NCBI GenBank assembly: GCA_036403515.1
Contig: DASWQV010000093.1
Location: 33,366 to 97,365, forward strand
Direction of reading: 5' to 3'
Length of the DNA stretch: 64,000 bases
DNA from: Solirubrobacterales bacterium
GTDB taxonomy: Bacteria; Actinomycetota; Thermoleophilia; Solirubrobacterales; 70-9
Shown: positions 1-64,000 of the stretch, in pieces
Layout of the letters: every line of letters starts with the position of its first letter
Position numbering within the stretch: the stretch's first letter is position 1
Made by a program: the position numbers and the translations under genes
Notes under the pieces: model-generated
The model's input: only the letters and a program-made list of their open reading frames with translations
Databases searched by the model: none
Told to the model about the DNA's origin: nothing

Positions 1-46
1 TCCGGGGCAGGGGCACCCACGTCCCTTTCGCAAGCGGTGGCTAACA

Positions 47-820
47 ATGCGGTTCCCCTTGACGGATAGCTTTGGCGGCATGGAGGCGGGGAACGGGACA
101 AGTGTGGCCGTGCTCCAGGCACGGAAGCTGGTCAAACGCTTTGGTGAGCGGGAAGCTCTGCGGGGGATCGATTTCGAGGCCGCTGCGGGGGAGCTTGTGG
201 CGGTAATCGGGCCGAATGGGGCGGGCAAGACGACGCTGCTCTCGATTCTTGCTGGGATCTCCAGGCCTGATGGTGGTGAGGTGCATGTGCCCCAGGGTGA
301 GGTTGGCTGGGTGCCTCAGCAGGCTGCCCTTTATCGGCGCTTGACCGTTGAGGAGAACCTGATGCTGTTTGCTCGGCTCGAGAAGCACGCAGACCCTCGG
401 GCGTCGACTGAGCAGATGCTGGAGTTGACCGGGCTCGAGGAGCGGCGGGGTGAGATCGTGGCTCGGTTGTCGGGGGGCAACCAGCAGCGGATCAACATCG
501 CTATCGGCCTCTTGGCGCGGCCCTCGGTGCTGTTGCTGGACGAGCCCAGTGTCGGGCTTGACCCGCGGCAGCGGGCGCGGCTTTGGCAGTTCGTCTCGGC
601 GCTGGCCTCGGAGGGCGGCACGACGGTGATCTTCTCAACGCACGACATCCAGGAGGCCGAGCGCTACGGCGGGCGGCTGCTGGTCCTCGCCGACGGTGAG
701 GCGCTCTTCGACGGCTCACCGGATGGCCTGCGCGAGGCGGTTCGCCGCGAGGCCGCTGAGGCAGCCGACCAAGACTTCGAGACGGCCTTCGTCGCCTTCC
801 TCCATCACCGCGGGCACTGA
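47..820 (+). CDS. ABC transporter ATP-binding protein
   Basis: Walker A GPNGAGKTT, ABC signature LSGGNQQR and Walker B LLLDEP. The start could instead be the internal Met at 80. Confidence 0.9.
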   Translation: MRFPLTDSFGGMEAGNGTSVAVLQARKLVKRFGEREALRGIDFEAAAGELVAVIGPNGAGKTTLLSILAGISRPDGGEVHVPQGEVGWVPQQAALYRRLTVEENLMLFARLEKHADPRASTEQMLELTGLEERRGEIVARLSGGNQQRINIAIGLLARPSVLLLDEPSVGLDPRQRARLWQFVSALASEGGTTVIFSTHDIQEAERYGGRLLVLADGEALFDGSPDGLREAVRREAAEAADQDFETAFVAFLHHRGH

Positions 821-2172
821 TGCGCTGGCTGCTGCTCAAGGATCTGCAGATCCTGCGTCGATCGCCGTTGCAGGCCACCCTCCTCGTCGCCTGGCCGGTC
901 TTGATTGCGGTCCTCGTCGGCCTCGCCATCTCGGGCTCACCGAGCAAGCCGCGGATCGCTTTCCTCAACGAAGTGCCAACCGACGCCAGGGTCAGCGTCG
1001 GTACCAGCGAACTGCCGAACATCGGCGTCAGCGACCGCGTCTGCGAGCGGGTCGAGTGCGTGCATGTCAAAGACCGCGCCGAGGCGGTCGACGAGGTCCG
1101 CTCGGGAGACGTCCTCGCGGCGCTGATCCTCCCGGCCGACCTGGTTGACCGGATCAACTCGCTCTCGACGCCAAGCCCGGCCACTCCCAAGGTTGAGGTG
1201 ATCGTCAACGAGGAGGACCCGGTAAAGGCGCGTCTGGTCAACGACCGGATCAACTCGCTGCTGACCCAGGCCAATCTGGTGATCGCGAGGCGGATCGCGA
1301 GCGAAGGGGGGAAATTCCTCAACCTCGTCCTCGACGGCGGTCAGTTCACCGTGATCGGCCAGACGATCCAGATCCTCGGTCTGCGCAACTCCGCCCGCAT
1401 CCTTCAGGCACTGCGACCGGCGCTGCCCCCCGGTCCGCTGCGCGACTCGATCGACCAGGTGATCCAGTTCACCACGCTCGCCCGCAGCAACCTCGGCACG
1501 GCCGGGCCGCTGCTCACTCGCCTAACGCAACCGATTGCCGTCGACAAGGAGGTGGTCAATGCCTCCACCCCGCCGCTCGAAGTCTTCGCGATCGCCGTCG
1601 CCGCCACCTTCACGCTCGCCTTCGTCACCGTCCTGCTCGTCGCCGGCTCGCTCGCGCTCGAGCGGGAGGAGAACGCCTTCCCGCGCCTCACGCGAGGGCT
1701 CGTCTCGCGCTCTGCCCTGCTGACCGAGAAGGTCGCGCTCGGAGTGGCCGTCGGGCTGGTCGTGACGCTGCTGATGCTGGCCGGCCTGGCGCTCTTCGTT
1801 CCCCTGCACTGGGGCCGCGTCGGCCTTTGGCTGGCGGCGATCGTCGCCGGCGGGGCGGCGCTCGGGGCGGCCGGGGCGGCGCTCGGGGCGGCGGCCCGGG
1901 AGGTCCGTGCGGTCTCCCTGCTTGCCTTTATGGTGACTCTGCCGATCGCCTTCCTCTCGCTGATCCCATCCGGCACGGTCGGGCCCGGCCTCTACGACGC
2001 GATCAAGCTGATCACCGCCCTCTTTCCCTTCAAGCCGGCGCTGCAGGCGATGACCGGCGCCCTTGATCCGGGCGGTCCGAGCATTGCGGCTGCACTCGGC
2101 CACTTGGCGATCCTGATCGTCGCCTACGGATTGCTGGCGCGCTTCGCCCTGCGCCGCTTTGCTTCCGTCTAA
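820..2172 (+). CDS. ABC-2 type transporter permease
   Basis: Overlaps the upstream ATPase stop by 1 nt (TGATG). N-terminal TM, a large extracytoplasmic segment and a C-terminal cluster of hydrophobic helices, as in ABC-2 permeases. Confidence 0.75.
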   Translation: MRWLLLKDLQILRRSPLQATLLVAWPVLIAVLVGLAISGSPSKPRIAFLNEVPTDARVSVGTSELPNIGVSDRVCERVECVHVKDRAEAVDEVRSGDVLAALILPADLVDRINSLSTPSPATPKVEVIVNEEDPVKARLVNDRINSLLTQANLVIARRIASEGGKFLNLVLDGGQFTVIGQTIQILGLRNSARILQALRPALPPGPLRDSIDQVIQFTTLARSNLGTAGPLLTRLTQPIAVDKEVVNASTPPLEVFAIAVAATFTLAFVTVLLVAGSLALEREENAFPRLTRGLVSRSALLTEKVALGVAVGLVVTLLMLAGLALFVPLHWGRVGLWLAAIVAGGAALGAAGAALGAAAREVRAVSLLAFMVTLPIAFLSLIPSGTVGPGLYDAIKLITALFPFKPALQAMTGALDPGGPSIAAALGHLAILIVAYGLLARFALRRFASV

Positions 2173-2858
2173 GACAACGCCGGCTGCCGGCGGGCCAGGG
2201 CCGCGGTTCGCGCTTCGGCGAGGGCCGGATCGGTGACGTTGCCGAGGACGAAGCCCTCGATGCTTTCCCCTGGGCAGAGCGAGTCCCTGACGTACTCCTG
2301 CACCTGCGGCTCGCTCATCTCGGCGAAGTTGCGGCCGGTCGACTGCACCGCCGCCAAGGCGACCTCGGAGCCATCGATCAGCAGGCAGCCGTGGCGGCTG
2401 ATGTAGGCGGAAAGCTCACCGACCAGCTCGCCGCCATCGAGGCGGCAATCGACCGACGCGAGCAGTGTCGGCTCGTAGTTGGGCTCAGTCGCGGTGACGA
2501 GTGCCAACTGCTCCTTCGTCACGTGAACGACATGGACCCGGGCCACCGTGCCCGGGCAGTGCTGGAGAGTCGCCGGAACTGACCCGTACGGCGAGATATG
2601 GGCCGAGTAGACGACGTCGAAGTCGCGCAGCCAGGCGGGAACGACGAGGACCGGGTCGGCGCTCAGCGCAAGCTTGTGGGCAAGCGCCTTGGGCGCGGCG
2701 TTCGAGCCGTAAGCGAGCAGGCACAGCCGCTCTTCCCAGTCGACATCGACCTCGGCCGGGTCAAAGGTGCCGTGACCGAACTGGACGAAGGAATGCGCGG
2801 GCACCGGGTACGGGTAGCCCATTGCACGCTTGAAAACCTCACTTCGCTCGTTAGTCAT
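2169..2858 (-). CDS. hypothetical protein, gamma-glutamylcyclotransferase-like (AIG2/GGCT fold) suspected
   Basis: LLAYGSNAAP resembles the GGCT YGSN motif. Coding-like composition, convergent with the permease. Function is tentative. Confidence 0.4.
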   Translation of the reverse strand: MTNERSEVFKRAMGYPYPVPAHSFVQFGHGTFDPAEVDVDWEERLCLLAYGSNAAPKALAHKLALSADPVLVVPAWLRDFDVVYSAHISPYGSVPATLQHCPGTVARVHVVHVTKEQLALVTATEPNYEPTLLASVDCRLDGGELVGELSAYISRHGCLLIDGSEVALAAVQSTGRNFAEMSEPQVQEYVRDSLCPGESIEGFVLGNVTDPALAEARTAALARRQPALS

Positions 2859-2898
2859 CTACGCCTCGGCCCAATATCGCAGATAGGGTCAGACGACC

Positions 2899-3672
2899 AT
2901 GGTGATTCTCTTCATCGGCGATGTCGTCGGCGGGCCGGGACGGCGCGGACTGCAGGCCGCGATGCCGCAGCTTCGTGAACGCTACGCAGCGGAGCTGGTC
3001 ATCGTCAACGGTGAGAACTCGGCCGGTGGGATGGGCATCACCGAGAAGACCGCCCAGGCCCTCTTCGACGCCGGCGCAGATGTGATCACGACCGGTAACC
3101 ACGTCTACCGCCACCGCAGCGTCTACAGCTTCCTCAACCGCAGCGATCGCGTCGTGCGGCCGGCGAACTATCCGTACGCCAACCCGGGGCGCGGTTACAC
3201 GGTGGTCGAGAGCGATGGGCGGCGGATTGGCGTGATCAACCTCAGCGGCGCGATCGGACTCAAGGTTGCCCGCTCACCGTTTCACGAGGTAGACAACATC
3301 CTCGGGAAGATCGAGTGCGACTTCGCGATCGTCGACTTTCACGCTGAGGTGACCAGCGAGAAGGTGGCGATGGGCTGGCACCTCGACGGACGGGTCGCGG
3401 CGGTGCTGGGAACCCACACACATGTGCCGACGGCGGATGCTCGGGTGCTGCCACAGGGAACCGCGTTCATCTCCGACGTCGGGATGACGGGGTCGCGGAC
3501 CAGCGTGCTTGGGGTGAAACCCGAGCTGATCCTCGAGTCGCTGATCACACAGATGCCGGTTAAGTTCGAGACGGCTGAAGAGGACGTCTGGGTGATGGGT
3601 GCGGCGGTCGAGGTGAACGACAAAGGGCTCGCCGACTCGATTACACCTGTGATGATGCCTGCTCCTACCTGA
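2899..3672 (+). CDS. ymdB: YmdB-family metallophosphoesterase (2',3'-cyclic-nucleotide 2'-phosphodiesterase-like)
   Basis: N-terminus MVILFIGDVVG..., plus VNGENSAGGMGIT, TTGNH and GTHTHVPTAD, typical of the TIGR00282/YmdB family. Confidence 0.85.
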   Translation: MVILFIGDVVGGPGRRGLQAAMPQLRERYAAELVIVNGENSAGGMGITEKTAQALFDAGADVITTGNHVYRHRSVYSFLNRSDRVVRPANYPYANPGRGYTVVESDGRRIGVINLSGAIGLKVARSPFHEVDNILGKIECDFAIVDFHAEVTSEKVAMGWHLDGRVAAVLGTHTHVPTADARVLPQGTAFISDVGMTGSRTSVLGVKPELILESLITQMPVKFETAEEDVWVMGAAVEVNDKGLADSITPVMMPAPT

Positions 3673-5392
3673 GCTCGTAGCCGGGTGGGGGTTCGGGTAC
3701 CGCTCCCCGCTCAACTTTTTCGGTGGAGAGTTGCAGGCTGGCAGTTGGCGGATCGCCGAAAAAGTACAAGCCGCGGGGAACGGTACCCGAACCCCTTTCC
3801 AGGGACGCCATTGCTACGAGTAGGAGTGGGTAGAACCACACTATGTATAGGTAGAACCAGTGATGCATTGTCACCTGCACGCCGATCAGGAGGGCCGCGC
3901 CCAAGGCAGCCACTTGGAAGAGCTTCTTCTCCTTGGGGCGGAAGGCGAAGAGCAGGGCCAGGGCGGCGATCGCGATCCCGATCGCGATGCGCAAGGGCTC
4001 TAGCCAAGCTACCTGTCCCCAGATGCTGAATGGTGAATCTCTTCCCGCTTGGTAGGCGATCGTGCGGTCGTAGACCGTATGCAGGCCAGGATCTATCGCG
4101 GACCAGAGCAGCAGAGCGAACGCTGTGAGTGCAAAGCCGATCGCAAACTTCACTCCCGCGGGTGGCGCCGTAGGGGGAACCGCCCCTGAGGACGCTTTAG
4201 CGACCGGAAGGGGTGGTGGGTCCCCTGCGGCGACGGGACCCGCGGGCCTATACGTCGCGAGCATCGGAAGCAGTACCGCCGGTGCGAACTTTGCGAGTGT
4301 CGCCAGACCTGCCATCACCCCTCGCGCAAGGGGTCGTGCCAAGACCAGCAGTGTCGCAACCAGCAGCAGCGCCACCAGGGTGTCGTTCGAGTTGGAGAGC
4401 AGTGCGAACGCGGTGTAGGGGTATGCCGCCCAGCCGAAGGCGAGGGTCGCCGCGAGCTTGTTGCCCTCTGGCCCGGGGCGGATTCGGCGGCCCAGGAAGA
4501 TCAGGAGGGCGAAGGTGGCCAGATCGAAGAAGACCGCCGCGGCGTGGGCCGCCGGAAGGTCGCTCCAAGTGCCCGACCAGGGCCAGATCCGCTCGAAGGG
4601 CACGTAGGCGAAGTAGTTGACCGGGCCGTAGGTGTCACCTTGGGAGACGTCTTTGGGGAAGTTGCCGTAGATCGGTTCGCCGTGGGCGATTCGGTCGGCT
4701 CCGACCACGCCCGCGTAGCCGACGTCGATCGCGCCCGAGTCGGCCATGTTGAGCCCAACGCGAAAGCCAACCAGGAAGAGAGCGGCGACGAGCAGCCAGG
4801 CCGCGGGCCATGACGGTCGGATTCCCTCCCCTCTCCCCCGCAGCCCGATCCACAGCGCCCGGGCGAACAGGTAGACGAGCGGGACGTACTGGAGCGGCAC
4901 CGAGACACCGATTTCGGCTCGATTGAAGAAGAAGTTGGAGGCGCCGAAGCCGAGCAGGACGAGGAGGTCGAGGTTTGCGACCCGCCAGCGTCGGCGCCAG
5001 TCGATCAGGCCGAGCAGGAAGATCGCGCAGAGGGGCAGGAAGACGTAAGGGGCATTGAGCTTGTGGCCAAAAGCGCCGGAGTAACCCCGCGCCATCTTCC
5101 AAGCGACCTGGTAGCCGGTCCACGACTCGCGGACCAGCCCGCTGGTCGGATCGACGATGACCAGCGCGACCTCCTTGCCGTCGGCGAAATACGCGACCTC
5201 CCAATTGCCGTCGACCCTGCGCGCGCTGTGGGCCAGCTCACCATTCTCCTCGCGCTCCTTGGCGACGTTCTGGTCGTTGTCGGCCGCCCATGTGGCTTCG
5301 GTAGCTCCCACTTGCGCCCGGGCGGCGGCTGGCATTGCAAGCGCCACGAGGATCAGGATGGACAGCGCGACTGCTGCCCCTCGACCCCTCAT
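3665..5392 (-). CDS. polytopic membrane protein, GT-C-like glycosyltransferase (DUF2029-like) suspected
   Basis: Signal/TM N-terminus MRGRGAAVALSILILVAL and more than 10 hydrophobic helices. Start chosen at the internal ATG forming an ATGA overlap with the upstream gene stop (5389-5392). The last ~36 codons are encoded by repeat A1. Confidence 0.6.
   Translation of the reverse strand: MRGRGAAVALSILILVALAMPAAARAQVGATEATWAADNDQNVAKEREENGELAHSARRVDGNWEVAYFADGKEVALVIVDPTSGLVRESWTGYQVAWKMARGYSGAFGHKLNAPYVFLPLCAIFLLGLIDWRRRWRVANLDLLVLLGFGASNFFFNRAEIGVSVPLQYVPLVYLFARALWIGLRGRGEGIRPSWPAAWLLVAALFLVGFRVGLNMADSGAIDVGYAGVVGADRIAHGEPIYGNFPKDVSQGDTYGPVNYFAYVPFERIWPWSGTWSDLPAAHAAAVFFDLATFALLIFLGRRIRPGPEGNKLAATLAFGWAAYPYTAFALLSNSNDTLVALLLVATLLVLARPLARGVMAGLATLAKFAPAVLLPMLATYRPAGPVAAGDPPPLPVAKASSGAVPPTAPPAGVKFAIGFALTAFALLLWSAIDPGLHTVYDRTIAYQAGRDSPFSIWGQVAWLEPLRIAIGIAIAALALLFAFRPKEKKLFQVAALGAALLIGVQVTMHHWFYLYIVWFYPLLLVAMASLERGSGTVPRGLYFFGDPPTASLQLSTEKVERGAVPEPPPGYELR
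3687..3795. repeat. Family-A palindromic interspersed element, copy A1 (divergent)
   Basis: Outer arms GGGGTTCGGGTACCG (3687-3701) and CGGTACCCGAACCCC (3781-3795). Inner core AACTTTTTCGG ... CCGAAAAAGTACAAG is shared with copies A2-A4. Confidence 0.8.
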
Positions 5393-6915
5393 TCCAGGCC
5401 GAAATGCCCGAGCACCGCCGGCACGACATCGCGCAGCGTCCATTGCTCGCGCTGCTCTGGGCCGTCGGGGCCGCAGCCGACGAACAGCATCGGTCCCAGC
5501 GAATCCCCGGCGTGCAGCGCTCCGTGGCTGCCGCCGCCGGCATGGGTGACTCCGCCCCAGTCGACGACCTCGAAGCCGGGCTCCAGTGAGAGCAGGAAGT
5601 CGCCGGCGTTGGGTGCGCTCAGCGCCGACCAGACCCGAGCGAGCGGGTCCGGGTACGTGTCGCTGCGTAGCCGGCCGTCGTCGACGCTCGCCTCCAATGC
5701 GCCGAGGTCGCCGTCGACGTGCCAGTTCGCGTCGCGCAGGTCGGCCACCTCGCCGCCGGGACAGAAGCGCAGCTGCCGCTCGCCCCGTTCGACCACGGCG
5801 ATCGTCCCCGGCCCCGGAGCGCTCGGGTCGGGTCGTCGCAGTGGGCCGCCTTCGGCGGCCTCGAGGCGACAGACGAGGTCGACTCCCTCAATCGTGCTGA
5901 GGGCCTCGCGGACCGCGTCGGGATCGGCGCGCTCTCTCTCGCCGGGCAGCAGGTAGACGTGGGCCGCTCGGCCCGTCGGGCTGACCGCGAGCTGGGCCAG
6001 CTCCGGCCGCGAATCCGAGGGCTGCAGAACCGACCAGTTGCGCGCGAGCAGCTCGGCGAGAGGAAGGCCCCGATGCACCGGCGTCTGCGCATGATCGGCA
6101 ATCAGGATCACCGCGTAGCGCTCGAGGAAGTCGTCGATACCGCCTGCGGCCTCGACGACTTTGGCGAAGCAGTGGTCGGCCTTGGCGATCGACTCGGTGC
6201 TCGCCTCCGGCCCGTAGCGATGCGAGTAGTTGTCGTTGTCGGGAAGGGAGAAGAGCAGAAAGTCGAAGCCGTCGTCCTTGACCAGCTCGGCGGCGCAGCA
6301 CGCCGAGTAGCCGTCGCGGCTGCCGGGGATCGAGGTCGATTTGCAGGGAACCTCCCGGCTGGCGTAGAGATCGCCGTAAAAGAGCTCGGCCGGGCCCCAG
6401 GTGTGGTGTCGGAACTTGAGCCGAGTGGCGTCGACCGCTCGCCGCAGCAGCCCCTCGAGTGAGACCTGATGGCGATGCCGGCCGCGATAGATCAGAAAGG
6501 GCGTGCAGGCTGTGCGCAGGCCCGCATCGTCGAGCTGCTCAAAGGCGGTTTCCAGCGCCGGGTTCAGATGGGCCAGGTTCATGTTGTAGACGAGGTCGTA
6601 GAGGGTGCGAAAGACGCCGAAGGCACGGCTCGCCTCCAAGGAGGAGCCGTATTCGACGTAGCGGCGCTCGAGCCGGTGATACCAGTTCATGCCGCTGATC
6701 CAGTGCCCGTCCGCGCCTGCTCCGGTCACCATCTCGGCCGAGGCGACCGGGGTGACGGAGGGGAAGCTGGAGACGCAGTCGGGAATCAGCACACCGCGCT
6801 CGATCAGCTCACCGAAAGTCGGCGCCTTTCCTTCGTCGACGGCGCGCAGCAGCATGTCGGTGCGCAGCGAGTCGACGTAAGTGAGGATCAGCTTCTTGGT
6901 CGGCACAGTCGCCAA
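5389..6915 (-). CDS. alkaline phosphatase / nucleotide pyrophosphatase superfamily protein
   Basis: SFPSVTPVA metal-ligand/nucleophile region, LPDNDNYSHRYGP and IADHAQT resemble type I phosphodiesterase/AP-superfamily motifs. TTG start at 6915. Confidence 0.7.
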   Translation of the reverse strand: MATVPTKKLILTYVDSLRTDMLLRAVDEGKAPTFGELIERGVLIPDCVSSFPSVTPVASAEMVTGAGADGHWISGMNWYHRLERRYVEYGSSLEASRAFGVFRTLYDLVYNMNLAHLNPALETAFEQLDDAGLRTACTPFLIYRGRHRHQVSLEGLLRRAVDATRLKFRHHTWGPAELFYGDLYASREVPCKSTSIPGSRDGYSACCAAELVKDDGFDFLLFSLPDNDNYSHRYGPEASTESIAKADHCFAKVVEAAGGIDDFLERYAVILIADHAQTPVHRGLPLAELLARNWSVLQPSDSRPELAQLAVSPTGRAAHVYLLPGERERADPDAVREALSTIEGVDLVCRLEAAEGGPLRRPDPSAPGPGTIAVVERGERQLRFCPGGEVADLRDANWHVDGDLGALEASVDDGRLRSDTYPDPLARVWSALSAPNAGDFLLSLEPGFEVVDWGGVTHAGGGSHGALHAGDSLGPMLFVGCGPDGPEQREQWTLRDVVPAVLGHFGLE

Positions 6916-6942
6916 TCATCCCCGACCGTGACCGGCGGCTCG

Positions 6943-7057
6943 GAGCCAGCCCCGGGCAGGGGTTCCACTTAACTTTTTCGGTGCTGACGCAGCTGCTTGC
7001 GCCGCAGGCGGCCGCCGAAAAAGTACAAGACGTTCCACCCCTGCCCGGGGCTGGCTC
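6943..7057. repeat. Family-A palindromic interspersed element, copy A2
   Basis: GAGCCAGCCCCGGGCAGGGG-TTCCACTTAAC-TTTTTCGG ... CCGAAAAA-GTACAAGACGTTCCA-CCCCTGCCCGGGGCTGGCTC. The 20-bp outer arms are perfectly complementary. Confidence 0.85.
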
Positions 7058-7491
7058 TAGCGCAGGACTCGTAGGCCGGCGTGCTTGCGCTGAGCGCGGC
7101 GGCGTCGGGAGATTCCGAGCCAAGCAAGCGCTGCCACGACGAGCAGCACGGCCGGCGAGATCAAGATCGTGATCGCGACGACGATCAGGGCGATCAACGA
7201 GACGAGGAAGCCGAGGGCGCCGCTGCCGCTGCCCTCGCGGCGCCCGGCTGAGCTGACCACGTCGCTGGCGACAAGGCAGGCGACGACCGCGCCGATGAGA
7301 GAGAAGATGGCGCCTGCGGCGGAGTTGACGTCGGCGCTGCCCGAAAGTAGGAAGCCGACGATTAGCGCAATCACTCCGGCCAAAATCGTCATCCGGCCGC
7401 GGGCTGAGCCGTGCGTGCCGGTGGCGCCGGCAAGCATTCCGATCGCGATGCCGACGCCGAGCTCGAGGCAGATGCCGGAGAAGGATCCCAT
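7057..7491 (-). CDS. small Gly/Ala-rich integral membrane protein (hypothetical)
   Basis: About four hydrophobic helices and a basic C-terminal tail. Start set at internal Met (MGSFSG). The stop codon abuts repeat A2. Confidence 0.5.
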   Translation of the reverse strand: MGSFSGICLELGVGIAIGMLAGATGTHGSARGRMTILAGVIALIVGFLLSGSADVNSAAGAIFSLIGAVVACLVASDVVSSAGRREGSGSGALGFLVSLIALIVVAITILISPAVLLVVAALAWLGISRRRRAQRKHAGLRVLR

Positions 7492-7546
7492 GCCCGAAAA
7501 CCTAGCTCCCCCGGCGGGTCGGTGCCGATCCGCCACACTATCCCCC

Positions 7547-8914
7547 ATGCCCGAGCCGCCCCACCGGCGTCGCGCCCACGCCCGCAGCAGCGATCTGGAG
7601 CGCTATGCCGGCCTCTTCGCCGAGCGAACCAAGGTGATGCGCTCTTCGGCGATGCGTGATCTGATGGCAATCACGGCGCGGCCAGACGTGATCTCCCTTG
7701 CCGGCGGCCTGCCCGACACCTCGACCTTCCCGCCGAAGGCATTCGCGGCGCAGATGACCCGGATCGCCCAGGAGTCGGCGGCCGAGGCGCTGCAGTACGG
7801 CCCGACCGAGGGCTTCCGCGAGACCGTCGACTGCATCGTCGAGGTGATGGGCGCTGAGGGGATGCTGCCCGACCCCGATGACGTGATCGTCACCACCGGC
7901 GGGCAGCAGGCGATCGACCTGATCTGCAAGGCGCTGGTCGATCCTGGCGACGCGGTGATCTGCGAGGCCCCGACCTATCCCGGCGCCATCCCGGTCTTCT
8001 GCAGCTACCAGGCCGACACGATCCAGATCGAGTGCGACGGCGATGGGATGCGAATAGACGAGCTGGAGGCGGCGCTGGAGCGGCTCGACAGCGAAGGGCG
8101 CCGCCCGAAGTTCGTCTATTCAGTGCCGACCTTCCAGAATCCGGCGGGGGTGACGATGTCGCTCGAGCGGCGGCGGCGGCTGGTCGAGCTGGCGCGCTCC
8201 CGCGAGTTGCTCGTGGTCGAGGACAACCCGTACGGCCTGCTGCGCTTCGGGGGCGATGCCCTGCCGCCCCTCTACCAGCTGGACGGTGGCGACTTCGTGA
8301 TCTACGTCGGCACCCTCTCGAAGATCCTCTCCCCTGGGATCCGCCTCGGTTGGGCGGTGACGCCCCCGCCGGTCATGGAGAAGGTGGTGCTCGGCAAGCA
8401 AGCCGCGGATCTATGCACGTCGACGCTGACGCAATACTTCGTCCGCGAGTACTTCGGCGAAGGGAACTGGCGCCAGTACGTCGAGAGCCTGGTCGGGATC
8501 TACCGCGGCCGGCGCGATGCGATGGTGGAGGCGCTCGAGCGCTACTTCCCTGCGCAGGCGACCTGGACTGAGCCTGACGGCGGTCTCTTCATCTGGGCGA
8601 CCCTCCCCTCCTACATCGATACCAGCGACCTGCTGGCCAAGGCGCTGCGCGAGAACGTCGCCTTCGTGCCGGGCCAGGCCGCCTACGTCGACGGGCGCGG
8701 TCGCAACTCAATGCGGCTCAACTTCTCATCGGGCAGCGTGGAGGAGATCCGCGAGGGCATTCGCCGGATCGGCAAGACGATCGCCGAGCAGGTGGAGCTC
8801 TACAGCGCATTGACGGGACAGCAGCCGGAACCGCCGGTGGCGGCGCAGCGACGGAAGTCAGTCGAGGCGGAGAATGTTCTGCCCTTTCGCAAGGCCGGCG
8901 AGGGCGGGGCGTGA
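7547..8914 (+). CDS. PLP-dependent aminotransferase (class I/II, 2-aminoadipate/MocR-type catalytic domain)
   Basis: RSSAMRDLM, ISLAGGLPD, YGPTEG, NPAG and the SKILSPGIRLGW PLP-lysine region. Start at ATG 7547; the longer ORF from 7169 is antisense to the neighbouring gene. Confidence 0.8.
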   Translation: MPEPPHRRRAHARSSDLERYAGLFAERTKVMRSSAMRDLMAITARPDVISLAGGLPDTSTFPPKAFAAQMTRIAQESAAEALQYGPTEGFRETVDCIVEVMGAEGMLPDPDDVIVTTGGQQAIDLICKALVDPGDAVICEAPTYPGAIPVFCSYQADTIQIECDGDGMRIDELEAALERLDSEGRRPKFVYSVPTFQNPAGVTMSLERRRRLVELARSRELLVVEDNPYGLLRFGGDALPPLYQLDGGDFVIYVGTLSKILSPGIRLGWAVTPPPVMEKVVLGKQAADLCTSTLTQYFVREYFGEGNWRQYVESLVGIYRGRRDAMVEALERYFPAQATWTEPDGGLFIWATLPSYIDTSDLLAKALRENVAFVPGQAAYVDGRGRNSMRLNFSSGSVEEIREGIRRIGKTIAEQVELYSALTGQQPEPPVAAQRRKSVEAENVLPFRKAGEGGA

Positions 8915-9843
8915 AGGTCGCGGTGCTCAAAGGCGGCCGCTCGCTGGAGCGGGGGATCTCGCTGCGATCCGGCGCACGGGTCGAAGATGCGCTGGGACGC
9001 CTCGGCCACGAAGTGCTCCCGCTCGAGGCCGACGGCGACATGGTCAAGCGGCTGACGGATGGCGCGCCCGACGTCGCCTTCGTCGCCATGCACGGGATGG
9101 GCGGTGAGGACGGCACGGCGCAGGAGCTGCTCGAAATCCTCGGCATTCCCTTCACGGGACCCGGCGTAGCCGCCTGCGTCCGCTGCATCGACAAGGTGCT
9201 CGCCAAGCACGAGCTGCGCTCGGCCGGGGTTCCCACCCCCGACTGGTTTGCCTTCAATGAGACGGCCTTTCGCGAGCTCGGCGCCGCCGATGCGCTCGGC
9301 AGCCTCGAGGAGCGGCTCGGCTTCCCCCTCGTGGTCAAGCCCAGTCGCGGCGGTTCCGCCCTGGGCGTCAAGTTCGCCGAGAGCTGGTTCGACGTGCCGG
9401 AGGCGCTGGTATCAGCCTTCAGCTACGACGACCGGGTCCTGCTCGAGCGCTTCGTCGATGGGCGTGAGCTTGCTGTCAGCGTGCTCGGTGGCGAGCCGCT
9501 TCCCACGGTCGAGGCAATCCCGAATTCGGGACACGGCTACGACTTCGAAGCCCGATACGAGATCGGCCGCACCTCGTTTGTCTGCCCGGCCCAGCTGAGC
9601 AGCGAGGAGACCGCCGGCGTGTCGGAGATCGCCCTGGCCGCTTACGACGCTCTCGGCTGCTCGGGCTTCTCCCGGGTCGACCTGATCCTCGGCGCCGACG
9701 GTCCCCAGGTGCTCGAGGTCAACGCGATTCCCGGCCTCACCGATACCAGCCTGCTGCCCCAGGCCGCCGAGGCGGCGGGGATGTCCTTCGAGCAACTGGT
9801 CGAGAAGATCCTCGACCTGGCGCTGACCCCGGTCCGCGCCTAA
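8911..9843 (+). CDS. ddl: D-alanine--D-alanine ligase (paralog 1)
   Basis: MKVAVLKGGRSLERGISLRSG N-terminus, an ATP-grasp body and a C-terminal EVNAIPGLT motif. The GTG start overlaps the aminotransferase stop (GTGA). Confidence 0.9.
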   Translation: MKVAVLKGGRSLERGISLRSGARVEDALGRLGHEVLPLEADGDMVKRLTDGAPDVAFVAMHGMGGEDGTAQELLEILGIPFTGPGVAACVRCIDKVLAKHELRSAGVPTPDWFAFNETAFRELGAADALGSLEERLGFPLVVKPSRGGSALGVKFAESWFDVPEALVSAFSYDDRVLLERFVDGRELAVSVLGGEPLPTVEAIPNSGHGYDFEARYEIGRTSFVCPAQLSSEETAGVSEIALAAYDALGCSGFSRVDLILGADGPQVLEVNAIPGLTDTSLLPQAAEAAGMSFEQLVEKILDLALTPVRA

Positions 9844-10334
9844 GAGTCCTCGCCCTGGGCGAAGTCGTCCGGGGTGACCTCGTCGAGGAACTCTTTGAAT
9901 TTGTCGACGACCTCCTCGGTGTCCTCGACATCGTGCTCGAACTCGATCGCCGACTCCTCGATCACGTCCTCGTCGGCGAAGATCGGCGCGGAGACGCGCA
10001 CGGCGAGGGCGAGGGCGTCAGAGGGGCGCGAGTCGATCTCCATCTCGGTGCCGTTGATCGAGACCGTGATCGAGGCGTAGAACGTGTTGTCGCGCAGCTC
10101 CGTCACCGAGACCCGCTCGCACTTGGCGTCGAGTTGCTCAAGCAGGTCGGAGAGCAGGTCGTGGGTCATCGGCCGCGGTGTCGAGGCTCCCTGCAGCTTC
10201 ATCAGGATCGCCGCCGCCTCGGGGTGGCCGATCCAGATCGGCAGGAACTTGTTGCTGTCGACAGTCTTCAGCAAGACGATCGGCTGCTTGCCGACCATGT
10301 CAAAGCTGACGCCGTAGATCTGCATCTGTTGCAC
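9840..10334 (-). CDS. bifunctional nuclease (BFN/DUF151) domain protein
   Basis: PIVLLK..., LPIWIG..EA, RPMTHDL and DSRPSDALALA are hallmark DUF151 motifs. Acidic C-terminal tail. Confidence 0.85.
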   Translation of the reverse strand: MQQMQIYGVSFDMVGKQPIVLLKTVDSNKFLPIWIGHPEAAAILMKLQGASTPRPMTHDLLSDLLEQLDAKCERVSVTELRDNTFYASITVSINGTEMEIDSRPSDALALAVRVSAPIFADEDVIEESAIEFEHDVEDTEEVVDKFKEFLDEVTPDDFAQGEDS

Positions 10335-10337
10335 GAG

Positions 10338-10411
<74 letters not shown>

Positions 10412-10461
10412 GCAGCCATTGCGAAGGATAGCGGGGGGATCGTGGCTGGCGGTGGTGGCGC

Positions 10462-11355
10462 TCAGCGGCTGGCGCGCTTGAGACTTCGAGCGAGAGCGAG
10501 TGCTTGGTCGAGGTCCTCGAAGCGAATCTCAACCGTGATCCCCCCACCCCTCGGCCGCACCGTCACCTCGTGCCCGAACGCCGACTCGAGCCGGTCCGCG
10601 GCGTCGCGGATCGCGGCGGCCTCCTCGGGGGCGAGCTGGGCTCGGGGGCTCCCCGCCCTCTTTGGCTGGCCAGCCAGCTTGGCCCGATTCTCGGTTTCTC
10701 GAACCGACCATCCCGCTCGCGCGGCGTCACGGGCAAGCCGGCGTCGCACCTGATTGCCCTCGGCGCCGAGCAGGGCCTTGCCGTGGCCCTCGCTGAGCTC
10801 GCCCGACTCAAGCAGCTCCAGCGCCTCGTCGGGAAGGTCGAGTAGGCGGATCAGGTTGGAGACCGCCGGCCGGCTGCGGCCGACCCGTCGCGCCAGGTCC
10901 TCCTTGGAGAGCCCGAGCTCGTCAACCAAAGCGGCGCATGCGCGGGCCTCGTCGACCGGGTTCAAATCCTCGCGGACCATGTTCTCGATCAGCGCCACCT
11001 GCAGGCGCTCGGCCAACTCCTGGTCGCGGACGACAGCCGGGACTCTGGCGAGACCCGCCGCCTGGGCAGCCCGCCAGCGCCGTTCGCCGGCGATCAGCTC
11101 ATAGCTTCCGTCCGGGAGGGGGCGGACGAGGAGCGGCTGAACGACGCCGTTGGATTCGATCGAGGATACGAGCCCGTTGAGCGCCTCCGGGTCGATCTTC
11201 GTGCGCGGCTGGTTCGGATTTGGCTTGATCAGCTCAATCGGCAGCTCGAGCAGCTCCCCGCTGTCCTCCGTGGCCGCCTCGGGGAGGATCGCCGAAAGGC
11301 CGCTTCCAAGTCCGCGGCGGCTCGCCTTAGCCACGCTCGTCGAGCTCCCCGGCAA
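10462..11355 (-). CDS. parB: chromosome partitioning protein ParB
   Basis: RRGLGSGLSAIL box, ParB-box GERRWRAA and an HTH region. Start is either TTG 11355 or GTG 11334. Confidence 0.9.
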   Translation of the reverse strand: MPGSSTSVAKASRRGLGSGLSAILPEAATEDSGELLELPIELIKPNPNQPRTKIDPEALNGLVSSIESNGVVQPLLVRPLPDGSYELIAGERRWRAAQAAGLARVPAVVRDQELAERLQVALIENMVREDLNPVDEARACAALVDELGLSKEDLARRVGRSRPAVSNLIRLLDLPDEALELLESGELSEGHGKALLGAEGNQVRRRLARDAARAGWSVRETENRAKLAGQPKRAGSPRAQLAPEEAAAIRDAADRLESAFGHEVTVRPRGGGITVEIRFEDLDQALALARSLKRASR

Positions 11356-12085
11356 GCGCTCGGTAGGCCTCGGCGCCGCGCGAGTTGGGCGAGTGCTCGG
11401 TCACGGGCAGACCATAACTCGGCGCCTCGGCGACCCGGACGCTGCGTGGAATGATTGTTTTGAAGACCATCTCGGGGAAGTGCTGGCGCAGTTCGCGCTC
11501 GACGTCTTGCGCCAGGCGGGTGCGCTCGTCGTACATGGTGACCAGCAGTCCCGACACCTCCAGCGCCGGGTTGAGCTGGCGCCGGATCGTCGCCAACGTG
11601 TCGAGAAATTGGACCAGCCCCTCCAGCGCCAGGTACTCGGCCTGCACCGGCACGATCACCCGGTCGGCCGCGGTGAGGGCGTTGACGCTGACCGGGCCCA
11701 GCGAGGGGGGGCAGTCGAGCAGGGTGTACGCAAAGCGCTCGCGGACCGGGCCGAGTCGCTCGCGCAGGCGGGTCTCCGAGCCCTCGATCCGGGGCAGCTC
11801 CACCGCGGCGCCGGCGAGGTCGCGGTTGGCGGGCACCAGCCAGAGATTGTCGGGGCCGGCCGGCCGGGCCGCTTCGGCAACCGAGACGTCCCCGGTCAGG
11901 CAGTCGTAGGAAGAGGGATGCATGTCGCGCTCCCCGCCCAGGGCAACCGTCGCATTGCACTGGGGGTCGAGATCGACGAGCAGGGTCTGGGCGCCGGAGG
12001 CAGCCACGCAGGCGGCGACGTTGACCGCGGTCGTTGTCTTGCCGACACCGCCCTTCTGGTTTGAGATCGCATAGACGACGCCCAT
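11327..12085 (-). CDS. parA: chromosome partitioning ATPase ParA/Soj
   Basis: Deviant Walker A NQKGGVGKTTT, followed by DLDPQ. Confidence 0.92.
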   Translation of the reverse strand: MGVVYAISNQKGGVGKTTTAVNVAACVAASGAQTLLVDLDPQCNATVALGGERDMHPSSYDCLTGDVSVAEAARPAGPDNLWLVPANRDLAGAAVELPRIEGSETRLRERLGPVRERFAYTLLDCPPSLGPVSVNALTAADRVIVPVQAEYLALEGLVQFLDTLATIRRQLNPALEVSGLLVTMYDERTRLAQDVERELRQHFPEMVFKTIIPRSVRVAEAPSYGLPVTEHSPNSRGAEAYRALAGELDERG

Positions 12086-12109
12086 GGCGGCGCAGACTAG
12101 TGGGGGCCG

Positions 12110-12820
12110 CTAGCCGCGCGGTCGCTTCTTCGCCATGCCCGGCCGCCGCGGCAGGCCAGGGGGAGTCGAGCCGCGCTTGCGGATCAGGTGCAGGTGGCGA
12201 TGCTCGCTGCCCGCGGAGGGGCCGACGTGGAGGGTCTGCTCGGGGTGCATTGCCAGCTCTTCAGCGGCGTTGGCCAGTTGGCCCTCCTCGTCGGGATCGC
12301 GCTTGCCCTTCCAGGCGACCAGGAAACCGCCGTCGGCCAAGAGCGGCGAAGCCAGCTCAGCGAGGGTCGAGAGGCGGCCGACGGCGCGAGCGGTCACTGC
12401 CGCGTAGGTCTCGCGGGCATCGCCTTCGGCGACCTCCTCTGAGCGAGCGTTGACGACCCGGGCGTTGGCAATGCCAGCGGTGTCGATCGCCCGCTGGATG
12501 AATTCGCACTTGCGCCCAACCGACTCGATCAGATCAACCTGGGCGCTTGGCAGCGCAACGGCGAGTACGAGACCTGGAAACCCCGCTCCAGAGCCAATAT
12601 CAGCGATTTTCTCGGCCTTGGCCAGAACAGGGAATTCAAGCCCGGTGAGGCTGTCGGCAACGTGCACCCGCCAAGCCCGCTGCGGATCGGTAACGGAGCT
12701 GACCGACGCCTGCTCCACTTCCAAAAGCTCCAAGACAACCGAGATCGTCGCCCTCTGCGCCTCACTGAGGTGGCGGCCCGGCAGGGGTGGAGCGTCTTGT
12801 ACTTTTTCGCCTCTAGCCAT
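12110..12820 (-). CDS. rsmG: 16S rRNA (guanine527-N7)-methyltransferase RsmG
   Basis: SAM-binding DIGSGAGFPGL and conserved position next to parA. The ATG at 12820 lies in the loop of repeat A3, and the first ~17 codons are repeat-encoded. Confidence 0.85.
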   Translation of the reverse strand: MARGEKVQDAPPLPGRHLSEAQRATISVVLELLEVEQASVSSVTDPQRAWRVHVADSLTGLEFPVLAKAEKIADIGSGAGFPGLVLAVALPSAQVDLIESVGRKCEFIQRAIDTAGIANARVVNARSEEVAEGDARETYAAVTARAVGRLSTLAELASPLLADGGFLVAWKGKRDPDEEGQLANAAEELAMHPEQTLHVGPSAGSEHRHLHLIRKRGSTPPGLPRRPGMAKKRPRG

Positions 12821-12880
12821 CGTCCTAACCCCAGGCGCAACTCGAAAAAGTTAAGCGGAACCCCTGCCAGGCCGCCACCT
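12768..12880. repeat. Family-A palindromic interspersed element, copy A3
   Basis: AGGTGGCGGCCCGGCAGGGG-TGGAGCGTCTTGTAC-TTTTTCG ... CGAAAAA-GTTAAGCGGAAC-CCCTGCCAGGCCGCCACCT. It fills the jag-rsmG gap and overlaps the rsmG 5' end. Confidence 0.85.
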
Positions 12881-13363
12881 CTACTCAGAAACCAAAGGAG
12901 CGACGACCACGCACCGGTGCGGCTCGTCGCCTTCGCTGTAGGTCTCCACGCCGGCGCGATCCTTGAGGTGCTCGTGGACGACCCGCCGCTCCTGGGCGCT
13001 CATCGGATCCAGCTCGACGCTCTCGCTGCGGCTCAGCGCCTGCTCGGCCGCCCGATCGGCCCTTGCGGTCAGCGTTTCGCGGCGACGCTCCCGGTAGCCG
13101 GCAGCATCGACGACGACTCGCTTGCGCTCGCGCATCCCGCGGTACGCCGCCTGATAGGCGAGCAACTGCAGGGCATCGATCGTCTGTCCCCGCTTGCCGA
13201 TCAGCAACCCGTAGTCGTCGTCGCCCTCGACCGAAGCGGTGATGCGGTCGTCCTCCTCGCGAATCTCGACCTCCCCATCGAGGTCGAGCTCATCGAGAAC
13301 GCCCTCAACGATCTCCCGAACCCGCTCGGCGGGCTCCTGTGGCCAGTCGTCAGCTCCAGACAC
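12881..13363 (-). CDS. jag: Jag-like KH/R3H RNA-binding protein
   Basis: KH motif LLIGKRGQTIDALQ and R3H motif ERRVVHEHL. Start set at GTG 13363, because the upstream in-frame part of the ORF is repeat-B sequence. Confidence 0.75.
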   Translation of the reverse strand: MSGADDWPQEPAERVREIVEGVLDELDLDGEVEIREEDDRITASVEGDDDYGLLIGKRGQTIDALQLLAYQAAYRGMRERKRVVVDAAGYRERRRETLTARADRAAEQALSRSESVELDPMSAQERRVVHEHLKDRAGVETYSEGDEPHRCVVVAPLVSE

Positions 13364-13412
13364 TTGATGCAGTCTATGCGCGACAGCTTGGGCGCGGCGG
13401 GTCCTGTCATCG

Positions 13413-13527
13413 CTGGAGCCTCGCGAAGCGGCTCCGCAGAGGGGTTCTAGGCCCCGAAGGGGCTCATTGATTAGCACCGCCTTCTGGCGGTGCTTGGGCT
13501 CCAGCGAGGTCACCCCCCGCTGTCCCC
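13413..13527. repeat. Family-B structured interspersed element, copy B1
   Basis: Closing stem CTGGAGCC (13413-13420) / GGCTCCAG (13497-13504). It encloses GCCCCGAAGGGGC and AGCACCGCCTTCTGGCGGTGCT hairpins. About 90% identical to the reverse complement of 24286-24396. Confidence 0.8.
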
Positions 13528-13529
13528 AC

Positions 13530-14279
13530 CTAGCGTCGCTTCTTCTTTTTCGGCGGAGGAGGAGGCGGCTTCGCCGCTTGCACCTGCGCCGGCGTAGCCG
13601 CAACCGGTGCCGGAATCAGGCGCTGGATCGTGTACTGCTGACCCATCGTCCAGAAGTTGGTCGTGATCCAGTAGAGGATCAAACCGGCGGGGAAGCTGAG
13701 GATGAAAGGCACGAAGATAAAGGGCAGGACCATCATCATCATCCGCTGGCTTTTGTCAGCCGTGACCGACATCACCAGCCCCGAAACCAACTGTGTCCCG
13801 ATGTAGAGGACGAGCAGCACGATTAGTTCTGCGCCGGTCGCCTTTGCGGTCAGATCGTTGATGAAGAAGAAAGCCGCTTCGCTGCCGCAGTGACCGGCTT
13901 CGCAGCCGATGTCAGCCGGAAGCTCGTGCCGCAGCACGTAGAAGAGGGTGATGAAGACCGGCAGCTGGGCAATCAGGGGAATGCAGGAGGCAAAGGGGTT
14001 GACTTTGTTCTCCTGGTAGAAGCGCATCATCTCTTGCTGCATGCGCTGGCGATCGTTTTTGTACTTGGCCTGAATCTCTTTGATCTGCGGCTGCAGCGCC
14101 TGCAGCGCCCGCATTCCCTTCAGCTGGCGATAGGTGAGGGGTATCAGCAGCGCCCGAGTGACGACGGTGAGGGCGATGATCGACATCCCCCAGCTCAGCC
14201 CTGCGTTGTCGTGGAAGAACTGCAGGACTCCGTTGGCGATGTCGATCAGCGGCTGCAGGATGTTGGCGTCGAGGATCAC
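13530..14279 (-). CDS. yidC: membrane protein insertase YidC (short form)
   Basis: Conserved YidC/Oxa1 core (PLTYRQ, MQ.LQP, NP..gClP, YWITTN) with a PPPPPPKKKKRR tail. Confidence 0.9.
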   Translation of the reverse strand: MILDANILQPLIDIANGVLQFFHDNAGLSWGMSIIALTVVTRALLIPLTYRQLKGMRALQALQPQIKEIQAKYKNDRQRMQQEMMRFYQENKVNPFASCIPLIAQLPVFITLFYVLRHELPADIGCEAGHCGSEAAFFFINDLTAKATGAELIVLLVLYIGTQLVSGLVMSVTADKSQRMMMMVLPFIFVPFILSFPAGLILYWITTNFWTMGQQYTIQRLIPAPVAATPAQVQAAKPPPPPPKKKKRR

Positions 14280-14548
14280 GAGCGAACCTCACCGTGATGG
14301 ACCGAGGGGTCGACGGGCCCCACCTTCAAGCTGAAGCGGTCGGGGACGGGGTCGAACCCGCCGTGGCTGAAGGGATTGCAGCGAAGCAGCCGCCATCCGG
14401 CGAGCAGAAGCCCGCGGCCGGCGCCGAAGCGACTCACTGACTCGAGGGCGTAGGTCGAGCAGCTTGGCTCGAAGCGGCAACGACGCGGGATTGCCGGTGA
14501 GATCCATCGCTTGTAGGCACCGATCAACCCCAGAACGAGCCGTTTCAC
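14276..14548 (-). CDS. yidD: membrane protein insertion efficiency factor YidD
   Basis: YKRWISP...CRFEPSCSTYA...RCNPFSHGGFDPVP. Confidence 0.9.
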   Translation of the reverse strand: MKRLVLGLIGAYKRWISPAIPRRCRFEPSCSTYALESVSRFGAGRGLLLAGWRLLRCNPFSHGGFDPVPDRFSLKVGPVDPSVHHGEVRS

Positions 14549-14916
14549 GTGGAACGCTCCCCGCCAGCCCCGGCCAGCGCCTCCTCGAGGCTGGCGCGGA
14601 CGCCGCTGCTCCCCTCGCGCTCGATCAGCCCGCTGATCTCGGGGCGAGCCACCAGGACGAAGTCATGTGCGGCCGGAAGGCGGTCCGAGAGACCCCAGAA
14701 AGCCTCGCGCATCACCCGCTTGACTCGGTTGCGATCAACCGCCCCCCCGACCTTGCGGCTCACCGACACCCCAAGCCTCACCTCTTCGGCCTCCTCGTCG
14801 GTCTTGCGGGGGAAGCTGTAAAGGACGAGGTAGCGAGTGGCATGTGAGGATCCGTCGCGGTAGACGCGGTCGAACTCGCCACTGCGAGAGAGGCGGCGAC
14901 GTCGTTGCGCCGCCAT
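14545..14916 (-). CDS. rnpA: ribonuclease P protein component
   Basis: Basic protein with the RNR-like motif KVGGAVDRNRVKR, located between rpmH and yidD. Confidence 0.88.
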   Translation of the reverse strand: MAAQRRRRLSRSGEFDRVYRDGSSHATRYLVLYSFPRKTDEEAEEVRLGVSVSRKVGGAVDRNRVKRVMREAFWGLSDRLPAAHDFVLVARPEISGLIEREGSSGVRASLEEALAGAGGERST

Positions 14917-15051
14917 CTATGGAGTGAGGCGCTTCCGGCCTTTGCGGCGGCGGCGCTTGAGGATCGCTCGACCCCCGCGCGTGCTCATCCGCGCCCGGAA
15001 TCCGTGCGTCTTCGCGCGCTTCCGCTTCTTCGGCTGATAGGTCCTCTTCAT
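14917..15051 (-). CDS. rpmH: 50S ribosomal protein L34
   Basis: [22 protein letters not shown]... Start taken at the internal Met of the 68-aa ORF. Confidence 0.95.
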
Positions 15052-15175
15052 TCGGCGTCGCAGTATACGGGCGGCGAAGGAAAGCTTCTCTGAAGAGGCC
15101 TCGCGGCAGGCTTTCTCCGCCATTTGCGGGGGAGCGGATGTCGCCCTCTCTTGCCGTCGCTATGGTCGCTCGCCG

Positions 15176-16504
15176 GTGCCCGATGACCATTCGAAAGAAG
15201 ATCTCGACTCCCTCTGGCGGGACGTCCAGGCCAGGCTGCGGGCAGCCTTGCCGTCGTCGACGTTCCAGCTCTGGCTGGAGCCGCTGACGGTCGTCGGCGC
15301 TCAGGCCGGTGTCCTCTACCTTGCCGCCCCGGCCGGCATCCGCGCCTGGACTGAGCGGCGCTATTCGGGTCTGATTCGAGAGGCGCTTGGCGGTGCAGGC
15401 TCAGACCTGGCTGACGTGCGCATCGGCGATGGCGACGACGTCGCCGGCTCCGAGAGAGAGTCCGCGCCAACCCTCGACCTCAACGTCAACTACACCTTTG
15501 AGCGATTCGTGATCGGGGAGGGAAACCGGATCGCCCACGCCGCGGCGTTGGCCGTGGCCGAGGCTCCCTCAGAGGCTTACAACCCGCTTTTCCTCCACGG
15601 CCCGCCGGGCCTCGGCAAGACCCACCTCCTCGTCGCAATCGCCAACTACCTGGCCGCCAACGCCCCCGGCCTGCAAGTCCGCTACACGACCGCCGAGCGC
15701 TTCACCAACGAGTTCGTCTCCGCGCTGCGGACGACCGGGGCGGAGGGCTTCAAGCGCCGCTACCGCGATCTCGACGTGCTGCTCGTCGACGACGTCCAGT
15801 TCCTCGAGGGCAAGCGCCACACCGAGGACGAGTTCTTCCATACCTTCAACGCTCTCTACGAAGGCGGCAGTCAGCTGGTCCTCTCCGCTGATCGCATTCC
15901 CAGCGAGCTCTCGAGTCTCGAGTCACGGCTGCGCGACCGCTTCGAGTGGGGCCTCACAGTCGCCGTCGAGCCGCCCAACCTCGCCACCCGCTTGACCGTC
16001 CTGCGCCGGCTCGTTCGCGAGGCCGGTGTCGACACCGAGAGCGACGTGCTCGACATCCTGGCGCGGCGAATCGACGCAAACGTGCGCCAATTGCACGGTG
16101 GGCTCACCCGGGTCCTCGCCCATGCCTCCCTGACCGCCAAGCCGCTCAGCCCCGAGCTGATCGAGGCGGTGATCCCCAAACGTACGAAGAGGGATGAGTC
16201 CACCCCGATCGAGGAAATCCAGCGGCGCGTCTCCGCCACCTTTGGCATCTCCAGGGCGGAGCTGGTCGGCTCGACCCGTTCAGCCACGCCGCTGCGAGCC
16301 CGGCAGGTGGCGATCTTTCTCACCCGCGAGCTGACCGATCTCTCACTGCCACAGATCGGCCGCCTCTATGGCGGCCGCGATCATTCCACCGTGCTCAACT
16401 CGATCAAGCGTGTCGAAGCTCGCTTCGACACCGACAAGGCCCTGGCCGGGCAGGTCGACGAGTTGCGCGCCGCAATCCACAGTGGGTCCACAGGCCCAGC
16501 CTGA
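15176..16504 (+). CDS. dnaA: chromosomal replication initiator protein DnaA
   Basis: AAA+ Walker A GPPGLGKTHL, Walker B LLVDDVQF and the C-terminal DnaA signature GGRDHSTV. GTG start. Confidence 0.95.
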   Translation: MPDDHSKEDLDSLWRDVQARLRAALPSSTFQLWLEPLTVVGAQAGVLYLAAPAGIRAWTERRYSGLIREALGGAGSDLADVRIGDGDDVAGSERESAPTLDLNVNYTFERFVIGEGNRIAHAAALAVAEAPSEAYNPLFLHGPPGLGKTHLLVAIANYLAANAPGLQVRYTTAERFTNEFVSALRTTGAEGFKRRYRDLDVLLVDDVQFLEGKRHTEDEFFHTFNALYEGGSQLVLSADRIPSELSSLESRLRDRFEWGLTVAVEPPNLATRLTVLRRLVREAGVDTESDVLDILARRIDANVRQLHGGLTRVLAHASLTAKPLSPELIEAVIPKRTKRDESTPIEEIQRRVSATFGISRAELVGSTRSATPLRARQVAIFLTRELTDLSLPQIGRLYGGRDHSTVLNSIKRVEARFDTDKALAGQVDELRAAIHSGSTGPA

Positions 16505-16554
16505 CGGCCGACGTCGTTGTAAGAATCAATGCTTTCCCACAGACCAATCCACAG
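16474..16554 (+). promoter_or_regulatory. cluster of four DnaA-box-like 9-mers (xxxTCCACA/CCCACA), candidate oriC/dnaN control element
   Basis: AATCCACAG (16474), GGTCCACAG (16485), TTCCCACAG (16534) and AATCCACAG (16546). All share one orientation, in two pairs spaced 11-12 bp, flanking the A/T-richer TTGTAAGAATCAATGCTTT. Confidence 0.45.
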
Positions 16555-16640
16555 CCACCCAAGCGCCGCGCAGAGCGGAGCCCGTATCCCTTTCGCGGTT
16601 TTCAACAAGCGCTAATCCAACTCAAGAAGGCAATCAACAC

Positions 16641-17747
16641 TTGAAGCTGACAACCAAACGCGACGAGCTTGTCGCCAAGCTCTCGATCGTCTCCCGCGCC
16701 GTATCGACGCGGACCGCCACCCAGGCTCTTTCCGGGATCCTCCTCACCGCGGATGAGGAGGGCGTCAGCCTCTGCGCAACCGATCTCGAGCTGGGCCTGA
16801 AGACAAAGCTGACGGCAGAGGTCGACAGTCCCGGCTCGGTCCTCCTGCCCGGCCGTCTCCTAGCCGAGGTTTCGCGCTCGCTCGGGGATCCGTCTGTCGA
16901 GGTCGAGCTGCGCGAGGCAGAGCGCGACGTCGAGATCCGCAGCGGCGGCTCGAGCTTCCACCTGCGCACCCTGCCCAGTGAGGACTTTCCCGCCCTCCCC
17001 GAGGATCAGGGCGAGCCACTGACGATCCCTGCCGCGGCGCTTGCCTCGACGGTGGATCTCGTCGCCCGCGCCGCTTCACGGGACGACATGCGGCCGGTTC
17101 TGACCGGCGTCCTGGTCAGCGCCAGCGGTTCGGAGATGACGATGGTCGCGACCGACTCCTACCGCCTCGCGGTCAAGCGAACCGAGTTGGAGAGCGCGAT
17201 CGGGGGCGAGCTGGAGGCGAACATCCCGGCCAAGGCGCTGCGCGAGCTGGGGCGCATCGTCTCGGCCGACGGTGTCGAGGCGGTCTCGGTCGCCTTGCTG
17301 CGCAATCAAGCCATCTTCAAGGCAGGGGGAATCGTCCTCAACACGAGGCTGATCGAGGGGCAGTTCCCCAACTTTCGACAGCTCCTTCCCGAGTCCTACG
17401 AGCACGATGTCCGCCTGCCCCGCGGCGAGTTCCTCGACGTCGTCCGCCGGGTCAGCCAGCTGGCGCAGCGCAACGCGCCGTTGCGGCTTTCTTTCGCGCC
17501 AGGCGAGCTGACGGTCGCCGCCTCGACTCCGGATGTCGGCGACGCGGAGGAGACGATGCCGGCGGCTTTTGAGGGAGAGCCGCTGGAGATCGGCTTCAAC
17601 CCCGACTTCCTGCGCGAGGGGATCGAAAGCGTCGAGGGGGATGAGGTTGTGCTGCGATTGATCTCACCGCTGCGCCCCGGTCTCCTGCAGCCGGTCGACA
17701 ACGAGAACTTCCGCTACCTGGTGATGCCGATCCGCCTCAACGTGTGA
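16641..17747 (+). CDS. dnaN: DNA polymerase III beta sliding clamp
   Basis: The TTG start gives the canonical (M)KLTTKRDEL N-terminus, with AAGAAGG Shine-Dalgarno 10 nt upstream. Three-domain clamp length (368 aa). Confidence 0.92.
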   Translation: MKLTTKRDELVAKLSIVSRAVSTRTATQALSGILLTADEEGVSLCATDLELGLKTKLTAEVDSPGSVLLPGRLLAEVSRSLGDPSVEVELREAERDVEIRSGGSSFHLRTLPSEDFPALPEDQGEPLTIPAAALASTVDLVARAASRDDMRPVLTGVLVSASGSEMTMVATDSYRLAVKRTELESAIGGELEANIPAKALRELGRIVSADGVEAVSVALLRNQAIFKAGGIVLNTRLIEGQFPNFRQLLPESYEHDVRLPRGEFLDVVRRVSQLAQRNAPLRLSFAPGELTVAASTPDVGDAEETMPAAFEGEPLEIGFNPDFLREGIESVEGDEVVLRLISPLRPGLLQPVDNENFRYLVMPIRLNV

Positions 17748-17757
17748 GGTTTGCCCG

Positions 17758-18849
17758 GTGCTCGTCACCGCCGCCGAAGCGAGACCGTTGCGGAGCCTGC
17801 CCCATCTGCGCATCGAGCCGGGGCCGGGGATCACCAGCTTGGTTGGTCCAAATGGAGTGGGCAAGACCAACTTCCTCGAGGCGCTGTACTTCGCCCTGAC
17901 CGGGCGTTCCTTCCGCACCGCCGACCGCCGCGACCTGATTCCTTTCGGCGACTCCTTTGCGAGGGCGGAAGCGACCGTGCGAGACGAGGATGGGGTGGAG
18001 CGACACCTGCTCGCCTCGGTGAGCCGCAGCGATGGGCGCCGCCATTTGCTCGACGCGAGTCCCGCGGACCCCGCCACACTGGCGCGCAGCCGTCCACCCG
18101 TCGCCGTTTTCTCGCCTGACCGCCTGAGCCTGATCAAGGGCCCGCCAGCGGAACGCCGCGCTCATCTGGACCGCTTCGTCGCCGCCCGTTGGCCGTTTCG
18201 AGCCGACCTGCGCCAACGCTTTGGGCAGGCATTGGCGCAACGCAATGCGCTTGTCGCCGCACTCGCCGGCGGTCGCGGCGCGCCGAGTCAGCTCGATGCA
18301 TGGGATGCCACCTTGGCCGAGGCCGCCGCCGCGCTCATCGCCGCCCGGGCCGAGGCCGCCGCGGAGCTGTCCGAGCCGTTCGCGGCTGCGTCCGTCGACC
18401 TCGGCTTGGAGGGCGGCGCCTCACTTTCGTACGCCCCCCGCGCGGAGGGCTCCAGCGCTGAAATCACGGCCGGGCTGTTCGAACGGCGGGAGGCCGACCT
18501 GCGCCTCGGCAGGACCTCCTGGGGCCCCCACCTCGACGAGCTCAAGGTCGACCTCGCGGGTCGCTCGCTGCGCCGCTACGGCTCCCAGGGCCAGCAGCGC
18601 TTGGCGCTCTTGGCCCTGCTCTTTGCCGAGCGTGAGGTGCTGCTCGCCGCGCGCCAGGTGGCGCCACTCCTGCTCCTCGATGACGTCATGAGCGAGCTTG
18701 ATCCGCCCCGCCGCCAGCGACTGGTCGACCGCCTTGCAGGAAGGGGTCAGACGCTGATCACCGCCGCCGCCGAGGACTCGCTGCCGGCCTCGGCGCTGAC
18801 AGGCGCCGTGCGAATGCCGTTCCTCGCGGACGCGTCGGCGGCGGCATGA
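17758..18849 (+). CDS. recF: DNA replication/repair protein RecF
   Basis: Walker A GPNGVGKTN, SMC-like signature SQGQQR and Walker B LLLDDV. Confidence 0.9.
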   Translation: MLVTAAEARPLRSLPHLRIEPGPGITSLVGPNGVGKTNFLEALYFALTGRSFRTADRRDLIPFGDSFARAEATVRDEDGVERHLLASVSRSDGRRHLLDASPADPATLARSRPPVAVFSPDRLSLIKGPPAERRAHLDRFVAARWPFRADLRQRFGQALAQRNALVAALAGGRGAPSQLDAWDATLAEAAAALIAARAEAAAELSEPFAAASVDLGLEGGASLSYAPRAEGSSAEITAGLFERREADLRLGRTSWGPHLDELKVDLAGRSLRRYGSQGQQRLALLALLFAEREVLLAARQVAPLLLLDDVMSELDPPRRQRLVDRLAGRGQTLITAAAEDSLPASALTGAVRMPFLADASAAA

Positions 18850-19151
18850 ACCGCCGCCGAGCTCCTCGCCCGGCTGCGACGGCCCTGCGCGCCGCGCTCG
18901 AGCAGGCGGCGCCTAAAACCCCCCTTGCGGCCCTGCAGGGAGCTTGGGCCGAGGTCGTCGGCGAGCGGATCGCGGCGGTCGCCAGCCCGGTATCCGAGCG
19001 CGGCGGAGAGGCGACTGTGAGCTGCTCGGATTCCGTCTGGGCCCAGGAGTTGGATCTGATGCAAGGTCAGTTGCTGGAGCGCTTGCACGAGCGCCTCGGC
19101 GAGCGTGCCCCGCAGAGTTTGCGATTCCGTGCGGAAGATGCCCGAAAGTAA
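18846..19151 (+). CDS. DUF721 (DciA-like) protein
   Basis: The W..VVGE.IA..., ...V.C.DSVWAQEL pattern at the conserved recF-gyrB position. Confidence 0.8.
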   Translation: MNRRRAPRPAATALRAALEQAAPKTPLAALQGAWAEVVGERIAAVASPVSERGGEATVSCSDSVWAQELDLMQGQLLERLHERLGERAPQSLRFRAEDARK

Positions 19152-19244
19152 TTTCATTTTACGGCGATTTGCAGGACTTTTATTTCCCCAAAACGAGTCG
19201 ACAAAAGCCCCGAACTGGTATCCTTATGTCAACTTGCATTTCCG

Positions 19245-19286
19245 CCCCGACCGTGCGCCGCAAGTGTCCGACGGTCGGGGTTTTCT
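19245..19286 (+). terminator. intrinsic terminator-like hairpin
   Basis: CCCCGACCGT (19245-19254) pairs with ACGGTCGGGG (19271-19280) and is followed by TTTTCT. It lies 22 nt upstream of the gyrB start. Confidence 0.6.
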
Positions 19287-19307
19287 ATGAGAACGGGAAG
19301 GGACTAA

Positions 19308-21734
<2,427 letters not shown>

Positions 21735-21767
21735 CCCAGGGCGATCGCCCGGAAAGCGGGGGATCTA

Positions 21768-24275
<2,508 letters not shown>

Positions 24276-24285
24276 GGGTCGGCGG

Positions 24286-24396
24286 GGAGGGTCTTCCCGG
24301 TTCCCAAGCACCGCCAACTGGCGGTGCTAATCATGAGCCCTTCGGGGCCTAGAACCCCTCTGCGGAGCCGCTTCGCGAGGAACCGGGAAGACCTCC
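24286..24396. repeat. Family-B structured interspersed element, copy B2 (inverted relative to B1)
   Basis: Closing stem GGAGGGTCTTCCCGGTT / AACCGGGAAGACCTCC. It encloses AGCACCGCCAACTGGCGGTGCT, GCCCTTCGGGGC and GGAGCCGCTTCGCGAGG. Confidence 0.8.
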
Positions 24397-24610
24397 TCCA
24401 CCGACCTCTCGACCACCCGCTCACTTGCCTAGAAGCTGGCGCCCGGGAGCCCAACGTGATCGTGAACGCGTGCTTGGAACAGCGGCGTTCGCATTTCGGC
24501 GAGGCTGGGAAGCTTTTCCGGTCGAGCCGCTCGGGGATCGATTTGCAGCCGAAAAGCTTGGCGGCTCAAGGAAGGACAAGCTTGATCCTGACGAGGCGGT
24601 AGATAGGGCA

Positions 24611-24709
24611 GCGGGGAGGTCTCGACGGATCCTCGCGGAGCGGCAGCTAATTAGCACCGCCTTTTGGGCGGTGCTTGGGAACCGGCGAGACCTCCCCGCT
24701 GTCCTCCCC
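24611..24709. repeat. Family-B element, copy B3 (internally deleted)
   Basis: Perfect 14-bp closing stem GCGGGGAGGTCTCG (24611-24624) / CGAGACCTCCCCGC (24686-24699) around CCTCGCGGAGCGGC...AGCACCGCCTTTTGGGCGGTGCT. It lacks the central ~37 nt present in B1. Confidence 0.75.
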
Positions 24710-24795
24710 TAAGCAGCCTCTAGCAGGCCCTGCTCCAGGCTTCGGGGAATCTTTGGACCGGCCACCTGGATGAACACCGGTGGCCCGGCGCTTCT
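24709..24795 (-). pseudogene. relic 3' end of an HNH endonuclease gene (duplicate of 25886-25972)
   Basis: Encodes ...GPPVFIQVAGPKIPRSLEQGLLEAA*, compared with ...GPTVFIQVASPKIPENWQQYLPAAA* at the intact HNH C-terminus. About 75% nucleotide identity by eye, including GGCCACCTGGATGAACACC. Confidence 0.55.
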
Positions 24796-24867
24796 GCGGG
24801 CTTTCGAATTTCCGCGAAAAACGAGTGCCAAGGGGGAGAAAATATCCCTGTGTGAGCTTAAGTACAC

Positions 24868-25188
24868 GTGACTCGTGAGCAACCCGGAGAAGAACACGAG
24901 GCGGCGCAGCTGCTGATCGAAGAGATGCTGCGGACGGCCTTCTCTCTCGGCAGTATCTACGCGCCGCTGCTCGCTGATCTCCCCGACGATGCCTTCCCTG
25001 GGGAGGATCCGGGTGCCGTGTTGATCGAGATGCTGGCCGGCAGCTCGCTTGGGGCCGCCCAGGTGATCGAGGCGGTGGACTGGAAATCGACGACCGCTTT
25101 CGTGAAAGCGGTTAGAGAGAGCGTCCTCGGCGATCTGCGAGCCGCGGCCCTGCTAGCTGAACAGGGCCAGAAAGAAATGCTACTTTGA
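24868..25188 (+). CDS. hypothetical protein (first gene of 3-gene Phd/VapC cassette)
   Basis: 106-aa acidic ORF with a GTG start, whose stop overlaps the antitoxin start region. No motif recognised. Confidence 0.4.
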   Translation: MTREQPGEEHEAAQLLIEEMLRTAFSLGSIYAPLLADLPDDAFPGEDPGAVLIEMLAGSSLGAAQVIEAVDWKSTTAFVKAVRESVLGDLRAAALLAEQGQKEMLL

Positions 25189-25463
25189 TGTACATGAGCA
25201 ATTCAGTCGGGATTGCGGAGTTGCGCCAGAACTTGAGCGTGTACCTGCGGCGTGTGAGCGAAGGCGAGCGGTTGGTCGTCACCGATCGCAACCGACCGGT
25301 GGCTGAGCTTGGTCCTGCCCCGAGCACCGGACCAGATCTCGATCGGCTGATTGCAGAAGGACGGGTATCTCGCCCCTTGCGTTCCGGCCTGCCGAAGCCG
25401 CTCGAGCTGACGGGCGATCCGGAAGCCCTCAGCAGCGCTCTCGACGGTGTCCGCGGCGGCTGA
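25188..25463 (+). CDS. type II antitoxin, Phd/YefM family
   Basis: VGIAELRQNLSVYLRRVSEGERLVVTDRNRPVAEL is a typical Phd/YefM N-terminus. ATG 25188 or 25194. Confidence 0.8.
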   Translation: MYMSNSVGIAELRQNLSVYLRRVSEGERLVVTDRNRPVAELGPAPSTGPDLDRLIAEGRVSRPLRSGLPKPLELTGDPEALSSALDGVRGG

Positions 25464-25466
25464 GCC

Positions 25467-25889
25467 ATGGCCGTCTTCTACGCGGACACGTCCGCGCTGG
25501 TCAAGCTCGTTCGCGAGGAGGCCGAGTCGTCTGCCCTGCGGGCCTATTTCGCAGACGCAGACCTGGTTAGCAGCGAGTTGGTCCTGGCCGAGCTTCCTCG
25601 GGCGGTGCGTCGTGCGGTCGCAGACGACCCGGCTTTGCCGCTCGACCTGTTGCTTGATCGCGCTGGGGAATTGATCGACGCCCTCGCCCTGCGTCCGGCC
25701 GATCAGGCTTTGCTGGCTGGGGCAGGAGCGCTCACCGAGCCGGCACTTCGAGCACTTGACGCAATTCACGTCGCCTCCGCCGCTGGCCTTGGCCCCTTCG
25801 AGGCCTTTGTGACCTATGACGAACGCCAGGCAGCCGCCGCCAGGCTCGCCGGTCTTCGCACGGTAGCTCCGGGCGCAGCCACCCGCTAA
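25467..25889 (+). CDS. vapC: type II toxin VapC (PIN domain RNase)
   Basis: FYADTSALVKL (first acidic residue), SELVLAEL, ALDAIHVASA and the FVTYDERQ PIN signature. Confidence 0.85.
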   Translation: MAVFYADTSALVKLVREEAESSALRAYFADADLVSSELVLAELPRAVRRAVADDPALPLDLLLDRAGELIDALALRPADQALLAGAGALTEPALRALDAIHVASAAGLGPFEAFVTYDERQAAAARLAGLRTVAPGAATR

Positions 25890-26392
25890 GCAGCAGCCGG
25901 AAGGTACTGCTGCCAGTTTTCGGGAATCTTCGGGCTGGCCACCTGGATGAACACCGTCGGCCCGGGCGCCTTCGGGGTGCTCTGCGGATGCATGTGGATC
26001 TCGCGGGGGAGCCGGTTGCCCTTGCGCCGGTTGCAGGACGCGCAGGCGGCGACGATGTTCTCCCAGACCGATTTGCCGCCGCGGCTGCGGGGGATGACGT
26101 GATCGACCGTGAGGCCGGATTTGCGGGAACCGCAGTATTGGCAGGTCCAGGAGTCGCGGGCGAGGACCGCCCGGCGGGTGATCTTGCGGCGGTGCGCTTC
26201 GCGGGGGATCCGCACGTAGCTGACCAGGCGGATCACGTCGGGGCGCTCCATCGTCATGTGCTCGGAGTGGATCGCGCCCTCGCGGCGCTCCAGCAGCTCG
26301 GCCTTTTCCTTCAGCAAGAGCACAGCGGCCCTCCTCAACGTGCAGACGTTGATCGGCTCATACGTTGCGTTGAGTACGAGCACACGTGCCAT
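25886..26392 (-). CDS. HNH endonuclease (conserved actinobacterial type)
   Basis: CQYCG...DHVIPRSRGG...WENIVAACASCNRRKGN HNH/zinc-finger motif. Confidence 0.85.
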   Translation of the reverse strand: MARVLVLNATYEPINVCTLRRAAVLLLKEKAELLERREGAIHSEHMTMERPDVIRLVSYVRIPREAHRRKITRRAVLARDSWTCQYCGSRKSGLTVDHVIPRSRGGKSVWENIVAACASCNRRKGNRLPREIHMHPQSTPKAPGPTVFIQVASPKIPENWQQYLPAAA

Positions 26393-26406
26393 GTTGCCCG
26401 GGAATT

Positions 26407-27243
26407 CTACGCAGTTGGGTAGGAGCCCAATACTCGAACCGAATCTGCCTTGGTTCGCAGCGCCTCGATCGCCTCTGTGACCGGCTGGTCGGTCAATGCC
26501 CCCTCGAGGTCGCAGAAGAACATGTAGCGCCCCAGCCCGAGGCGCAGTGGGCGGGACTCGATGCGGGTCAGATTGACCGCTCGAGAGGAGAACTCACGCA
26601 GCGCATTGACCAGGGCGCCGGGATGGTCTTCGCCCAGCTCAGAGAAGACAAGGGAGGTCTTCCAGGCATCGCCAACCGCCGGCTCGGTCCCGGCCGGGGC
26701 GATCCAGACGAAGCGGGTGACGTTGTTGGCCTCGTCCTCGATTCCTTCGCAGAGAACCGCGCAGCCGTAGAGCTCGGCGGCGGAATGGGCTCCGATCGCC
26801 GCCCATGGCCGATCAGACTCGCTGACCAGGCGAACGGCCTCGGCGGTGCTGCTGACCGGACGCAGCTCGACCCCCGGCAGGCTCTCGCGCAGAAAGCGGG
26901 CGCACTGCGCGAGCGGCTGGGGGTGGGATAGAACGACGGCGATCTGCTCCAGCTCGCCCGGCTCCCGTGCGAGCAGCATCGCCCGCACGGCGAAGTCATG
27001 CTCGCCAACGATCGTCACCTTCTCCGCATCGAAGGCGAGGGTGTCGAGCGTGCTGCGCACCGACCCCTCGATCGAGTTCTCGAACGGCACCAGCGCCCGC
27101 TCGGCCTCCCCCCGCTCCACCGCGAGGATCGCCTCGTGGATGGTGGCCGTCCGCAACCGCTCGAACTCGAGTCCCGGCTCGACCGCCTCGCGCAGCGCGT
27201 CCTCGGTGAACGTGCCAGCCGGCCCCAGATAGGCGATCCGCAC
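26407..27243 (-). CDS. pheA: prephenate dehydratase
   Basis: MRIAYLGPAGTFTE, the TRF motif (NVTRFVWI) and a C-terminal ACT domain with ESRP. Confidence 0.9.
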   Translation of the reverse strand: MRIAYLGPAGTFTEDALREAVEPGLEFERLRTATIHEAILAVERGEAERALVPFENSIEGSVRSTLDTLAFDAEKVTIVGEHDFAVRAMLLAREPGELEQIAVVLSHPQPLAQCARFLRESLPGVELRPVSSTAEAVRLVSESDRPWAAIGAHSAAELYGCAVLCEGIEDEANNVTRFVWIAPAGTEPAVGDAWKTSLVFSELGEDHPGALVNALREFSSRAVNLTRIESRPLRLGLGRYMFFCDLEGALTDQPVTEAIEALRTKADSVRVLGSYPTA

Positions 27244-27253
27244 CGCGCCCGCC

Positions 27254-28294
27254 CTATTCGAAGGCGACGTTGTAGCTGGCCTTGTTGTTTTCGGAGAGGT
27301 GCTCGCCCGGCACGGTCGCGACGTCGACTTCGAGCGTCACTTCGCCGCTTGGAGCCGGGGTCAGCGGGATCAAGGCGGTTTCCGTTTCTCCCGCCGCAAT
27401 GCTGCTGATCGTGCCGCTCAGAGTGCCGCCGCCGCTGACCGTGATCGAAACCGAGACGCCGTTCTCGGTTGAGCCGCCCTGGTTTTGGACCTGCACTTCG
27501 ACTTCAGGCGTGCCTTCGCTGCCCACCGAGGTGGTCGATTCGGCAGTCAGTTCGGTGCCGTTGACGCTGGTGCCGATCAGGCCGAGGCCATGGACACCAC
27601 CGGTCGACGCCGTGCTCGAGCCGCTGACCGATTCCAGCGCAGAGCTGACCGCGGTCTCTTCGAGCCACTTCGTCCCTTCCGGCAGAAAGACGCTCTTCGG
27701 CACGTCATCGCCCTCAATCCCGTTGGATTCGAGCACGCCGTTGATCTCCGGCCGCACCACTGATTCGTAGAGCACATCGGCCGAGAGCAGCTTCTGCATC
27801 TGCACCGCGATGCTGGCGGTCGCTTTCTCCGAGCCGACATCGCCAAGCGCGGTGCTCATTTTGTCCGCGATGTCGTCCATCGCGCTGCCGCGCAGCTCGT
27901 AGACCAGCTCGAGCGCGTTTTGAGCGTGGCTCATGTCGCCGGGCGCGCTGAGGCCGTCGATGCGGCTGGCGTAGCCGTCCATCGCGCTGCGGTCGGCGCT
28001 GACCTGATTGACGAATTCGGTCACCGAAAGGCTGCCCGGTTCGGAGAGCTTGGCGAAGAACGCTTTGCTGGTCTGGTCGGTCTCTTCGACGATCTGGCTG
28101 ACGTTGCGGGCGTAATCGCTCAGCGCCCTGTCCTTGCGCGCGTCGAGGCAACCCTTGATCCCAAGCACGACGACGATCAGCACCAACAGCCCGGCGCCGA
28201 GCGCAAGCCCACGGCGCAGCAGGATCTGCTGGCGTTCAGGCCGGCGGCGAGGCCGGGCCCGGCGTCCCGGCCGGTTTGCGGAAGAATCCTCCAA
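27254..28294 (-). CDS. membrane-anchored hypothetical protein with C-terminal CARDB-like beta domain
   Basis: Basic N-terminus, a single TM (LALGAGLLVLIVVVLGI), a helical middle and a C-terminal VEVQVQNQGGSTENGVSVSITV...GETETALIPL segment. Confidence 0.55.
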   Translation of the reverse strand: MEDSSANRPGRRARPRRRPERQQILLRRGLALGAGLLVLIVVVLGIKGCLDARKDRALSDYARNVSQIVEETDQTSKAFFAKLSEPGSLSVTEFVNQVSADRSAMDGYASRIDGLSAPGDMSHAQNALELVYELRGSAMDDIADKMSTALGDVGSEKATASIAVQMQKLLSADVLYESVVRPEINGVLESNGIEGDDVPKSVFLPEGTKWLEETAVSSALESVSGSSTASTGGVHGLGLIGTSVNGTELTAESTTSVGSEGTPEVEVQVQNQGGSTENGVSVSITVSGGGTLSGTISSIAAGETETALIPLTPAPSGEVTLEVDVATVPGEHLSENNKASYNVAFE

Positions 28295-28350
28295 GAAGCA
28301 GGGAGTATGTCGCAGGAGGAAGCGGATTCGCGGCGAAGTCGAGAAGTGCC

Positions 28351-29271
28351 GTGGTCGGTTCCCTGGTCCTCAACCGCTTCTTGATCGAGCGTCGCATCGG
28401 CAGCGGCGGCTTCGGCACGGTCTACGAGGCCTGGGATGGACGGCTCGAGCGCCCGGTTGCGGTCAAGGCGATCGAATCCGGCCGGGACAATGGCTCAGGC
28501 CGGGTCATGCGAGAGGCGCAGGCCGCGGCCCGGCTGAATCATCCCGGCATCGTCACTCTCTACGAGATGGGGGAGGAGGACGGCAACGCCCTGCTCGTCA
28601 CGGAGCTCGTCGACGGTGAGACGTTGGCCCGGCTGAATCGCGACTGCTCGCTCAGCGATCGCGAGATCGGCGAGATCGGCGCCGATCTCTGCGAGGCGCT
28701 TGACCACGCGCATTGCCGCTCTGTCGTGCACCGAGACATCAAGCCTCAAAACGTCCTCGTTCTCGAGGACGGTGAGCCGCGCGCCAAGCTGATGGACTTC
28801 GGCGTCGCACGTCTCACCGACGCCGCCGCGCTGACCGCCCCTGGCGACGTCGTCGGCACCCTCGCCTACATGGCGCCCGAGCAGGCCGAGGGCCGGACAG
28901 TGGGTCCCGAGGCAGACATCTACTCGCTCGCCCTGATGCTCTACGAGTCATGGAGCGGCGAGCACCCGACTCGCCGCTCGAGCCCGGCCGCGACCGCGAG
29001 AGCGATCGGCGCCCGCCAGCGCCCCCTCCGCCGGCTGCGTCCCGATCTGCCTCGCGAGCTCACCGACGCGGTGGATGCCTGCCTGCAGACCCGACCGGAT
29101 CGGCGCCCGCCGCTGGAGGAGCTCGGCGGCGCGATTGAAAGCTCGCTCGACAGTCTCGCCGAGGATCCTCCCCGCGCCGAGCGCTCGCTGCGCCTGCGCC
29201 TCGGCGCGGTTGCCGCCGCCGCCGTGCTGGGCGCCTGGCTCGCCGCCGGTCATGGCGTCCTGCTGCCGTAG
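28351..29271 (+). CDS. Ser/Thr protein kinase (short, C-terminal TM)
   Basis: GSGGFGTVY, VAVK, HRDIKPQN, DFG and APE. Start uncertain: the ORF opens at TTG 28276, which overlaps the divergent gene, so GTG 28351 was chosen. Confidence 0.8.
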   Translation: MVGSLVLNRFLIERRIGSGGFGTVYEAWDGRLERPVAVKAIESGRDNGSGRVMREAQAAARLNHPGIVTLYEMGEEDGNALLVTELVDGETLARLNRDCSLSDREIGEIGADLCEALDHAHCRSVVHRDIKPQNVLVLEDGEPRAKLMDFGVARLTDAAALTAPGDVVGTLAYMAPEQAEGRTVGPEADIYSLALMLYESWSGEHPTRRSSPAATARAIGARQRPLRRLRPDLPRELTDAVDACLQTRPDRRPPLEELGGAIESSLDSLAEDPPRAERSLRLRLGAVAAAAVLGAWLAAGHGVLLP

Positions 29272-29332
29272 GATTCCAGCCGGTTTTCCCGCCACCCCGA
29301 GCGCCTGCCTCGCTCGCAAAAAGGAGCCAACG

Positions 29333-30106
29333 ATCAGCGTCCTACGCAACCTCGAGAGTCGCATCGAAGGCCTCGTCGAGGGGGTCTTCAGCCGCGCCTT
29401 CAGCTCCGAGGTGCAACCGGTCGAGCTCGCCCGCAAGCTGGCCAAGGAGATGGACGCCCACAAGACGGCGGGCGTCGCCCGCGTCTACGTCCCCAACGAG
29501 TACACCGTCTTCCTCTCCAGCAAGGACCGGGTCAAGCTCGAGGGCTACGAGCGCTCGCTCGAGCAGGAGCTCTCCGGCTACCTGCTCGAGCACGCGCGGC
29601 GTCGCAGCTATGACCTGCTGACCCGGCCCGCGGTCGAGTTCAAGACCGATGAGCGCCTGCGCCTCGGTGAGTTTGGGATCCAGACGCGGCTGGTCAAGCC
29701 GCCCGTCCGCGAGGGCGAGGCGCCGCGGCAGGGGGAGGAGGGGCACACGATGGTCTACTCGGCGGTGAAAGAGAAGCAACCTCCGCCGGCGAATCCCGAA
29801 CAGCGCGCGGAAGCGATGGTCGTGACGCGGGCCGTGGTCTCGCTCGAAGACCGCCGCTACGTGCTCGAGGGTCCCCGGGCGACGATCGGCCGCTCCAAGC
29901 AGGTCGAGTGCGTGCTCGCCGACCCCAACGTCTCTCGCCGCCACGCCGAGCTGCGTCGCTCGCAAACGGGCGACTGGACGATCGCCGACCTCGGCTCGAC
30001 CAACGGCATCAAGGTGAACGGCCGGCGTGTCTCCTCGACCCGGCTCAGCCCGGGCGACCAGGTCACCGTCGGCGCCACGACCTTCCTGTTCGACATCGAG
30101 CAGTAG
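29333..30106 (+). CDS. fhaA: FhaA-like protein (DUF3662 N-domain + FHA domain)
   Basis: ISVLRNLESRIEGLVEGVF matches FhaA N-termini. C-terminal FHA motifs are GRS...D..VSRRHA and STNG. Proposed non-AUG start ATC 29333, 6 nt after AAGGAG. The alternative ATG 29252 gives an atypical extension. Confidence 0.75.
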   Translation: MSVLRNLESRIEGLVEGVFSRAFSSEVQPVELARKLAKEMDAHKTAGVARVYVPNEYTVFLSSKDRVKLEGYERSLEQELSGYLLEHARRRSYDLLTRPAVEFKTDERLRLGEFGIQTRLVKPPVREGEAPRQGEEGHTMVYSAVKEKQPPPANPEQRAEAMVVTRAVVSLEDRRYVLEGPRATIGRSKQVECVLADPNVSRRHAELRRSQTGDWTIADLGSTNGIKVNGRRVSSTRLSPGDQVTVGATTFLFDIEQ

Positions 30107-30112
30107 CCGCCA

Positions 30113-30583
30113 ATGGACTACGCCCCGATCTCGGTCGCTCTCAAGTTCGGCTTTCTGGCGGTTCTCTACCTCTTCCTGCTGTGGATCGCCCGCAGCGCGC
30201 TCAAGGACCTGCGCCGCACCGCCTCGCCGGCGCCCGACGCGACCGGCTTCCACCAGGCCGCCGGGTTCGCCCCTCAGCCGGGAGCTGCCGATGCCTGGCT
30301 GGTGGCGGAGCGCGGCGGCGGCCTCGACCCGGGCGAGCGCTTCGACCTGATCGGCGGCCTCTCGATCGGCCGCTCCTCGGAAGCCGACGTGCGGATCGAC
30401 GATCGCTATGCCTCCGGCGTGCACGCCAGGATCTTCAGCCGCGATGGCCACACCTACGTGGAGGACATGAACTCGACAAACGGCACCTTGCTCAACGACG
30501 CCACCCTGAGCGGCGAGGCTGAGCTGATCGACGGCGACGTGGTGCGGATCGGCGACACGGAGTTCAGGTACGAGGCGGGCTAA
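30113..30583 (+). CDS. fhaB: FhaB/FipA-like membrane-anchored FHA-domain protein
   Basis: N-terminal TM, then the FHA domain (IGRSSEADVRIDDRYASGVHARI, STNGT). Confidence 0.8.
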   Translation: MDYAPISVALKFGFLAVLYLFLLWIARSALKDLRRTASPAPDATGFHQAAGFAPQPGAADAWLVAERGGGLDPGERFDLIGGLSIGRSSEADVRIDDRYASGVHARIFSRDGHTYVEDMNSTNGTLLNDATLSGEAELIDGDVVRIGDTEFRYEAG

Positions 30584-31807
30584 GTGCTGAGGATCGACGA
30601 CCAGGCCTTCCGCTCCGACACGGGGCGCCAGCGCAACGCCAACGAGGACTCCTTCTTCGTGCGCGCGCCGATCTTCGTCGTCGCCGACGGCATGGGCGGC
30701 GCCCAGGCGGGCGAGGTCGCCTCGAAAGCCGCCGCCGACGCCTTCGACATCGACCTCCCCGATGGCTCCCCGGAGCGGGTCCTGCGCGAGACGATCGTCA
30801 CGGCGAACCGCAACATCCACGAGCTGGCGCGAAACGATCCCTCCCGCGCCGGAATGGGGACCACCTTGACCGCCGCGATCGTCAACGCGCAGGCCGAAGA
30901 GGTCGCGATCGGCCACGTCGGCGACAGCCGCGCCTACCGTTTGCGCGCCGGCAGCCTCGAACAGCTCACCCGCGATCACTCGCTGGTCGAGGAGATGCGG
31001 CGCAAGGGCCAGCTCACCGACGCCCAGGCCGAGGACCACCCACAGCGCTCGATCATCACCCGCGCGCTCGGTCCCGAGCCCGAGGTCGAGCCGGACGTGC
31101 AGACGGTGCCCGCCGCACCGGGCGACGTCTTCCTGATCTGCTCGGACGGGCTGACGACGATGCTCGGCGAGGAGCAGATCGCAAAGCTGCTCCTCGCTGC
31201 CACCTCGATGGACGCCGCGGTGCGGGCGCTGGTCGACGAAGCCAATCGCGCCGGCGGCCGCGACAACATCACCGCGCTCGCCTTCCGGCTCGAAGACGCG
31301 GCGGCGCCGAAGCAGAGCCACGAGGACGCGACCTTGATCGGCAGCACGGCCGCCGAGGCTGGGTTGACCGCCACCGAGGTGCGCCGCCGCGCGGCGGCGG
31401 CCGCCGCCCGCGAACGACGTGAGCAGATCGCCGCCGAGCAGCCGCGCCGGGGCCTGCGGCGGGCCGCCAAGATCCTCGCGGTCGTCGTCGTGCTCGCGGC
31501 GCTGGCCTTCGGCGCCTGGTACGGCAATCGACAGGTCTGGTTCCTGGGTACCGACGAAAGCGGCCGCGTTGCCCTCTACCGCGGTCTGCCCTACGAACTG
31601 CCCTTCGGCATCAACCTCTACCAAGAGCGCTACGCGAGCCCGATCCAGGCCGGCTCTCTGCCGCCGCGCCGACGCGAAGCGGCGACCGGACACGACCTGC
31701 GCTCGCGCGAGGACGCCGCCTCGCTGGTCGAAGACATCGAACGTGCCGCCGAAAACCCGCCCGCGGCGGACGCGGAAGCGCGGACACGAGGCAGCGGGGG
31801 ACGATGA
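30584..31807 (+). CDS. pstP: PP2C-family Ser/Thr phosphatase (PstP-like) with TM and extracellular tail
   Basis: R..NEDS, ADGMGG, GTT and the SDGL, DNIT PP2C motifs, plus a TM helix (ILAVVVVLAALAFGAW). Confidence 0.9.
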   Translation: MLRIDDQAFRSDTGRQRNANEDSFFVRAPIFVVADGMGGAQAGEVASKAAADAFDIDLPDGSPERVLRETIVTANRNIHELARNDPSRAGMGTTLTAAIVNAQAEEVAIGHVGDSRAYRLRAGSLEQLTRDHSLVEEMRRKGQLTDAQAEDHPQRSIITRALGPEPEVEPDVQTVPAAPGDVFLICSDGLTTMLGEEQIAKLLLAATSMDAAVRALVDEANRAGGRDNITALAFRLEDAAAPKQSHEDATLIGSTAAEAGLTATEVRRRAAAAAARERREQIAAEQPRRGLRRAAKILAVVVVLAALAFGAWYGNRQVWFLGTDESGRVALYRGLPYELPFGINLYQERYASPIQAGSLPPRRREAATGHDLRSREDAASLVEDIERAAENPPAADAEARTRGSGGR

Positions 31808-31843
31808 GCGTGTCCGCGCGGGGCAGAGTACGCGGGCGGAACT

Positions 31844-33178
31844 TTGATGTCGGCTAGGAACCGGGAGCTGTTTGCCCTCGTCCCGGTGGCCCTGCTGCTC
31901 ACCGCTGGCTTCACCGCGGTCTTCGCCCAGGAGAGCTCGCAGCTCGACAACCTCAGCCTGATCTACGGGGCCTACTTCTTCGCCGTCTGCCTCGCCACCC
32001 ACATCTACCTGCGCATCAGGCTGCCCTTCGCCGACCCGTATCTGTTCCCGCTGGCGGCGCTGCTGATGGCCTTCGGCCTGGTGATGATCTACCGCATCGA
32101 CGCCAGCCTCGCCCGCGACCAGGCCAACTGGTTCGTGCTCGGCCTCGTCCTCTTCGCGCTGACGATCCAGTTCCTGCGCGACTACGACGTGCTCGAGCGC
32201 TACCGCTACACGATCGCCGTGGCCGGGCTGCTGCTGCTGCTGGCGCCACGCCTGCCGGGAATCGGCGAACAGGTCAACGGGGCCTACCTCGGGGTCAAGC
32301 TCGGCCCGCTCGCCTTCCAGCCGGCCGAGTTCTCGAAGATCTGCCTGGTCGTCTTCCTCGCCAGCTACCTGCGTGAGCACCGCGAGGTGCTGATCGTCGG
32401 CGCCCGGCGGGTGCTCGGGGTGACCTTGCCGCCGCTCAAGCACTTCGGGCCGATGCTGGTCGTCTGGGGCGCCTCGATGTTCATGCTCGTCTTCATCCGC
32501 GACCTCGGCAGCTCGCTGATGTTCTTCGCCGCCTTCCTGGCCCTGCTCTACGTGGCGACGGGGCGCTTCTCCTTCGTCGCGATCGGCATGGCGATGTTCC
32601 TCGTCGGCGCCTGGTTCTTCGCGGCGACCGTGCCCCACGTCCATGACAGGGTCGAGATCTGGCTCAATCCCTATGCGCATCCGCAGGGGAGCGGCTACCA
32701 GATCCTCCAATCGATCTTTTCCCAGGCCGACGGCGGGCTCTTCGGCAAGGGCTTCGGTCAGGCGCTGATCACCGTTCCGGGGACCCATGCGGCGCTGCTT
32801 CCGGCGGCCCAGACTGACACGATCTACTCGCTGATCGTCAACGAGCTCGGCCTCTTCGGCGCCTGCGCGGTGATCCTGACCTACCTGCTGATCGCGGCGC
32901 GCGGCTTCAAGATCGCCCTGCTCTCGGCGGACGGCTTCTCGAAGCTGCTGGCGGCCGGGCTCACCGCGGTCTTCTCGATCCAGGCCTTCGTCATCATCGG
33001 CGGCGTCACCCGGGTGATCCCTCTGACCGGGGTCACCCTCCCGTTCATCAGCTACGGCGGCAGCTCGATCGTCGCCAACTTCGTCCTTCTCGCGCTCCTC
33101 CTGCTGGTCTCCGACCGCGCCCGCCGCGAGGCCGGAGCGGGGGCACGCTCCGGTGATTTCGCCCTGGGGAGGAGCTGA
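31844..33178 (+). CDS. rodA: FtsW/RodA/SpoVE family peptidoglycan polymerase
   Basis: Ten-TM SEDS protein with FQPAEF.K, the QTDTIYS (SEDS TDFI-like) motif and PLTGVTLPFISYGGSS. ATG 31847 is an equally possible start. Confidence 0.9.
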   Translation: MMSARNRELFALVPVALLLTAGFTAVFAQESSQLDNLSLIYGAYFFAVCLATHIYLRIRLPFADPYLFPLAALLMAFGLVMIYRIDASLARDQANWFVLGLVLFALTIQFLRDYDVLERYRYTIAVAGLLLLLAPRLPGIGEQVNGAYLGVKLGPLAFQPAEFSKICLVVFLASYLREHREVLIVGARRVLGVTLPPLKHFGPMLVVWGASMFMLVFIRDLGSSLMFFAAFLALLYVATGRFSFVAIGMAMFLVGAWFFAATVPHVHDRVEIWLNPYAHPQGSGYQILQSIFSQADGGLFGKGFGQALITVPGTHAALLPAAQTDTIYSLIVNELGLFGACAVILTYLLIAARGFKIALLSADGFSKLLAAGLTAVFSIQAFVIIGGVTRVIPLTGVTLPFISYGGSSIVANFVLLALLLLVSDRARREAGAGARSGDFALGRS

Positions 33179-33179
33179 G

Positions 33180-34637
33180 GTGAACCGCCAGATCATCAAG
33201 CTCTTCGGCCTTGTCGTAGCGCTCTTCGCGGTGCTGATCGGCTTCACCTCGTACTGGTCCGTCTTCGATGCCTCGGCGCTGAAGGGGAAGGACGCCAACA
33301 AGCGCCCGCTGCTCGAGCAGCAGCAGATCAAGCGCGGCCGCATCCTTGCCGCTGACGGAACCGTGATCGCCCGTTCGGTCCCGAAGGGCCACGGGGCGAG
33401 CCTGCGCTACGTGCGCCGCTATCCCGAAGGCTCGCTCTACGGCCACCCGATCGGCTACAGCTTCGTGCAGCAGGGCGACAGCGAGTTCGAGCAGTTCCAC
33501 AACGACGAGCTGGTCGGCAACGAATCCGAATTCGGCTCGATCCTCGACCAGTTGCGCGGCGCCAGCCAGGAGGGCAGCGACGTCGTCACCAACCTCGACC
33601 CGGCCGCTCAGGCGACCGCGCTCGAAGACCTGCGCGAAGCCGGCTTCGGCGCGGTCGTCGCGATCGAGCCGCAGAGCGGGCGGGTGCGGGTGATGGCCTC
33701 GAACCCGCCCTTCGACCCAAATCGCGTTCCGTATGAACTCTCGAAGCTGAACACGAACGAAATCGAAAGGCCGCTCTTCAATCGTGCCACTCAGGGCCAG
33801 TACCCGCCGGGCTCGACCTTCAAGGTGGTGACCGCCGCCGCCGGCCTGGAAAGCGGCACGATCACGCCGGAGACGCCGATCGACGCGCCGGGATCCATCG
33901 AAGTCGAAGGCACGCCGCTCGAAAACGACTTCGGCGAGAGCTTCCCCGGCGCGACGCTGGATACGGCGCTGACCAACTCGGTCAACACCTGGTTCGGCCA
34001 GCTCGGCCAGCGCCTCGGCAACGACACCCTGTTCGAGTACATGGAAAAGTTCGGCTTCAACTCGACCCCGGCGATCGACCTCCCCGCCGATGAGGTCTCA
34101 AAGAGCGGTGTTTTCAGCGAAGAAGAACTGCTGGGCGCCAACGACCCGGTGGACCTTGCCCGGGTGGCGATCGGCCAGGAGCGGCTGGCGGTGACGCCGC
34201 TGCAGATGGCGCTCGTCGCCGCCGCCGTTGCCAACAAGGGCAAGGAGATGAAGCCGCAGATCTGGAGCCGTGTGGTGGATCCGGACGGCCGCGTCACCAA
34301 GCGACTCGATCCCTCCCAGTACAGTCAGCCGATCAGCGCCCAGACAGCCGAAGAGCTGACCACCGCGATGGAAGGTGTCGTCAGCGAAGGGACCGGCACC
34401 AACGCGGAGATCCCAGGCGTTCAGGTTGCGGGCAAGACCGGCACGGCGGAAACGCCAGGCAACGAAGCCTGCGGCGGCGGAGAAGAAGAGAACCAGGCGT
34501 GGTTCATCGGCTTCGCGCCCGCCGACGACCCGCAGATAGCGATCGCGGCCACGGTCGAGTGCACGGAAGAATTCGGCAACGACGTAGCCGCGCCGATTTT
34601 CCGCGACGTGGCCGAAACGATCCTCAATGGCGAATGA
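33180..34637 (+). CDS. pbpA: class B penicillin-binding protein (PbpA-like transpeptidase)
   Basis: STFK, SVN and KTGTAE motifs. GTG start 2 nt after the rodA stop, with GGGGAGGAG Shine-Dalgarno. Confidence 0.9.
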   Translation: MNRQIIKLFGLVVALFAVLIGFTSYWSVFDASALKGKDANKRPLLEQQQIKRGRILAADGTVIARSVPKGHGASLRYVRRYPEGSLYGHPIGYSFVQQGDSEFEQFHNDELVGNESEFGSILDQLRGASQEGSDVVTNLDPAAQATALEDLREAGFGAVVAIEPQSGRVRVMASNPPFDPNRVPYELSKLNTNEIERPLFNRATQGQYPPGSTFKVVTAAAGLESGTITPETPIDAPGSIEVEGTPLENDFGESFPGATLDTALTNSVNTWFGQLGQRLGNDTLFEYMEKFGFNSTPAIDLPADEVSKSGVFSEEELLGANDPVDLARVAIGQERLAVTPLQMALVAAAVANKGKEMKPQIWSRVVDPDGRVTKRLDPSQYSQPISAQTAEELTTAMEGVVSEGTGTNAEIPGVQVAGKTGTAETPGNEACGGGEEENQAWFIGFAPADDPQIAIAATVECTEEFGNDVAAPIFRDVAETILNGE

Positions 34638-34711
34638 GATAGAACAGCCGCCGATGGGCCTGAAAGCGATCCATATCTCTGCTTTGAGTCCCGTCGGCGC
34701 CGAGGTGGCTC

Positions 34712-36583
34712 GTGGCTGAGGTGGGGCAGGGGTCCGTGGTGGATGGGCGCTACACGGTTCTGCAGCGGATTGGCTCGGGGGGGATGGCCGATGTCTGGCT
34801 TGCCGACGACACGCACCTGCAGCGTCGCGTCGCGCTGAAGGTCCTGCACGCCCGCTTCGCCCAGGACGGCGAGTTCGTCGAGCGCTTCCGCCGCGAGGCC
34901 GAGTCGGCCGCCGGCCTGCAGCACCCCAACGTCGTCGCCGTCTTCGATCGTGGCGACGTCGACGGCACCTACTACATCGCGATGCAATACCTCGAGGGCC
35001 GCACGCTGAAGCAGCTGATCGACGCCGGGCTGACGCCGGAGCAGGCGGCCGGTCTGATCCGCCAGGTGCTCGAGGGGGCCCGCTTTGCGCACCGTCACGG
35101 TGTCGTGCACCGTGACCTCAAGCCCCAAAACGTGATCGTCGACGCCGACGGCAAGGCGACGGTGACCGACTTTGGCATTGCCCGCGCCGGCGTCTCGGAG
35201 ATCACCCAGGCCGGCTCGGTGATGGGCACGCCGCATTACCTCTCGCCGGAGCAGGCCCAGGGCTTCGACGTGACCGCGGTCTCCGACCTCTACTCGATCG
35301 GGGTGATGCTCTACGAGGCACTGACCGGCCGGGTGCCATTCGAGGGGGACTCCGCGGTCGCCGTCGCGATGAAACAGGTCTCCCAGGTCCCGCAGCGGCC
35401 GAGCTCGATCAATCCACAGATCTCACCGGCGCTCGATGCCGTGGTGATGCGGGCGCTCGAAAAGGACCCCGGTCAGCGCTTTCAGAGCGCCGACGCCTTC
35501 ATCGCCGCCCTCGATGCGGCGCTGAAGGATCCGGGCGCTGGCGCCGGGACCGCGGCCTTCGCGGCGCTGCCGCCAATCGTCGCCACGCCGGAGGAGCCGG
35601 TCGAGGAAGGGGAGGAGGAGAGCTCCCGCCCGCTGATCTGGCTGCTGGTCGCGGCCGCGGTATTGATCGGCCTGCTGGCCGGCTTTGCGCTGACCCGCGA
35701 CACGACCACCGAGGTCCCGAAGGTCACCGGCGAATCGCTCAACCTCGCCTTTGCCCGCCTGCAGCAGGACGGCTTCGACGTCGGCGAAGTGAAGCGGGTC
35801 GAGCGCGAAGCGCCGGCAAACACCGTGCTCGAGCAGGACCCGGCGGCCTCCCCGCCGGCAGATGAAGCGTCGCTCGACTGCGCCTTCCTCAACTTCTTCT
35901 GCTCGAAGCCGAAGGTGATGTTGACGGTCAGCGCCGGCCCCGGCCGCGCCAAGGTTCCCTCGACCGCGGGCCTGACGGTCTCCGAAGCCGAAGAAGAGCT
36001 CGAAAAAGCGGGCTTCAAAGCCGAGGTCGAACGCGCGCATTCCGAAGCCGTCGAAGAAGGGCTGGTCATTCACTCGAAGCCCGGCGGCGGCGAAACGGCG
36101 ACACTGGGCACCGACGTCGTCCTTACCGTCTCCAGCGGCCCGAAGTTGGCGACGGTCCCCGTCTTGGCCGGGACGCAGCGTTCGGTGGCGGTCCAGCAGA
36201 TCCGCGGCCGCGGTTTCACGCCCAGCGTCGAAGAAGAAGAGAGCGCCAAGCCGGTCGGGGAGGTGATTCGCCAGCAGCCCAACGCGGGCTCGCAGCTCCC
36301 CGCCGGATCGACGGTCTTGATCGTCGTCTCAAAGGGAGAAACGAAGGCGACTGTGCCGAACGTGATCGGCAAGCTGCGCGCCGACGCGGTGGAAACCCTG
36401 CGCGCCGAAGGTTTGAAGCCGACCGTGAACGAAACCGAAACCGAAGTGCCGTCCCAGGTCGGTCGCGTCACCGACCAGTTCCCGCCGCCGGGATCGGAAG
36501 TGAAGCCGGGTTCCGCCGTCACAGTCGTCGTCGGCAAGCAGGCCAGCGGTTCGACCGAACCGGAAACCGGAACCGAAGAATGA
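34712..36583 (+). CDS. pknB: Ser/Thr kinase PknB with four PASTA domains
   Basis: GSGGMADVW, ALKV, HRDLKPQN, DFG and SPEQ, then a TM helix followed by four PASTA repeats. Confidence 0.9.
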   Translation: MAEVGQGSVVDGRYTVLQRIGSGGMADVWLADDTHLQRRVALKVLHARFAQDGEFVERFRREAESAAGLQHPNVVAVFDRGDVDGTYYIAMQYLEGRTLKQLIDAGLTPEQAAGLIRQVLEGARFAHRHGVVHRDLKPQNVIVDADGKATVTDFGIARAGVSEITQAGSVMGTPHYLSPEQAQGFDVTAVSDLYSIGVMLYEALTGRVPFEGDSAVAVAMKQVSQVPQRPSSINPQISPALDAVVMRALEKDPGQRFQSADAFIAALDAALKDPGAGAGTAAFAALPPIVATPEEPVEEGEEESSRPLIWLLVAAAVLIGLLAGFALTRDTTTEVPKVTGESLNLAFARLQQDGFDVGEVKRVEREAPANTVLEQDPAASPPADEASLDCAFLNFFCSKPKVMLTVSAGPGRAKVPSTAGLTVSEAEEELEKAGFKAEVERAHSEAVEEGLVIHSKPGGGETATLGTDVVLTVSSGPKLATVPVLAGTQRSVAVQQIRGRGFTPSVEEEESAKPVGEVIRQQPNAGSQLPAGSTVLIVVSKGETKATVPNVIGKLRADAVETLRAEGLKPTVNETETEVPSQVGRVTDQFPPPGSEVKPGSAVTVVVGKQASGSTEPETGTEE

Positions 36584-37545
36584 GGATCGCGGTGCTCAGC
36601 GGCGGCCGCTCCTCGGAGCACGACGTCTCGCTGCGCTCGGGGGAGGCGGTGGCGCGCGGCCTGGAAGAGGCGGGCCACGAGGTGCTGCGGGTGAAGATCT
36701 CCCGCGCCGGCGCCTGGAGCCTGGACGGCGTGCCAGTCGAGCTCGCCGCGGCCGCGGGCCTGCTCGACTCCGACGTGGCCTTTCCGGCCCTGCACGGACC
36801 CTTCGGCGAGGACGGCAGCGTGCAGGGCCTGCTCGAGTGGCTCGACCTCCCCTACGTCGGCTCAGACGTCCTCTCCTCGGCGCTCTGCATGGACAAGCTG
36901 ACGCTGAAGCGGCTCTTCGCCCAGGCCGGGATCCCGCAGGTCGATTTCGTCGCGGCTGGAGAGCCGGGCTGGCGCGAGCGCTGCGAGGCGATCGGCCTGC
37001 CGCTCTGGGTGAAGCCCTCCCGCCTTGGCTCCAGCGTCGGCATCAGCAAAGTCGAGACCGCCGGCGAGCTGGACCAAGCCGTCGAGCTTGCCCGCCGCCA
37101 CGACCCGCGGGTAATCGTCGAGGCCTCCGCTTCGGGCCGCGAGGTCGAGTGCTCGCTGCTCGGCAACGAGGAGGTCGAGGCCTCCCAGCCCGGCGAGGTC
37201 GTCGCCAACGGCGAGTGGTACGACTATGCGACGAAGTACCGCGAAGGTGGCATGGAGCTGGTCGTGCCTGCCCCCCTCCCCGATGAGCAGCTCGACCGCG
37301 TGCGCGAGCTCGCCGTTTCCGCATTCGAGCTCGGCGGCTGCTCCGGCCTTGCCCGCTGCGACTTCTTCGTCGAGCCCGACGGCGCCGTCCTCGTCAACGA
37401 GATCAACACGATGCCGGGCTTCACCGAGACCAGCGTCTACGCCAAGCTCTGGGCGGCCTCGGGGCTCGACTACCCAACCCTTTGCGACCGTCTGGTTGCA
37501 CTCGCGGTCGAGCGCCACCAGCGCAGCCGCTCTTTTGAGTTCTGA
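36580..37545 (+). CDS. ddl: D-alanine--D-alanine ligase (paralog 2)
   Basis: MRIAVLSGGRSSEHDVSLRSG, an ATP-grasp body and EINTMPGFT. The ATG overlaps the pknB stop (ATGA). Confidence 0.88.
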   Translation: MRIAVLSGGRSSEHDVSLRSGEAVARGLEEAGHEVLRVKISRAGAWSLDGVPVELAAAAGLLDSDVAFPALHGPFGEDGSVQGLLEWLDLPYVGSDVLSSALCMDKLTLKRLFAQAGIPQVDFVAAGEPGWRERCEAIGLPLWVKPSRLGSSVGISKVETAGELDQAVELARRHDPRVIVEASASGREVECSLLGNEEVEASQPGEVVANGEWYDYATKYREGGMELVVPAPLPDEQLDRVRELAVSAFELGGCSGLARCDFFVEPDGAVLVNEINTMPGFTETSVYAKLWAASGLDYPTLCDRLVALAVERHQRSRSFEF

Positions 37546-37554
37546 GCCTCGGGG

Positions 37555-39069
37555 CTAGCGCAGCAGTTTGATGTCGCTGATCTCGACCTGGTAGCCGCCG
37601 AACTGGTCGTGGGCTTCGGAGGCCTTGTTGAACCAGAGCAGGAAGTAAGTGGCGGGTTCCTCGACGCTCAGGTCGATCTCCTCGTTGGAGGTGGCGTCGA
37701 CCACGGTGGCGACGGGTTCTCCCCATTCGGAGAGCTCTTCTGGCGGGCCTGATGCAGCCGCGAAGACCTCGGCGTCCCAGCCGGTCGTCGGCGTGCGGAC
37801 GATCATCTTCTCTGGCTTGGCCGGCGAGGCGGTCTTTACGTAGATGCCAACCCCAGGGTCAGGGCCGGTCTTCGTGCCGGCAAAGGTGTCGGATTCGTAG
37901 TGCTCGGTTTCCCAGGCGGTCCCGGTTGGGTCGCCGTCGACCGAGAGTTCGACCTTGTTGCCCACCTCTTCGCCGTCGCCCTGCGGGTCGTAGTCGGTCG
38001 CCGAGCTGATCGAAACCGGGCTGCCCTTGCCCTGGTTGGCGCCACCGCCACCGAGGTTGCCGTTCGAGATCAGCTGCACGGCAAGCAGAATTGCGCCGGC
38101 GACCAGGAGCAGGGCCAGGATCGCCGCCCAGCTCCAGCGAGCTCGGCTCGAGAGCTCGCGCTTCGGCGGCGGCACGGCGTCGAGCACGCTGGTCGCCTCG
38201 CCGGTGGTCGAGCCCGCCCTCGCCGCCTCGACCTCGAGCGCGGTCGAGAGGTCGTCGATCATCTCGCCGACCTGCTGGTAGCGCCCGGCCGGGTCCTTGG
38301 CCGTCGCTCGCTCGACCACCAACGCCACCGCGGCGGAAACGTCCGGCCGGCGCCGCTGCACGTCGGGCAGCTCCTCGTTGACGTGCTTCATCGCCACGCC
38401 GACCTGGCTGTCGGCGGCGAAGGGGACCTGGCCGACCAGCATCTCGTAGAGGACGACGCCGAGTGAGTAGATGTCGGTGCGCGGGTCGACTTTTCGTCCC
38501 ATCGCCTGCTCGGGCGCGACGTAGTCGGTCGTGCCGAGCACGCGGCCGGTGGCGGTCATCCCATCCTGCTCCAGCTGGCGGGAAATGCCGAAGTCGGTCA
38601 GCTTCGCCCGTCCCTCGGCGTCGATCAGGATGTTCTGCGGCTTGATGTCTCGGTGAACCATGTGACGGGCGTGGGCGACGGAGAGGCCGCGGGCGATCTC
38701 GATCGCGTAGGCGATCGCCTCCTGGGGATCGAGCGCGCCGTTGCGGCCGATCCGCTGCTTGAGCGTTTCGCCCTCGATGTACTCGAAGACGATGTAGGGG
38801 TGGCCGCCGTCCTCGCCGGCGTCGATCACCGAGACCACATTGGGGTGTGAGAACTTGGCCACCGAGCGCGCCTCCTGGCGGAAGCGCTCGAGCTGGTCGG
38901 CCTGCTCGGACATCTCGCGGTGCATCACCTTGACCGCGACGGGCCGGTCAAGCGTCTGATCGCGCGCCAGGTAGACGGTCGACATGCCGCCGCTGCCCAG
39001 CTTTGCCTCCAGCCGGTAGCGGCCGGAGAGAACCGTGCCGATCATCGCGCTGCTCGAGCGGGCTTCCAT
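37555..39069 (-). CDS. Ser/Thr protein kinase with TM and extracellular beta-rich domain
   Basis: GSGGMSTVY, AVKV, HRDIKPQN, DFG and APEQ, then a TM helix (WAAILALLLVAGAILLAV) and a ~170-aa C-terminal ectodomain. Confidence 0.85.
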   Translation of the reverse strand: MEARSSSAMIGTVLSGRYRLEAKLGSGGMSTVYLARDQTLDRPVAVKVMHREMSEQADQLERFRQEARSVAKFSHPNVVSVIDAGEDGGHPYIVFEYIEGETLKQRIGRNGALDPQEAIAYAIEIARGLSVAHARHMVHRDIKPQNILIDAEGRAKLTDFGISRQLEQDGMTATGRVLGTTDYVAPEQAMGRKVDPRTDIYSLGVVLYEMLVGQVPFAADSQVGVAMKHVNEELPDVQRRRPDVSAAVALVVERATAKDPAGRYQQVGEMIDDLSTALEVEAARAGSTTGEATSVLDAVPPPKRELSSRARWSWAAILALLLVAGAILLAVQLISNGNLGGGGANQGKGSPVSISSATDYDPQGDGEEVGNKVELSVDGDPTGTAWETEHYESDTFAGTKTGPDPGVGIYVKTASPAKPEKMIVRTPTTGWDAEVFAAASGPPEELSEWGEPVATVVDATSNEEIDLSVEEPATYFLLWFNKASEAHDQFGGYQVEISDIKLLR

Positions 39070-39133
39070 CTAGCTGCTCATATTGTCGGGCACGGTCTCG
39101 ATAGGGGTTCTCTATCGAACCGCGGTCTCCCGC

Positions 39134-40144
39134 TCAGCTGCGGTGGACTTCGTGCAGGCCCTCGACCGCGGCGCCGACTCGCTTTGCCGCCCCGTAGTGG
39201 CGACGGAGCAGCTCGAGCGCCGCAGCCTCTTCCCCAGCGGGGACCACGCAGCAGAAGCCGCAGCCCATGTTGAAGACCTCGTGCATCTCCTCATCCGAGG
39301 TGTTGGAGCGCTCCTGGATCAGGCCGAAGATCGGTGGCGCTGGGAGCGGATCGTCGATCTCATAGCCGACGTCGGCAGCAAGGCGAAGCAGGTTGCCGAG
39401 GCCGCCGGAAGTGATGTGTGCGAGGCCGCGTACCTCGACCCCGGAGCGGAGCAGCTCGAGAATGGGCTTGACGTAGATCTCGGTCGGCGACAGCAGCTCC
39501 TCGCCGAGCGCGCGGCCCAGTCGTGCTTCGGGGTCCTCGCCGAGTGAGAGCCCGTCGAGGGCCGAGCGCGCCAGCGTGTAGCCGTTGGAGTGAAGGCCGG
39601 AGGAGGGGAGGCCGATCACGACGTCGCCGGCTTGCACGGCCGAGCCATCGATGATCTCGCTGAGGGCGACGGTGCCGAAGCAGGCGCCGGAGACGTCGAC
39701 GCCCCGCACCATCTCGCCGAGCTGGGCAAGCTCGCCGCCGGGAATCTCGACCCCCGCCAGCTCGGCGCCGCGGGCAAGCCCGACCCCGACTTCAGCGCAG
39801 ACCGCCGGGTCGGCACGCTCGATCGCGATGTAGTCGAGCATCGCCAGCGGCTCCGCCCCGACGCAGATCACGTCGTTGACGTTCATCGCCACGCAGTCGA
39901 TGCCGACGCTGTCATAGCGCCCGAGCTGCTCGGCGACCAAGAGCTTCGTCCCGACCCCGTCGGTGGAAAGCGCGATCCCGGTCTGCTCGTCGAGCTTGAT
40001 CACGCTCGCGTAGTGGCCCGGCAGCGGCACCTGGCGGGAGGGCCGCCCGAGCTGGATCGCCCCCAGCGCGCTGACCAAGCCGGCGACGGCGGAGTCCGCT
40101 GCGCTCTGGTCGACGCCAGCCTTTGCGTATGCGTCGCCGCTCAC
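39134..40144 (-). CDS. purM: phosphoribosylformylglycinamidine cyclo-ligase (AIR synthetase)
   Basis: The DGVGTK motif and overall PurM layout. The GTG start overlaps the Fic stop (GTGA). Confidence 0.92.
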   Translation of the reverse strand: MSGDAYAKAGVDQSAADSAVAGLVSALGAIQLGRPSRQVPLPGHYASVIKLDEQTGIALSTDGVGTKLLVAEQLGRYDSVGIDCVAMNVNDVICVGAEPLAMLDYIAIERADPAVCAEVGVGLARGAELAGVEIPGGELAQLGEMVRGVDVSGACFGTVALSEIIDGSAVQAGDVVIGLPSSGLHSNGYTLARSALDGLSLGEDPEARLGRALGEELLSPTEIYVKPILELLRSGVEVRGLAHITSGGLGNLLRLAADVGYEIDDPLPAPPIFGLIQERSNTSDEEMHEVFNMGCGFCCVVPAGEEAAALELLRRHYGAAKRVGAAVEGLHEVHRS

Positions 40145-41481
40145 GCCGCTGATTCTTTCAGCCGCCGGGCAAGATCGGCCGCAGGCTCGAACACGTGCTT
40201 GCGGCCCTTGCGCCGTTGAACAAGAAGCCCCCTCTCGACGAGACGACGCAGATCGGCGCGGGCGGTCTCGTGAGTTACTCGGTGGCTCTTCGAGTGGCTG
40301 ACGAAGGTGTGCGTGGCATCTGGGTGGCGAACGGCATCCGTTAGGAGAGCGAGCTGCCGGCCGTTGAGGTCGTCGGTGCCTTGAAGCAGCTTCTCGACGT
40401 CCCTTACCTCGGCGACCTTTCTCTTCAGATAAATATGAAGGTCGTCAATTGCCCGCTCGATCACCTTTAGCTGGTGAATGAGGAAATAGGTCGTGTCGCC
40501 ACCGTCCGTCTCGGTTTCCATAAACGACTTCGCATATTTGGCCGGGGCGTCGCGAATGAAGCGGGAGATCGGGAGGTACTCCGCCAGCCAGTAGTCGCGA
40601 GATTGCATCGCCCAAAAGAAGAGGATTCGAGCCGTTCTTCCGTTTCCGTCTTCGAACGGATGATCGTAGGCCAGCCAGAAATGCAGCAGTATCGCTCTCA
40701 GCACAGGATGGACGAACGGGTCGCCTCCGTCACCCTCGTTGGCGAATTGGCAGAGAAGCTCCAGTCGTTCTGGCAGTTGCTCGGCAGGCGGTGGAATGTG
40801 GATCGGGCGGCCGTCGTCACGGTCGAAGACGGCTACCCTTGGCTCGTCGGGCCGTTGGACGCGTCCTGCCGCCGAGGGGTCGTCGAGTGTTCCCTCAGTG
40901 ATGATCCGATGCAGTTCCAAGATCGAATCCGAGGTCAGTTCGGAGTCCATTTCCTCGCGCATGAACTGCAGGGCGCGGTAGTTGTTGACGATCATTCGCT
41001 CACTGCGATCTTGGGGCTCTCGCCCACTGCGTAGCAGCTCCTTTGCAACCAAACGAGACGTGGTTGCCCCCTCGAGCTGGCTGGAGCGGATCGCCTCCTC
41101 CATCAGCGAATTGACCAGAAAACGAGTGCCGGCCTCCCGTTCGGATGTGACGACCTCGTCCATGGCAACCTCGCCGCTGCAGCGCTGATCGATGTGATGG
41201 AGATGTCGAAGCACCGCATCTGGGAGCGTGTAGCCGAAGGGCTTGCCATTGGGATCGACGAGCGGTAGCCGGCGGAAGTCGTCGTTTCGAGCCATCTTGA
41301 GCTTCAGCCACCACTGCTCGCTAGTCAGGCCATCGGGTGGATTGAGCCGCCTCAGCTTGTCCCAATGCAGATATCTGTCACGCGGCAGGACGTCGGCGGG
41401 CGCCGTGAACGCGGCAACCGCGGCGGTCGGTTCGAGCTTCCCGATCAGATCGTGAATCGAGGGGGCCTCGGCTACATACAT
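40141..41481 (-). CDS. class II Fic-family protein (AMPylase-type active site) with C-terminal winged helix
   Basis: Canonical HPFEDGNGRTAR Fic motif. N-terminal SSQLEG fits the inhibitory (S/T)xxxE(G/N) helix. Basic wHTH-like C-terminus. Confidence 0.88.
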   Translation of the reverse strand: MYVAEAPSIHDLIGKLEPTAAVAAFTAPADVLPRDRYLHWDKLRRLNPPDGLTSEQWWLKLKMARNDDFRRLPLVDPNGKPFGYTLPDAVLRHLHHIDQRCSGEVAMDEVVTSEREAGTRFLVNSLMEEAIRSSQLEGATTSRLVAKELLRSGREPQDRSERMIVNNYRALQFMREEMDSELTSDSILELHRIITEGTLDDPSAAGRVQRPDEPRVAVFDRDDGRPIHIPPPAEQLPERLELLCQFANEGDGGDPFVHPVLRAILLHFWLAYDHPFEDGNGRTARILFFWAMQSRDYWLAEYLPISRFIRDAPAKYAKSFMETETDGGDTTYFLIHQLKVIERAIDDLHIYLKRKVAEVRDVEKLLQGTDDLNGRQLALLTDAVRHPDATHTFVSHSKSHRVTHETARADLRRLVERGLLVQRRKGRKHVFEPAADLARRLKESAA

Positions 41482-41483
41482 GC

Positions 41484-41564
41484 CAACTCCAAATCAACTC
41501 CAAGTTTCTCCAAGATTTGGAACTGTAGCAACTCCAAATCAACTCCAAGTTTCTCCAAATTTGG
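41484..41564. repeat. tandem 45-bp direct repeat (2 units) with phased CTCCAA iterons in the Fic upstream region
   Basis: CAACTCCAAATCAACTCCAAGTTTCTCCAA(G)ATTTGG occurs at 41484-41520 and 41529-41564. Each unit has three CTCCAA motifs spaced 11 bp apart, and the region is A/T-rich. Confidence 0.85.
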
Positions 41565-41567
41565 GAG

Positions 41568-42383
41568 TTAGCTGCTTACACGGAGTTTTGCCAGCACAAC
41601 GGCGGCCAGAATACTGCGGTAGGCCGAGTAGGGCCACAACGCCCGGTCGCGCTCGACCAGGCCGATCAGGCGCTGGGAGGCGAGGGTCGAGGCGAAGGAC
41701 GCCCCTACGCCGATCGCCAGCGAGCGGCGTAGGGGCGGGGGGACGCCGCGCCGGCCGAGCCGGACGCCCTTGAGCGCCGTCGCGCCGACGATGATCGGCA
41801 GCGCGATCGTGCGCGAGAGCAGGTTTGCCTGGTCGCGCGAGAAGCGTCGCCAGCGCGCTGCCGCGAGGGTGATGCCGTTGCGGGAGACGCCTGGAGCGAG
41901 CGCTGCCGCCTGCGCCACGCCGAGCGCGAGCCCGTCAACAGCTCCGGCCTCGCCTCGGCCGCGCAGCTGTGGCCGGGTATCGCCGGCGAGCATCGCCGCC
42001 GCTCCGGCGAGCAGGCCGTAGGCGGTCGCCCGCGGCCCCCCAAGGCGGCGCTCGATCAACCGCTCGTACCTGTATCCGACGATCGCGGCGGGCAGAAAGG
42101 AAAGGGCCAGCACGACCGCGCCACGGGCGTCGAAGGCTCGCAGCTCTTCGACGATCAGCTTGCGTTGGCCGACGATCAGCGCCGCCGCCGCTCCGGCGTG
42201 CAGAGCGACCTCGAAGCTCTTGCGCACCTCTGGGTCGATCGCCTCCCAGTCCCACCCAGCCAGCCAGGGAACGAGGACGATATGGGCGGAGCTCGATACC
42301 GGCAGCAGCTCGGCCGGCCCCTGCACCAAGCCGAGCGCGATCGCCCGCTTTGCCGCGATGCTGGCTTCGGCCGCTGGGCTCAA
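41568..42383 (-). CDS. uppP: undecaprenyl-diphosphate phosphatase
   Basis: LVQGPAELLPVSSSAHI signature. TTG start chosen at 42383, forming a TTGA overlap with the dedA stop. The long ORF extension to 42527 is Arg/Gly-rich junk. Confidence 0.85.
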   Translation of the reverse strand: MSPAAEASIAAKRAIALGLVQGPAELLPVSSSAHIVLVPWLAGWDWEAIDPEVRKSFEVALHAGAAAALIVGQRKLIVEELRAFDARGAVVLALSFLPAAIVGYRYERLIERRLGGPRATAYGLLAGAAAMLAGDTRPQLRGRGEAGAVDGLALGVAQAAALAPGVSRNGITLAAARWRRFSRDQANLLSRTIALPIIVGATALKGVRLGRRGVPPPLRRSLAIGVGASFASTLASQRLIGLVERDRALWPYSAYRSILAAVVLAKLRVSS

Positions 42384-43066
42384 GCTCCGCTGGAGCCGGC
42401 CGGCTCGACGGCTGCCTTCTCGTCGCCGGAGTCCCCACCGCGGCGCCGTTTGACCACCGCGTAAGCGACGAGGCCGACGATTGCCGCCACCACCAGGTAG
42501 TCGAGGACCTGGAGATGGTGGCGCCACTGCTCCCAGTTGTCACCGACCGCACGGCCGATCAGCGCGAAGCCGACCACCCATGGGAGCGAACCGAGCGCGG
42601 TAAGCCAGGTGAAGCGCCAGAACGGCATCTTGGCGAGCCCGGCCGGCAGAGAGATGAAGGCGCGCACCAGCGGCAGCAGGCGGGCGAAGAAGACGGTCGC
42701 GTCGCCGTGGCGCTTGAACCAGCCGTCGACCCAGGCCAACCGCGCCGGGCTGATGTGGATCAGCTTGTTGCGCTCGAGGAGGTCGATGCGCCCGTAGTAG
42801 CCGATTGCGTAGGTCAGCCAGGAGCCGACCATGTTCCCGGCCAGCCCGGCCAGCGCGACCCCGATCAGCGTCTGATCGCCGTTGGAGACGTTGAAGCCGG
42901 CGAACAGCATCACGGCCTCGCTCGGGATTGGGATGCAGGCGCTGCCGGCGGCCATCAGAAGGAAAACACCTGCCAGCCCCGTGTCGTTGATCACGTTGAC
43001 GCAGAAATCGACGATCGGGCCGGTCAGGTCGGCGTAGAGAAGGGCGAGCGGCATCAGCGGGCACAT
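42380..43066 (-). CDS. dedA: DedA-family membrane protein
   Basis: IPIPSEAVMLFAGF, FFARLLPLVRAFISLPAG DedA/SNARE-associated motifs. Confidence 0.85.
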   Translation of the reverse strand: MCPLMPLALLYADLTGPIVDFCVNVINDTGLAGVFLLMAAGSACIPIPSEAVMLFAGFNVSNGDQTLIGVALAGLAGNMVGSWLTYAIGYYGRIDLLERNKLIHISPARLAWVDGWFKRHGDATVFFARLLPLVRAFISLPAGLAKMPFWRFTWLTALGSLPWVVGFALIGRAVGDNWEQWRHHLQVLDYLVVAAIVGLVAYAVVKRRRGGDSGDEKAAVEPAGSSGA

Positions 43067-43152
43067 CGTAGGGGTAGAGCCGGGTATAGGAGTTCAAGGC
43101 CCGCCCGGATGCGACTTTCGACCACCCACCGACTAAACTCGCCGAGCTTCCT

Positions 43153-45042
43153 ATGCACCGGTTGAACCATCCCGTCTATCGCAACCGGGTTCTCCAGATG
43201 GCGGCCGACGGACTTCTCGTCGCGCTTTCCTTCTATCTGGCGTTCCGCTTGCGCTTCCTCGACCAGAGCGGCCTGCCGCACCGCTACTGGATCCTCTTCG
43301 CGCAGTCGGTCGGCTTCGTCATCGTCGGCAAGCTGATCGTCTTCTCCGCCTTCGGGCTCTACCAGAAGTGGTGGCGCTACGTCAGCGGCCGTGACTTCCT
43401 GCTGATCGTCCGCGCCGTCACCGCCTCCAGCGCGATCCTCGTCGTCGCCTTCACGGTATTGCGGCCCTTTGCCCACAACCTGCCGCGCTCGGTTGCGGTG
43501 ATGGACTTCATCCTCACCCTGATGCTGATCGCCGGCGCCCGCTTGGCGGTGCGCTTGATCGTCGAGCGGCCGTCGCGCTCGGGCCGGCTCCCCAAGCACG
43601 AGGTGCTGGTGATCGGCGCCGGCTCGGGCGGCCAGATGGTCGTGCGTGAGCTGCAGCTCAACCCCGACCTCGGCGCCACCGCGATCGGCTTCGTCGACGA
43701 CGACCCACGCAAGCGGGGGATGCGCATGTCGGGGGGCCTGAAGGTGCTCGGCTCGACCAACCAGATCGCGAAAATCCTCGACGAGACCCATCCTGACGAG
43801 GTCGTGATCGCGATCCCCTCGGCGCCGGGGACGCTGCGCGCCAAGGTGGTCGCCGCCTGTCGCGAGCGTGAGATCCGCGTCCGCACCCTGCCGACGGTCT
43901 TCGAGCTGTTGCGCGGCGGCGTGCAGCTCAACAAGCAGCTGCGCGAGGTGCGGGTTGAGGACGTGCTCGGCCGCGACCCGATCGTCCGCGAGCTCGATCG
44001 CGTCGGCGCCTACCTGCGCGACCGCATAGTCCTCGTCACCGGCGCCGGCGGCTCGATCGGCTCCGAGCTCTGCCGCCAGATCGCCCAGGTCAAACCGCGG
44101 CTGCTGGTGATGCTCGATCACGCCGAGGACAACCTCTTCCAGATCGACCGCGAAATGGTCGAGGAGCGTCATTTCACCAACGTCGAGGCGGTGCTCGCCG
44201 ACTGCAAGGAGCCGGGCCGGATGCTCGAGACGATGCAGCGCTTCAAGCCCAGCGTTGTCTTCCACGCCGCCGCCTACAAGCACGTGCCCTTGATGGAGGC
44301 CAACCCCCTGGAGGCGGTTCGCAACAACGCGATCGCGACGCGGATCACCGCCGAGGCCGCCGCCGCCTCCGACGTCGAGCGCTTCGTCCTGATCTCCACC
44401 GACAAGGCGGTCAACCCGAAAACGGTGATGGGCGCCTCGAAGGCGATGGCCGAGTGGATCGTCGAGGCAGCAGGCGACAAACATCCGGGAACCCGCTTCG
44501 CCAGCGTCCGCTTCGGCAACGTGCTCGCCTCCTCTGGCAGCGTCGTGCCGATCTTCCGCAACCAGATCGAGCGCGGCGGCCCGGTCACGGTCACCCATCC
44601 CGAGATGACCCGCTACTTCATGACGATCCCCGAGGCGGTGCAGATGGTGATCCGTGCCGGCGACATCGGCGCCGGCAAGGGCGAGGTCTTCGTGCTCGAC
44701 ATGGGAGAGCCGGTGCGGATCGTCGACCTTGCCCACAACATGATTCGCCTCGCCGGCTATGAGCCGGAAACCGACATCGCGATCGAGTTCACCAAACCCC
44801 GGGCAGGGGAGAAGCTGCACGAGGAGCTCTTCGGCTTGGCCGAGAGCCAGCAGCCGACGGCGGCGAGGCGGATCCTCCGCGCCGTGCGCGAGACGCCGCT
44901 CGACCCGGAGTGGATCGAGGCGACGCTGAATTCGCTCGAGCACCTGGTCCTCGCCGGTGATGAGGCCAACCTGGCGCAGCGCGTGGTCGAGATGATTACC
45001 GCCCCGGGGGGCGACGCGGCGGCAGTCCTCTACGACGAGTAG
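43153..45042 (+). CDS. polysaccharide biosynthesis protein, membrane-bound NDP-sugar 4,6-dehydratase (CapD/PglF/WbpM-like)
   Basis: Four N-terminal TMs and two Rossmann segments (GAGSGG, VTGAGGSIGSEL). ISTDKAV and PRAGEK also match the CapD family. Confidence 0.88.
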   Translation: MHRLNHPVYRNRVLQMAADGLLVALSFYLAFRLRFLDQSGLPHRYWILFAQSVGFVIVGKLIVFSAFGLYQKWWRYVSGRDFLLIVRAVTASSAILVVAFTVLRPFAHNLPRSVAVMDFILTLMLIAGARLAVRLIVERPSRSGRLPKHEVLVIGAGSGGQMVVRELQLNPDLGATAIGFVDDDPRKRGMRMSGGLKVLGSTNQIAKILDETHPDEVVIAIPSAPGTLRAKVVAACREREIRVRTLPTVFELLRGGVQLNKQLREVRVEDVLGRDPIVRELDRVGAYLRDRIVLVTGAGGSIGSELCRQIAQVKPRLLVMLDHAEDNLFQIDREMVEERHFTNVEAVLADCKEPGRMLETMQRFKPSVVFHAAAYKHVPLMEANPLEAVRNNAIATRITAEAAAASDVERFVLISTDKAVNPKTVMGASKAMAEWIVEAAGDKHPGTRFASVRFGNVLASSGSVVPIFRNQIERGGPVTVTHPEMTRYFMTIPEAVQMVIRAGDIGAGKGEVFVLDMGEPVRIVDLAHNMIRLAGYEPETDIAIEFTKPRAGEKLHEELFGLAESQQPTAARRILRAVRETPLDPEWIEATLNSLEHLVLAGDEANLAQRVVEMITAPGGDAAAVLYDE

Positions 45043-45060
45043 CCTCTCGCAGCCCCCTCC

Positions 45061-45831
45061 GTGCAGCTGCTCGAACAAATCGGCGCCTTTGCAGGCCTGG
45101 CTGCGTTCATCGGCCTTGCCCTGCTTGCCATGCTCGCCTTCTCCCAGGCGCGCGATATCCGTCGCCTGCGCGAGTGGGCCGGCTCGGCGCCAGAGCGCGA
45201 TGCCGAGCGCAAGGAGTCGACCTCGGCGGTCGCGGCGAAGCGCGCCGAGGAGCTGCGTGAGCTCGAGCAGGCGCGGACGGCCGAGCGCGACGCGCTTGGC
45301 CAGCGTGAGGAGCGGCGCCGGCGCCGCGAGGCCGGTCTGCCCGAACTGACGAGGGGCGAACGCCTGCGCGAGTCCTTCTCCGGCTTCGGCTCGCGGCTCG
45401 CCGAGCCGCGCTACCTGGTCGCCATCTTCGTCGTCGTCGTGCTCGTCGCCGGGGGCGCCATCTACCTCGCTACCCAGGGCTCTGACAACGCCGACGGCAA
45501 GGACGGTCACGGCAGCTCCGCAGCGGTGCTGAAGCCGAGCGAGATCGAAGTCTCGGTCTTGAACGGGACCGCCGTGACGGGGCTCGCGGGAACCTACGGC
45601 GACAAGGTCGAGCGCAAGGGCTTCCAGCTCGGCGCGGTGACCAATAGCGCCAGGAGCTTCACCGACAGCGTCGTCATGTTCCGCCGCGGCAACGCGCCCG
45701 AGGCTCGCCGCGTCGCCTCCGTGCTGGGGATCTCGGATGTGCGGCTGATGAGCGCCGACATCGCCTCGGTTTCCGGCGCCGCGCCGGTCGCGGTGATCGT
45801 CGGCGAGGACAATGCCCAGACCTCGGGGTGA
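45061..45831 (+). CDS. LytR_C domain-containing membrane protein
   Basis: N-terminal TM, a charged coiled segment, a second TM and C-terminal VSVLNGTAVTGLAG...VTN LytR_C-like domain. Confidence 0.7.
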   Translation: MQLLEQIGAFAGLAAFIGLALLAMLAFSQARDIRRLREWAGSAPERDAERKESTSAVAAKRAEELRELEQARTAERDALGQREERRRRREAGLPELTRGERLRESFSGFGSRLAEPRYLVAIFVVVVLVAGGAIYLATQGSDNADGKDGHGSSAAVLKPSEIEVSVLNGTAVTGLAGTYGDKVERKGFQLGAVTNSARSFTDSVVMFRRGNAPEARRVASVLGISDVRLMSADIASVSGAAPVAVIVGEDNAQTSG

Positions 45832-46327
45832 GGCCTGGGCCGCGCTGGTCTTCGCCCTCCTGGTCTTCGCCACGCTCGCCGCCTTCGCCTGGTCGCAGCG
45901 CCTGAAGCGCGATCCCCTCGTCCTCGACCGGGTCACCTTCGTTTCACGCTGGCAATCTCCGCGCCCAGGCGCAAAGCCCGTAACCGCCCGAGCCTTCACT
46001 CCCAATCGCGATTGTCTCTTCGACCGTGAGCGGATTCGATTCCGTGTCACCCAGTCGGATCACGCGACGGTGCAGGTCGTCAAGCCTGGCGGCAGGCTGA
46101 TCGTCACCCTCGCCCGTGACCAGTACCTGAAGCGCTATCACTTCTTCACCTTTTACTGGGATGGCCGCAGCCGCAACGACGGCAGCGCGGCGCCGGGCCG
46201 TTACAAGCTGCGGGTAAAGCTGTGGGATCAGGAACGGACGCTGGTTCCACCGGGCACGATCAAGCTGCACCACGCCAGGCGCAGCCCCGGGCACTGTCAG
46301 TCAAGAGTAGCCGGGAGCAAAGGTTGA
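45812..46327 (+). CDS. hypothetical membrane-anchored protein with Ig-like (FlgD-Ig-like) domain
   Basis: N-terminal TM, then a beta-rich segment ...WDGRSRNDGSAAPGRYKLRV typical of FlgD-Ig-like folds. Tentative. Confidence 0.45.
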   Translation: MPRPRGEAWAALVFALLVFATLAAFAWSQRLKRDPLVLDRVTFVSRWQSPRPGAKPVTARAFTPNRDCLFDRERIRFRVTQSDHATVQVVKPGGRLIVTLARDQYLKRYHFFTFYWDGRSRNDGSAAPGRYKLRVKLWDQERTLVPPGTIKLHHARRSPGHCQSRVAGSKG

Positions 46328-47958
46328 GCGACCTGCTTGCCGGTGCCGGTGTGGTGATCGCCGCCACAGCTGCCGCCGCTGTGATCCTGCTCCCAGCCGG
46401 CCGGATTCGATCGCTGGCAATGCTGATCGCGCTCGTTCTCTTTCCCGTCCTGATCCTCGGTGACCAATGGCACTCACACCAGATCGCCGACCTGCGGCAT
46501 CACACGCCGAGGTTGATCGCGCTGGGCGCCCTCGGCGTCACTGCGGCAGTGGCGCTCGCATACGCCTTCAAGCGCTGGCCGATCCTCTTGCCCCTGGCGA
46601 TCGTCGCCGCGCTGCCTTTTCGGGTGCCTTTGCATGCTGGGGGTGACACCGCGAACCTGCTGGTGCCGCTTTACCTGGTGATCGGCGGCGGGGTCCTCTC
46701 TGTGGCGTTTGGTGAGTGGCAGCAGCGTGGGGGGGTCGATCCGGGGGCTGGGTTTTTCGCCGGGCGCAGATCGCCTCTCGCTGAGTGGTCTCTGCGAAAA
46801 ACGGGACGCCGCCCCCGGATCGACCCCCCCACGCTGCTGCCATACGTCCTTGCCGGGTTCGTCCTTCTGTACGCGTTGCAGGCGCTTTATTCGCCTGATT
46901 TCTCCAAGGGTCTGCAGAACGTTTGTTTCTTCTTCGTGCCGTTCTCTCTGGTGTATGGGTTGCTTCGGGATGTCAGCTGGGACGGGAAGCTTCTTACCTT
47001 GGTCCTCTGGGTGGTTGGAGTGGAGGCGGTTTGCTTTGTCGTCGTCGGTTCGGTCGAGTGGGGGACTCGCAGCCTCTTCTGGAACGACCAGGTGATCCGA
47101 TCGAATGAATTCCACACTTATTTCCGAGTCAACTCGGTGTTTTGGGATCCGAATATCTACGGTCGCTACCTGGCGCTGGTTGCCGTGGTGGCGATGAGTG
47201 CGCTGTTGTGGGCGCGAGAGCGCAAATCGCTGATCTTGCTCTCGGCTCTGGTTTTCGTGCTCTGGCTTGGGCTGTTCCCGACCTTCTCGCAGTCGAGCTT
47301 CGCTGCGCTTCTCGCAGGGCTGGCCGTGCTCGCCGCTCTGAAGTGGAGCCTGCGCTGGACCCTAGTCGCGGTGGGAGCCTTTGCCGTTCTCGGCGTCCTC
47401 GTGGTCTTGTTCACAGGCGGGAGAGCCAGCTTGGATCGCATCAACATCGACACCAGCGGCAGAGCGAACCTCGTCTCCGGCGGCATCCACCTCTTCGCCC
47501 AGCGCCCGATCTACGGCTACGGATCGGGAAGCTTCCCCAAGGCCTACCGCGAGCACGTGGAGACTCACAAGGCTCCCGTCTCGGTCTCGCACACCGAGCC
47601 AATAACCGTTGCTGCCGAGCAGGGGCTCCTCGGCGTGGCCGCCTACATAGCTCTGGCCCTGACAGCCCTGTGGACGATGGCCGTCGGCTTGCGTCCCTCG
47701 CTGCTCTCCCTATCCGTGGCTCGCGTGGGTGGCGTGGGGGGAGGGGGGTCGAGGACGGATCGTGGCCCGCCCGCAGGCCCCCCTCCCCCCGCGACAGGAC
47801 CCGCGCGCCTGCAACCCATGGCCCGAGTGGCGATCCTCGCCACCTTCACAGCCCTAATCGTCCACACGATGGCCTACGCAGGCTTCTTCGAGGACCCGAT
47901 CACCTGGGTCCTGCTCGCCGCGGGCGTATCGCTGGCGGCCGCCAATCGGCCGGGCTAG
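46324..47958 (+). CDS. O-antigen ligase/polymerase-like (Wzy_C) membrane protein
   Basis: More than 10 TMs and a Wzy_C-like loop (GRANLVSGGIHLFAQRPIYGYGSGSF...HTEP). The TTG start overlaps the upstream stop (TTGA). Carries two in-frame palindromic inserts. Confidence 0.7.
   Translation: MSDLLAGAGVVIAATAAAAVILLPAGRIRSLAMLIALVLFPVLILGDQWHSHQIADLRHHTPRLIALGALGVTAAVALAYAFKRWPILLPLAIVAALPFRVPLHAGGDTANLLVPLYLVIGGGVLSVAFGEWQQRGGVDPGAGFFAGRRSPLAEWSLRKTGRRPRIDPPTLLPYVLAGFVLLYALQALYSPDFSKGLQNVCFFFVPFSLVYGLLRDVSWDGKLLTLVLWVVGVEAVCFVVVGSVEWGTRSLFWNDQVIRSNEFHTYFRVNSVFWDPNIYGRYLALVAVVAMSALLWARERKSLILLSALVFVLWLGLFPTFSQSSFAALLAGLAVLAALKWSLRWTLVAVGAFAVLGVLVVLFTGGRASLDRINIDTSGRANLVSGGIHLFAQRPIYGYGSGSFPKAYREHVETHKAPVSVSHTEPITVAAEQGLLGVAAYIALALTALWTMAVGLRPSLLSLSVARVGGVGGGGSRTDRGPPAGPPPPATGPARLQPMARVAILATFTALIVHTMAYAGFFEDPITWVLLAAGVSLAAANRPG
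46718..46841. repeat. Family-A-like palindromic element, copy A5, inside the Wzy-like CDS
   Basis: Perfect 31-bp inverted arms GGCAGCAGCGTGGGGGGGTCGATCCGGGGGC (46718-46748 and 46811-46841), with the inner TTTTTCG ... CGAAAAA core. Confidence 0.85.
47736..47790. repeat. G/C-tract inverted repeat inside the Wzy-like CDS
   Basis: GGGGGGAGGGGGG (47736-47748) and CCCCCCTCCCCCC (47778-47790), with a 29-nt spacer. Encodes the low-complexity segment GGVGGGGSRTDRGPPAGPPPPATGP. Confidence 0.8.
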
Positions 47959-47967
47959 GGTCAGCGC

Positions 47968-49509
47968 GTGTCGGGATACCTCCGCCGCCTAGCGACGACC
48001 GGCGCCGCCTACACGGCGGCGAGCATCGTCTCGAAGCTGATCGCCGTCGCGCTGCTGCCGCTCTACACGCGCTACCTGACCCCAGCGGACTACGGCGCCG
48101 CCGAGGTTATGTTCGCCGCGATCATCACCGCCAGCATCGTCGTCCGCCTCGGCACGATCGAGGCGCTGCTGCGCTTCTATTACAAGGACGGTGAGGACCC
48201 GGCCCGCGTCGTCGCCACCTCCTTCGCGGCCCTGTTCTGGCTCGCGACCGTCGCGACGCTGGTCTTGCTGCCCTTCGCGGAACCGATCTCCGAACTGCTG
48301 CTCAACCGCCCCGCCCCGGACCTGGGCAGAATCGCGATCGGCGGCCTCTGGGTCTCGACCATGTTCGAGTACCTGCTCACGCTCTTCCGCCTCGAGGAGC
48401 GCGCCCGCGCCTTCTTCGTGACGACGATGCTCAGCGTGCTCTCGGCGATCGGGCTGACCGTCGTGCTCGTGGTCGGGGCGGGGGAGGGCGCCCGCGGGCT
48501 GCTGCTCGGCAGCTACATCAGCGGCGCCGCCTTTGTCCTCGGCTTGATCTGGGTCCATCGCCGCCGCCTCTCGCTGCGCTTCGAACGACCTCTCCTGCGC
48601 CGCCTGATGCGCTTCGGCCTGCCGACGATGCCCGCCGAGCTCTCGCTCTACGGACTCAACTTCGTCGACCGGATCATCATCGTCCACGCGGCCGGCCTCC
48701 CTCAGGCGGGCCTCTACTCGCTCGGGGTCAAGTTCGCCCAAGGCGTCAACGTCCTCGTTCGGGGCTTCCAGCTCGCCTGGCCGCCACTCGCGTACTCGAT
48801 CCGCGATGACGGCGAGGCCCGCCGCACCTACGCCCTCGTGGTCACCCTCTTCGTCGCCGGCTGCTCCTTCGTCGTCACCGGCATGTGGCTGCTCTCGCGC
48901 TGGCTCGTCCGCGCCCTCGCCGCGCCCGAGTTCTTCGGCTCCTACAAGGTGATCGGACTGATCGCCACCGCGGTCACCCTCTACGCCCTCTACATGGTCC
49001 TCGTCGTGATCCTCGGCAGAACGGGCCGCACCGAGTTCAACTTCCCCGCCGCCGCCGCCGCCCTCGCCACCAACGTCGCCCTCAACCTCGCCCTCGTCCC
49101 CCCGCTCGGCATCGTCGGGGCCGGCATCGCCCTCGTCGCCTCCTACCTGGTCGTGCTCGCCTTGATGTACGGCTTCACCCAGCGCCTCTTCCCCCTTCCC
49201 TACGAATGGGGCCGCCTCGCCCGCGTGGTCGCGGTCAGCGCAGGAATTGTCGGCCTGGGAGAGCTTCTCCTGCCAACCGAGGGCTTTCTCGGCCTCCTAT
49301 CCCGCACGGCTCTCTGGCTCACCTACCCACTCGCCCTGCTCGCAACGGGCTTCTTCACCTCCGGCGAGCGCCGCTGGCTCGCCCGTCTGCGCCAACCAGG
49401 CGTCCTGACTGCCCAGCTGCGATCGCTGCGTCCAGCGGCAGCAGGCGTCGACGGGTCAGTCCCCGAGACCTACGAGGCAGAGCAAATGGACGAGGACGCG
49501 CGCCCGTGA
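47968..49509 (+). CDS. polysaccharide/oligosaccharide flippase (Wzx, MOP superfamily)
   Basis: About 14 TMs and the N-terminal SIVSKLIAVALLPLYTRYLTPADYG motif typical of Polysacc_synt proteins. GTG start. Confidence 0.8.
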   Translation: MSGYLRRLATTGAAYTAASIVSKLIAVALLPLYTRYLTPADYGAAEVMFAAIITASIVVRLGTIEALLRFYYKDGEDPARVVATSFAALFWLATVATLVLLPFAEPISELLLNRPAPDLGRIAIGGLWVSTMFEYLLTLFRLEERARAFFVTTMLSVLSAIGLTVVLVVGAGEGARGLLLGSYISGAAFVLGLIWVHRRRLSLRFERPLLRRLMRFGLPTMPAELSLYGLNFVDRIIIVHAAGLPQAGLYSLGVKFAQGVNVLVRGFQLAWPPLAYSIRDDGEARRTYALVVTLFVAGCSFVVTGMWLLSRWLVRALAAPEFFGSYKVIGLIATAVTLYALYMVLVVILGRTGRTEFNFPAAAAALATNVALNLALVPPLGIVGAGIALVASYLVVLALMYGFTQRLFPLPYEWGRLARVVAVSAGIVGLGELLLPTEGFLGLLSRTALWLTYPLALLATGFFTSGERRWLARLRQPGVLTAQLRSLRPAAAGVDGSVPETYEAEQMDEDARP

Positions 49510-49510
49510 C

Positions 49511-49622
49511 AGGACGATCCCGGTAGGGGTGGAACGTCTTGTACTTTTCGGCGCGCGCAACGGGCGGCAGCAGCCGCCGCCGCACCGAAAAAGTTAAGTG
49601 GAACCCCTACCGGGATCGTCCT
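49511..49622. repeat. Family-A palindromic interspersed element, copy A4
   Basis: AGGACGATCCCGGTAGGGG-TGGAACGTCTTGTAC-TTTTCGG ... CCGAAAAA-GTTAAGTGGAAC-CCCTACCGGGATCGTCCT. The 19-bp outer arms are perfect. It sits between convergent genes and supplies the GT2 stop region. Confidence 0.9.
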
Positions 49623-50544
49623 GCGCCCCGACCCGGTCCCGAATACTTTCGCCCCGCCTCGGAAAGAGCGCTTGCCGGGCGTGAGCCCGGTAGACCTTCG
49701 CGGGCTGGCCGGGGAGGACCGCCGCCGCCAGAGCGCGCACGGCGTAGGACCAGGCAGTGAGTAGCCGCACCAGCAGCGCTGCGGTCCGGCCGTGGTGCTT
49801 GCGCATGTAGAGGTCGCGGTTGCGGTGGAATTCGACGATCCGAGGCAGCCCCTCGGCCAGGTCGGTGGAGAGCTGGTCATGGTGGGTCGCCGCGGCCGCG
49901 GGGACGAAAAGGCCGTGCCAGCCGGCCTCAGCGAGGCGCTTGGCGAAGTCGCACTCGTCGTAGTAGACGAAGAACTCGGGGTCCATGTAGCTGACTTCGG
50001 TGGCGGCCTCGCGGCGGACCAAGAGGGCGCTCGACTGCGCCCAGTCGACCTGCCGGGTGGCCGGTCCCCTGCTCTGCACGGTCAGCCAACGGTGCAGGAA
50101 GAGCGCGCCCGCCAGGGCGGCGCCGACGCCGGGAAAGCGCCAGGCGCAGGCCACCGGAGCGCCGCTGGAATCGAGCAGCCGGGGCGTCGCCACGGCGGCC
50201 CTGGGGTCTGCGTCAAGCGCCTCGACCAGCGCCCCCGCAGCCCCCGGCCGCAGCTCCGAGTCCTCGTTGAGCAGCAGGCAGTAACGGCCGCTCGCCTCGC
50301 GCATCAGGGTCGAGTCGTTCTCCGCCTTTCCCGTCCGGCGCTCGAGCGCGATCAGGCGAATCTCGCCGCCGAGATCGCGCACCGCCTCGGCGGAGCCGTC
50401 GGTTGAGGCGTTGTCCACGACGAGGATCTCCCGCTCGATCCGCTCCGGGTGGGTGCGCTCAATCGCCGCAAGGCAAGCGAGTAGATACTCGCGGCCATTC
50501 GTGTTCACAACGCAGTAGGAGAGCGTGGGCGCCACCGGGGTCAC
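49594..50544 (-). CDS. glycosyltransferase family 2
   Basis: SYCVVNTNGREYL..., VVDNASTDGS and LNEDSE (DxD-like). The last ~9 codons and the stop lie in repeat A4. Confidence 0.85.
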   Translation of the reverse strand: MTPVAPTLSYCVVNTNGREYLLACLAAIERTHPERIEREILVVDNASTDGSAEAVRDLGGEIRLIALERRTGKAENDSTLMREASGRYCLLLNEDSELRPGAAGALVEALDADPRAAVATPRLLDSSGAPVACAWRFPGVGAALAGALFLHRWLTVQSRGPATRQVDWAQSSALLVRREAATEVSYMDPEFFVYYDECDFAKRLAEAGWHGLFVPAAAATHHDQLSTDLAEGLPRIVEFHRNRDLYMRKHHGRTAALLVRLLTAWSYAVRALAAAVLPGQPAKVYRAHARQALFPRRGESIRDRVGAQDDPGRGST

Positions 50545-50557
50545 GATAATCGCGCGA

Positions 50558-51673
50558 ATGAAGGTTCAGCTCGTCGACCCTTCGGCTTTCACGCCACCCT
50601 ATGACCGCGCGCTCGCCGCGGCGCTCGCGCGCGGCGGGGCCGAGGTCGAGCTGCTGACCAGTCGCTTCCTCTATGGCCGGGCGCCGGAGCCGCGGGGCTA
50701 TCGAGTCCGCGAGGTCTTCTACCGCCGCAGCGCTGAGCGCGGCCTCGACGCTTCCGGTCGCCGCCTCGTCAAGGCCGCCGAGCACCTGCCCGACATGCTG
50801 CGGCTGCGCCGCGAGGTCGACGCCGACGTCGTCCACTACCAGTGGTTGACCATGCCGGCCGTCGATGCGCGGTTGCTGCCATCCCGGCGCCCTCGGGTGA
50901 TGACCGCGCACTATGTCCTGCCCCCAGGGCCCAGCCGCCGACAACTATCCACCGCCCGCCGCCTTTTCGGCGGCATGGACGCCGTCGTCGCTCACTCCCA
51001 GCACGGCGCCTCCAGGCTGCGCGACGAGGTCGGCCTCGACCCGTCGCGAGTCCGGGTGATCCCCCACGGCGCCTTCGACTACTTCACCGACCTGGCCGGG
51101 GAGCGCCCCCTGCCGGCCGAGCTCGAGGGCGCCGAGGGACCGGTGATCCTCTTCTTTGGACTGCTGCGCCCATACAAGGGCATCGACACGTTGCTGCAGG
51201 CCTTCCGCGAGGTCAGCGGCGCCGAGCTGTGGATCGTCGGCAATCCCCGCATGGACATCGAGCCGTTGCGCCGCCTCGCCGCCGAGGCGCCCGGTCGGGT
51301 CCGCTTCGTCACCCGCTTCGTCGAGGACGCCGAGGTGCCGGCGATCTTCCGCCGCGCCGATCTCGTCGTCCTTCCCTACCGCGACGCCGAGCAGTCCGGC
51401 GTCCTCTACACCGGCCTCGCCTTCGGCAAGCCGCTCGTGCTCAGCTCGGTTGGCGGCTTCCCCGAGGTGGCCGCCACCGGCGCCGCCCGGCTCGTCGCTC
51501 CCGATGACCCCGCTGCGCTCGCCGCCGCCCTCGGCGAGCTGACCGGGGACGCGGAGGCCCGTGATCGACTTGGCCAGGCCGCCCGCCAGGCCGCCGCCGG
51601 CCCATATTCGTGGGACGCAATCGCCTCGCAAACTCTCTCTCTCTACAAAGAGCTGATCGAGGCCCGCCGATGA
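50558..51673 (+). CDS. glycosyltransferase family 4 (GT-B)
   Basis: The C-terminal E..G....EA..G.P motif region (AEQSGVLYTGLAFGKPLVLSSVGGFPEV). Start at internal ATG (MKVQLVDP). Confidence 0.85.
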   Translation: MKVQLVDPSAFTPPYDRALAAALARGGAEVELLTSRFLYGRAPEPRGYRVREVFYRRSAERGLDASGRRLVKAAEHLPDMLRLRREVDADVVHYQWLTMPAVDARLLPSRRPRVMTAHYVLPPGPSRRQLSTARRLFGGMDAVVAHSQHGASRLRDEVGLDPSRVRVIPHGAFDYFTDLAGERPLPAELEGAEGPVILFFGLLRPYKGIDTLLQAFREVSGAELWIVGNPRMDIEPLRRLAAEAPGRVRFVTRFVEDAEVPAIFRRADLVVLPYRDAEQSGVLYTGLAFGKPLVLSSVGGFPEVAATGAARLVAPDDPAALAAALGELTGDAEARDRLGQAARQAAAGPYSWDAIASQTLSLYKELIEARR

Positions 51674-52800
51674 CCGCCGTCGCAACCGCCTTCTGGCTCA
51701 GTGCCGCGCTGATCGTCTACACGCACCTCGGCTACCCGCTCGTCCTCCGCCTTCTGCTCGCCCAGCGCCGCCGGCCCATCCGAAGCCCGCACGGCTGGGA
51801 CGAGCTGCCGCGGGTCTCCCTGATCGTCGCCGCTTACGACGAGGAGGAGGTGATCGAGGCGAAGCTCGCCAACGCGCTGGCGCTCGACTACCCGCGCGAG
51901 CGGCTCGAGCTGATCGTCGCCTCCGACGGCTCCGCCGACGCCACCGCCGAGCGCGCCCGCGCGGCCGGCGCCGACATCGTCCTGGAGCTGCCGCGGGGCG
52001 GCAAGATCGCCGCTCAGAACGCCGCCGCCGAGGCAGCCTCGGGCGAGATCCTCGCTTTCTCCGACGCCAACAGCGCCTGGCGCCCCGACGCGCTGCGCCG
52101 CTTGGTCGAGCCCTTCGCCGAGGACAGGGTCGGCTACGCCTGCGGCCAGGTCCGCTTCCTCGACCCCGGCGGCGACAACGTCGAGGGCGCCTACTGGCGC
52201 TACGAGATGAAGCTGCGCGAGATGGAGTCGGCGCTTGCCGGGGTCACCGCCGGCAACGGCGCGATCTACGCCGTGCGCGCCACCGCCTACCTGCCGTTGG
52301 CGCCTTCTGGCAGCCACGACCTCTCCTTTCCCTTCCGCCTCGCCAAGCGCAAGCTGCGTTCGCTCTACGTCCCGGCCGCCCGCGCCGAGGAGAAGATGGT
52401 GCCGACGCTGCAGGGCGAGCTCGCCCGCAAGCGGCGGATGATGATCGGCATCTGGGACATCGTCGTCGGCGAACGGATGATCTCGCCGCGCGGCTACACC
52501 CCCCTTTACGCCCTCGAGCTTCTCTCGCACCGCCTGCTGCGCTACCTCACTCCATTCCTCCACATAATCGTTTTCCTCGCCAATCTCGCCCTGCTCGGCC
52601 AAGGTGGTCTCTATATCGCCACCTATGGCCTTCAGCTGGCGCTGATCGCGGCCGCGATCCTCGGCGGCCAATTCAGCTTCGGCCCCTTGCGGATCGCTCG
52701 CTACTACGCGATGACCACGCTCTCGATCGCCGCCGGCCTCTGGGATCGCCTTCGCCACGGCCCCCCGGCGGCCTGGGAGAAGGCCCCGGGAACGCGGTGA
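51670..52800 (+). CDS. membrane glycosyltransferase family 2 (processive synthase-like)
   Basis: N-terminal TM, VSLIVAAYDEEEVI, SDGSADAT, FSDANS and C-terminal TMs. ATGA overlap with the upstream GT4 stop. Confidence 0.85.
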   Translation: MTAVATAFWLSAALIVYTHLGYPLVLRLLLAQRRRPIRSPHGWDELPRVSLIVAAYDEEEVIEAKLANALALDYPRERLELIVASDGSADATAERARAAGADIVLELPRGGKIAAQNAAAEAASGEILAFSDANSAWRPDALRRLVEPFAEDRVGYACGQVRFLDPGGDNVEGAYWRYEMKLREMESALAGVTAGNGAIYAVRATAYLPLAPSGSHDLSFPFRLAKRKLRSLYVPAARAEEKMVPTLQGELARKRRMMIGIWDIVVGERMISPRGYTPLYALELLSHRLLRYLTPFLHIIVFLANLALLGQGGLYIATYGLQLALIAAAILGGQFSFGPLRIARYYAMTTLSIAAGLWDRLRHGPPAAWEKAPGTR

Positions 52801-52809
52801 GCTGAGCTG

Positions 52810-53373
52810 ATGCCTCGAATCTTCGACCTCCTCATCGCTGCGCTTGCTCTCGTCGTCCTCTCGCCTCTTCTGGCGCTGGCGGTGCTCGCGATCAAGCTGG
52901 GAAGCCGCGGCCCGGTGATCTACCGGCAGCGCCGAGTCGGTCGGGGGGGCGAGGAGTTCGAGATGCTGAAGTTGCGGACGATGGTCGCTGGCTCCGATCC
53001 GATCGGCGTCGGCACCGTCGTCACCCGCGACGACCCCCGCGTCACTCGCGCGGGTCGCATCCTGCGCCGAACCTCGCTCGACGAGATTCCCAACCTGGTC
53101 AACGTCCTGCGTGGCGAGATGGCAATCGTCGGTCCCCGACCGACCATTCCGGCGCAGGTCGTCGCCTACACTCTCCGCCAGCGCCACCGCCACGACGTCC
53201 GCCCTGGGATCACCGGCTGGGCGCAGGTGCAGGGCCGAGCCGGTATCCCCTGGGAGGAGCGGATCGAGCTCGACCTCTGGTATGTCGAGCACCGCAGCGC
53301 CGCGCTCGACGCCCGCATCCTGCTCAAAACTCTCTGGCTGCTCATAACCGGCCACGGCCTTGCCCCGGACTGA
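52810..53373 (+). CDS. small monotopic phosphoglycosyl (sugar) transferase, priming enzyme
   Basis: SPLLALAVLAIKLGSRGPVIYRQRRVG..G..F...KLRTM and DEIPNLVNVLRGEMAIVGPRP. Confidence 0.9.
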   Translation: MPRIFDLLIAALALVVLSPLLALAVLAIKLGSRGPVIYRQRRVGRGGEEFEMLKLRTMVAGSDPIGVGTVVTRDDPRVTRAGRILRRTSLDEIPNLVNVLRGEMAIVGPRPTIPAQVVAYTLRQRHRHDVRPGITGWAQVQGRAGIPWEERIELDLWYVEHRSAALDARILLKTLWLLITGHGLAPD

Positions 53374-53411
53374 CGGGAGTCAGACCGAATGGCTGCCTAG
53401 CCTGGTGTCCC

Positions 53412-54242
53412 GTGGACTGGGTCAAGGAAATAGGGGGATCCGGAGGAGCCGACGGAGGATGGCGTAACGATCTTCCGCTCAGCCATGATCTTCCCGACAA
53501 GCTCGTGGTCGACTGTCGGCAACTCGCTCTACCCATCCATCCCATGTTCGCGGTGAGGCTCCGAGTCTTCATCGAGTGGCATCGGCACGAAGGGCGCACC
53601 GTTGAGGTCATTCCTCCAGTCAGCCTGGACGCCCGACGCGTCGTGCAGGCAATGCAGATCGACCCAACCGCAATGGCTTACGACGGTGACGACGATGCAG
53701 TCCTGCCAGTGACCCGCCTGGACAACGACACCATGGCGGAGGAGGCAGCTCGACGCACAAAAGAGATACTCGAGTACCAGCTAACCGATGTCTCTGGTCT
53801 GGGCGAGGCTGCATTTACGGCCGTCGCCGAGCTCTGCGACAACGCGCTCGATCATGGGCGGAACGCGCTGGGGGCGTACGTTGCAGTGCGCCGCGTCACC
53901 GAGCCGCGGCGGCAGGTCTCAATCGCAATCAGCGATTTGGGGATCGGCATTCCCGAGCATATTCGCCAGCGATATCCAGAGTGGAGCGATGACGGCTACG
54001 CCATCGCACACGCTCTGGAGCCGCATGTGACCGGAACTGGACATCCGCATCGAGGGATCGGCTTCTCCGATGTCTTCGAAGCCGCTCTGACCAAATCACT
54101 GCATGCAGCGAGGATGGACATCCATTCCGCAAACGGCTTCTATCGACTTCAGGTGGTTCAAGAACAGCGTAAGCCGGAGGCATTTCCCGCTGCACGTTTT
54201 CGCCGGGGTACCTGGATTGCCTACGACCTGATCTCGGTCTGA
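53412..54242 (+). CDS. GHKL-type (HATPase_c) ATP-binding protein with N-terminal STAS-like region, no DHp/receiver
   Basis: N box AELCDNALDHG, G1 ISDLGIGIP and G2-like HRGIGF. The N-terminal LVVDCRQLALPIHPMFAVRLRVFIEW...VEV resembles a STAS docking fold. GTG start is uncertain. Confidence 0.65.
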   Translation: MDWVKEIGGSGGADGGWRNDLPLSHDLPDKLVVDCRQLALPIHPMFAVRLRVFIEWHRHEGRTVEVIPPVSLDARRVVQAMQIDPTAMAYDGDDDAVLPVTRLDNDTMAEEAARRTKEILEYQLTDVSGLGEAAFTAVAELCDNALDHGRNALGAYVAVRRVTEPRRQVSIAISDLGIGIPEHIRQRYPEWSDDGYAIAHALEPHVTGTGHPHRGIGFSDVFEAALTKSLHAARMDIHSANGFYRLQVVQEQRKPEAFPAARFRRGTWIAYDLISV

Positions 54243-54298
54243 CTGGTCGCCGCACGGTCAACTACCATCGGTAAATCCCCAGCGGAAGGAGGTAGCGA

Positions 54299-54601
54299 AT
54301 GCCGTACTGCTATGCGCTTGCGCAGCATGGGACGACTCTGGCGACGCGACCTTTCGGAAAGAGGTTGCGCGCCGAGGTCGTTAAAGAGGCGGAAGGCCGA
54401 GAGCTCGTCGAGCTGGATTTTTCAGGAATTCTGAGCGCTAGCCACTCGTTTGCAGATGAGTTCGTCGCCCAACTCGCCGAAGATTCCAAGAATGGGATCG
54501 TCCATTTCGGAGTTGCCGTATCTGGTGCCGCACCCAACGTTGAGTCTCGACTCGCAAAGGCTCTAGAGCTTCGCGACGTCCGGCTGGTCGAGCTGGCTTA
54601 A
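54299..54601 (+). CDS. STAS-like (DUF4325-type) small protein
   Basis: 100 aa. ELVELDFSGILSASHSFADEFVAQL matches the DUF4325/STAS-like pattern. GGAGG Shine-Dalgarno upstream of the ATG. Confidence 0.6.
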   Translation: MPYCYALAQHGTTLATRPFGKRLRAEVVKEAEGRELVELDFSGILSASHSFADEFVAQLAEDSKNGIVHFGVAVSGAAPNVESRLAKALELRDVRLVELA

Positions 54602-54644
54602 GCGACGCAGCAGCTTGCGGGTCGTTCCTGGCTAGGGTTTCAGC

Positions 54645-55193
54645 ATGAGCGACCTTCCTCGAGTGTCCTTGCGCCCGTTTGAACTGGGCGATGCCGCCGC
54701 CGTGCACCGCTGGTTCAACAACCCGGCGGCGACCGCTTCGCTAATGGAGCAGCGGGACGGGTTCTCGCTTGCCGAGGCGGAGGCCTGGGTGGGGCGGGCG
54801 ATGGACGATTCGGGCGAGGACCGCAAGTACGCGATCGTGGTCGAGGGCTATGCGGAGCCGGTCGGCTTCACCGCTCTCTACGGACTCTTTCGCCAGACTG
54901 CACCCGAGCTCGGCGCGCTGATCGGCGACGACGTGCGCGGCAAGGGCGTCGGGCGGCGGGCGGAGGCGCTGACGATCGCCAAGGCCTTCGGCGAGTTCGG
55001 GGCCCACCGCGTCTACGGGCGGATTCCGGCCCGCAACGAGATAGCCAAGAAGACCGTCGCCAGCCTTGGCTGGAAGCACGAGGGAACGATGCGTGCCCAC
55101 CTGCGCCGCGCCGGCGAGCCGGCCGACGATTGCGAGGTCTGGGGCGTTCTTCCCGACGAGTTTCGCGCCGCGGCTGCCGACCTCCTCTCGTGA
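54645..55193 (+). CDS. GNAT family N-acetyltransferase (RimJ/RimL-like)
   Basis: LRPFELGDA..., the acetyl-CoA loop RGKGVGRRA and a conserved N..A......GW.HEG tail. Confidence 0.85.
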   Translation: MSDLPRVSLRPFELGDAAAVHRWFNNPAATASLMEQRDGFSLAEAEAWVGRAMDDSGEDRKYAIVVEGYAEPVGFTALYGLFRQTAPELGALIGDDVRGKGVGRRAEALTIAKAFGEFGAHRVYGRIPARNEIAKKTVASLGWKHEGTMRAHLRRAGEPADDCEVWGVLPDEFRAAAADLLS

Positions 55194-56161
55194 GCGACCC
55201 GCTCGCCACGGCCGAGTTGATCGAAGACCGCGGTCAGGCAGCGGTCAGCGACGAGTTCTTCCGCTCGCGCCCGTTCTTCGATGCCGAAGGCGTCACTCAC
55301 ACCCTCCGCATGGCGACTGACGGGGGGGAGCTGCGCGCGCCCGTGATCCTCAAGGAGATCCCCCCTTCGCCGGGACCAGATGCAGATCCTCGTCCCGTCG
55401 GCCCTGAGCTCGACGCGATATCGCCCTATGGGTATCCGGGAGTCGTGGCGCCCGCCGGGGTCTCAGCCGACCCGGCGACCGTCGATTTTTCCACGACCGG
55501 GCTCGTCACGGTCTTCATCCGCCACACCCTCGGCGCCCCTCCGCTCAGCGGCGCCAGCGAGCGCAACGTGGTCCAGATCGCCGACCCCGAGCTGCCGCCA
55601 AAGAGCCGGCCCAGCGATCGCAACCAGATCAACAAGAACCTGCGCCGTGGCTATGAGGTGCAGCTGCTCTCAGGCCCCGAGACGACCGCAAGCCAGCGTG
55701 CCGGCTTTTCCACCGCCTACGAGGAGACGATGCGCCGCACCGGCGCAAGCGAGCGCTATTTCTTTGCGGCCGCGTACTTCGATCGCCTCCTCCAATCGAG
55801 CCAGGCTTGGCTCGCCCTCGCCCGAGCTCCTAACGGCGAGATCGCCGCGGCCTCGATCGCGGTTCGCAGCGATGGTTACCTCCACTACTACCTGAGCGGC
55901 AGCACCGACTCCCACCTGCGCGACTCGCCGATGAAGAACGTCGTCGCCTCGCTGATCGAGCTCTCCGCCGAGCAGGGCCTGCCGCTCAACCTCGGCGGCG
56001 GGATTTCCCCCGGTGACCGGCTGGAGGAGTTCAAGCGCGGCTTCGCCAACCGGGAGCTGCCCTGGTCCACGTCGGAGATCGTCTGCGACCGCGAGGCTTA
56101 CGCCCGTCTCACCGCAGGCCGCGTGGTCGACGGCTTTTTCCCCGCTTACCGAGCTAGTTGA
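55190..56161 (+). CDS. FemAB-like / Acetyltransf_6 GNAT-fold protein
   Basis: The GTG start overlaps the GNAT stop (GTGA). ...GYLHYYLSGSTD..., and EEFKRGF resemble FemABX/CelD-like acyl- or aminoacyl-transferases. Confidence 0.5.
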   Translation: MSDPLATAELIEDRGQAAVSDEFFRSRPFFDAEGVTHTLRMATDGGELRAPVILKEIPPSPGPDADPRPVGPELDAISPYGYPGVVAPAGVSADPATVDFSTTGLVTVFIRHTLGAPPLSGASERNVVQIADPELPPKSRPSDRNQINKNLRRGYEVQLLSGPETTASQRAGFSTAYEETMRRTGASERYFFAAAYFDRLLQSSQAWLALARAPNGEIAAASIAVRSDGYLHYYLSGSTDSHLRDSPMKNVVASLIELSAEQGLPLNLGGGISPGDRLEEFKRGFANRELPWSTSEIVCDREAYARLTAGRVVDGFFPAYRAS

Positions 56162-56936
56162 TCGTCGGTTCTTCCGGCGTCGGGCCGGTGAAGGAGAAAC
56201 CGGCGACCGGCTCGCGCCCGTGGCCCCAGGTCTTGGCGCCGAAGGCACGGATCGCATCGAGGGTGATCGCGCCCTTGTATTCGTTGCAGCCGATCAGGTT
56301 GTGCCAGGTCGTGGCGGCGACTTCATACGGCATGTTTTCGTTCGGGAAGAGCAGGGTCGCCCCGTACATCGTGTCGTAGAGACCGATCAGTTCCAGCTGG
56401 GCGCTTTCGGAGAGGCTGGGGCTGTATTGGATCTCCAGCCGGCCGTGCTCCATCGAGTGAACGAAGTCAATTTCCTGTGGCATTTCCTTGTAGGCGCCGT
56501 CAGCCTGCTGATAGGGAGGTTCGACGTGGTTGCCGGAGGTCGGCGGATTGGTTTTGTATTCAGGCGTTGGCGCGGTCGGCGGGATGTGGTTGTGGCCCTC
56601 TTCGGGAAGTTTGAGCCGCAGGTCGCAGTCCGCCTTCTTGGCCGCCTCTTCCAAATTGGTCACCTTCGGCGCCGGCGGCGTGGTTCCAGAGCGTTCGTCG
56701 GGTTGGACGCCGTTGGTCGAGCCCGACGCCTGGTTGATGTGGGCTTCGCCGCTGTCGTTCTTGTCGGCGGCAGAGACGACGATCGCCACGATGCCGGCGA
56801 GTACAGCGAGGCCGACGAGACCGGCCACGCCGTAGCCAATCATCAAGCGCCGCCGCTCGGACCCCGACTGTTTGCTCTCGCGCTCCTGCCGGGCCTGGCG
56901 GAGTCGCTCCCTCTCTTCCTCCCTGCGGTTAGCCAT
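56154..56936 (-). CDS. DUF3105 domain-containing membrane-anchored protein
   Basis: N-terminal TM, then YKTNPPTSGNH...VHSMEHG, typical of DUF3105. Confidence 0.8.
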   Translation of the reverse strand: MANRREEERERLRQARQERESKQSGSERRRLMIGYGVAGLVGLAVLAGIVAIVVSAADKNDSGEAHINQASGSTNGVQPDERSGTTPPAPKVTNLEEAAKKADCDLRLKLPEEGHNHIPPTAPTPEYKTNPPTSGNHVEPPYQQADGAYKEMPQEIDFVHSMEHGRLEIQYSPSLSESAQLELIGLYDTMYGATLLFPNENMPYEVAATTWHNLIGCNEYKGAITLDAIRAFGAKTWGHGREPVAGFSFTGPTPEEPTIN

Positions 56937-56954
56937 GAGGCCGCGCCATTTTAC

Positions 56955-57872
56955 TCAGAGAGACCTGGCCAGGTCGCCCGTGTCGTCGCGACGCCTGTCC
57001 CACGGCCGCGCCGCCTTGAGCGCACCGAGCACCGCGCGCGTCGCCGGCGCCCGATTGAGCGCATAGAAATGGATGCCCGGAGCGCCGGCGAGGAGCAGCT
57101 CCGAACACTGCTGAGCCGCGTAGGCGACGCCGAGCTCGAACTCCGCCTGCTCGTCGCCCCCGGCCGCCGCGAACGCCGCTTCCAGACGCGCTGGAATCGA
57201 GGCGTCGCAGAGGTCGCAGATTCGCTTCGTCTGGGCGAAGGTCGCGACCGGGATCACCCCGGCGAGGATCGGCACGTCGATGCCCGCCGCCCGCGCCGCG
57301 GCGACGAAGTCGAAGTAGACCTGGTTGTCGAAGAAGAGCTGGGTGATCAGGAAAGTCGCGCCCGCGTCGACCTTGGTCTTCAGATAGGCGAGGTCGGTCT
57401 CGAGGTCGGGAGCCTCTGGATGAACCTCGGGGAAGCAGGCGCCGCCGACGGTGAAGTCCCATTTCGAAGCGATGAACGCGGTCAGCTCGGCAGCGCTGCC
57501 GAGCCCGCCTTCAGGCTGGACGAAGTCCTCCTGCCCCCGCGGCGGGTCGCCGCGCAGCGCAAAGACGTTTTCGATTCCGGCCGCGGCGATCCGGTCCAAC
57601 GTCATCGCGATGCCCTCGGCGCTCTCACCCACGCAGCTCAGGTGCGCCATCGTCTCGAAGCCGAGATCGTCCTTCAGCGCCCGCGTGATCTCAACCGTCC
57701 CCTCGCGGGTCGATCCGCCCGCGCCGTAGGTGACCGAGACGAAGTCCGGCTCCAGCTCCCGCAACGACCGCGCCGTCGCGAACAGCGCCTCGGTCCCCTC
57801 CTCCGTCTTCGGAGGAAAGAGCTCGACCGAGAAGGTTGGCGCTTTGGCGGCGATGATCTGGTCTATGCGCAC
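56955..57872 (-). CDS. metF: methylenetetrahydrofolate reductase
   Basis: FSVELFPPKT, VSVTYGAGGSTR, NVFALRGDPP and ITQLFFD. Confidence 0.9.
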   Translation of the reverse strand: MRIDQIIAAKAPTFSVELFPPKTEEGTEALFATARSLRELEPDFVSVTYGAGGSTREGTVEITRALKDDLGFETMAHLSCVGESAEGIAMTLDRIAAAGIENVFALRGDPPRGQEDFVQPEGGLGSAAELTAFIASKWDFTVGGACFPEVHPEAPDLETDLAYLKTKVDAGATFLITQLFFDNQVYFDFVAAARAAGIDVPILAGVIPVATFAQTKRICDLCDASIPARLEAAFAAAGGDEQAEFELGVAYAAQQCSELLLAGAPGIHFYALNRAPATRAVLGALKAARPWDRRRDDTGDLARSL

Positions 57873-57979
57873 AAGGGCAATCTAGCCGCCCCCGGCGCGA
57901 CGCGGGAAATCATGCAGTTTGCGGGAACGTTTACGTCGCCCCCCTTTCGCCGGCGGGGCGCTCGCGCTAAGTTGACCGT

Positions 57980-58104
57980 GCGACTGGGAGGGACGCGGTC
58001 CGCGGAAGCCAAGCGGAGCACGTCCCGGAGGTGGCGCTACGAGCTTCAGTGTGCGAAGGCTACGCACACGGCAGGCAACCGAGCCCACCACCGGTCGCTT
58101 TTTT
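57980..58104 (+). ncRNA. candidate structured small RNA or attenuator (unclassified)
   Basis: Long-range closing stem GCGACTGG (57980-57987) / CCGGTCGC (58091-58098), followed by T6. Internal hairpins are GGACG...CGTCC (57991-58025) and GTGTGCG-AAGGCTA-CGCACAC (58049-58069). No family recognised. Confidence 0.2.
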
Positions 58105-58344
58105 CATGCCCCTTCGCCTTTTTGTAGTCCAGTTGTACGCATAAAGGCGAAGTCAGCGTCCGGGGAGGTGCCTAGCGTCCGGGTCCGGCCGTCGAGCACC
58201 TGCCCTCGACGCCGCGCGTGCCGGGGCGCACCCGGGAGCTGGGCGTCGCCGCGAGACCCGGATGGCCGCCGCGACTAGCCCGCCCGCTCCCACCTCCCGT
58301 CATGCCGTCATGCCGCGGCCGGCCGCCTGTGCGAGGATCGAGCG

Positions 58345-59097
58345 ATGATCGGGGGGCTTCGCTACGAGCGGGTCGGCGCCGCGGCTGTTCTGACCATCGA
58401 CCGCCCTGAGCGGCGCAACGCGATCGACGCCGCCGCCGCGGAAGCGTTCCGGGAGGGCTTGAAAGACTTCGAAGCCGACGAGGCCGCCCGCGTGCTCGTT
58501 CTCGCCGGCGCCGGCGGCCAGGCCTTCTGCGCGGGCGCCGACCTCAAGGCGATGGACCTCGACGTCGACCACCCGCACGGTCCGATGGGGCCGACCCGGC
58601 TGACTCCGGCCAAGCCGGCCATCGCCGCGATCGACGGCTGGTGCCTGGCCGGTGGGGTGGAGCTGGCGCTCTGGTGCGATCTTCGGATTGCCACCCCGGG
58701 CTCGACCCTCGGCCTTTTCGAGCGTCGCTGGGGCGTGCCGCTGGTCGACGGTGGCACCCAGCGCTTGCCTCGCATCGTCGGCATGGGCCGGGCGCTCGAG
58801 CTGATCCTCACCGGCCGCCCGGTCGGGGCCGAGGAGGCCCTGCGGATCGGGCTCGTCAACGAGGTCGTCGAGCCCGGGAGGCACCTGGAGCGGGCGCTCG
58901 AGCTGGCCGAGCGGATCGCCGCATTTCCGCAGGAGACGATGCTCGCCGACCGCCGCGCCGCTATCGAGGGCTTCGGCTTGCCGCTGGCCGACGGCATTGC
59001 CCTGGAGCACAGGCTCGGCCGCGAGACCCTTCACGTCGCGGTGCAGGGAGCTCGCCGCTTCGCCGGCGGAGCCGGCCGGCACGGCGACGGCGTCTGA
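58345..59097 (+). CDS. enoyl-CoA hydratase/isomerase (crotonase) family protein
   Basis: LTIDRPERRNA, FCAGADLKAM, the G.C.GGG.ELAL-like GWCLAGGVELALWCD segment. Confidence 0.88.
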   Translation: MIGGLRYERVGAAAVLTIDRPERRNAIDAAAAEAFREGLKDFEADEAARVLVLAGAGGQAFCAGADLKAMDLDVDHPHGPMGPTRLTPAKPAIAAIDGWCLAGGVELALWCDLRIATPGSTLGLFERRWGVPLVDGGTQRLPRIVGMGRALELILTGRPVGAEEALRIGLVNEVVEPGRHLERALELAERIAAFPQETMLADRRAAIEGFGLPLADGIALEHRLGRETLHVAVQGARRFAGGAGRHGDGV

Positions 59098-59102
59098 CCC
59101 GC

Positions 59103-59783
59103 TCACTCCCTGCCGGTGACGCGCCGCATCTCGTTCTCGGCCTCTTCGGGACCGAGGTAAGGCATCAGCACGGCGAAGACCAGGTCGGGAAGGATCCGCT
59201 TCAGTTCTGGGCCTCGCCCAGCACGGATCTCGTCGAAGATCATCGAGGTGGCGCCGCCGATCGCAAAGCGCGCCGTATCCGCCGGCAGCTCCTCGCCCTG
59301 AGTGGAGTACTCGCGACCCTCCTCGAGAAACGGCGTGAAGCGCGCCAGCGCGGCCCGGTAACGCGCCCGAGCGTCGTCGCCGGCAGCCGTGACCTCGACC
59401 ATCGAAAGGCGGGCGATGTCGGCCTCGACGGCGAGCAGTTCGACCAGGGCGCGCAGGCCGGCCGCGATCCGCTCCGGCCAGGGCTCGCTCGCGGCTGACT
59501 CGAAGGCTGCCGTGACATGGGCGACGAGGACGTCGAAGACCGCGTCGTAGGCCTCGAGGAAGCAGGTCGGCTTATCGCCGAACATCTCCTCGAAGGCCTC
59601 GCGGGAGACACCCGCCACCTCGATCACATCGGTCACCGTGGTGGCCTCGTAGCCCTTCGCCGCGGCGACCCGCAGCATCGCCTCCAGCAAGCGCTCGCGC
59701 TGGGAGCGGACCAGGTAGGCACGCGGCAAGCCGTGGCGTCCACCAGGGACTCTTTCTGGATTCGAAGTAGATGGCGAATCCAC
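59103..59783 (-). CDS. TetR-family regulator, paralog 1
   Basis: GGRHGLPRAYLVRSQRERLLEA...GYEATTVTDVIEVAGVSREAFEEMF and the C-terminal LPDLVFAVLMPYLGPEEA motif. GTG 59783 chosen to avoid overlap with paralog 2. Confidence 0.8.
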   Translation of the reverse strand: MDSPSTSNPERVPGGRHGLPRAYLVRSQRERLLEAMLRVAAAKGYEATTVTDVIEVAGVSREAFEEMFGDKPTCFLEAYDAVFDVLVAHVTAAFESAASEPWPERIAAGLRALVELLAVEADIARLSMVEVTAAGDDARARYRAALARFTPFLEEGREYSTQGEELPADTARFAIGGATSMIFDEIRAGRGPELKRILPDLVFAVLMPYLGPEEAENEMRRVTGRE

Positions 59784-59823
59784 ACGATCAGCGTAGGGCA
59801 GCGCCCGCGCCCTGTCCAACCGT

Positions 59824-60540
59824 TCAGGCTCGGGCGGCCTGCATCTCGGCGCTGGCAACCTCGGCGCCGAAATAGGGCAGCACAGCGAAGTACATGAACT
59901 CCGGCAGAAGCGCGCGAAAGCCGCCTTCCTCGCCTGTCGCGAGCCTGGCGTGAATCACCGCGTGCATGCCGGCGACGATCCCCTCGGCGGCGATCGGCGG
60001 CGGCGATCCGGCGCCCTCTGAGGCGTGCCTGGCCGAATCGATGAAATCGGTGACGCGTTTCATCGCTTGGGAACGCTTTTGAAGCGCCTCGGGGCCGGCT
60101 GCGTGCACCTCGACGATCAGGGCGCGGCCCAGATCTGGGTCCGAGTCGAGCAGCTCGAGCAGTGCGCTGAGCCCGGCGCGAAGCTGGCCCCGCCAGCTCT
60201 CTCCGGCAGCACCGGCAGCCCGGGCGGCGGCTTCCAGACGCGCCACGCCGAAGTCGAAAGCCTCCAGGTAACAGGCGTCCTTATCGGCGAACTCGTCGTA
60301 GAAGGCCTGCCGGTAAAGACCGGTCAGATCGAGCACCATGCGCACGGACGCGGCGTCGTAGCCGTTCGTCCCAACCACCTCGAGCATCCCCTCGAGGATC
60401 TTCTGACGCTTCGGGGAACTCACCAGTCTGAGTGCGGGAACTTGCGGGGAAACATTCCCCGTCGCGGCGGTCCCTTCAGCCCCTGCCTGGACCTTGGGTG
60501 CGGCCTGCTTTCCCATCTGACCTTTCCTCTGCTCGATCAA
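59824..60540 (-). CDS. TetR-family regulator, paralog 2
   Basis: KRQKILEGMLEVVGTNGYDAASVRMVLDLTGLYRQAFYDEF and C-terminal LPEFMYFAVLPYFGAEVA. Start is TTG 60540 or ATG 60516. Confidence 0.8.
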   Translation of the reverse strand: MIEQRKGQMGKQAAPKVQAGAEGTAATGNVSPQVPALRLVSSPKRQKILEGMLEVVGTNGYDAASVRMVLDLTGLYRQAFYDEFADKDACYLEAFDFGVARLEAAARAAGAAGESWRGQLRAGLSALLELLDSDPDLGRALIVEVHAAGPEALQKRSQAMKRVTDFIDSARHASEGAGSPPPIAAEGIVAGMHAVIHARLATGEEGGFRALLPEFMYFAVLPYFGAEVASAEMQAARA

Positions 60541-60662
60541 GGGAACGGGTTGTCTGGAGTCCGGTACTGTAGCGGTATCTGGTCAATACGTCCAGCTTGG
60601 AATCAGATACCCATAGGGGTACTCTGGCGTTCGTGCCCGATCGTGCTCCCCAAGCGACCAGA

Positions 60663-61313
60663 ATGCCGCCGGGGCGCCATCCACTGCCCCGCGAGTTCAT
60701 CGCTCAGCACCAGCGGGCCCGCATCATCGCCGCCCTCGCCGAGGAGACGGTCGAGAAGGGATACCGGGCCGTCACGGTCGCCGACATCGTCCGCCGCGCC
60801 GGCATCGCCCGCAACACCTTCTACGAGAACTTCTCCTCCAAGGAGGATTGTTTCCTCGCCGCCTCGGAGTTCGCGGTCAAGGAGGCGCTGCGCCGCGTGG
60901 TCGACGCCGCAAGCAAGGTCGACACCTGGCCGGCCCGCGTCAACTCCGGCCTTGCCGCCTTCCTGCACTACGTGGCCACCGAGCCGGCCCTGGCCCGCAC
61001 CTGCATCGTCGAGGCGCTATCGGCTGGCCCCGCCGCGGTCGACCGCTACGAGCGCTCGATCCAGGCCTTCGTGCCGCTCTTCCGCATGGGCCGCAAGGTT
61101 TCCTCAAAGGGCGAAGAGCTGCCTGGCACACTCGAGGAGACGATCGTCGGCGGCATCTTCTGGATCCTCTACCAGCGCATCATCATGGGACAGGCCGAGC
61201 AGATCGAGAGCCTGCTCGCCGAGCTGGTCGAGTTCTCCCTCACTCCTTACCTCGGTGCCGAGGCCGCCAAGCGGATCGCCGCCGAACAACCGTCGACACC
61301 CGCTGCGGGTTGA
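60663..61313 (+). CDS. TetR-family regulator, paralog 3
   Basis: MPPGRHPLPREFIAQHQRARII...GYRAVTVADIVRRAGIARNTFYENF and C-terminal LAELVEFSLTPYLGAEAA. ATG 60663 chosen by alignment to the paralogs (the ORF opens at 60597). Confidence 0.8.
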   Translation: MPPGRHPLPREFIAQHQRARIIAALAEETVEKGYRAVTVADIVRRAGIARNTFYENFSSKEDCFLAASEFAVKEALRRVVDAASKVDTWPARVNSGLAAFLHYVATEPALARTCIVEALSAGPAAVDRYERSIQAFVPLFRMGRKVSSKGEELPGTLEETIVGGIFWILYQRIIMGQAEQIESLLAELVEFSLTPYLGAEAAKRIAAEQPSTPAAG

Positions 61314-61392
61314 GCCAGGGGCAGGGATCGGGGGTCCCATGACCTAGTGCCGCCTCACGCAGATAAGCGCCGTCTTTACGAGAGGCGGCACT

Positions 61393-62754
61393 GTGCTTGA
61401 CCTGGAGACCCGCGAGCGCGCCGCCAGCCCCGAGCGCGAGCGCATCGTCGAGGCCCTGATTGAGATCGCCGCCGAGCGCGGCTATGCCGAGACCACGATC
61501 GAGCTGATCTTGGAACGGGCCGGCCTCGACCGGCCCGCCTTCGATCGTCACTTTCGCGGCAAGTACGACTGCTTCCTGACCGCTTGGCAGGAGATCAACG
61601 AGGGCTGCATGAGGGAGATGCTCGAGGCCTTCAACAGCCAGGAGGAATGGCCCGACCGCCTGCGGGCCGTCGCCTGCGAGATCGTCGACAACCTGCGCCA
61701 CGATCCAAATCGGGCCTCCTTCGCGGTCGAGGTGCTCTCGGCTGGAGACGCTGCCCGGGCTCGCCGCGACATGACGATGCGGGTGATCGCCTCGTTGATC
61801 GACGCTGGCCGCAACGAGATGGACGACCCGGAGTCGGTGCCGCACACCACCGCCGAGGCGCTGGCAGGTTCCGCCTACGGCCAGGTCTACGCCAAGGTCG
61901 TACGGGGTGAGGCCGACGAGCTGCCGGCCCTCGTTCCCCAATTGCTGTCCGCCGCGGTGATGCCGTACCTGGGGGTCGAGGCGGGACTGGCCGAGTTGAC
62001 GCGTGGCTTCGACCCGCCAGCGCGATATCGTCGGGACGTGGCTAAAAAATCTTCCCCCGGTAAATCCGGCGGGACCAACGTTCCTGCCGAGGATTACCCG
62101 CCTGAGCTGGCACGTCTCCCGCCCGGTCGTCACGGCCTTCCGCGCGAGTTCGTCGTCCATAACCAGCGTGAGCGGCTGATTGCCGGCCTCGCCGAGGCGA
62201 TTGCCGAAAACGGCTACTCGGGCACGACGATCGCCCACATCACCCGCCACGCTGCCGTCTCTCGACGGACGTTCTACGAGCACTTCTCGAGCAAGGACGA
62301 GTGCTTCGTCGCCGCCTACGACACCGTGATGGCCGAGCTACGCCAGCGCGTCTCAGCCGCCTTCGAGGGCGCTGAAGACTGGCCGCACGCCGTCAAAGCC
62401 GGCATCGGCGCGATGCTCGAGTTCCTCGCCGCGGAGCCGAGCCTGGCGCGCCTCTGCATGGTTGAGGCGCTGGTCGCCGGCCCGGTCGTGGTCGAGCGCT
62501 ACGACGCCGCGATCCAGAGCTTCGTCCCCTACTTTCAGAGCGGTCGCGAGGGCCGTCCGCCCGAGGTCCTCGCCCGGCTTTCGCCGACCACCGAGGAGGC
62601 CCTGGTCGGCGGCATGGTCTCGTTGATCTCGCGGCGAATCATCGCCGGCAAAGCCGAAGAGCTCGAAGAGCTCCTCCCCGACCTCGTCGAGTTCACCCTC
62701 ACCCCGTACGTTGGCAGCGCCGAGGCGGCAAAGCTGGCGCGGGAGCCCGACTGA
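61393..62754 (+). CDS. fused double TetR-family protein (two complete HTH + ligand-domain modules)
   Basis: Module 1 has ERERIVEALIEIAAERGYAETTIELILERAGLDRPAFDRHF and ends in MPYLGVEA. A linker follows. Module 2 has PPGRHGLPREFVVHNQRERL...GYSGTTIAHITRHAAVSRRTFYEHF and ends in LTPYVGSAEA. Confidence 0.8.
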   Translation: MLDLETRERAASPERERIVEALIEIAAERGYAETTIELILERAGLDRPAFDRHFRGKYDCFLTAWQEINEGCMREMLEAFNSQEEWPDRLRAVACEIVDNLRHDPNRASFAVEVLSAGDAARARRDMTMRVIASLIDAGRNEMDDPESVPHTTAEALAGSAYGQVYAKVVRGEADELPALVPQLLSAAVMPYLGVEAGLAELTRGFDPPARYRRDVAKKSSPGKSGGTNVPAEDYPPELARLPPGRHGLPREFVVHNQRERLIAGLAEAIAENGYSGTTIAHITRHAAVSRRTFYEHFSSKDECFVAAYDTVMAELRQRVSAAFEGAEDWPHAVKAGIGAMLEFLAAEPSLARLCMVEALVAGPVVVERYDAAIQSFVPYFQSGREGRPPEVLARLSPTTEEALVGGMVSLISRRIIAGKAEELEELLPDLVEFTLTPYVGSAEAAKLAREPD

Positions 62755-62756
62755 GC

Positions 62757-63431
62757 TCAGGCGCCCGGGTCGAGCGGGGTGAGGTCGGGGGACCCAAGCT
62801 CCAGCCAGGCCTCGTCCTCGCCGAAGTACTGGAGCACCGCCAGGTGGGTCAGGTCAGGCAGCAGGCGCTCGACCGTCGCGGTGCGGCCGGCGCCGATCTC
62901 CGCGCAAATCGCTTCCTCGACCGCGCCGACGACGAACTGGGCGGTGAGGGTGGTCGCAAGGGGCCGGGCGCCGGGCTGGTGGCGGGCGGAGTCGACGGCC
63001 TTCGCGAGTTGCTCGATCGCCTGCTGGTGCTTGTCCCAGGCCTGGCCGCGGGCCGACCGCACCTCGATCAGCAGCGCCTTCGCCATCACGGGCTGCTCGG
63101 CGATCGTGCGCAGCAACCTGGCCAAGGCGGCGCGGAAGCCCGCCCGCCAGCTCTCGGCCCCGCGGGCCGCTTCGAGCACTTCCGCGCAGATTCTGTCCAC
63201 CGCCATCTCATAGGCCTGCGCGAAACAGGCCTCCTTGCCGCCAAAGCGGCGCTGGAAGCGCTCGCGTGAGATCCCGCTGCGGTCCCGCACTTCCTGCACG
63301 CTCGCCTTCTCGTAGCCGCGGGCGCCGACGCTGAGCAGGATCGCTTCCAGCGCTCCCTCGTCTGAGGACGCCCGCTCTGGAATTGCCTCATCCCATGAGC
63401 GAACCGCGCGCAGTGTGGTCGGACTTTCCAC
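62757..63431 (-). CDS. TetR-family regulator, paralog 5
   Basis: LEAILLSVGARGYEKASVQEVRDRSGISRERFQRRF and C-terminal LPDLTHLAVLQYFGEDEA. Confidence 0.8.
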   Translation of the reverse strand: MESPTTLRAVRSWDEAIPERASSDEGALEAILLSVGARGYEKASVQEVRDRSGISRERFQRRFGGKEACFAQAYEMAVDRICAEVLEAARGAESWRAGFRAALARLLRTIAEQPVMAKALLIEVRSARGQAWDKHQQAIEQLAKAVDSARHQPGARPLATTLTAQFVVGAVEEAICAEIGAGRTATVERLLPDLTHLAVLQYFGEDEAWLELGSPDLTPLDPGA

Positions 63432-63517
63432 TCGGGGTACCTTAGACCATCTTTGGGAACTTATGACACTTCATATACTCCCTTCGTACCAATGGGAACG
63501 CGCGCTATCCTGACCCA

Positions 63518-64000
63518 GTGCGCGCATTGCCTGGAAAGGCCTCCCGGCAGCCGCCCGGTCCCGAGCCGGTCAGCCGCGCCGCTTCCGCGGCGGATCAACG
63601 ACGCCGGATTCTCGAGGCAACCGCGGACCTGATCGCTGAGCAGGGCTATGCCGAGACGACGATCGAGCAGATCGTGCGCCGGGCGCGGGTCGGTTACGCG
63701 ACCTTCTACAAGCACTACGCCGACAAGCAGGAGGCCTTCCTGGCGTTGCTCGACTCCGCGGTCGAGCGCACCGCTTATGTGGTCGAGGAAGCCTATGACC
63801 GCGAAACGGGGCCATGGCCGGACAAGGTCGGCGCTGCGCTGGGAGCGCTGCTCGAACAGGTCGCGGCGCACCCCAACGTCGCCAGGGCCTGCCTGGTCGA
63901 GGCGCCCACGGCGGGGCCCGAGGCGGCGGCGCACCACGAGGCGGCGCTGAAGCGCTTCGCGCCGCTGCTGCGCCCTGGCCGCGAGCTCAATCCGCGCAGC
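63518..64000 (+). CDS. TetR-family regulator, paralog 6 (3' end truncated by window)
   Basis: Hand translation from GTG 63518: ...DQRRRILEATADLIAEQGYAETTIEQIVRRARVGYATFYKHY... Open to the window end. Absent from the ORF track, presumably because no stop codon is reached. Confidence 0.7.
   Translation, partial: MRALPGKASRQPPGPEPVSRAASAADQRRRILEATADLIAEQGYAETTIEQIVRRARVGYATFYKHYADKQEAFLALLDSAVERTAYVVEEAYDRETGPWPDKVGAALGALLEQVAAHPNVARACLVEAPTAGPEAAAHHEAALKRFAPLLRPGRELNPRS

Follow-up and report, generated by a model that had tools for sequence, protein, structure and literature searches.

The window analysed here, a stretch of 64,000 nucleotides from a Solirubrobacterales bacterium, contained five copies of one palindromic repeat, Family A (Table 1). 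Each copy was found within 1 nt of the coordinates given in a preliminary description of this DNA, and the number, positions and orientations stated there (A3 and A4 on the forward strand, A1 and A2 on the reverse) were borne out by a scan of the whole window with a covariance model trained on 122 Family A copies, in which A1 to A4 scored 97-118 bits and no copy beyond A1-A5 was detected. The pattern TTTTTCG-N20-50-CGAAAAA had 4 matches in the window and 0 in 100 dinucleotide-preserving shuffles. The near-perfect complementarity of the arms that had been reported was recovered as well, at 95-100% over 21-23 nt inside each copy (37 nt in A5), and the predicted fold of A4 reached -83 kcal/mol (z = -8.9).

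Table 1. Family A copies, parts of A4 and neighbouring genes in the window
Feature	Position	Strand	Remarks
A1	3688-3795	-	Type II; covariance model 97.2 bits
YmdB-like gene	2899-3672	+	Neighbour of A1
Membrane-protein ORF	3665-5443	-	Neighbour of A1
A2	6943-7057	-	Type I; covariance model 118.2 bits; divergent intergenic region
Phosphodiesterase gene	5389-6915	-	Neighbour of A2
Aminotransferase gene	7169-8914	+	Neighbour of A2
A3	12767-12881	+	Type I, G-C variant of the R-Y pair; covariance model 105.4 bits
rsmG	12110 to about 12770	-	Neighbour of A3
jag/KhpB	12881-13603	-	Neighbour of A3; stop abuts element
A5	46717-46842	-	Type III; 126 nt; covariance model 44.3 bits, slightly better on -
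A5 host ORF	46222-47958	+	Wzy_C O-antigen-ligase-like; A5 = residues 166-207, 42 codons, in frame
A4	49510-49623	+	Type I, whole hairpin element; covariance model 111.9 bits
Polysacc_synt flippase gene	47968-49509	+	Neighbour of A4, with its stop
GT2 glycosyltransferase gene	49594-50544	-	Neighbour of A4
A4 outer stem, 5' arm CAGGACGATCCCGGTAGGGGT	49510-49530	+	Pairs with 49603-49623; 21 nt, 100% complementary; covariation
A4 core, 5' side	49531-49544	+	GGA (purine loop), A49534 (pairs with T49599), CGT bulge, CTT, G bulge, TAC
A4 inner A/T-rich stem, 5' side TTTTCGG	49545-49551	+	Pairs with 49585-49592
A4 apical region	49552-49584	+	G+C-rich, sequence unconstrained
A4 inner stem, 3' side CCGAAAAA	49585-49592	+	Fold
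A4 core, 3' side	49593-49602	+	GT, T, AAG (pairs with CTT), T49599 (pairs with A49534), GGA (purine loop)
A4 outer stem, 3' arm ACCCCTACCGGGATCGTCCTG	49603-49623	+	Arm complementarity

The stop codon of the GT2 gene beside A4 is the TTA of the conserved GTTAAG in the element. The membrane-protein ORF next to A1 reads through the copy, which gives it a C-terminal tail ..LYFFG..TEKVERG..; the type II outer stem of A1 is ..CCGTTCCCCGCGGC / GTTGAGCGGGGAGCGG... An mRNA spanning jag/KhpB and rsmG would carry the reverse complement of the strand of A3 that reads TTGTAC first (hereafter the TTGTAC-first strand).

A5 had been listed as a divergent copy. The copy is not decayed: it represents a third subtype, GGCGTCC-N-TTTTTCG .. 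CGAAAAA-CCCAGC, with arms of 37 nt that are 95% complementary, and it keeps the reading frame of the gene that contains it. The coding signal ran on at both sides, the encoded peptide was conserved in homologues as low as 72% identity, and two homologues displayed different internal deletions of the segment. Judged from these sequences, A5 is an old in-frame insertion that is translated and conserved. Its hairpin, of about -65 kcal/mol with DNA parameters, is maintained inside the coding sequence by double substitutions that alter the encoded protein; these pairing-preserving, protein-altering changes are DNA-like behaviour. A second in-frame insert, likewise resembling the palindromic elements of Rickettsia (RPE), was noticed in the same host protein.

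Fold and conserved core of Family A

The element has the plan of one long interrupted hairpin of about 110-120 bp. An outer stem of 19-21 bp, free in sequence and kept in pairing, encloses the core GGA-R-CGT-CTT-G-TAC-TTTTT / AAAAA-GT-T-AAG-Y-GGA. Inside the core is the inner stem TTTTTCG/CGAAAAA, and above that some 35 nt of apical sequence without constraint, for which the consensus fold predicted no pairing and in which sequence identity was 0.61 among orthologues and 0.60 among non-orthologues, compared with 0.55 against shuffled loops. The two inner segments had been described as not complementary to each other. This holds for the 3x3 purine loop (GGA or GAA on each side), the 3-nt CGT bulge and the G bulge / T.T, all of them unpaired, but not for the remainder, which pairs in part (CTT/AAG, AC/GT and a covarying R/Y). 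The R/Y position is a base pair, G-C in 63 copies and A-T in 51. A direct GTGGAAC repeat, also reported earlier, occurs in the A-T variant only, A3 having GTGGAGC / GCGGAAC instead, and is incidental. By inspection, a kink-turn or sarcin-ricin core could be rejected, with the G.A-type mismatches on the wrong side of the bulge.

The preliminary description had pointed to compensatory differences between the arms and proposed that covariation be measured over all copies; such covariation proved massive. All 20 pairs of the 20-bp outer stem covaried among 122 copies, with 94% of cells paired. For the whole structure 96.3% of cells were paired, against 39-58% when the 3' partner was slid, and 848 cells with double changes were observed against 140-251 with slid partners. 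The inner stem covaried too, in copies located by the model or by orthology and not by the search pattern; its compensatory variants in other copies include TTTTTGG/CCAAAAA, TTTTTCTG/CAGAAAAA and TTTTTTG/CAAAAAA. That the outer arms differ between copies was correct in so far as they have diverged, but they are not unrelated, all being variants of a family consensus (..GCCNATCCCGGTAGGGG).

Mismatches, counted from fixed alignment columns, were uneven between the strands. On the TTGTAC-first strand G.T exceeded A.C by 63 to 30, in cells that are not phylogenetically independent, and the excess came largely from one alignment column, without which it was 43:30 (p = 0.16). Where the mRNA carries the strand opposite to TTGTAC-first, the counts were 23 to 6. 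G.U pairs were no more frequent than other mismatches. With DNA parameters there was no meaningful difference in stability between the strands; with RNA parameters the TTGTAC-first strand was more stable by 2.7 kcal/mol on average and was the more stable strand in 84 copies versus 35. This stability, together with a purine-rich loop and G.U-type wobbles on the same strand, is what independently transcribed small RNA genes with TTGTAC-first as the RNA would have. Such genes are nevertheless very improbable here, since the element occupies the gap between stops and in one case lies within a coding sequence, and no conserved promoter- or terminator-like sequence is found within or beside it, the flanks being unrelated between copies. 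Rfam also gave no match even at E < 10: at gathering thresholds Rfam 15 returned tRNA only for the window, and the relaxed search with A4 gave chance hairpin matches of at most 23 bits against cut-offs of 50-200.

Distribution, orthologous sites and position at stop codons

Copies also exist beyond this stretch, as had been anticipated. The element was present in 117 stretches or more, from 73 species-level MAGs, of which nearly all bear a Solirubrobacterales or Thermoleophilia label. None of the viral contigs searched carried Family A, and a phage origin was rejected. The 117 loci fell into more than 20 unrelated site groups. At several loci the orthologous site was occupied in some of the species and empty in the rest, the empty sites holding 0-5 nt between convergent stops (three loci and the A4 site); the whole hairpin therefore arrives with the element. 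It follows the family consensus, and the earlier view of the outer stems as copy-specific was not upheld. Insertion into a pre-existing terminator hairpin was rejected, the empty orthologous sites of 0-5 nt containing no hairpin; the fixed stem length of 19-21 bp and the shared stem consensus are also against it. Gain or loss has affected the whole hairpin, stems included, at sites that differ from species to species.

Six of nine genomes, chosen by protein homology, were occupied at the A4 site, and in these six orthologues GGGGTGGAACGTCTTGTACTTTT and AAAAAGTTAAGTGGAACCCC were identical and the loops unalignable. Both stems of orthologous copies, by contrast with the core, varied through substitutions in pairs. 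Orthologues of A3 were present in two relative loci (L041 and L095) and absent from a third (L060), the A2 site was empty in L095, and the A1 orthologue in L102 displayed compensatory stem changes. One orthologous site (L124) carried the element in reverse orientation, and internal-deletion derivatives that retained the outer stem were seen in L042 and L120. In 28 orthologous pairs the core segments outside the search pattern were 88-90% identical, the flanks 82%, the outer stems 68% and the loops 61% (shuffled loops 55%). Copies persist in place for long periods. All Family A copies of one genome differed from each other, and hence there was no sign of recent transposition. The complementarity of the arms may be kept partly by hairpin-templated correction, which is possible, and not by selection alone; the sign expected of purely templated correction, stems outpacing loops, was not seen in the stem and loop identities given above.

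Family A is not randomly scattered: it adjoins stop codons, with an orientation bias relative to the upstream gene, and its sites are almost exclusively just past a stop or in frame inside a gene. The hairpin ended between -5 and +10 nt from the stop in 44 of 84 converging right-hand genes and in 20 of 53 left-hand genes. Among right-hand neighbours 84 converged on the element and 31 did not (p = 8e-7), and in co-directional contexts the orientations were split 39:11. Tandem gene pairs (n = 50) and convergent pairs (n = 38) were the two commonest contexts among 125 copies, while 16 copies lay in divergent promoter regions. Copies were also seen within apparent operons, between jag and rsmG and, in the relative locus L019, in the gap from a stop to the ribosome-binding site of the gene that follows. 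Orientation was weakly related to GC skew (51 vs 74, p = 0.05); as a test of a link with replication this is uninformative, skew following the gene strand in this lineage.

These positions would suit a cis-acting RNA element of the host at the 3' ends of genes, co-transcribed with the upstream gene and dispersed as a by-product. It might act as a factor-dependent (bidirectional) terminator, as a protector of mRNA 3' ends or as an RNase III-type processing site, with the conserved core as a putative site for an RNA-binding protein. The nearness of the hairpin ends to stops, the convergence of right-hand genes, the orientation split, the prevalence of convergent and tandem pairs and the invariance of the core across orthologous copies all count in its favour, as does the outer stem of about 20 bp, the minimal size of an RNase III substrate. 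Against it, the T and A runs sit within the hairpin and pair with one another and no U/T tract follows the hairpin on either strand, as a canonical Rho-independent terminator would have; the copies within apparent operons and in divergent promoter regions do not fit; the tolerated G.T mismatches are on the non-mRNA strand in most contexts (the 23:6 above) and G.U is not above other mismatches; and a hairpin as stable as that of A5 is kept within coding sequence. A close mycobacterial analogue speaks on both sides: the 'tuberculosis Rho-independent terminator' (TRIT) was proposed to terminate transcription in dependence on a dsRNA-binding factor (PMC3152330), but overlaps minimally with 3' ends mapped by Term-seq (bioRxiv 10.1101/2022.06.01.494293). 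On balance we regard a host 3'-end RNA element as possible, though doubtful.

A position directly after or overlapping the stop, in a preferred orientation, would also be expected of an attC-like site, that is, a folded single-strand recombination site of an integron-like system, carried by every gene cassette at its 3' end. attC sites are conserved in structure: their stems are free in sequence, certain unpaired bases are fixed and the apical part varies, and their R''/R' boxes RYYYAAC / GTTRRRY are paired at the hairpin base. Family A shares the free stems, the fixed unpaired bases and the variable apex, its GTTAAGY fits the R' consensus, and, relative to the upstream gene, its wobble-tolerant strand is the non-coding one. 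But GTTAAGY is placed mid-stem, with a further 20 bp of pairing outside it, and faces CTTGTAC, not RYYYAAC; Family A borders housekeeping genes whose synteny is conserved (jag, rsmG, ymdB-like, wzx-like); the window has copies in both orientations, with no co-oriented cassette arrays; the 59 window ORFs include no tyrosine recombinase or integrase; and what an empty site lacks is just the element, not a gene together with it. The context largely refutes a recombination site of this kind, and we give it next to no credence.

Candidate mobilisers and known repeat classes

As expected of a mobile repeat in general, Family A combined presence/absence polymorphism with dispersal to many unrelated sites. 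The earlier statement that the window contains no transposase or RAYT-like gene stood up: a Pfam scan of the 59 ORFs found no transposase, integrase, Y1 transposase or tyrosine recombinase, and a tblastn search of the window and the relative loci (about 1 Mb, ~135 copies) with E. coli RayT as query reached a best E of 0.42, with no RAYT or IS200-like partner found in the sequence examined. Insertion sequences lay between copy pairs in two relative loci (IS1595-like in L013, DDE_Tnp_1_4 in L103), but their transposases have their own, unrelated inverted repeats and are neighbours, not partners. Neither an autonomous version nor an informative half-copy was found, no half-copy flanked any gene, and the sole truncated copy was that in L082.

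Direct repeats of 2-5 nt, whether at the hairpin ends or outside them, were not above shuffled expectation, and comparison of filled with empty sites, in species that are diverged, revealed no target duplication; a TA duplication at stop codons was included in this search. The termini are the most variable part of the element and the mid-stem core is invariant. A MITE derived from an insertion sequence with a DDE transposase was rejected on these grounds, the termini not being best conserved, no insertion-sequence ends matching and no target duplication being found. PATEs derived from IS200/IS605 have a subterminal hairpin at either end, similar to the left and right ends of such an element, and a TnpA/TnpB partner; Family A is a single hairpin, and no such partner was seen around the copies examined.

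REPINs resemble Family A in being hairpins of about 100 nt with imperfect stems, extragenic and without target duplication; they persist vertically for long and are recognised as folded single strands. Family A has the GTAG of REPs in CCGGTAGGGG, but inside a paired stem and variable (GCAG, GGAG). Its arms are not themselves short palindromes, and it is therefore not a REP doublet; in place of two inverted 20-40 nt palindromes with 5' GTAG there is one hairpin. RAYT genes are typically flanked by REPs, and none was next to the ~135 Family A copies.

ERIC elements are MITE-like, with TA duplication; in Correia elements the terminal inverted repeats are conserved, and there are a TA duplication and an IHF site. 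Family A differs from both in lacking a duplication and in its variable termini, and from ERIC also in its invariant mid-stem core and the absence of sequence similarity. It is like ERIC (about 127 bp) in being a palindrome with occasional intragenic copies; ERIC locations differ and copy number varies widely between species, and ERIC affects the fate of mRNA in an orientation-dependent way. The ERIC/IRU elements of enterobacteria are imperfect palindromes of transcribed intergenic regions (for the most part after PMC10969869). The Correia elements (CREE/NEMIS) of Neisseria, inverted-repeat elements of similar length (about 100-155 bp), are co-transcribed with genes and form RNA hairpins cut by RNase III, and the RPE of Rickettsia are palindromes of about 100-150 bp that lie in frame in genes and are kept as peptide segments (PMC10969869). 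An in-frame palindromic insert retained as a peptide was found in A5 only; one of the five window copies is intragenic and the rest abut stops, and RPE belong to an unrelated lineage without sequence similarity.

TRIT, which is restricted to Mycobacterium and numbers about 147 copies in a genome (Gardner et al. 2011, PMC3152330), is likewise an element of the Actinomycetota. Compared by its published description, it is a palindrome conserved in sequence and structure, with a narrow position at the stop codon (around -8) and without a canonical U tail, and it is a bidirectional motif for which its authors inferred a binding factor (PMC3152330). By the same description Family A is a gene-end palindrome of this sort, with many copies, a conserved motif and a narrow stop position. 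Our literature search found no paper on repeats of Solirubrobacterales. Family A is new; its general kind (REP/ERIC/TRIT) is already known.

Proposed nature and meaning of Family A

Family A is probably a lineage-specific non-autonomous palindromic repeat of the REPIN/ERIC/TRIT-like kind, its core being kept by selection as the place where a protein recognises a folded strand of DNA or RNA. The preliminary description had suggested a hairpin with a conserved protein-recognition interior, either REP/MITE-like or a structured RNA, and the massive covariation, the restriction of the family to a single lineage and the filled and empty sites support it. The core would be under purifying selection in place, as the predicted target of a protein that acts in trans and whose gene would lie elsewhere in the genome. 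The putative protein would read a folded single strand, most likely the TTGTAC-first strand with its purine loop and its tolerance of G.T. It may mobilise the element, as HUH/Y1 enzymes do with REPINs, or use it at gene ends. A purely selfish element leaves the invariant core of old orthologous copies unexplained, and a host role in gene expression accounts no less well for the position at stop codons and the 39:11 bias.

A more specific proposal, which we consider unlikely, is that an undescribed factor docks on the invariant core and acts on folded nucleic acid precisely where genes end. One option would then be factor-dependent 3'-end formation or processing in Actinomycetota without U-tract terminators, on a principle analogous to that of TRIT; another would be a new hairpin-specific enzyme that places elements at stops without target duplication.

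Solirubrobacterales are abundant, uncultured soil Actinomycetota, and Family A offers a clean natural data set in them, with more than 100 copies, orthologous series and filled and empty sites. The invariant asymmetric core of 45 nt is separable from the stems, which are constrained in pairing only, and from the free loop, so that the putative binding partner is approachable by pull-down with the folded core. In practice, the elements add peptide inserts in frame and alter C-termini, and gene calling in these MAGs will be confused by them. Beside TRIT, Family A is a second actinobacterial case of conserved palindromes fixed at stops, and it bears on how genes end in genomes poor in canonical terminators.

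Family A in the window and in related genomes

All five stretches that the preliminary description had assigned to Family A, a hairpin-forming repeat of about 115 bases, were located in the window. Their orientations agreed with the matches of R1, the Family A covariance model, A5 scoring only marginally better on its strand. The inverted repeats inside A1-A4 were 21-23 nt long with 95-100% complementarity, and that inside A5 was 37 nt long (95%). TTTTTCG-N20-50-CGAAAAA occurred four times in the window versus none in 100 shuffles, and A4 folded as RNA at about −83 kcal/mol, both strands alike (z about −8.9). R1 gave 97-118 bits to A1-A4 and 44 bits to A5, and detected no additional Family A copy in the window; the weak scorers at 24.3, 24.6 and 8.05 kb were hairpins of other families. 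At the last of these, two 24-nt arms of 83% complementarity form an inverted repeat, scored at 21 bits as a generic hairpin only.

Coordinates of Family A copies and other features in the window and in loci from other genomes (L-numbers)
Feature	Location	Strand	Remark
Copy A1	window 3688-3795	−	type II
Copy A2	window 6943-7057	−	type I
Copy A3	window 12767-12881	+	type I
Copy A4	window 49510-49623	+	type I
Copy A5	window 46717-46842	−	type III
Type III copies	L002:3870, L037:944, L023:5919		
Wzy_C (Wzy-like) ORF	window 46222-47958	+	contains A5
Second Wzy_C indel	window about 47700-47810		arms 47730-47748 / 47778-47796
Empty site	window 59098-59103		filled in L029, L034
Family B hairpins	window 24277-24406, 24605-24705, 13389-13528		
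PIN-domain ORF	window 25467-25889	+	
HNH endonuclease ORF	window 25886-26392	−	stand-alone
Origin region	window 10338-24275		tRNA (10338-10411, −), parB, parA, rsmG, jag, yidC, rnpA, dnaA (15176-16504), dnaN, recF, gyrB, gyrA
Inverted repeat	window 8052-8121		within aminotransferase gene 7169-8914
Short hairpin at A4 site	L123:7088-7114		
Reversed element at A4 site	L124:7203-7337		
Internal-deletion derivative	L042:1273-1350		
Shorter hairpins	L092:2054-2178, L108:6063-6174		
Right-arm fragments	L107:4843-4870, L018 near 7190		
IS1595-family IS	L013 about 1576-2577		between two inverted Family A copies
IS1595-family junction	L013:1548-1599		solo inverted repeat
DDE_Tnp_1_4 (IS4-like) IS	L103 about 4097-5754		between two inverted Family A copies

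One genome per species was scanned with the pattern TTGTACTTTTTCG-N20-50-CGAAAAAGT, which returned at least 117 stretches from at least 73 different MAGs; among the matches listed nearly all of these MAGs were labelled Solirubrobacterales or Thermoleophilia, and many had chromosomes of 2.5-3 Mb. No viral contig matched the pattern. R1 added about 11 copies missed by the pattern in the same loci. The search for copies in relatives, proposed in the preliminary description, thus gave many further copies in one lineage, and Family A is real and restricted to that lineage. Because about 15 extra copies were found in 0.9 Mb, not counting each locus's founding copy, and 5 in the 64 kb of the window, the copy number is roughly estimated at tens to low hundreds per genome. 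No Rfam family matches Family A, and no report of such repeats in this group was found in the literature. Since the exact core pattern served to ascertain copies, core conservation is inflated in that set, a bias addressed by the A4-site orthologue series and the model-only copies described below.

The window comprises the chromosomal origin region together with cell-division and cell-envelope gene clusters. The + strand GC skew switches sign near 12-14 kb and C exceeds G on the sense strand, the opposite of the usual leading-strand G excess; the orientation of Family A copies had no clear link to GC skew (51:74). A second hairpin-repeat family, Family B, has the same architecture, with complementary outer stems that have diverged between copies and a conserved, asymmetric interior (CCCAAGCACCGCC-N4-5-GGCGGTGCTAAT.A and CTCGCGAAGCGGCTCCGC). 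The PIN and HNH ORFs lie just downstream of the post-gyrA Family B hairpins.

Hairpin anatomy and paired changes

The anatomy was read from 122 aligned copies on the TTGTAC-first strand, which is the element's own forward orientation. An outer stem of 19-21 bp (5th-95th percentile 14-25) and free sequence encloses the 5′ side of the core (GRA, R, CGT, CTT, G, TAC), the inner stem (TTTTTCG), an apical part of about 35 nt, the 3′ side of the inner stem (CGAAAAA) and the 3′ side of the core (GT, T, AAG, Y, GRA), after which the 3′ arm ends the element. The inner segments had been described as not complementary, which held for the loop and the bulges and failed for CTT/AAG, AC/GT and R/Y, all of which pair. 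R and Y covary as a pair (G-C 63, A-T 51), and the supposed direct GTGGAAC repeat turned out to be a by-product of this pair's A-T variant. The core leaves three features unpaired: the bulged CGT, a G bulge / T.T, and a symmetric 3x3 loop of purines, which is GGA/GGA in most copies and GAA/GAA or mixed in some. Type I copies carry ..CCGGTAGGGG-TGGARCGTC.., type II ..CCGCTCCCCGCGGC.. / GTTGAGCGGGGAG.. and type III GGCGTCC-N-TTTTTCG .. CGAAAAA-YCCCAGC.

A covariation check on this alignment, also proposed earlier, placed paired changes far above slid or shuffled controls. All 20 pairs of the outer stem vary on both sides, with 94% of cells paired. The structure as a whole had 96.3% of its cells paired versus 39-58% when the 3′ partner was slid by 1-3 columns, double-change cells numbered 848 versus 140-251, and none of 500 shuffles equalled the observed values. 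The Family A hairpin is kept by paired changes. The inner stem, fixed by the search pattern in pattern-derived copies, was also compensatory in copies obtained from the model or from orthology (TTTTTGG/CCAAAAA, TTTTTCTG/CAGAAAAA, TTTTTTG/CAAAAAA, TTTTCGG/CCGAAAA). G.T-type cells were rare overall; in the fixed columns 13-30 of the TTGTAC-first strand they outnumbered A.C by 63 to 30 (p = 8e-4), a single column supplying 20 of them (43:30 without it) and the cells not being independent because orthologues have common ancestry. Orthologous copies count as non-independent observations throughout. Where the mRNA carries the strand opposite to TTGTAC-first, the ratio was 23:6. The TTGTAC-first strand was on average 2.7 kcal/mol more stable with RNA parameters, and with DNA parameters the strands did not differ meaningfully.

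Gene context, gain and loss, and the in-frame copy

Gene calls were heuristic, taking long ORFs that showed a high-GC3 signature. In the orientation of the element the right-hand neighbour was converging in 84 cases versus 31 (p = 8e-7), and the left-hand neighbour was unbiased (53:61). Co-directional contexts placed the reverse complement in the mRNA 39 times versus 11 for the forward strand (p = 9e-5), and a further 38 contexts were convergent and 16 divergent. The hairpin ended −5 to +10 nt from the stop codon in 44 of the 84 right-hand genes that converge on it and in 20 of the 53 left-hand ones, often having 1-2 nt in common with TAG or TGA. A4 starts one base past the TGA of the flippase gene, and the GT2 gene on the opposite strand stops at the TAA within the element's conserved CTTAAC; A3 adjoins the jag stop, a membrane-protein ORF takes its last 43 or so codons from A1 and A2 is situated in a divergent region. 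Placement at stop codons and an orientation biased relative to the upstream gene speak for RNA or a role in gene expression, as in a purely host element that would act as RNA at the 3′ ends of genes, be it a terminator, stabiliser or processing site. Pairing that is nearly all Watson-Crick, and tolerance of wobble on what is mostly the non-mRNA strand, instead favour DNA.

Matching each copy's 500-bp flanks to all loci sorted the sites into over 20 orthologous groups. Sites filled in L029 and L034 were empty in the window and L103; further filled and empty pairs were L020 and L107 versus L007, L025 versus L098, L019 versus L009, L058 and L072, and A2 versus L095. Empty versions of the convergent-gene sites (L029/L034, L020/L107, L025) have 0-5 nt between the genes or overlapping stop codons, and those of A2 and L019 have no hairpin; the entire hairpin including the outer stem therefore arrives with the element, and insertion into an older local hairpin is ruled out. 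No target-site duplication was detectable. Sites that adjoin stop codons have gained or lost Family A copies.

An unbiased series for the A4 site came from contigs encoding homologues of the Wzy-like protein (67-81% identity to that of the window) in 9 genomes. The site was occupied in six and empty in L120 and L126, and in L123 the two stops flank nothing but a short, GC-rich hairpin (GGGCCCCAGG-CGGTG-CCCTGGGCC), unrelated to Family A. The element in L124, one of the six, is reversed and its outer stem resembles the one in L118, which fits in-place inversion via arm recombination or a second independent insertion; such an inverted element favours DNA. GGGGTGGAACGTCTTGTACTTTT and AAAAAGTTAAGTGGAACCCC were identical across all six occupied sites and the apical parts were unalignable. 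Flanks were 82% identical across 28 orthologous pairs drawn from the pattern-derived set, outer stems 68% and loops 61% (non-orthologous pairs 60%, shuffled loops 55%); core segments not covered by the search pattern reached 88-90%. Because the core is this conserved while loops are unalignable and stems reach 68%, the asymmetric core is invariant and constrained in place, by purifying selection or another homogenising force; the stems drift yet remain paired, and the loop is free. Conservation in place would also suit a host RNA element. Derivatives with internal deletions that retain the outer stem were found in L042 and in the Wzy gene of L120, and palindrome-type deletions favour DNA.

Where L016 and L062 have a type II copy, L092 and L108 have a shorter hairpin with an outer stem of the same kind (..CGGGTGGCCCTCCC) and a different interior (AAAAC-GAGCGGC..GCCGCTC-TTGAGTG-TTTT), suggesting interior exchange inside a retained stem or the existence of a related family. 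Short partial right-arm fragments adjoining full copies in L107 and L018 (GGTTAAGCGGAACCCCCGC; AAAGTTAAGTG) may be left over from tandem or nested insertions.

Copy A5 (126 nt, 42 codons) occupies residues 166-207 of the Wzy_C protein, the codon-position GC signal runs on at both sides, and the copy is translated, with TTTTTCG read as GFFA and CGAAAAA as RKTG. The insertion is old, since most homologues of 72% identity or more keep its peptide WQQRGGVDPGAGFFAGRRSPLAEWSLRKTGRRPRIDPPTLLP and the closer homologues P0052 and P0065 have different internal deletions. Orthologous A5 copies preserve the 35-bp arms by double substitutions that change the protein (GCGTG/CACGC to GCGAG/CTCGC; GTCGATCCGGG/CCCGGATCGAC to GTCAATCTGGG/CCCAGATTGAC). 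Because a hairpin of −65 kcal/mol (DNA parameters) persists within a gene, the arms point to DNA-level maintenance or to hairpin-templated correction, the mechanism called quasipalindrome correction. A hairpin maintained inside coding sequence favours DNA and is hard to explain by an RNA function. If templated correction operates, the unpaired core must be actively selected, as it would otherwise be erased. Another in-frame indel in this protein, some 40 aa long (..RPSLLSLSVARVGGVGGGGSRTDRGPPAGPPPPATGPARLQP..), occurs in part of the homologues and is missing from the rest; it coincides with a GGGGGGAGGGGGG/CCCCCCTCCCCCC inverted repeat and is probably another translated palindromic insert.

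Mobilising partner and relation to known repeats

The earlier remark that the window lacks a transposase or RAYT gene was confirmed: transposase, integrase and Y1 domains were absent from its 59 ORFs, and no RAYT-like sequence was found in the window and the other loci searched (best E = 0.42). No autonomous version of Family A was found, and only one copy was truncated. Two transposase genes, IS1595-like in L013 and DDE_Tnp_1_4 in L103, lie between inverted copy pairs; each IS has its own inverted repeats, unrelated to Family A, and the two are co-tenants of permissive intergenic sites and no partners. A solo inverted-repeat junction of the IS1595-family IS was also seen in L013. Mobile DNA in general seems to land at the intergenic sites holding Family A.

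In behaviour, the closest counterpart is the mycobacterial TRIT, a bidirectional palindrome of about 147 copies, conserved in sequence and structure and placed very narrowly around stop codons, for which an unknown factor was inferred (PMC3152330); its terminator role was later without Term-seq support (bioRxiv 10.1101/2022.06.01.494293). ERIC, REPIN, Correia and RPE elements each have some features in common with Family A (PMC10969869). Family A lacks the tested defining features of the TIR/TSD MITE, the REP doublet, the attC site and the canonical terminator, and is therefore a new bacterial interspersed palindromic repeat that belongs to no named family.

Neither an attC-like site nor a small RNA transcribed on its own is likely, and the purely host RNA element, ranked second, is a doubtful though possible reading. 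Ranked first, and in our judgement probable, is a non-autonomous REPIN/ERIC/TRIT-like repeat with its partner encoded elsewhere, and we infer that the core is a protein-recognition site on the folded single strand.

What the first reader, a model, noticed from the sequence alone, without database searches (positions are those of the whole stretch)
53412..54601. Orphan GHKL-ATPase + STAS-like (DUF4325-type) gene pair in a lower-GC islet: candidate uncharacterised partner-switching or conflict module
A two-gene cassette is wedged between the polysaccharide locus (priming transferase ends at 53373) and a GNAT gene (54645).

Gene 1 (276 aa) has clear Bergerat-fold motifs: N box ELCDNALDHG, G1 DLGIGIP and G2-like RGIGF. 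It has no DHp/His-phosphotransfer domain, no receiver and no TM. Its N-terminal ~100 aa looks STAS-like.

Gene 2 (100 aa) matches the STAS-like DUF4325 pattern (ELVELDFSGI..ASHSFADEFV).

This architecture recalls the anti-sigma kinase plus anti-anti-sigma pairs RsbW/RsbV and SpoIIAB/SpoIIAA. However, no sigma factor or PP2C partner is adjacent. The segment is visibly more A/T-rich than its ~70% GC surroundings, which suggests horizontal acquisition.

I know of no characterised function for this pairing, so it is the best candidate in the window for an undescribed system (signalling or anti-phage/conflict).
Basis: partly seen in the sequence, partly recalled or inferred. Interest (0 to 1): 0.7.

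Follow-up and report, generated by a model that had tools for sequence, protein, structure and literature searches.

The report
Effector-less CapK/VapS-type kinase–STAS pair
The two genes are a real, conserved kinase-plus-substrate pair related to the DNA-damage-sensing CapK/CapS and VapK/VapS immune switches described in 2026, but this version carries no DNA-binding domain or toxin, so what it controls is unknown.

Summary
Gene 1 (53412-54242, 276 aa) is a STAS-like domain fused to a GHKL kinase with invariant ATP-binding motifs. Gene 2 (54299-54601, 100 aa) is a STAS-only DUF4325 protein. The pair is about 9 GC points below its flanks.

The interpretation needs updating. Profile comparisons place gene 1 with CapK/VapK (54-62 bits; hhalign 99%), not RsbW/SpoIIAB (9-19 bits). 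Gene 2 shares Pfam DUF4325 with VapS. Its invariant Ser50 aligns with CapS Ser54, the proven phospho-acceptor (Chambers et al., EMBO J 2026).

In 37 of 37 distinct loci (27-100% identity, almost all Solirubrobacterales) the kinase gene is followed directly by the STAS gene. No third gene recurs, and there is no HTH, wHTH, PIN toxin, sigma factor or PP2C.

The islet is not a recent acquisition. The pair is syntenic at 62-88% identity, and its low GC is conserved (33/37 loci). It is under purifying selection (dN/dS 0.03-0.17) yet diverges faster than its flanks.

Best reading: a minimal kinase–substrate phospho-switch, possibly activated by ssDNA, acting on an unlinked target. It is a new variant of a recently described kind. 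The output, the low GC and the excess divergence remain unexplained.

The parts
53412..54242 (+). Gene 1 ('K'): 276-aa STAS-GHKL serine-kinase-like protein of the CapK/VapK type
   Evidence: ORF. Pfam HATPase_c 30.8 bits. The family profile scores CapK at 62.3 and 55.5 bits and VapK at 54.1 bits, against RsbW 10.4 and SpoIIAB 8.9. hhalign to CapK/VapK gives 98.8-99.4% probability, E 9e-17. AF2 model pTM 0.82.
53412..53720 (+). N-terminal STAS-like domain of K (aa 1-103). Pro44 occupies the helix N-cap where substrate STAS proteins carry the phospho-Ser, so this domain is not predicted to be a substrate.
   Evidence: AF2 secondary structure E3-6, E30-34, H44-59, E63-67, H72-80, E96-103. Aligned to the CapK STAS domain. 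D34, P44, R49, W56, H57 and P69 are conserved in 35-37 of 37 sequences.
53460..53462 (+). Trp17 codon (DGGW). hhalign pairs it with CapK Trp68, the ssDNA-stacking residue.
   Evidence: hhalign local alignment starts at DGGW / GDAW. The position is aromatic in 35 of 37 sequences (W28, Y6, F1). The role of W68 is from PMC13373217. The equivalence is inferred, not proven.
53727..54242 (+). GHKL (Bergerat-fold) kinase domain of K (aa 106-276, stop codon included)
   Evidence: Pfam HATPase_c aa 134-239. Foldseek matches to GyrB, Hsp90 and TopoII ATPase domains. The best PDB sequence match of the family profile is SpoIIAB.
53829..53858 (+). N box ELCDNALDHG (E140, N144 = Mg/ATP Asn equivalent to CapK N218, H148, G149)
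   Evidence: Invariant in the broad alignment. E36/37, N36/37, H37/37, G37/37. Aligned to CapK SELIGNVRDH.
53934..53954 (+). G1 box DLGIGIP (D175, G177, G179, P181)
   Evidence: 37 of 37 conserved. Aligned to CapK SDSGLGI and VapK DFGVGIP.
54048..54065 (+). G2 box HRGIGF (R214, G215, G217)
   Evidence: R214, G215 and G217 are 37/37. The segment just before it (aa 208-216) is low-confidence in AF2, as expected for an ATP lid.
54286..54294 (+). Shine-Dalgarno GGAAGGAGG for gene 2
   Evidence: Read directly from the sequence, 4 nt (TAGC) upstream of the ATG at 54299.
54299..54601 (+). Gene 2 ('S'): 100-aa STAS-only DUF4325 protein, the predicted kinase substrate
   Evidence: Pfam DUF4325 34.4 bits. 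VapS is in the same Pfam family at 62.7 bits. AF2 pLDDT 90.7, and the fold matches RsbS and SpoIIAA. It lies directly downstream of K in 37 of 37 loci.
54446..54448 (+). Ser50 codon: the predicted phospho-acceptor at the start of STAS helix alpha2 (motif S48-H-S50-F51-A-D53-E54)
   Evidence: The HMM alignment maps S50 to CapS S54. S50, F51 and D53 are 38/38, and S48 is 37/38. Phosphorylation of CapS S54 is from PMC13373217.

Best explanation
The two genes form a self-contained bicistronic kinase-substrate switch of the CapK/CapS-VapK/VapS superfamily, in a minimal form with no effector.

- **Gene 1 (K)** is a STAS-GHKL protein serine kinase.
- **Gene 2 (S)** is a single-domain DUF4325/STAS protein.
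- **Proposed mechanism.** When activated, K binds S and transfers the ATP gamma-phosphate to Ser50 at the start of helix alpha2. This changes the self-association of S or its binding to a partner.

By analogy with CapK and VapK, the activating signal may be single-stranded DNA bound between the STAS and kinase domains of K.

S carries no wHTH domain and no toxin gene accompanies it. The output must therefore be a protein encoded elsewhere in the genome, or K itself.

**Shown here:** the homology, the architecture, the conserved catalytic and acceptor residues, obligate gene pairing, purifying selection and natural K-S fusions.

**Inferred:** phosphotransfer to Ser50, ssDNA activation and a trans-acting output.
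For: **Homology of K.**
- The broad gene 1 profile scores CapK at 62.3 and 55.5 bits and VapK at 54.1 bits, against 9-10 bits for RsbW and SpoIIAB.
- hhalign gives 98.8-99.4% probability over the STAS and GHKL domains.

**Homology of S.**
- It is DUF4325, like VapS.
- Its family profile hits actinomycete CapS-like DUF4325-wHTH proteins at 43-49 bits, VapS at 23.9 bits, and SpoIIAA/RsbV at only about 2 bits.

**Functional residues.**
- The N, G1 and G2 boxes are invariant or nearly so (at most 1 exception in 37), down to 27% identity.
- Ser50 is invariant (38/38) and aligns with CapS Ser54.

**Pairing.**
- K is followed by S within about 0-150 bp on the same strand in all 37 distinct loci that have a full-length K. 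This holds even where the flanks are unrelated.
- K-to-S distance matrices correlate (r = 0.79).
- Natural K-S fusion proteins exist. P0295 shows a DUF4325 match (sub-threshold, 17.7 bits) at its C-terminus. P0299 carries a similar C-terminal motif seen by eye, with no Pfam DUF4325 match.

**Function is maintained.** dN/dS is 0.03-0.17.

**No other component.**
- 112 neighbours of 21 non-syntenic pairs fall into 114 Pfam families, and no gene recurs.
- There is no PP2C in these neighbourhoods and none is described for CapKS or VapKSC.

**ssDNA sensing (suggestive only).**
- W17 aligns with CapK W68 and the position is aromatic in 35 of 37 sequences.
- A basic hairpin with invariant R161 aligns with the CapK K237/K239 loop.

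**Minimal pairs elsewhere.** The same STAS-only architecture occurs in Streptococcus prophage Javan140, probably in Gordonia phage Phishy, and next to gyrA in another lineage.
Against: - No biochemical data exist for this clade.
- The close-family profile alone gives only weak scores to CapK/VapK (17-19 bits). Membership therefore rests on transitive profile homology.
- The gene 2 close-family profile scores VapS and CapS only 14-16 bits.
- The VapK ssDNA residue F54 lies in the beta3-alpha2 loop, where the window protein has Leu rather than an aromatic residue. ssDNA sensing may therefore not be conserved.
- A STAS-only S protein has no evident output, and no partner could be identified.
- The chromosomal, syntenic, housekeeping context differs from the immune-operon context of every characterised member.
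- The pair has been deleted in at least one lineage (L045), so it is dispensable.
The independent PDB search gave SpoIIAB 19 bits.
Confidence: 0.6

Rival explanations
1. Classical RsbW/RsbV- or SpoIIAB/SpoIIAA-type partner switching. K would be an anti-sigma factor that sequesters an unlinked sigma factor, and S would be its antagonist, reset by an unlinked PP2C phosphatase.
For: - SpoIIAB is the best sequence match of the K profile among solved structures (19 bits, E 0.006).
- The S fold matches RsbS and SpoIIAA.
- The N-box motif (A-V-x-E-L-C-x-N-A-x-x-H-G) is RsbW-like.
- Two of 112 neighbours in paralogous loci carry Sigma70_r4.
Against: - The K profile scores CapK/VapK 54-62 bits against 9-19 bits for SpoIIAB/RsbW.
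- K is 276 aa with an N-terminal STAS domain, unlike the roughly 145-aa single-domain anti-sigma kinases.
- No sigma factor or PP2C lies within +/-10 kb here.
- Two sigma-region hits among 112 neighbours is about the background rate.
- The S profile scores SpoIIAA and RsbV about 1-2 bits.
Confidence: 0.08
2. A local regulator of the adjacent cell-envelope polysaccharide locus and/or the downstream acetyltransferases. It would work like SypE/SypA in the Vibrio fischeri syp locus, where a STAS-only protein controls polysaccharide output post-transcriptionally.
For: - In the window and at least 15 syntenic loci the pair sits co-directionally with short gaps (38, 56 and 43 nt): GT4, GT2, Bac_transf, K, S, GNAT, Acetyltransf_6. 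No convincing terminator lies between them.
- A second, differently arranged locus (L007/L008, 55% identity) is also next to Polysacc_synt, Wzy_C and LytR_C genes.
- The SypE/SypA precedent is from my own knowledge of the literature and was not checked here.
Against: - The syntenic loci are related genomes, so they count as roughly one observation.
- Nineteen other pairs lie beside unrelated genes such as GGDEF, cation efflux, acyltransferases, MerR and HxlR.
- The pair has its own conserved low GC, and its distances track the flanks only weakly.
- In L045 the pair was deleted while the neighbours stayed intact.
Confidence: 0.12
3. A three-gene toxin-antitoxin-like system analogous to VapKSC, with the downstream GNAT acetyltransferase (54645-55193) in the role of the toxin held in check by S.
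For: - The GNAT gene follows S by 43 nt on the same strand.
- GNAT-fold toxins exist (TacT/AtaT; my own knowledge, not checked here).
- GNATs also flank K-S pairs in L025 and L032.
Against: - The GNAT has host-like GC3 (0.85) and is the most conserved gene of the locus (82-90% identity, mean distance 0.146, against 0.33-0.41 for the pair).
- It stays intact (86% identity) in L045, where S is destroyed.
- It is absent from most non-syntenic pairs.
- It belongs to Acetyltransf_3, the RimJ/RimL-like family.
Confidence: 0.03
4. A stand-alone conflict or anti-phage module. The cassette would be kept or exchanged as a unit among Solirubrobacterales, sense infection-associated ssDNA, and act through K itself or through a host or phage protein captured by S.
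For: - All characterised relatives are immune regulators or an anti-phage TA system (PMC13373217).
- Minimal K-S pairs sit in prophage accessory regions: Javan140 after the lysin, and Phishy between the tail genes and the integrase.
- The actinomycete branch flanks Bub operons in mobile or restriction-modification islands.
- The pair has conserved lower GC. Its dN and dS are 2-8 times those of the flanks, with low dN/dS, and its distances are poorly correlated with the flanks.
- It has been lost in one lineage.
Against: - PADLOC gives no hit for K and only a marginal one for S.
- There are no defence genes within +/-10 kb here, and no defence enrichment around 21 paralogous pairs.
- The position is fixed and syntenic across relatives at 62-88% identity, with one copy per genome as far as could be seen.
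- No effector domain is present.
Confidence: 0.15

Closest known systems
VapK-VapS of the VapKSC toxin-antitoxin / anti-phage system (Escherichia sp. E4736; Chambers et al., EMBO J 2026, PMC13373217)
   Same: - K has the same STAS-GHKL architecture with no N-terminal HTH. The profile scores VapK 54 bits.
- S is a small DUF4325 STAS protein, the same Pfam family as VapS.
- S has a conserved Ser at the start of helix alpha2.
- The gene order is K then S, and no cognate phosphatase is present.
   Different: - There is no VapC/PIN toxin gene. The downstream gene is a conserved GNAT.
- S lacks the C-terminal inhibitory helix of VapS (100 aa against 116 aa).
- The context is chromosomal, syntenic and housekeeping, in Thermoleophilia. 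No Actinobacteria appear in the published VapKSC list.
- The VapK F54 position is Leu in the window protein.
CapK-CapS regulators of Bub, CBASS and Thoeris operons (Enterobacter roggenkampii, Vibrio cholerae; PMC13373217)
   Same: - This is the highest profile score (62 and 55 bits) and the hhalign match is 99% over STAS and GHKL.
- Ser50 aligns with the proven acceptor, CapS Ser54.
- W17 aligns with the ssDNA-sensing W68.
- Actinomycete relatives of the window family are genuine K plus DUF4325-wHTH pairs beside Bub operons.
   Different: - K has no N-terminal HTH.
- S has no wHTH domain, so it cannot be a DNA-binding repressor.
- No immune operon lies downstream.
SpoIIAB-SpoIIAA and RsbW-RsbV partner-switching modules
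   Same: - A GHKL serine kinase phosphorylates (or is predicted to phosphorylate) a STAS protein on the alpha2 serine.
- SpoIIAB is the best match of the K profile in PDB by sequence.
- RsbS and SpoIIAA are the best fold matches of S.
   Different: - K has an extra STAS domain.
- No sigma factor or PP2C is nearby.
- Profile scores are much weaker than to CapK/VapK.
SiaB-SiaC (Pseudomonas) and SypE-SypA (Vibrio fischeri). Both are recalled from my own knowledge and were not tested here.
   Same: A GHKL-type kinase acts on a STAS or STAS-like single-domain protein whose output is not transcriptional. SypA is encoded within a polysaccharide locus.
   Different: Those systems include a PP2C phosphatase (SiaA, or the C-terminal domain of SypE) and other domains. 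No sequence comparison was run here.

Membership tests
CapK/VapK-type STAS-GHKL kinase superfamily | An N-terminal STAS-like domain fused to a C-terminal GHKL kinase domain, homologous over both | tested here: met
   hhalign of A3 against CapK/VapK gives 98.8-99.4% probability and E 9e-17, covering query residues 14-~225 in local mode and the full length in global mode. hmmsearch gives 54-62 bits. AF2 shows a two-domain model.
CapK/VapK-type STAS-GHKL kinase superfamily | An intact Bergerat ATP site including the catalytic Asn (CapK N218) | tested here: met
   E140, N144, H148, D175, G177, G179, G215 and G217 are invariant in the broad alignment and 36-37 of 37 across the loci. N144 aligns to the Asn of CapK ELIGN.
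CapK/VapK-type STAS-GHKL kinase superfamily | The kinase gene is immediately followed by a STAS-domain substrate gene | tested here: met
   True in 37 of 37 distinct loci with a full-length K. The published figure for capK is 443 of 443.
CapK/VapK-type STAS-GHKL kinase superfamily | The substrate has an absolutely conserved Ser/Thr at the start of STAS helix alpha2 (CapS S54, VapS S48) | tested here: met
   S50 is 38/38 and aligns to CapS S54. S48 is 37/38. VapS S48 aligns one residue away, at H49.
CapK/VapK-type STAS-GHKL kinase superfamily | An aromatic ssDNA-stacking residue (CapK W68 / VapK F54) and a basic groove (CapK K237, K239) | tested here: inconclusive
   hhalign pairs W17 with W68, and the position is aromatic in 35 of 37 sequences. 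R161 is invariant in the hairpin aligned to the CapK YKGKRR loop. However, VapK F54 lies in the beta3-alpha2 loop, where the window protein has L38/L40.
CapK/VapK-type STAS-GHKL kinase superfamily | ssDNA-stimulated phosphorylation of the STAS partner | not testable with these tools
   Needs a kinase assay or Phos-tag gel. No multimer or nucleic-acid structure prediction was available.
CapKS (sensu stricto) | CapK carries an N-terminal HTH domain | tested here: not met
   Only 16 residues precede W17. No HTH family is found by Pfam. CapK residues 1 to about 50 have no counterpart in the alignment.
CapKS (sensu stricto) | CapS carries a C-terminal wHTH DNA-binding domain | tested here: not met
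   Gene 2 is 100 aa, and its homologues across the 37 other distinct loci are 81-103 aa, all STAS only. By contrast the actinomycete relatives are 188-200 aa with MarR-like wHTH.
CapKS (sensu stricto) | Encoded next to the promoter of an immune operon (Bub, CBASS, Thoeris and others) | tested here: not met
   Within +/-10 kb there are polysaccharide genes, GNATs, MTHFR, ECH and TetR genes only. PADLOC finds nothing relevant around the related pairs.
VapKSC | A VapC (PIN) toxin as the third gene of the operon | tested here: not met
   The downstream gene is Acetyltransf_3. No PIN domain appears in the +/-10 kb annotations, nor among the 25 most recurrent of the 114 Pfam families found in the 112 neighbours.
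VapKSC | VapS = DUF4325 STAS domain plus a C-terminal helix that occludes the VapC active site | tested here: not met
   The DUF4325 part is met (34.4 bits; VapS 62.7 bits). The C-terminal extension is absent: the last STAS helix ends at residue 91 of 100.
RsbW/SpoIIAB - RsbV/SpoIIAA partner switching | A single-domain GHKL anti-sigma kinase encoded with its sigma factor | tested here: not met
   K has two domains and is 276 aa. No sigma factor lies within +/-10 kb. Profile scores are 9-19 bits against 54-62 bits for CapK/VapK.
RsbW/SpoIIAB - RsbV/SpoIIAA partner switching | A cognate PP2C (SpoIIE/RsbU/RsbP) phosphatase | tested here: inconclusive
   None lies within +/-10 kb, and none appears among the 25 most recurrent of the 114 Pfam families found in 112 neighbours of related pairs. 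The rest of the genome could not be searched.
Pfam DUF4325 (PF14213) | Score above the curated gathering threshold | tested here: met
   34.4 bits against a cutoff of 23, aa 20-62.

The most novel reading that the evidence does not exclude
The pair is a stripped-down, chromosomally fixed form of the CapK/VapK sensor. It would be a DNA-damage or ssDNA-activated phospho-switch found widely across the order, whose STAS-only substrate acts on an unlinked, conserved cellular target.

That would amount to a LexA-independent damage- or infection-signalling route in Thermoleophilia.

Its conserved low GC and its two- to eight-fold excess divergence at a fixed locus would then reflect continual in-place allelic exchange driven by conflict with phages.
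Probability: 0.18. Interest if true: 0.7.

Novelty: new variant of a known kind. Interest (0 to 1): 0.5.

Why it matters
CapK/CapS and VapK/VapS were described in 2026 as modular switches. In each, a shared ssDNA-activated kinase drives a different output: a repressor or a toxin.

The window pair, its roughly 40 relatives in Solirubrobacterales, and similar pairs in Streptococcus and probably Gordonia prophages show the module also exists with no output domain and no linked effector. It is kept under purifying selection in a housekeeping context.

This poses a concrete question that can be tested: what does a STAS-only substrate control? It also extends the family to a poorly studied actinobacterial class that is absent from the published surveys.

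For annotation, these genes should no longer be called 'anti-sigma regulatory factor', 'histidine kinase' or 'hypothetical'. They are better described as a CapK/VapK-like kinase and a VapS-like STAS substrate.

The conserved low GC3, together with raised dN and dS at a fixed locus, is an unexplained evolutionary signature that deserves a proper phylogenetic test.

Tried and rejected
- **Defence-family search.** PADLOC gave nothing for K and only a marginal DrmA hit for S (E 0.044). I treated this as noise.
- **NCBIfam.** Only sub-threshold hits.
- **Literature search for 'DUF4325'.** Three incidental mentions only.
- **Whole-model Foldseek of K.** Against PDB and BFVD it returned only generic GHKL hits (GyrB, Hsp90, TopoII, rIIA) with poor TM scores, because the model has two domains. 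It could not discriminate clades.
- **Genome scan with the broad alignment.** An intermediate alignment worked. Because the scan is pattern-based, it is biased towards Solirubrobacterales.
- **Recent horizontal acquisition.** Rejected. The pair is syntenic at 62-88% identity and the low GC is conserved in 33 of 37 loci.
- **A conserved third gene.** Rejected. The 112 neighbours fall into 114 Pfam families, and no cluster of homologous neighbours spans more than 2 loci.
- **Defence-island context.** Not seen.
- **GNAT as toxin.** Rejected on conservation, on GC, and on its survival in L045 where S is deleted.
- **Promoter and terminator scan.** No sigma-70-like promoter, and only one weak terminator-like hairpin inside gene 2. 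This is uninformative for an actinobacterium.
- **Extra copies in the window.** None.
- **First mapping of VapK F54.** My initial mapping from the OCR'd table was wrong. The deposited AF3 CIF shows a 5-residue longer N-terminus, which weakened the ssDNA-residue argument.
Full report
**1. Observation**

Two co-directional ORFs occupy 53412-54242 (276 aa, GTG start) and 54299-54601 (100 aa, ATG preceded by GGAAGGAGG). They lie 38 nt after a Bac_transf priming glycosyltransferase and 43 nt before an Acetyltransf_3 GNAT gene.

Gene 1 passes Pfam's threshold for HATPase_c (30.8 vs 26.4 bits). Gene 2 passes the threshold for DUF4325 (34.4 vs 23 bits).

The 276-aa start is the right one, because residues 1-23 are conserved in homologues.

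GC falls to 0.59-0.62 across the pair, against about 0.70 on both sides. The drop is mostly at third codon positions: GC3 is 0.66 and 0.60, against 0.82-0.89 in eight neighbouring genes.

**2. Anatomy**

AlphaFold2 on a 27-sequence alignment (pTM 0.82) gives two domains:
- an N-terminal beta/alpha domain at residues 1-103;
- a Bergerat-fold domain, with a disordered lid just before the G2 box.

Across homologues down to 23-27% identity, the conserved columns are the N box (E140, N144, H148, G149), the G1 box (D175, G177, G179, P181) and the G2 box (R214, G215, G217). These are invariant or show at most one exception in 37 sequences. A few STAS-domain positions are also conserved (D34, P44, R49, W56, H57, P69), along with R161 and W268. 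This pattern indicates an enzyme that binds ATP.

The gene 2 model (pLDDT 90.7) is a four-stranded STAS fold. Its best PDB matches are RsbS, SpoIIAA (as seen in the SpoIIAB complexes) and SLC26 STAS domains. Its invariant residues cluster at G11, T16, R17 and in the motif S48-x-S50-F51-x-D53-E54 at the start of helix alpha2.

**3. Relatives and context**

The window comes from a Solirubrobacterales (Thermoleophilia) metagenome contig.
- A word-indexed search found 307 gene 1 homologues at 55-91% identity.
- An exhaustive profile search of 1.8 billion cluster representatives found 1,221 at E<=1e-3, 204 at E<=1e-10 and 69 at E<=1e-30.
- A scan of GTDB species genomes returned 41 loci, nearly all Solirubrobacterales, Conexibacteraceae, Baekduia or Thermoleophilaceae.

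In all 37 distinct loci with a full-length kinase gene, a DUF4325 homologue follows on the same strand within about 0-150 bp.

The loci fall into two groups:
- **Group A** (about 62-100% identity to gene 1) keeps the window's gene order: GT2, GT4, GT2, Bac_transf, K, S, GNAT, Acetyltransf_6, (DUF3105), MTHFR.
- **Group B** (27-58% identity) lies in unrelated places.

For group B, 112 flanking proteins from 21 loci fall into 114 Pfam families, mostly housekeeping. They show no PP2C, no sigma-factor enrichment, no defence enrichment in PADLOC and no recurrent unannotated neighbour. The conserved unit is therefore the two-gene cassette itself.

Natural single-chain fusions of the two proteins exist. 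P0295 has the STAS-like N-terminal domain (from its full-length match to the family), a Pfam HATPase_c hit and a DUF4325 match at 17.7 bits. P0299 has a similar C-terminal motif seen by eye.

**4. What family it belongs to**

A profile of the broad gene 1 family finds SpoIIAB as its best sequence match among all PDB chains, but only weakly (19 bits).

The gene 2 profile weakly hit two 2026 PDB entries, 'Escherichia VapS' (9Z7O) and a wHTH regulator (9Z71). That led to Chambers et al., EMBO J 2026 (PMC13373217). The paper shows the following:
- CapK (HTH-STAS-GHKL) is activated by ssDNA. Key residues are W68, K237/K239 and the catalytic N218.
- CapK phosphorylates Ser54 of the repressor CapS (STAS-wHTH). 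This dissolves the CapS dimer and de-represses Bub, CBASS or Thoeris operons.
- VapK (STAS-GHKL) is proposed to phosphorylate VapS (a STAS domain plus a C-terminal helix) on Ser48, releasing the PIN toxin VapC.

Using the sequences from the paper's Appendix Table S2, I compared the families directly:

| Comparison | Result |
|---|---|
| Broad gene 1 profile vs CapK | 62.3 and 55.5 bits |
| Broad gene 1 profile vs VapK | 54.1 bits |
| Broad gene 1 profile vs RsbW, SpoIIAB | 10.4 and 8.9 bits |
| hhalign, gene 1 family vs CapK/VapK | 98.8-99.4% probability, E 9e-17, spanning both domains |
| VapS vs Pfam DUF4325 | 62.7 bits |
| Gene 2 family profile (38 loci) vs actinomycete DUF4325-wHTH proteins | 43-49 bits |
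| Same profile vs Streptococcus prophage STAS-only protein | 25.6 bits |
| Same profile vs VapS | 23.9 bits |
| Same profile vs SpoIIAA, RsbV | about 2 bits |

The alignment puts gene 2 Ser50 on CapS Ser54.

The pair therefore belongs to the CapK/VapK-CapS/VapS superfamily and not to an ordinary RsbW/RsbV clade.

**5. How it differs**

- K has no N-terminal HTH.
- S has no wHTH and no C-terminal inhibitory helix.
- There is no PIN toxin or immune operon.

It fails the defining features of CapKS and of VapKSC in the strict sense, while meeting those of the shared kinase-substrate core.

The published surveys (443 capKS and 289 vapKSC loci) contain no Actinobacteria and do not mention two-gene-only pairs.

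Relatives examined here show the whole range of architectures:
- **CapKS-like.** Actinomycete pairs (Nocardioides, Haloechinothrix, Micromonospora and a Janibacter plasmid) are divergent from Multi_ubiq/ThiF/BubE/JAB operons in mobile or restriction-modification islands.
- **Minimal STAS-only pairs.** These occur in Streptococcus prophage Javan140 and probably Gordonia phage Phishy, in accessory 'moron' positions. Another sits directly after gyrA in a different lineage.

**6. Mechanism proposed**

K binds S and phosphorylates Ser50. Phosphorylation switches the self-association or partner binding of S.

The signal may be ssDNA. hhalign pairs W17 with CapK W68, and the position is aromatic in 35 of 37 sequences. 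A basic hairpin containing invariant R161 aligns with the loop holding CapK K237/K239.

This step is only suggestive. The deposited AF3 model shows that VapK F54 lies in the beta3-alpha2 loop, where the window protein has Leu.

The output is unknown. It could be an unlinked protein, or K itself as in classical partner switching.

Neither CapKS nor VapKSC is described with a cognate phosphatase, so the lack of a PP2C gene is not an anomaly.

**7. Evolution**

The 'horizontally acquired islet' reading does not hold in its simple form.
- The pair is syntenic at 62-88% protein identity.
- Low GC is a conserved trait of the cassette: 33 of 37 loci are at least 3 points below their flanks, with a mean of -8.7 points.

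Both genes are under purifying selection (dN/dS 0.03-0.17). Yet both dN and dS are 2-8 times those of the flanking genes in the same genome pairs.

K and S distances correlate with each other (r = 0.79) but poorly with the flanks (r = 0.27-0.45), although flank-to-flank correlations are also only 0.38-0.46.

Two explanations remain open. NG86 may under-count dS in genes with GC3 near 0.88, or the cassette may have a deeper or partly independent history, such as in-place allelic exchange.

One lineage (L045) carries a frameshifted remnant. It has a deletion from about K residue 75 to S residue 47, beside an intact GNAT. The pair is therefore dispensable, and the GNAT is not a toxin restrained by S.

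**8. Rivals**

| Rival | Confidence | Main objection |
|---|---|---|
| Classical anti-sigma partner switching | 0.08 | Profile scores, architecture and context all point elsewhere |
| Local regulator of the polysaccharide/GNAT genes | 0.12 | Supported only by one syntenic arrangement plus L007/L008; contradicted by 19 other contexts |
| K-S-GNAT toxin-antitoxin system | 0.03 | GNAT conservation, host-like GC and survival in L045 |
| Stand-alone conflict module | 0.15 | Fits the family's known biology, the prophage relatives and the odd evolutionary signature, but no effector and no defence context is present |

**9. Verdict**

This is a real and well-supported feature. The architecture was read correctly by the first stage, but it is not categorically new. 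It is an effector-less, chromosomally fixed variant of a kinase-STAS switch first characterised in 2026.

Interest is moderate. The open points are the missing output, whether ssDNA sensing is retained, and the conserved low GC with excess divergence.

**Caveats**
- All functional statements are inferred from homology.
- The CapK/VapK sequences came from an OCR'd table.
The independent PDB search agrees in direction.

Noticed in passing
window ~59100-64000 (L004 15560-20699): A run of at least seven consecutive TetR_N-family regulator genes on both strands. This is an unusually dense array of paralogous repressors.
   Followed up: no
window 56154-56936 (- strand): The DUF3105 gene has lower GC (0.64) than its neighbours. 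It is present in some otherwise syntenic loci and absent from others (no hit in L006, L013-L017, L021, L027).
   Followed up: partly
L045:7900-8500 (Actinomycetota bacterium SZAS-14): In this syntenic locus the K-S pair is reduced to a frameshifted remnant. The remnant joins roughly K residues 1-75 to S residues 47-100, while Bac_transf and the GNAT next to it are intact.
   Followed up: yes
L024:7950-8900 (OY970392.1, long-read MAG): The K gene reads through three frame changes, while S is intact. This could be a real pseudogene or nanopore indel errors.
   Followed up: partly
L050:3435-4574 (Gordonia phage Phishy gp32-gp33); L051:2650-3839 (Streptococcus phage Javan140_0051-0052): Temperate phages carry K plus small-S pairs in accessory regions. 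In Phishy the pair lies between the tail genes and the integrase. In Javan140 it lies after the lysin, near paratox. The Javan140 partner is a 99-aa DUF4325 protein. Phishy gp33 (75 aa) has the ISFADEL motif but no Pfam hit.
   Followed up: partly
L053, L054, L056, L052 (Nocardioides, Haloechinothrix, Micromonospora, Janibacter plasmid): In Actinomycetes, K plus DUF4325-MarR-like-wHTH pairs lie divergent from Bub-type operons (Multi_ubiq, ThiF/DUF6791, BubE, Prok-JAB). They sit beside relaxase, excisionase or restriction-modification genes. These look like CapKS-type regulators in a phylum absent from the published capKS and vapKSC lists, and the kinase here lacks the HTH domain.
   Followed up: partly
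L055:6001-7244: A minimal K (297 aa) plus a 116-aa S-like protein (motif PSFFDEL) starts 5 nt after gyrA and lies before a FUR gene. The genome has DUF1800/DUF1501 genes and the phylum is unknown.
   Followed up: partly
P0295 (450 aa), P0299 (409 aa): Single polypeptides combine the STAS-like domain, the GHKL domain and a C-terminal DUF4325-like STAS domain. They are natural fusions of the two window genes.
   Followed up: partly
L025:7324-7902, L032:9335-9652, window 54645-55193: GNAT-type acetyltransferases of different families flank K-S pairs in three different arrangements. This may be chance, given how common GNATs are in Actinobacteria.
   Followed up: partly
window 53412-54601 and 15 syntenic loci: Synonymous and non-synonymous divergence of the pair is 2-8 times that of adjacent genes in the same genome pairs, despite low dN/dS. 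The cause is unresolved: it could be a compositional artefact of NG86 or a decoupled history.
   Followed up: partly
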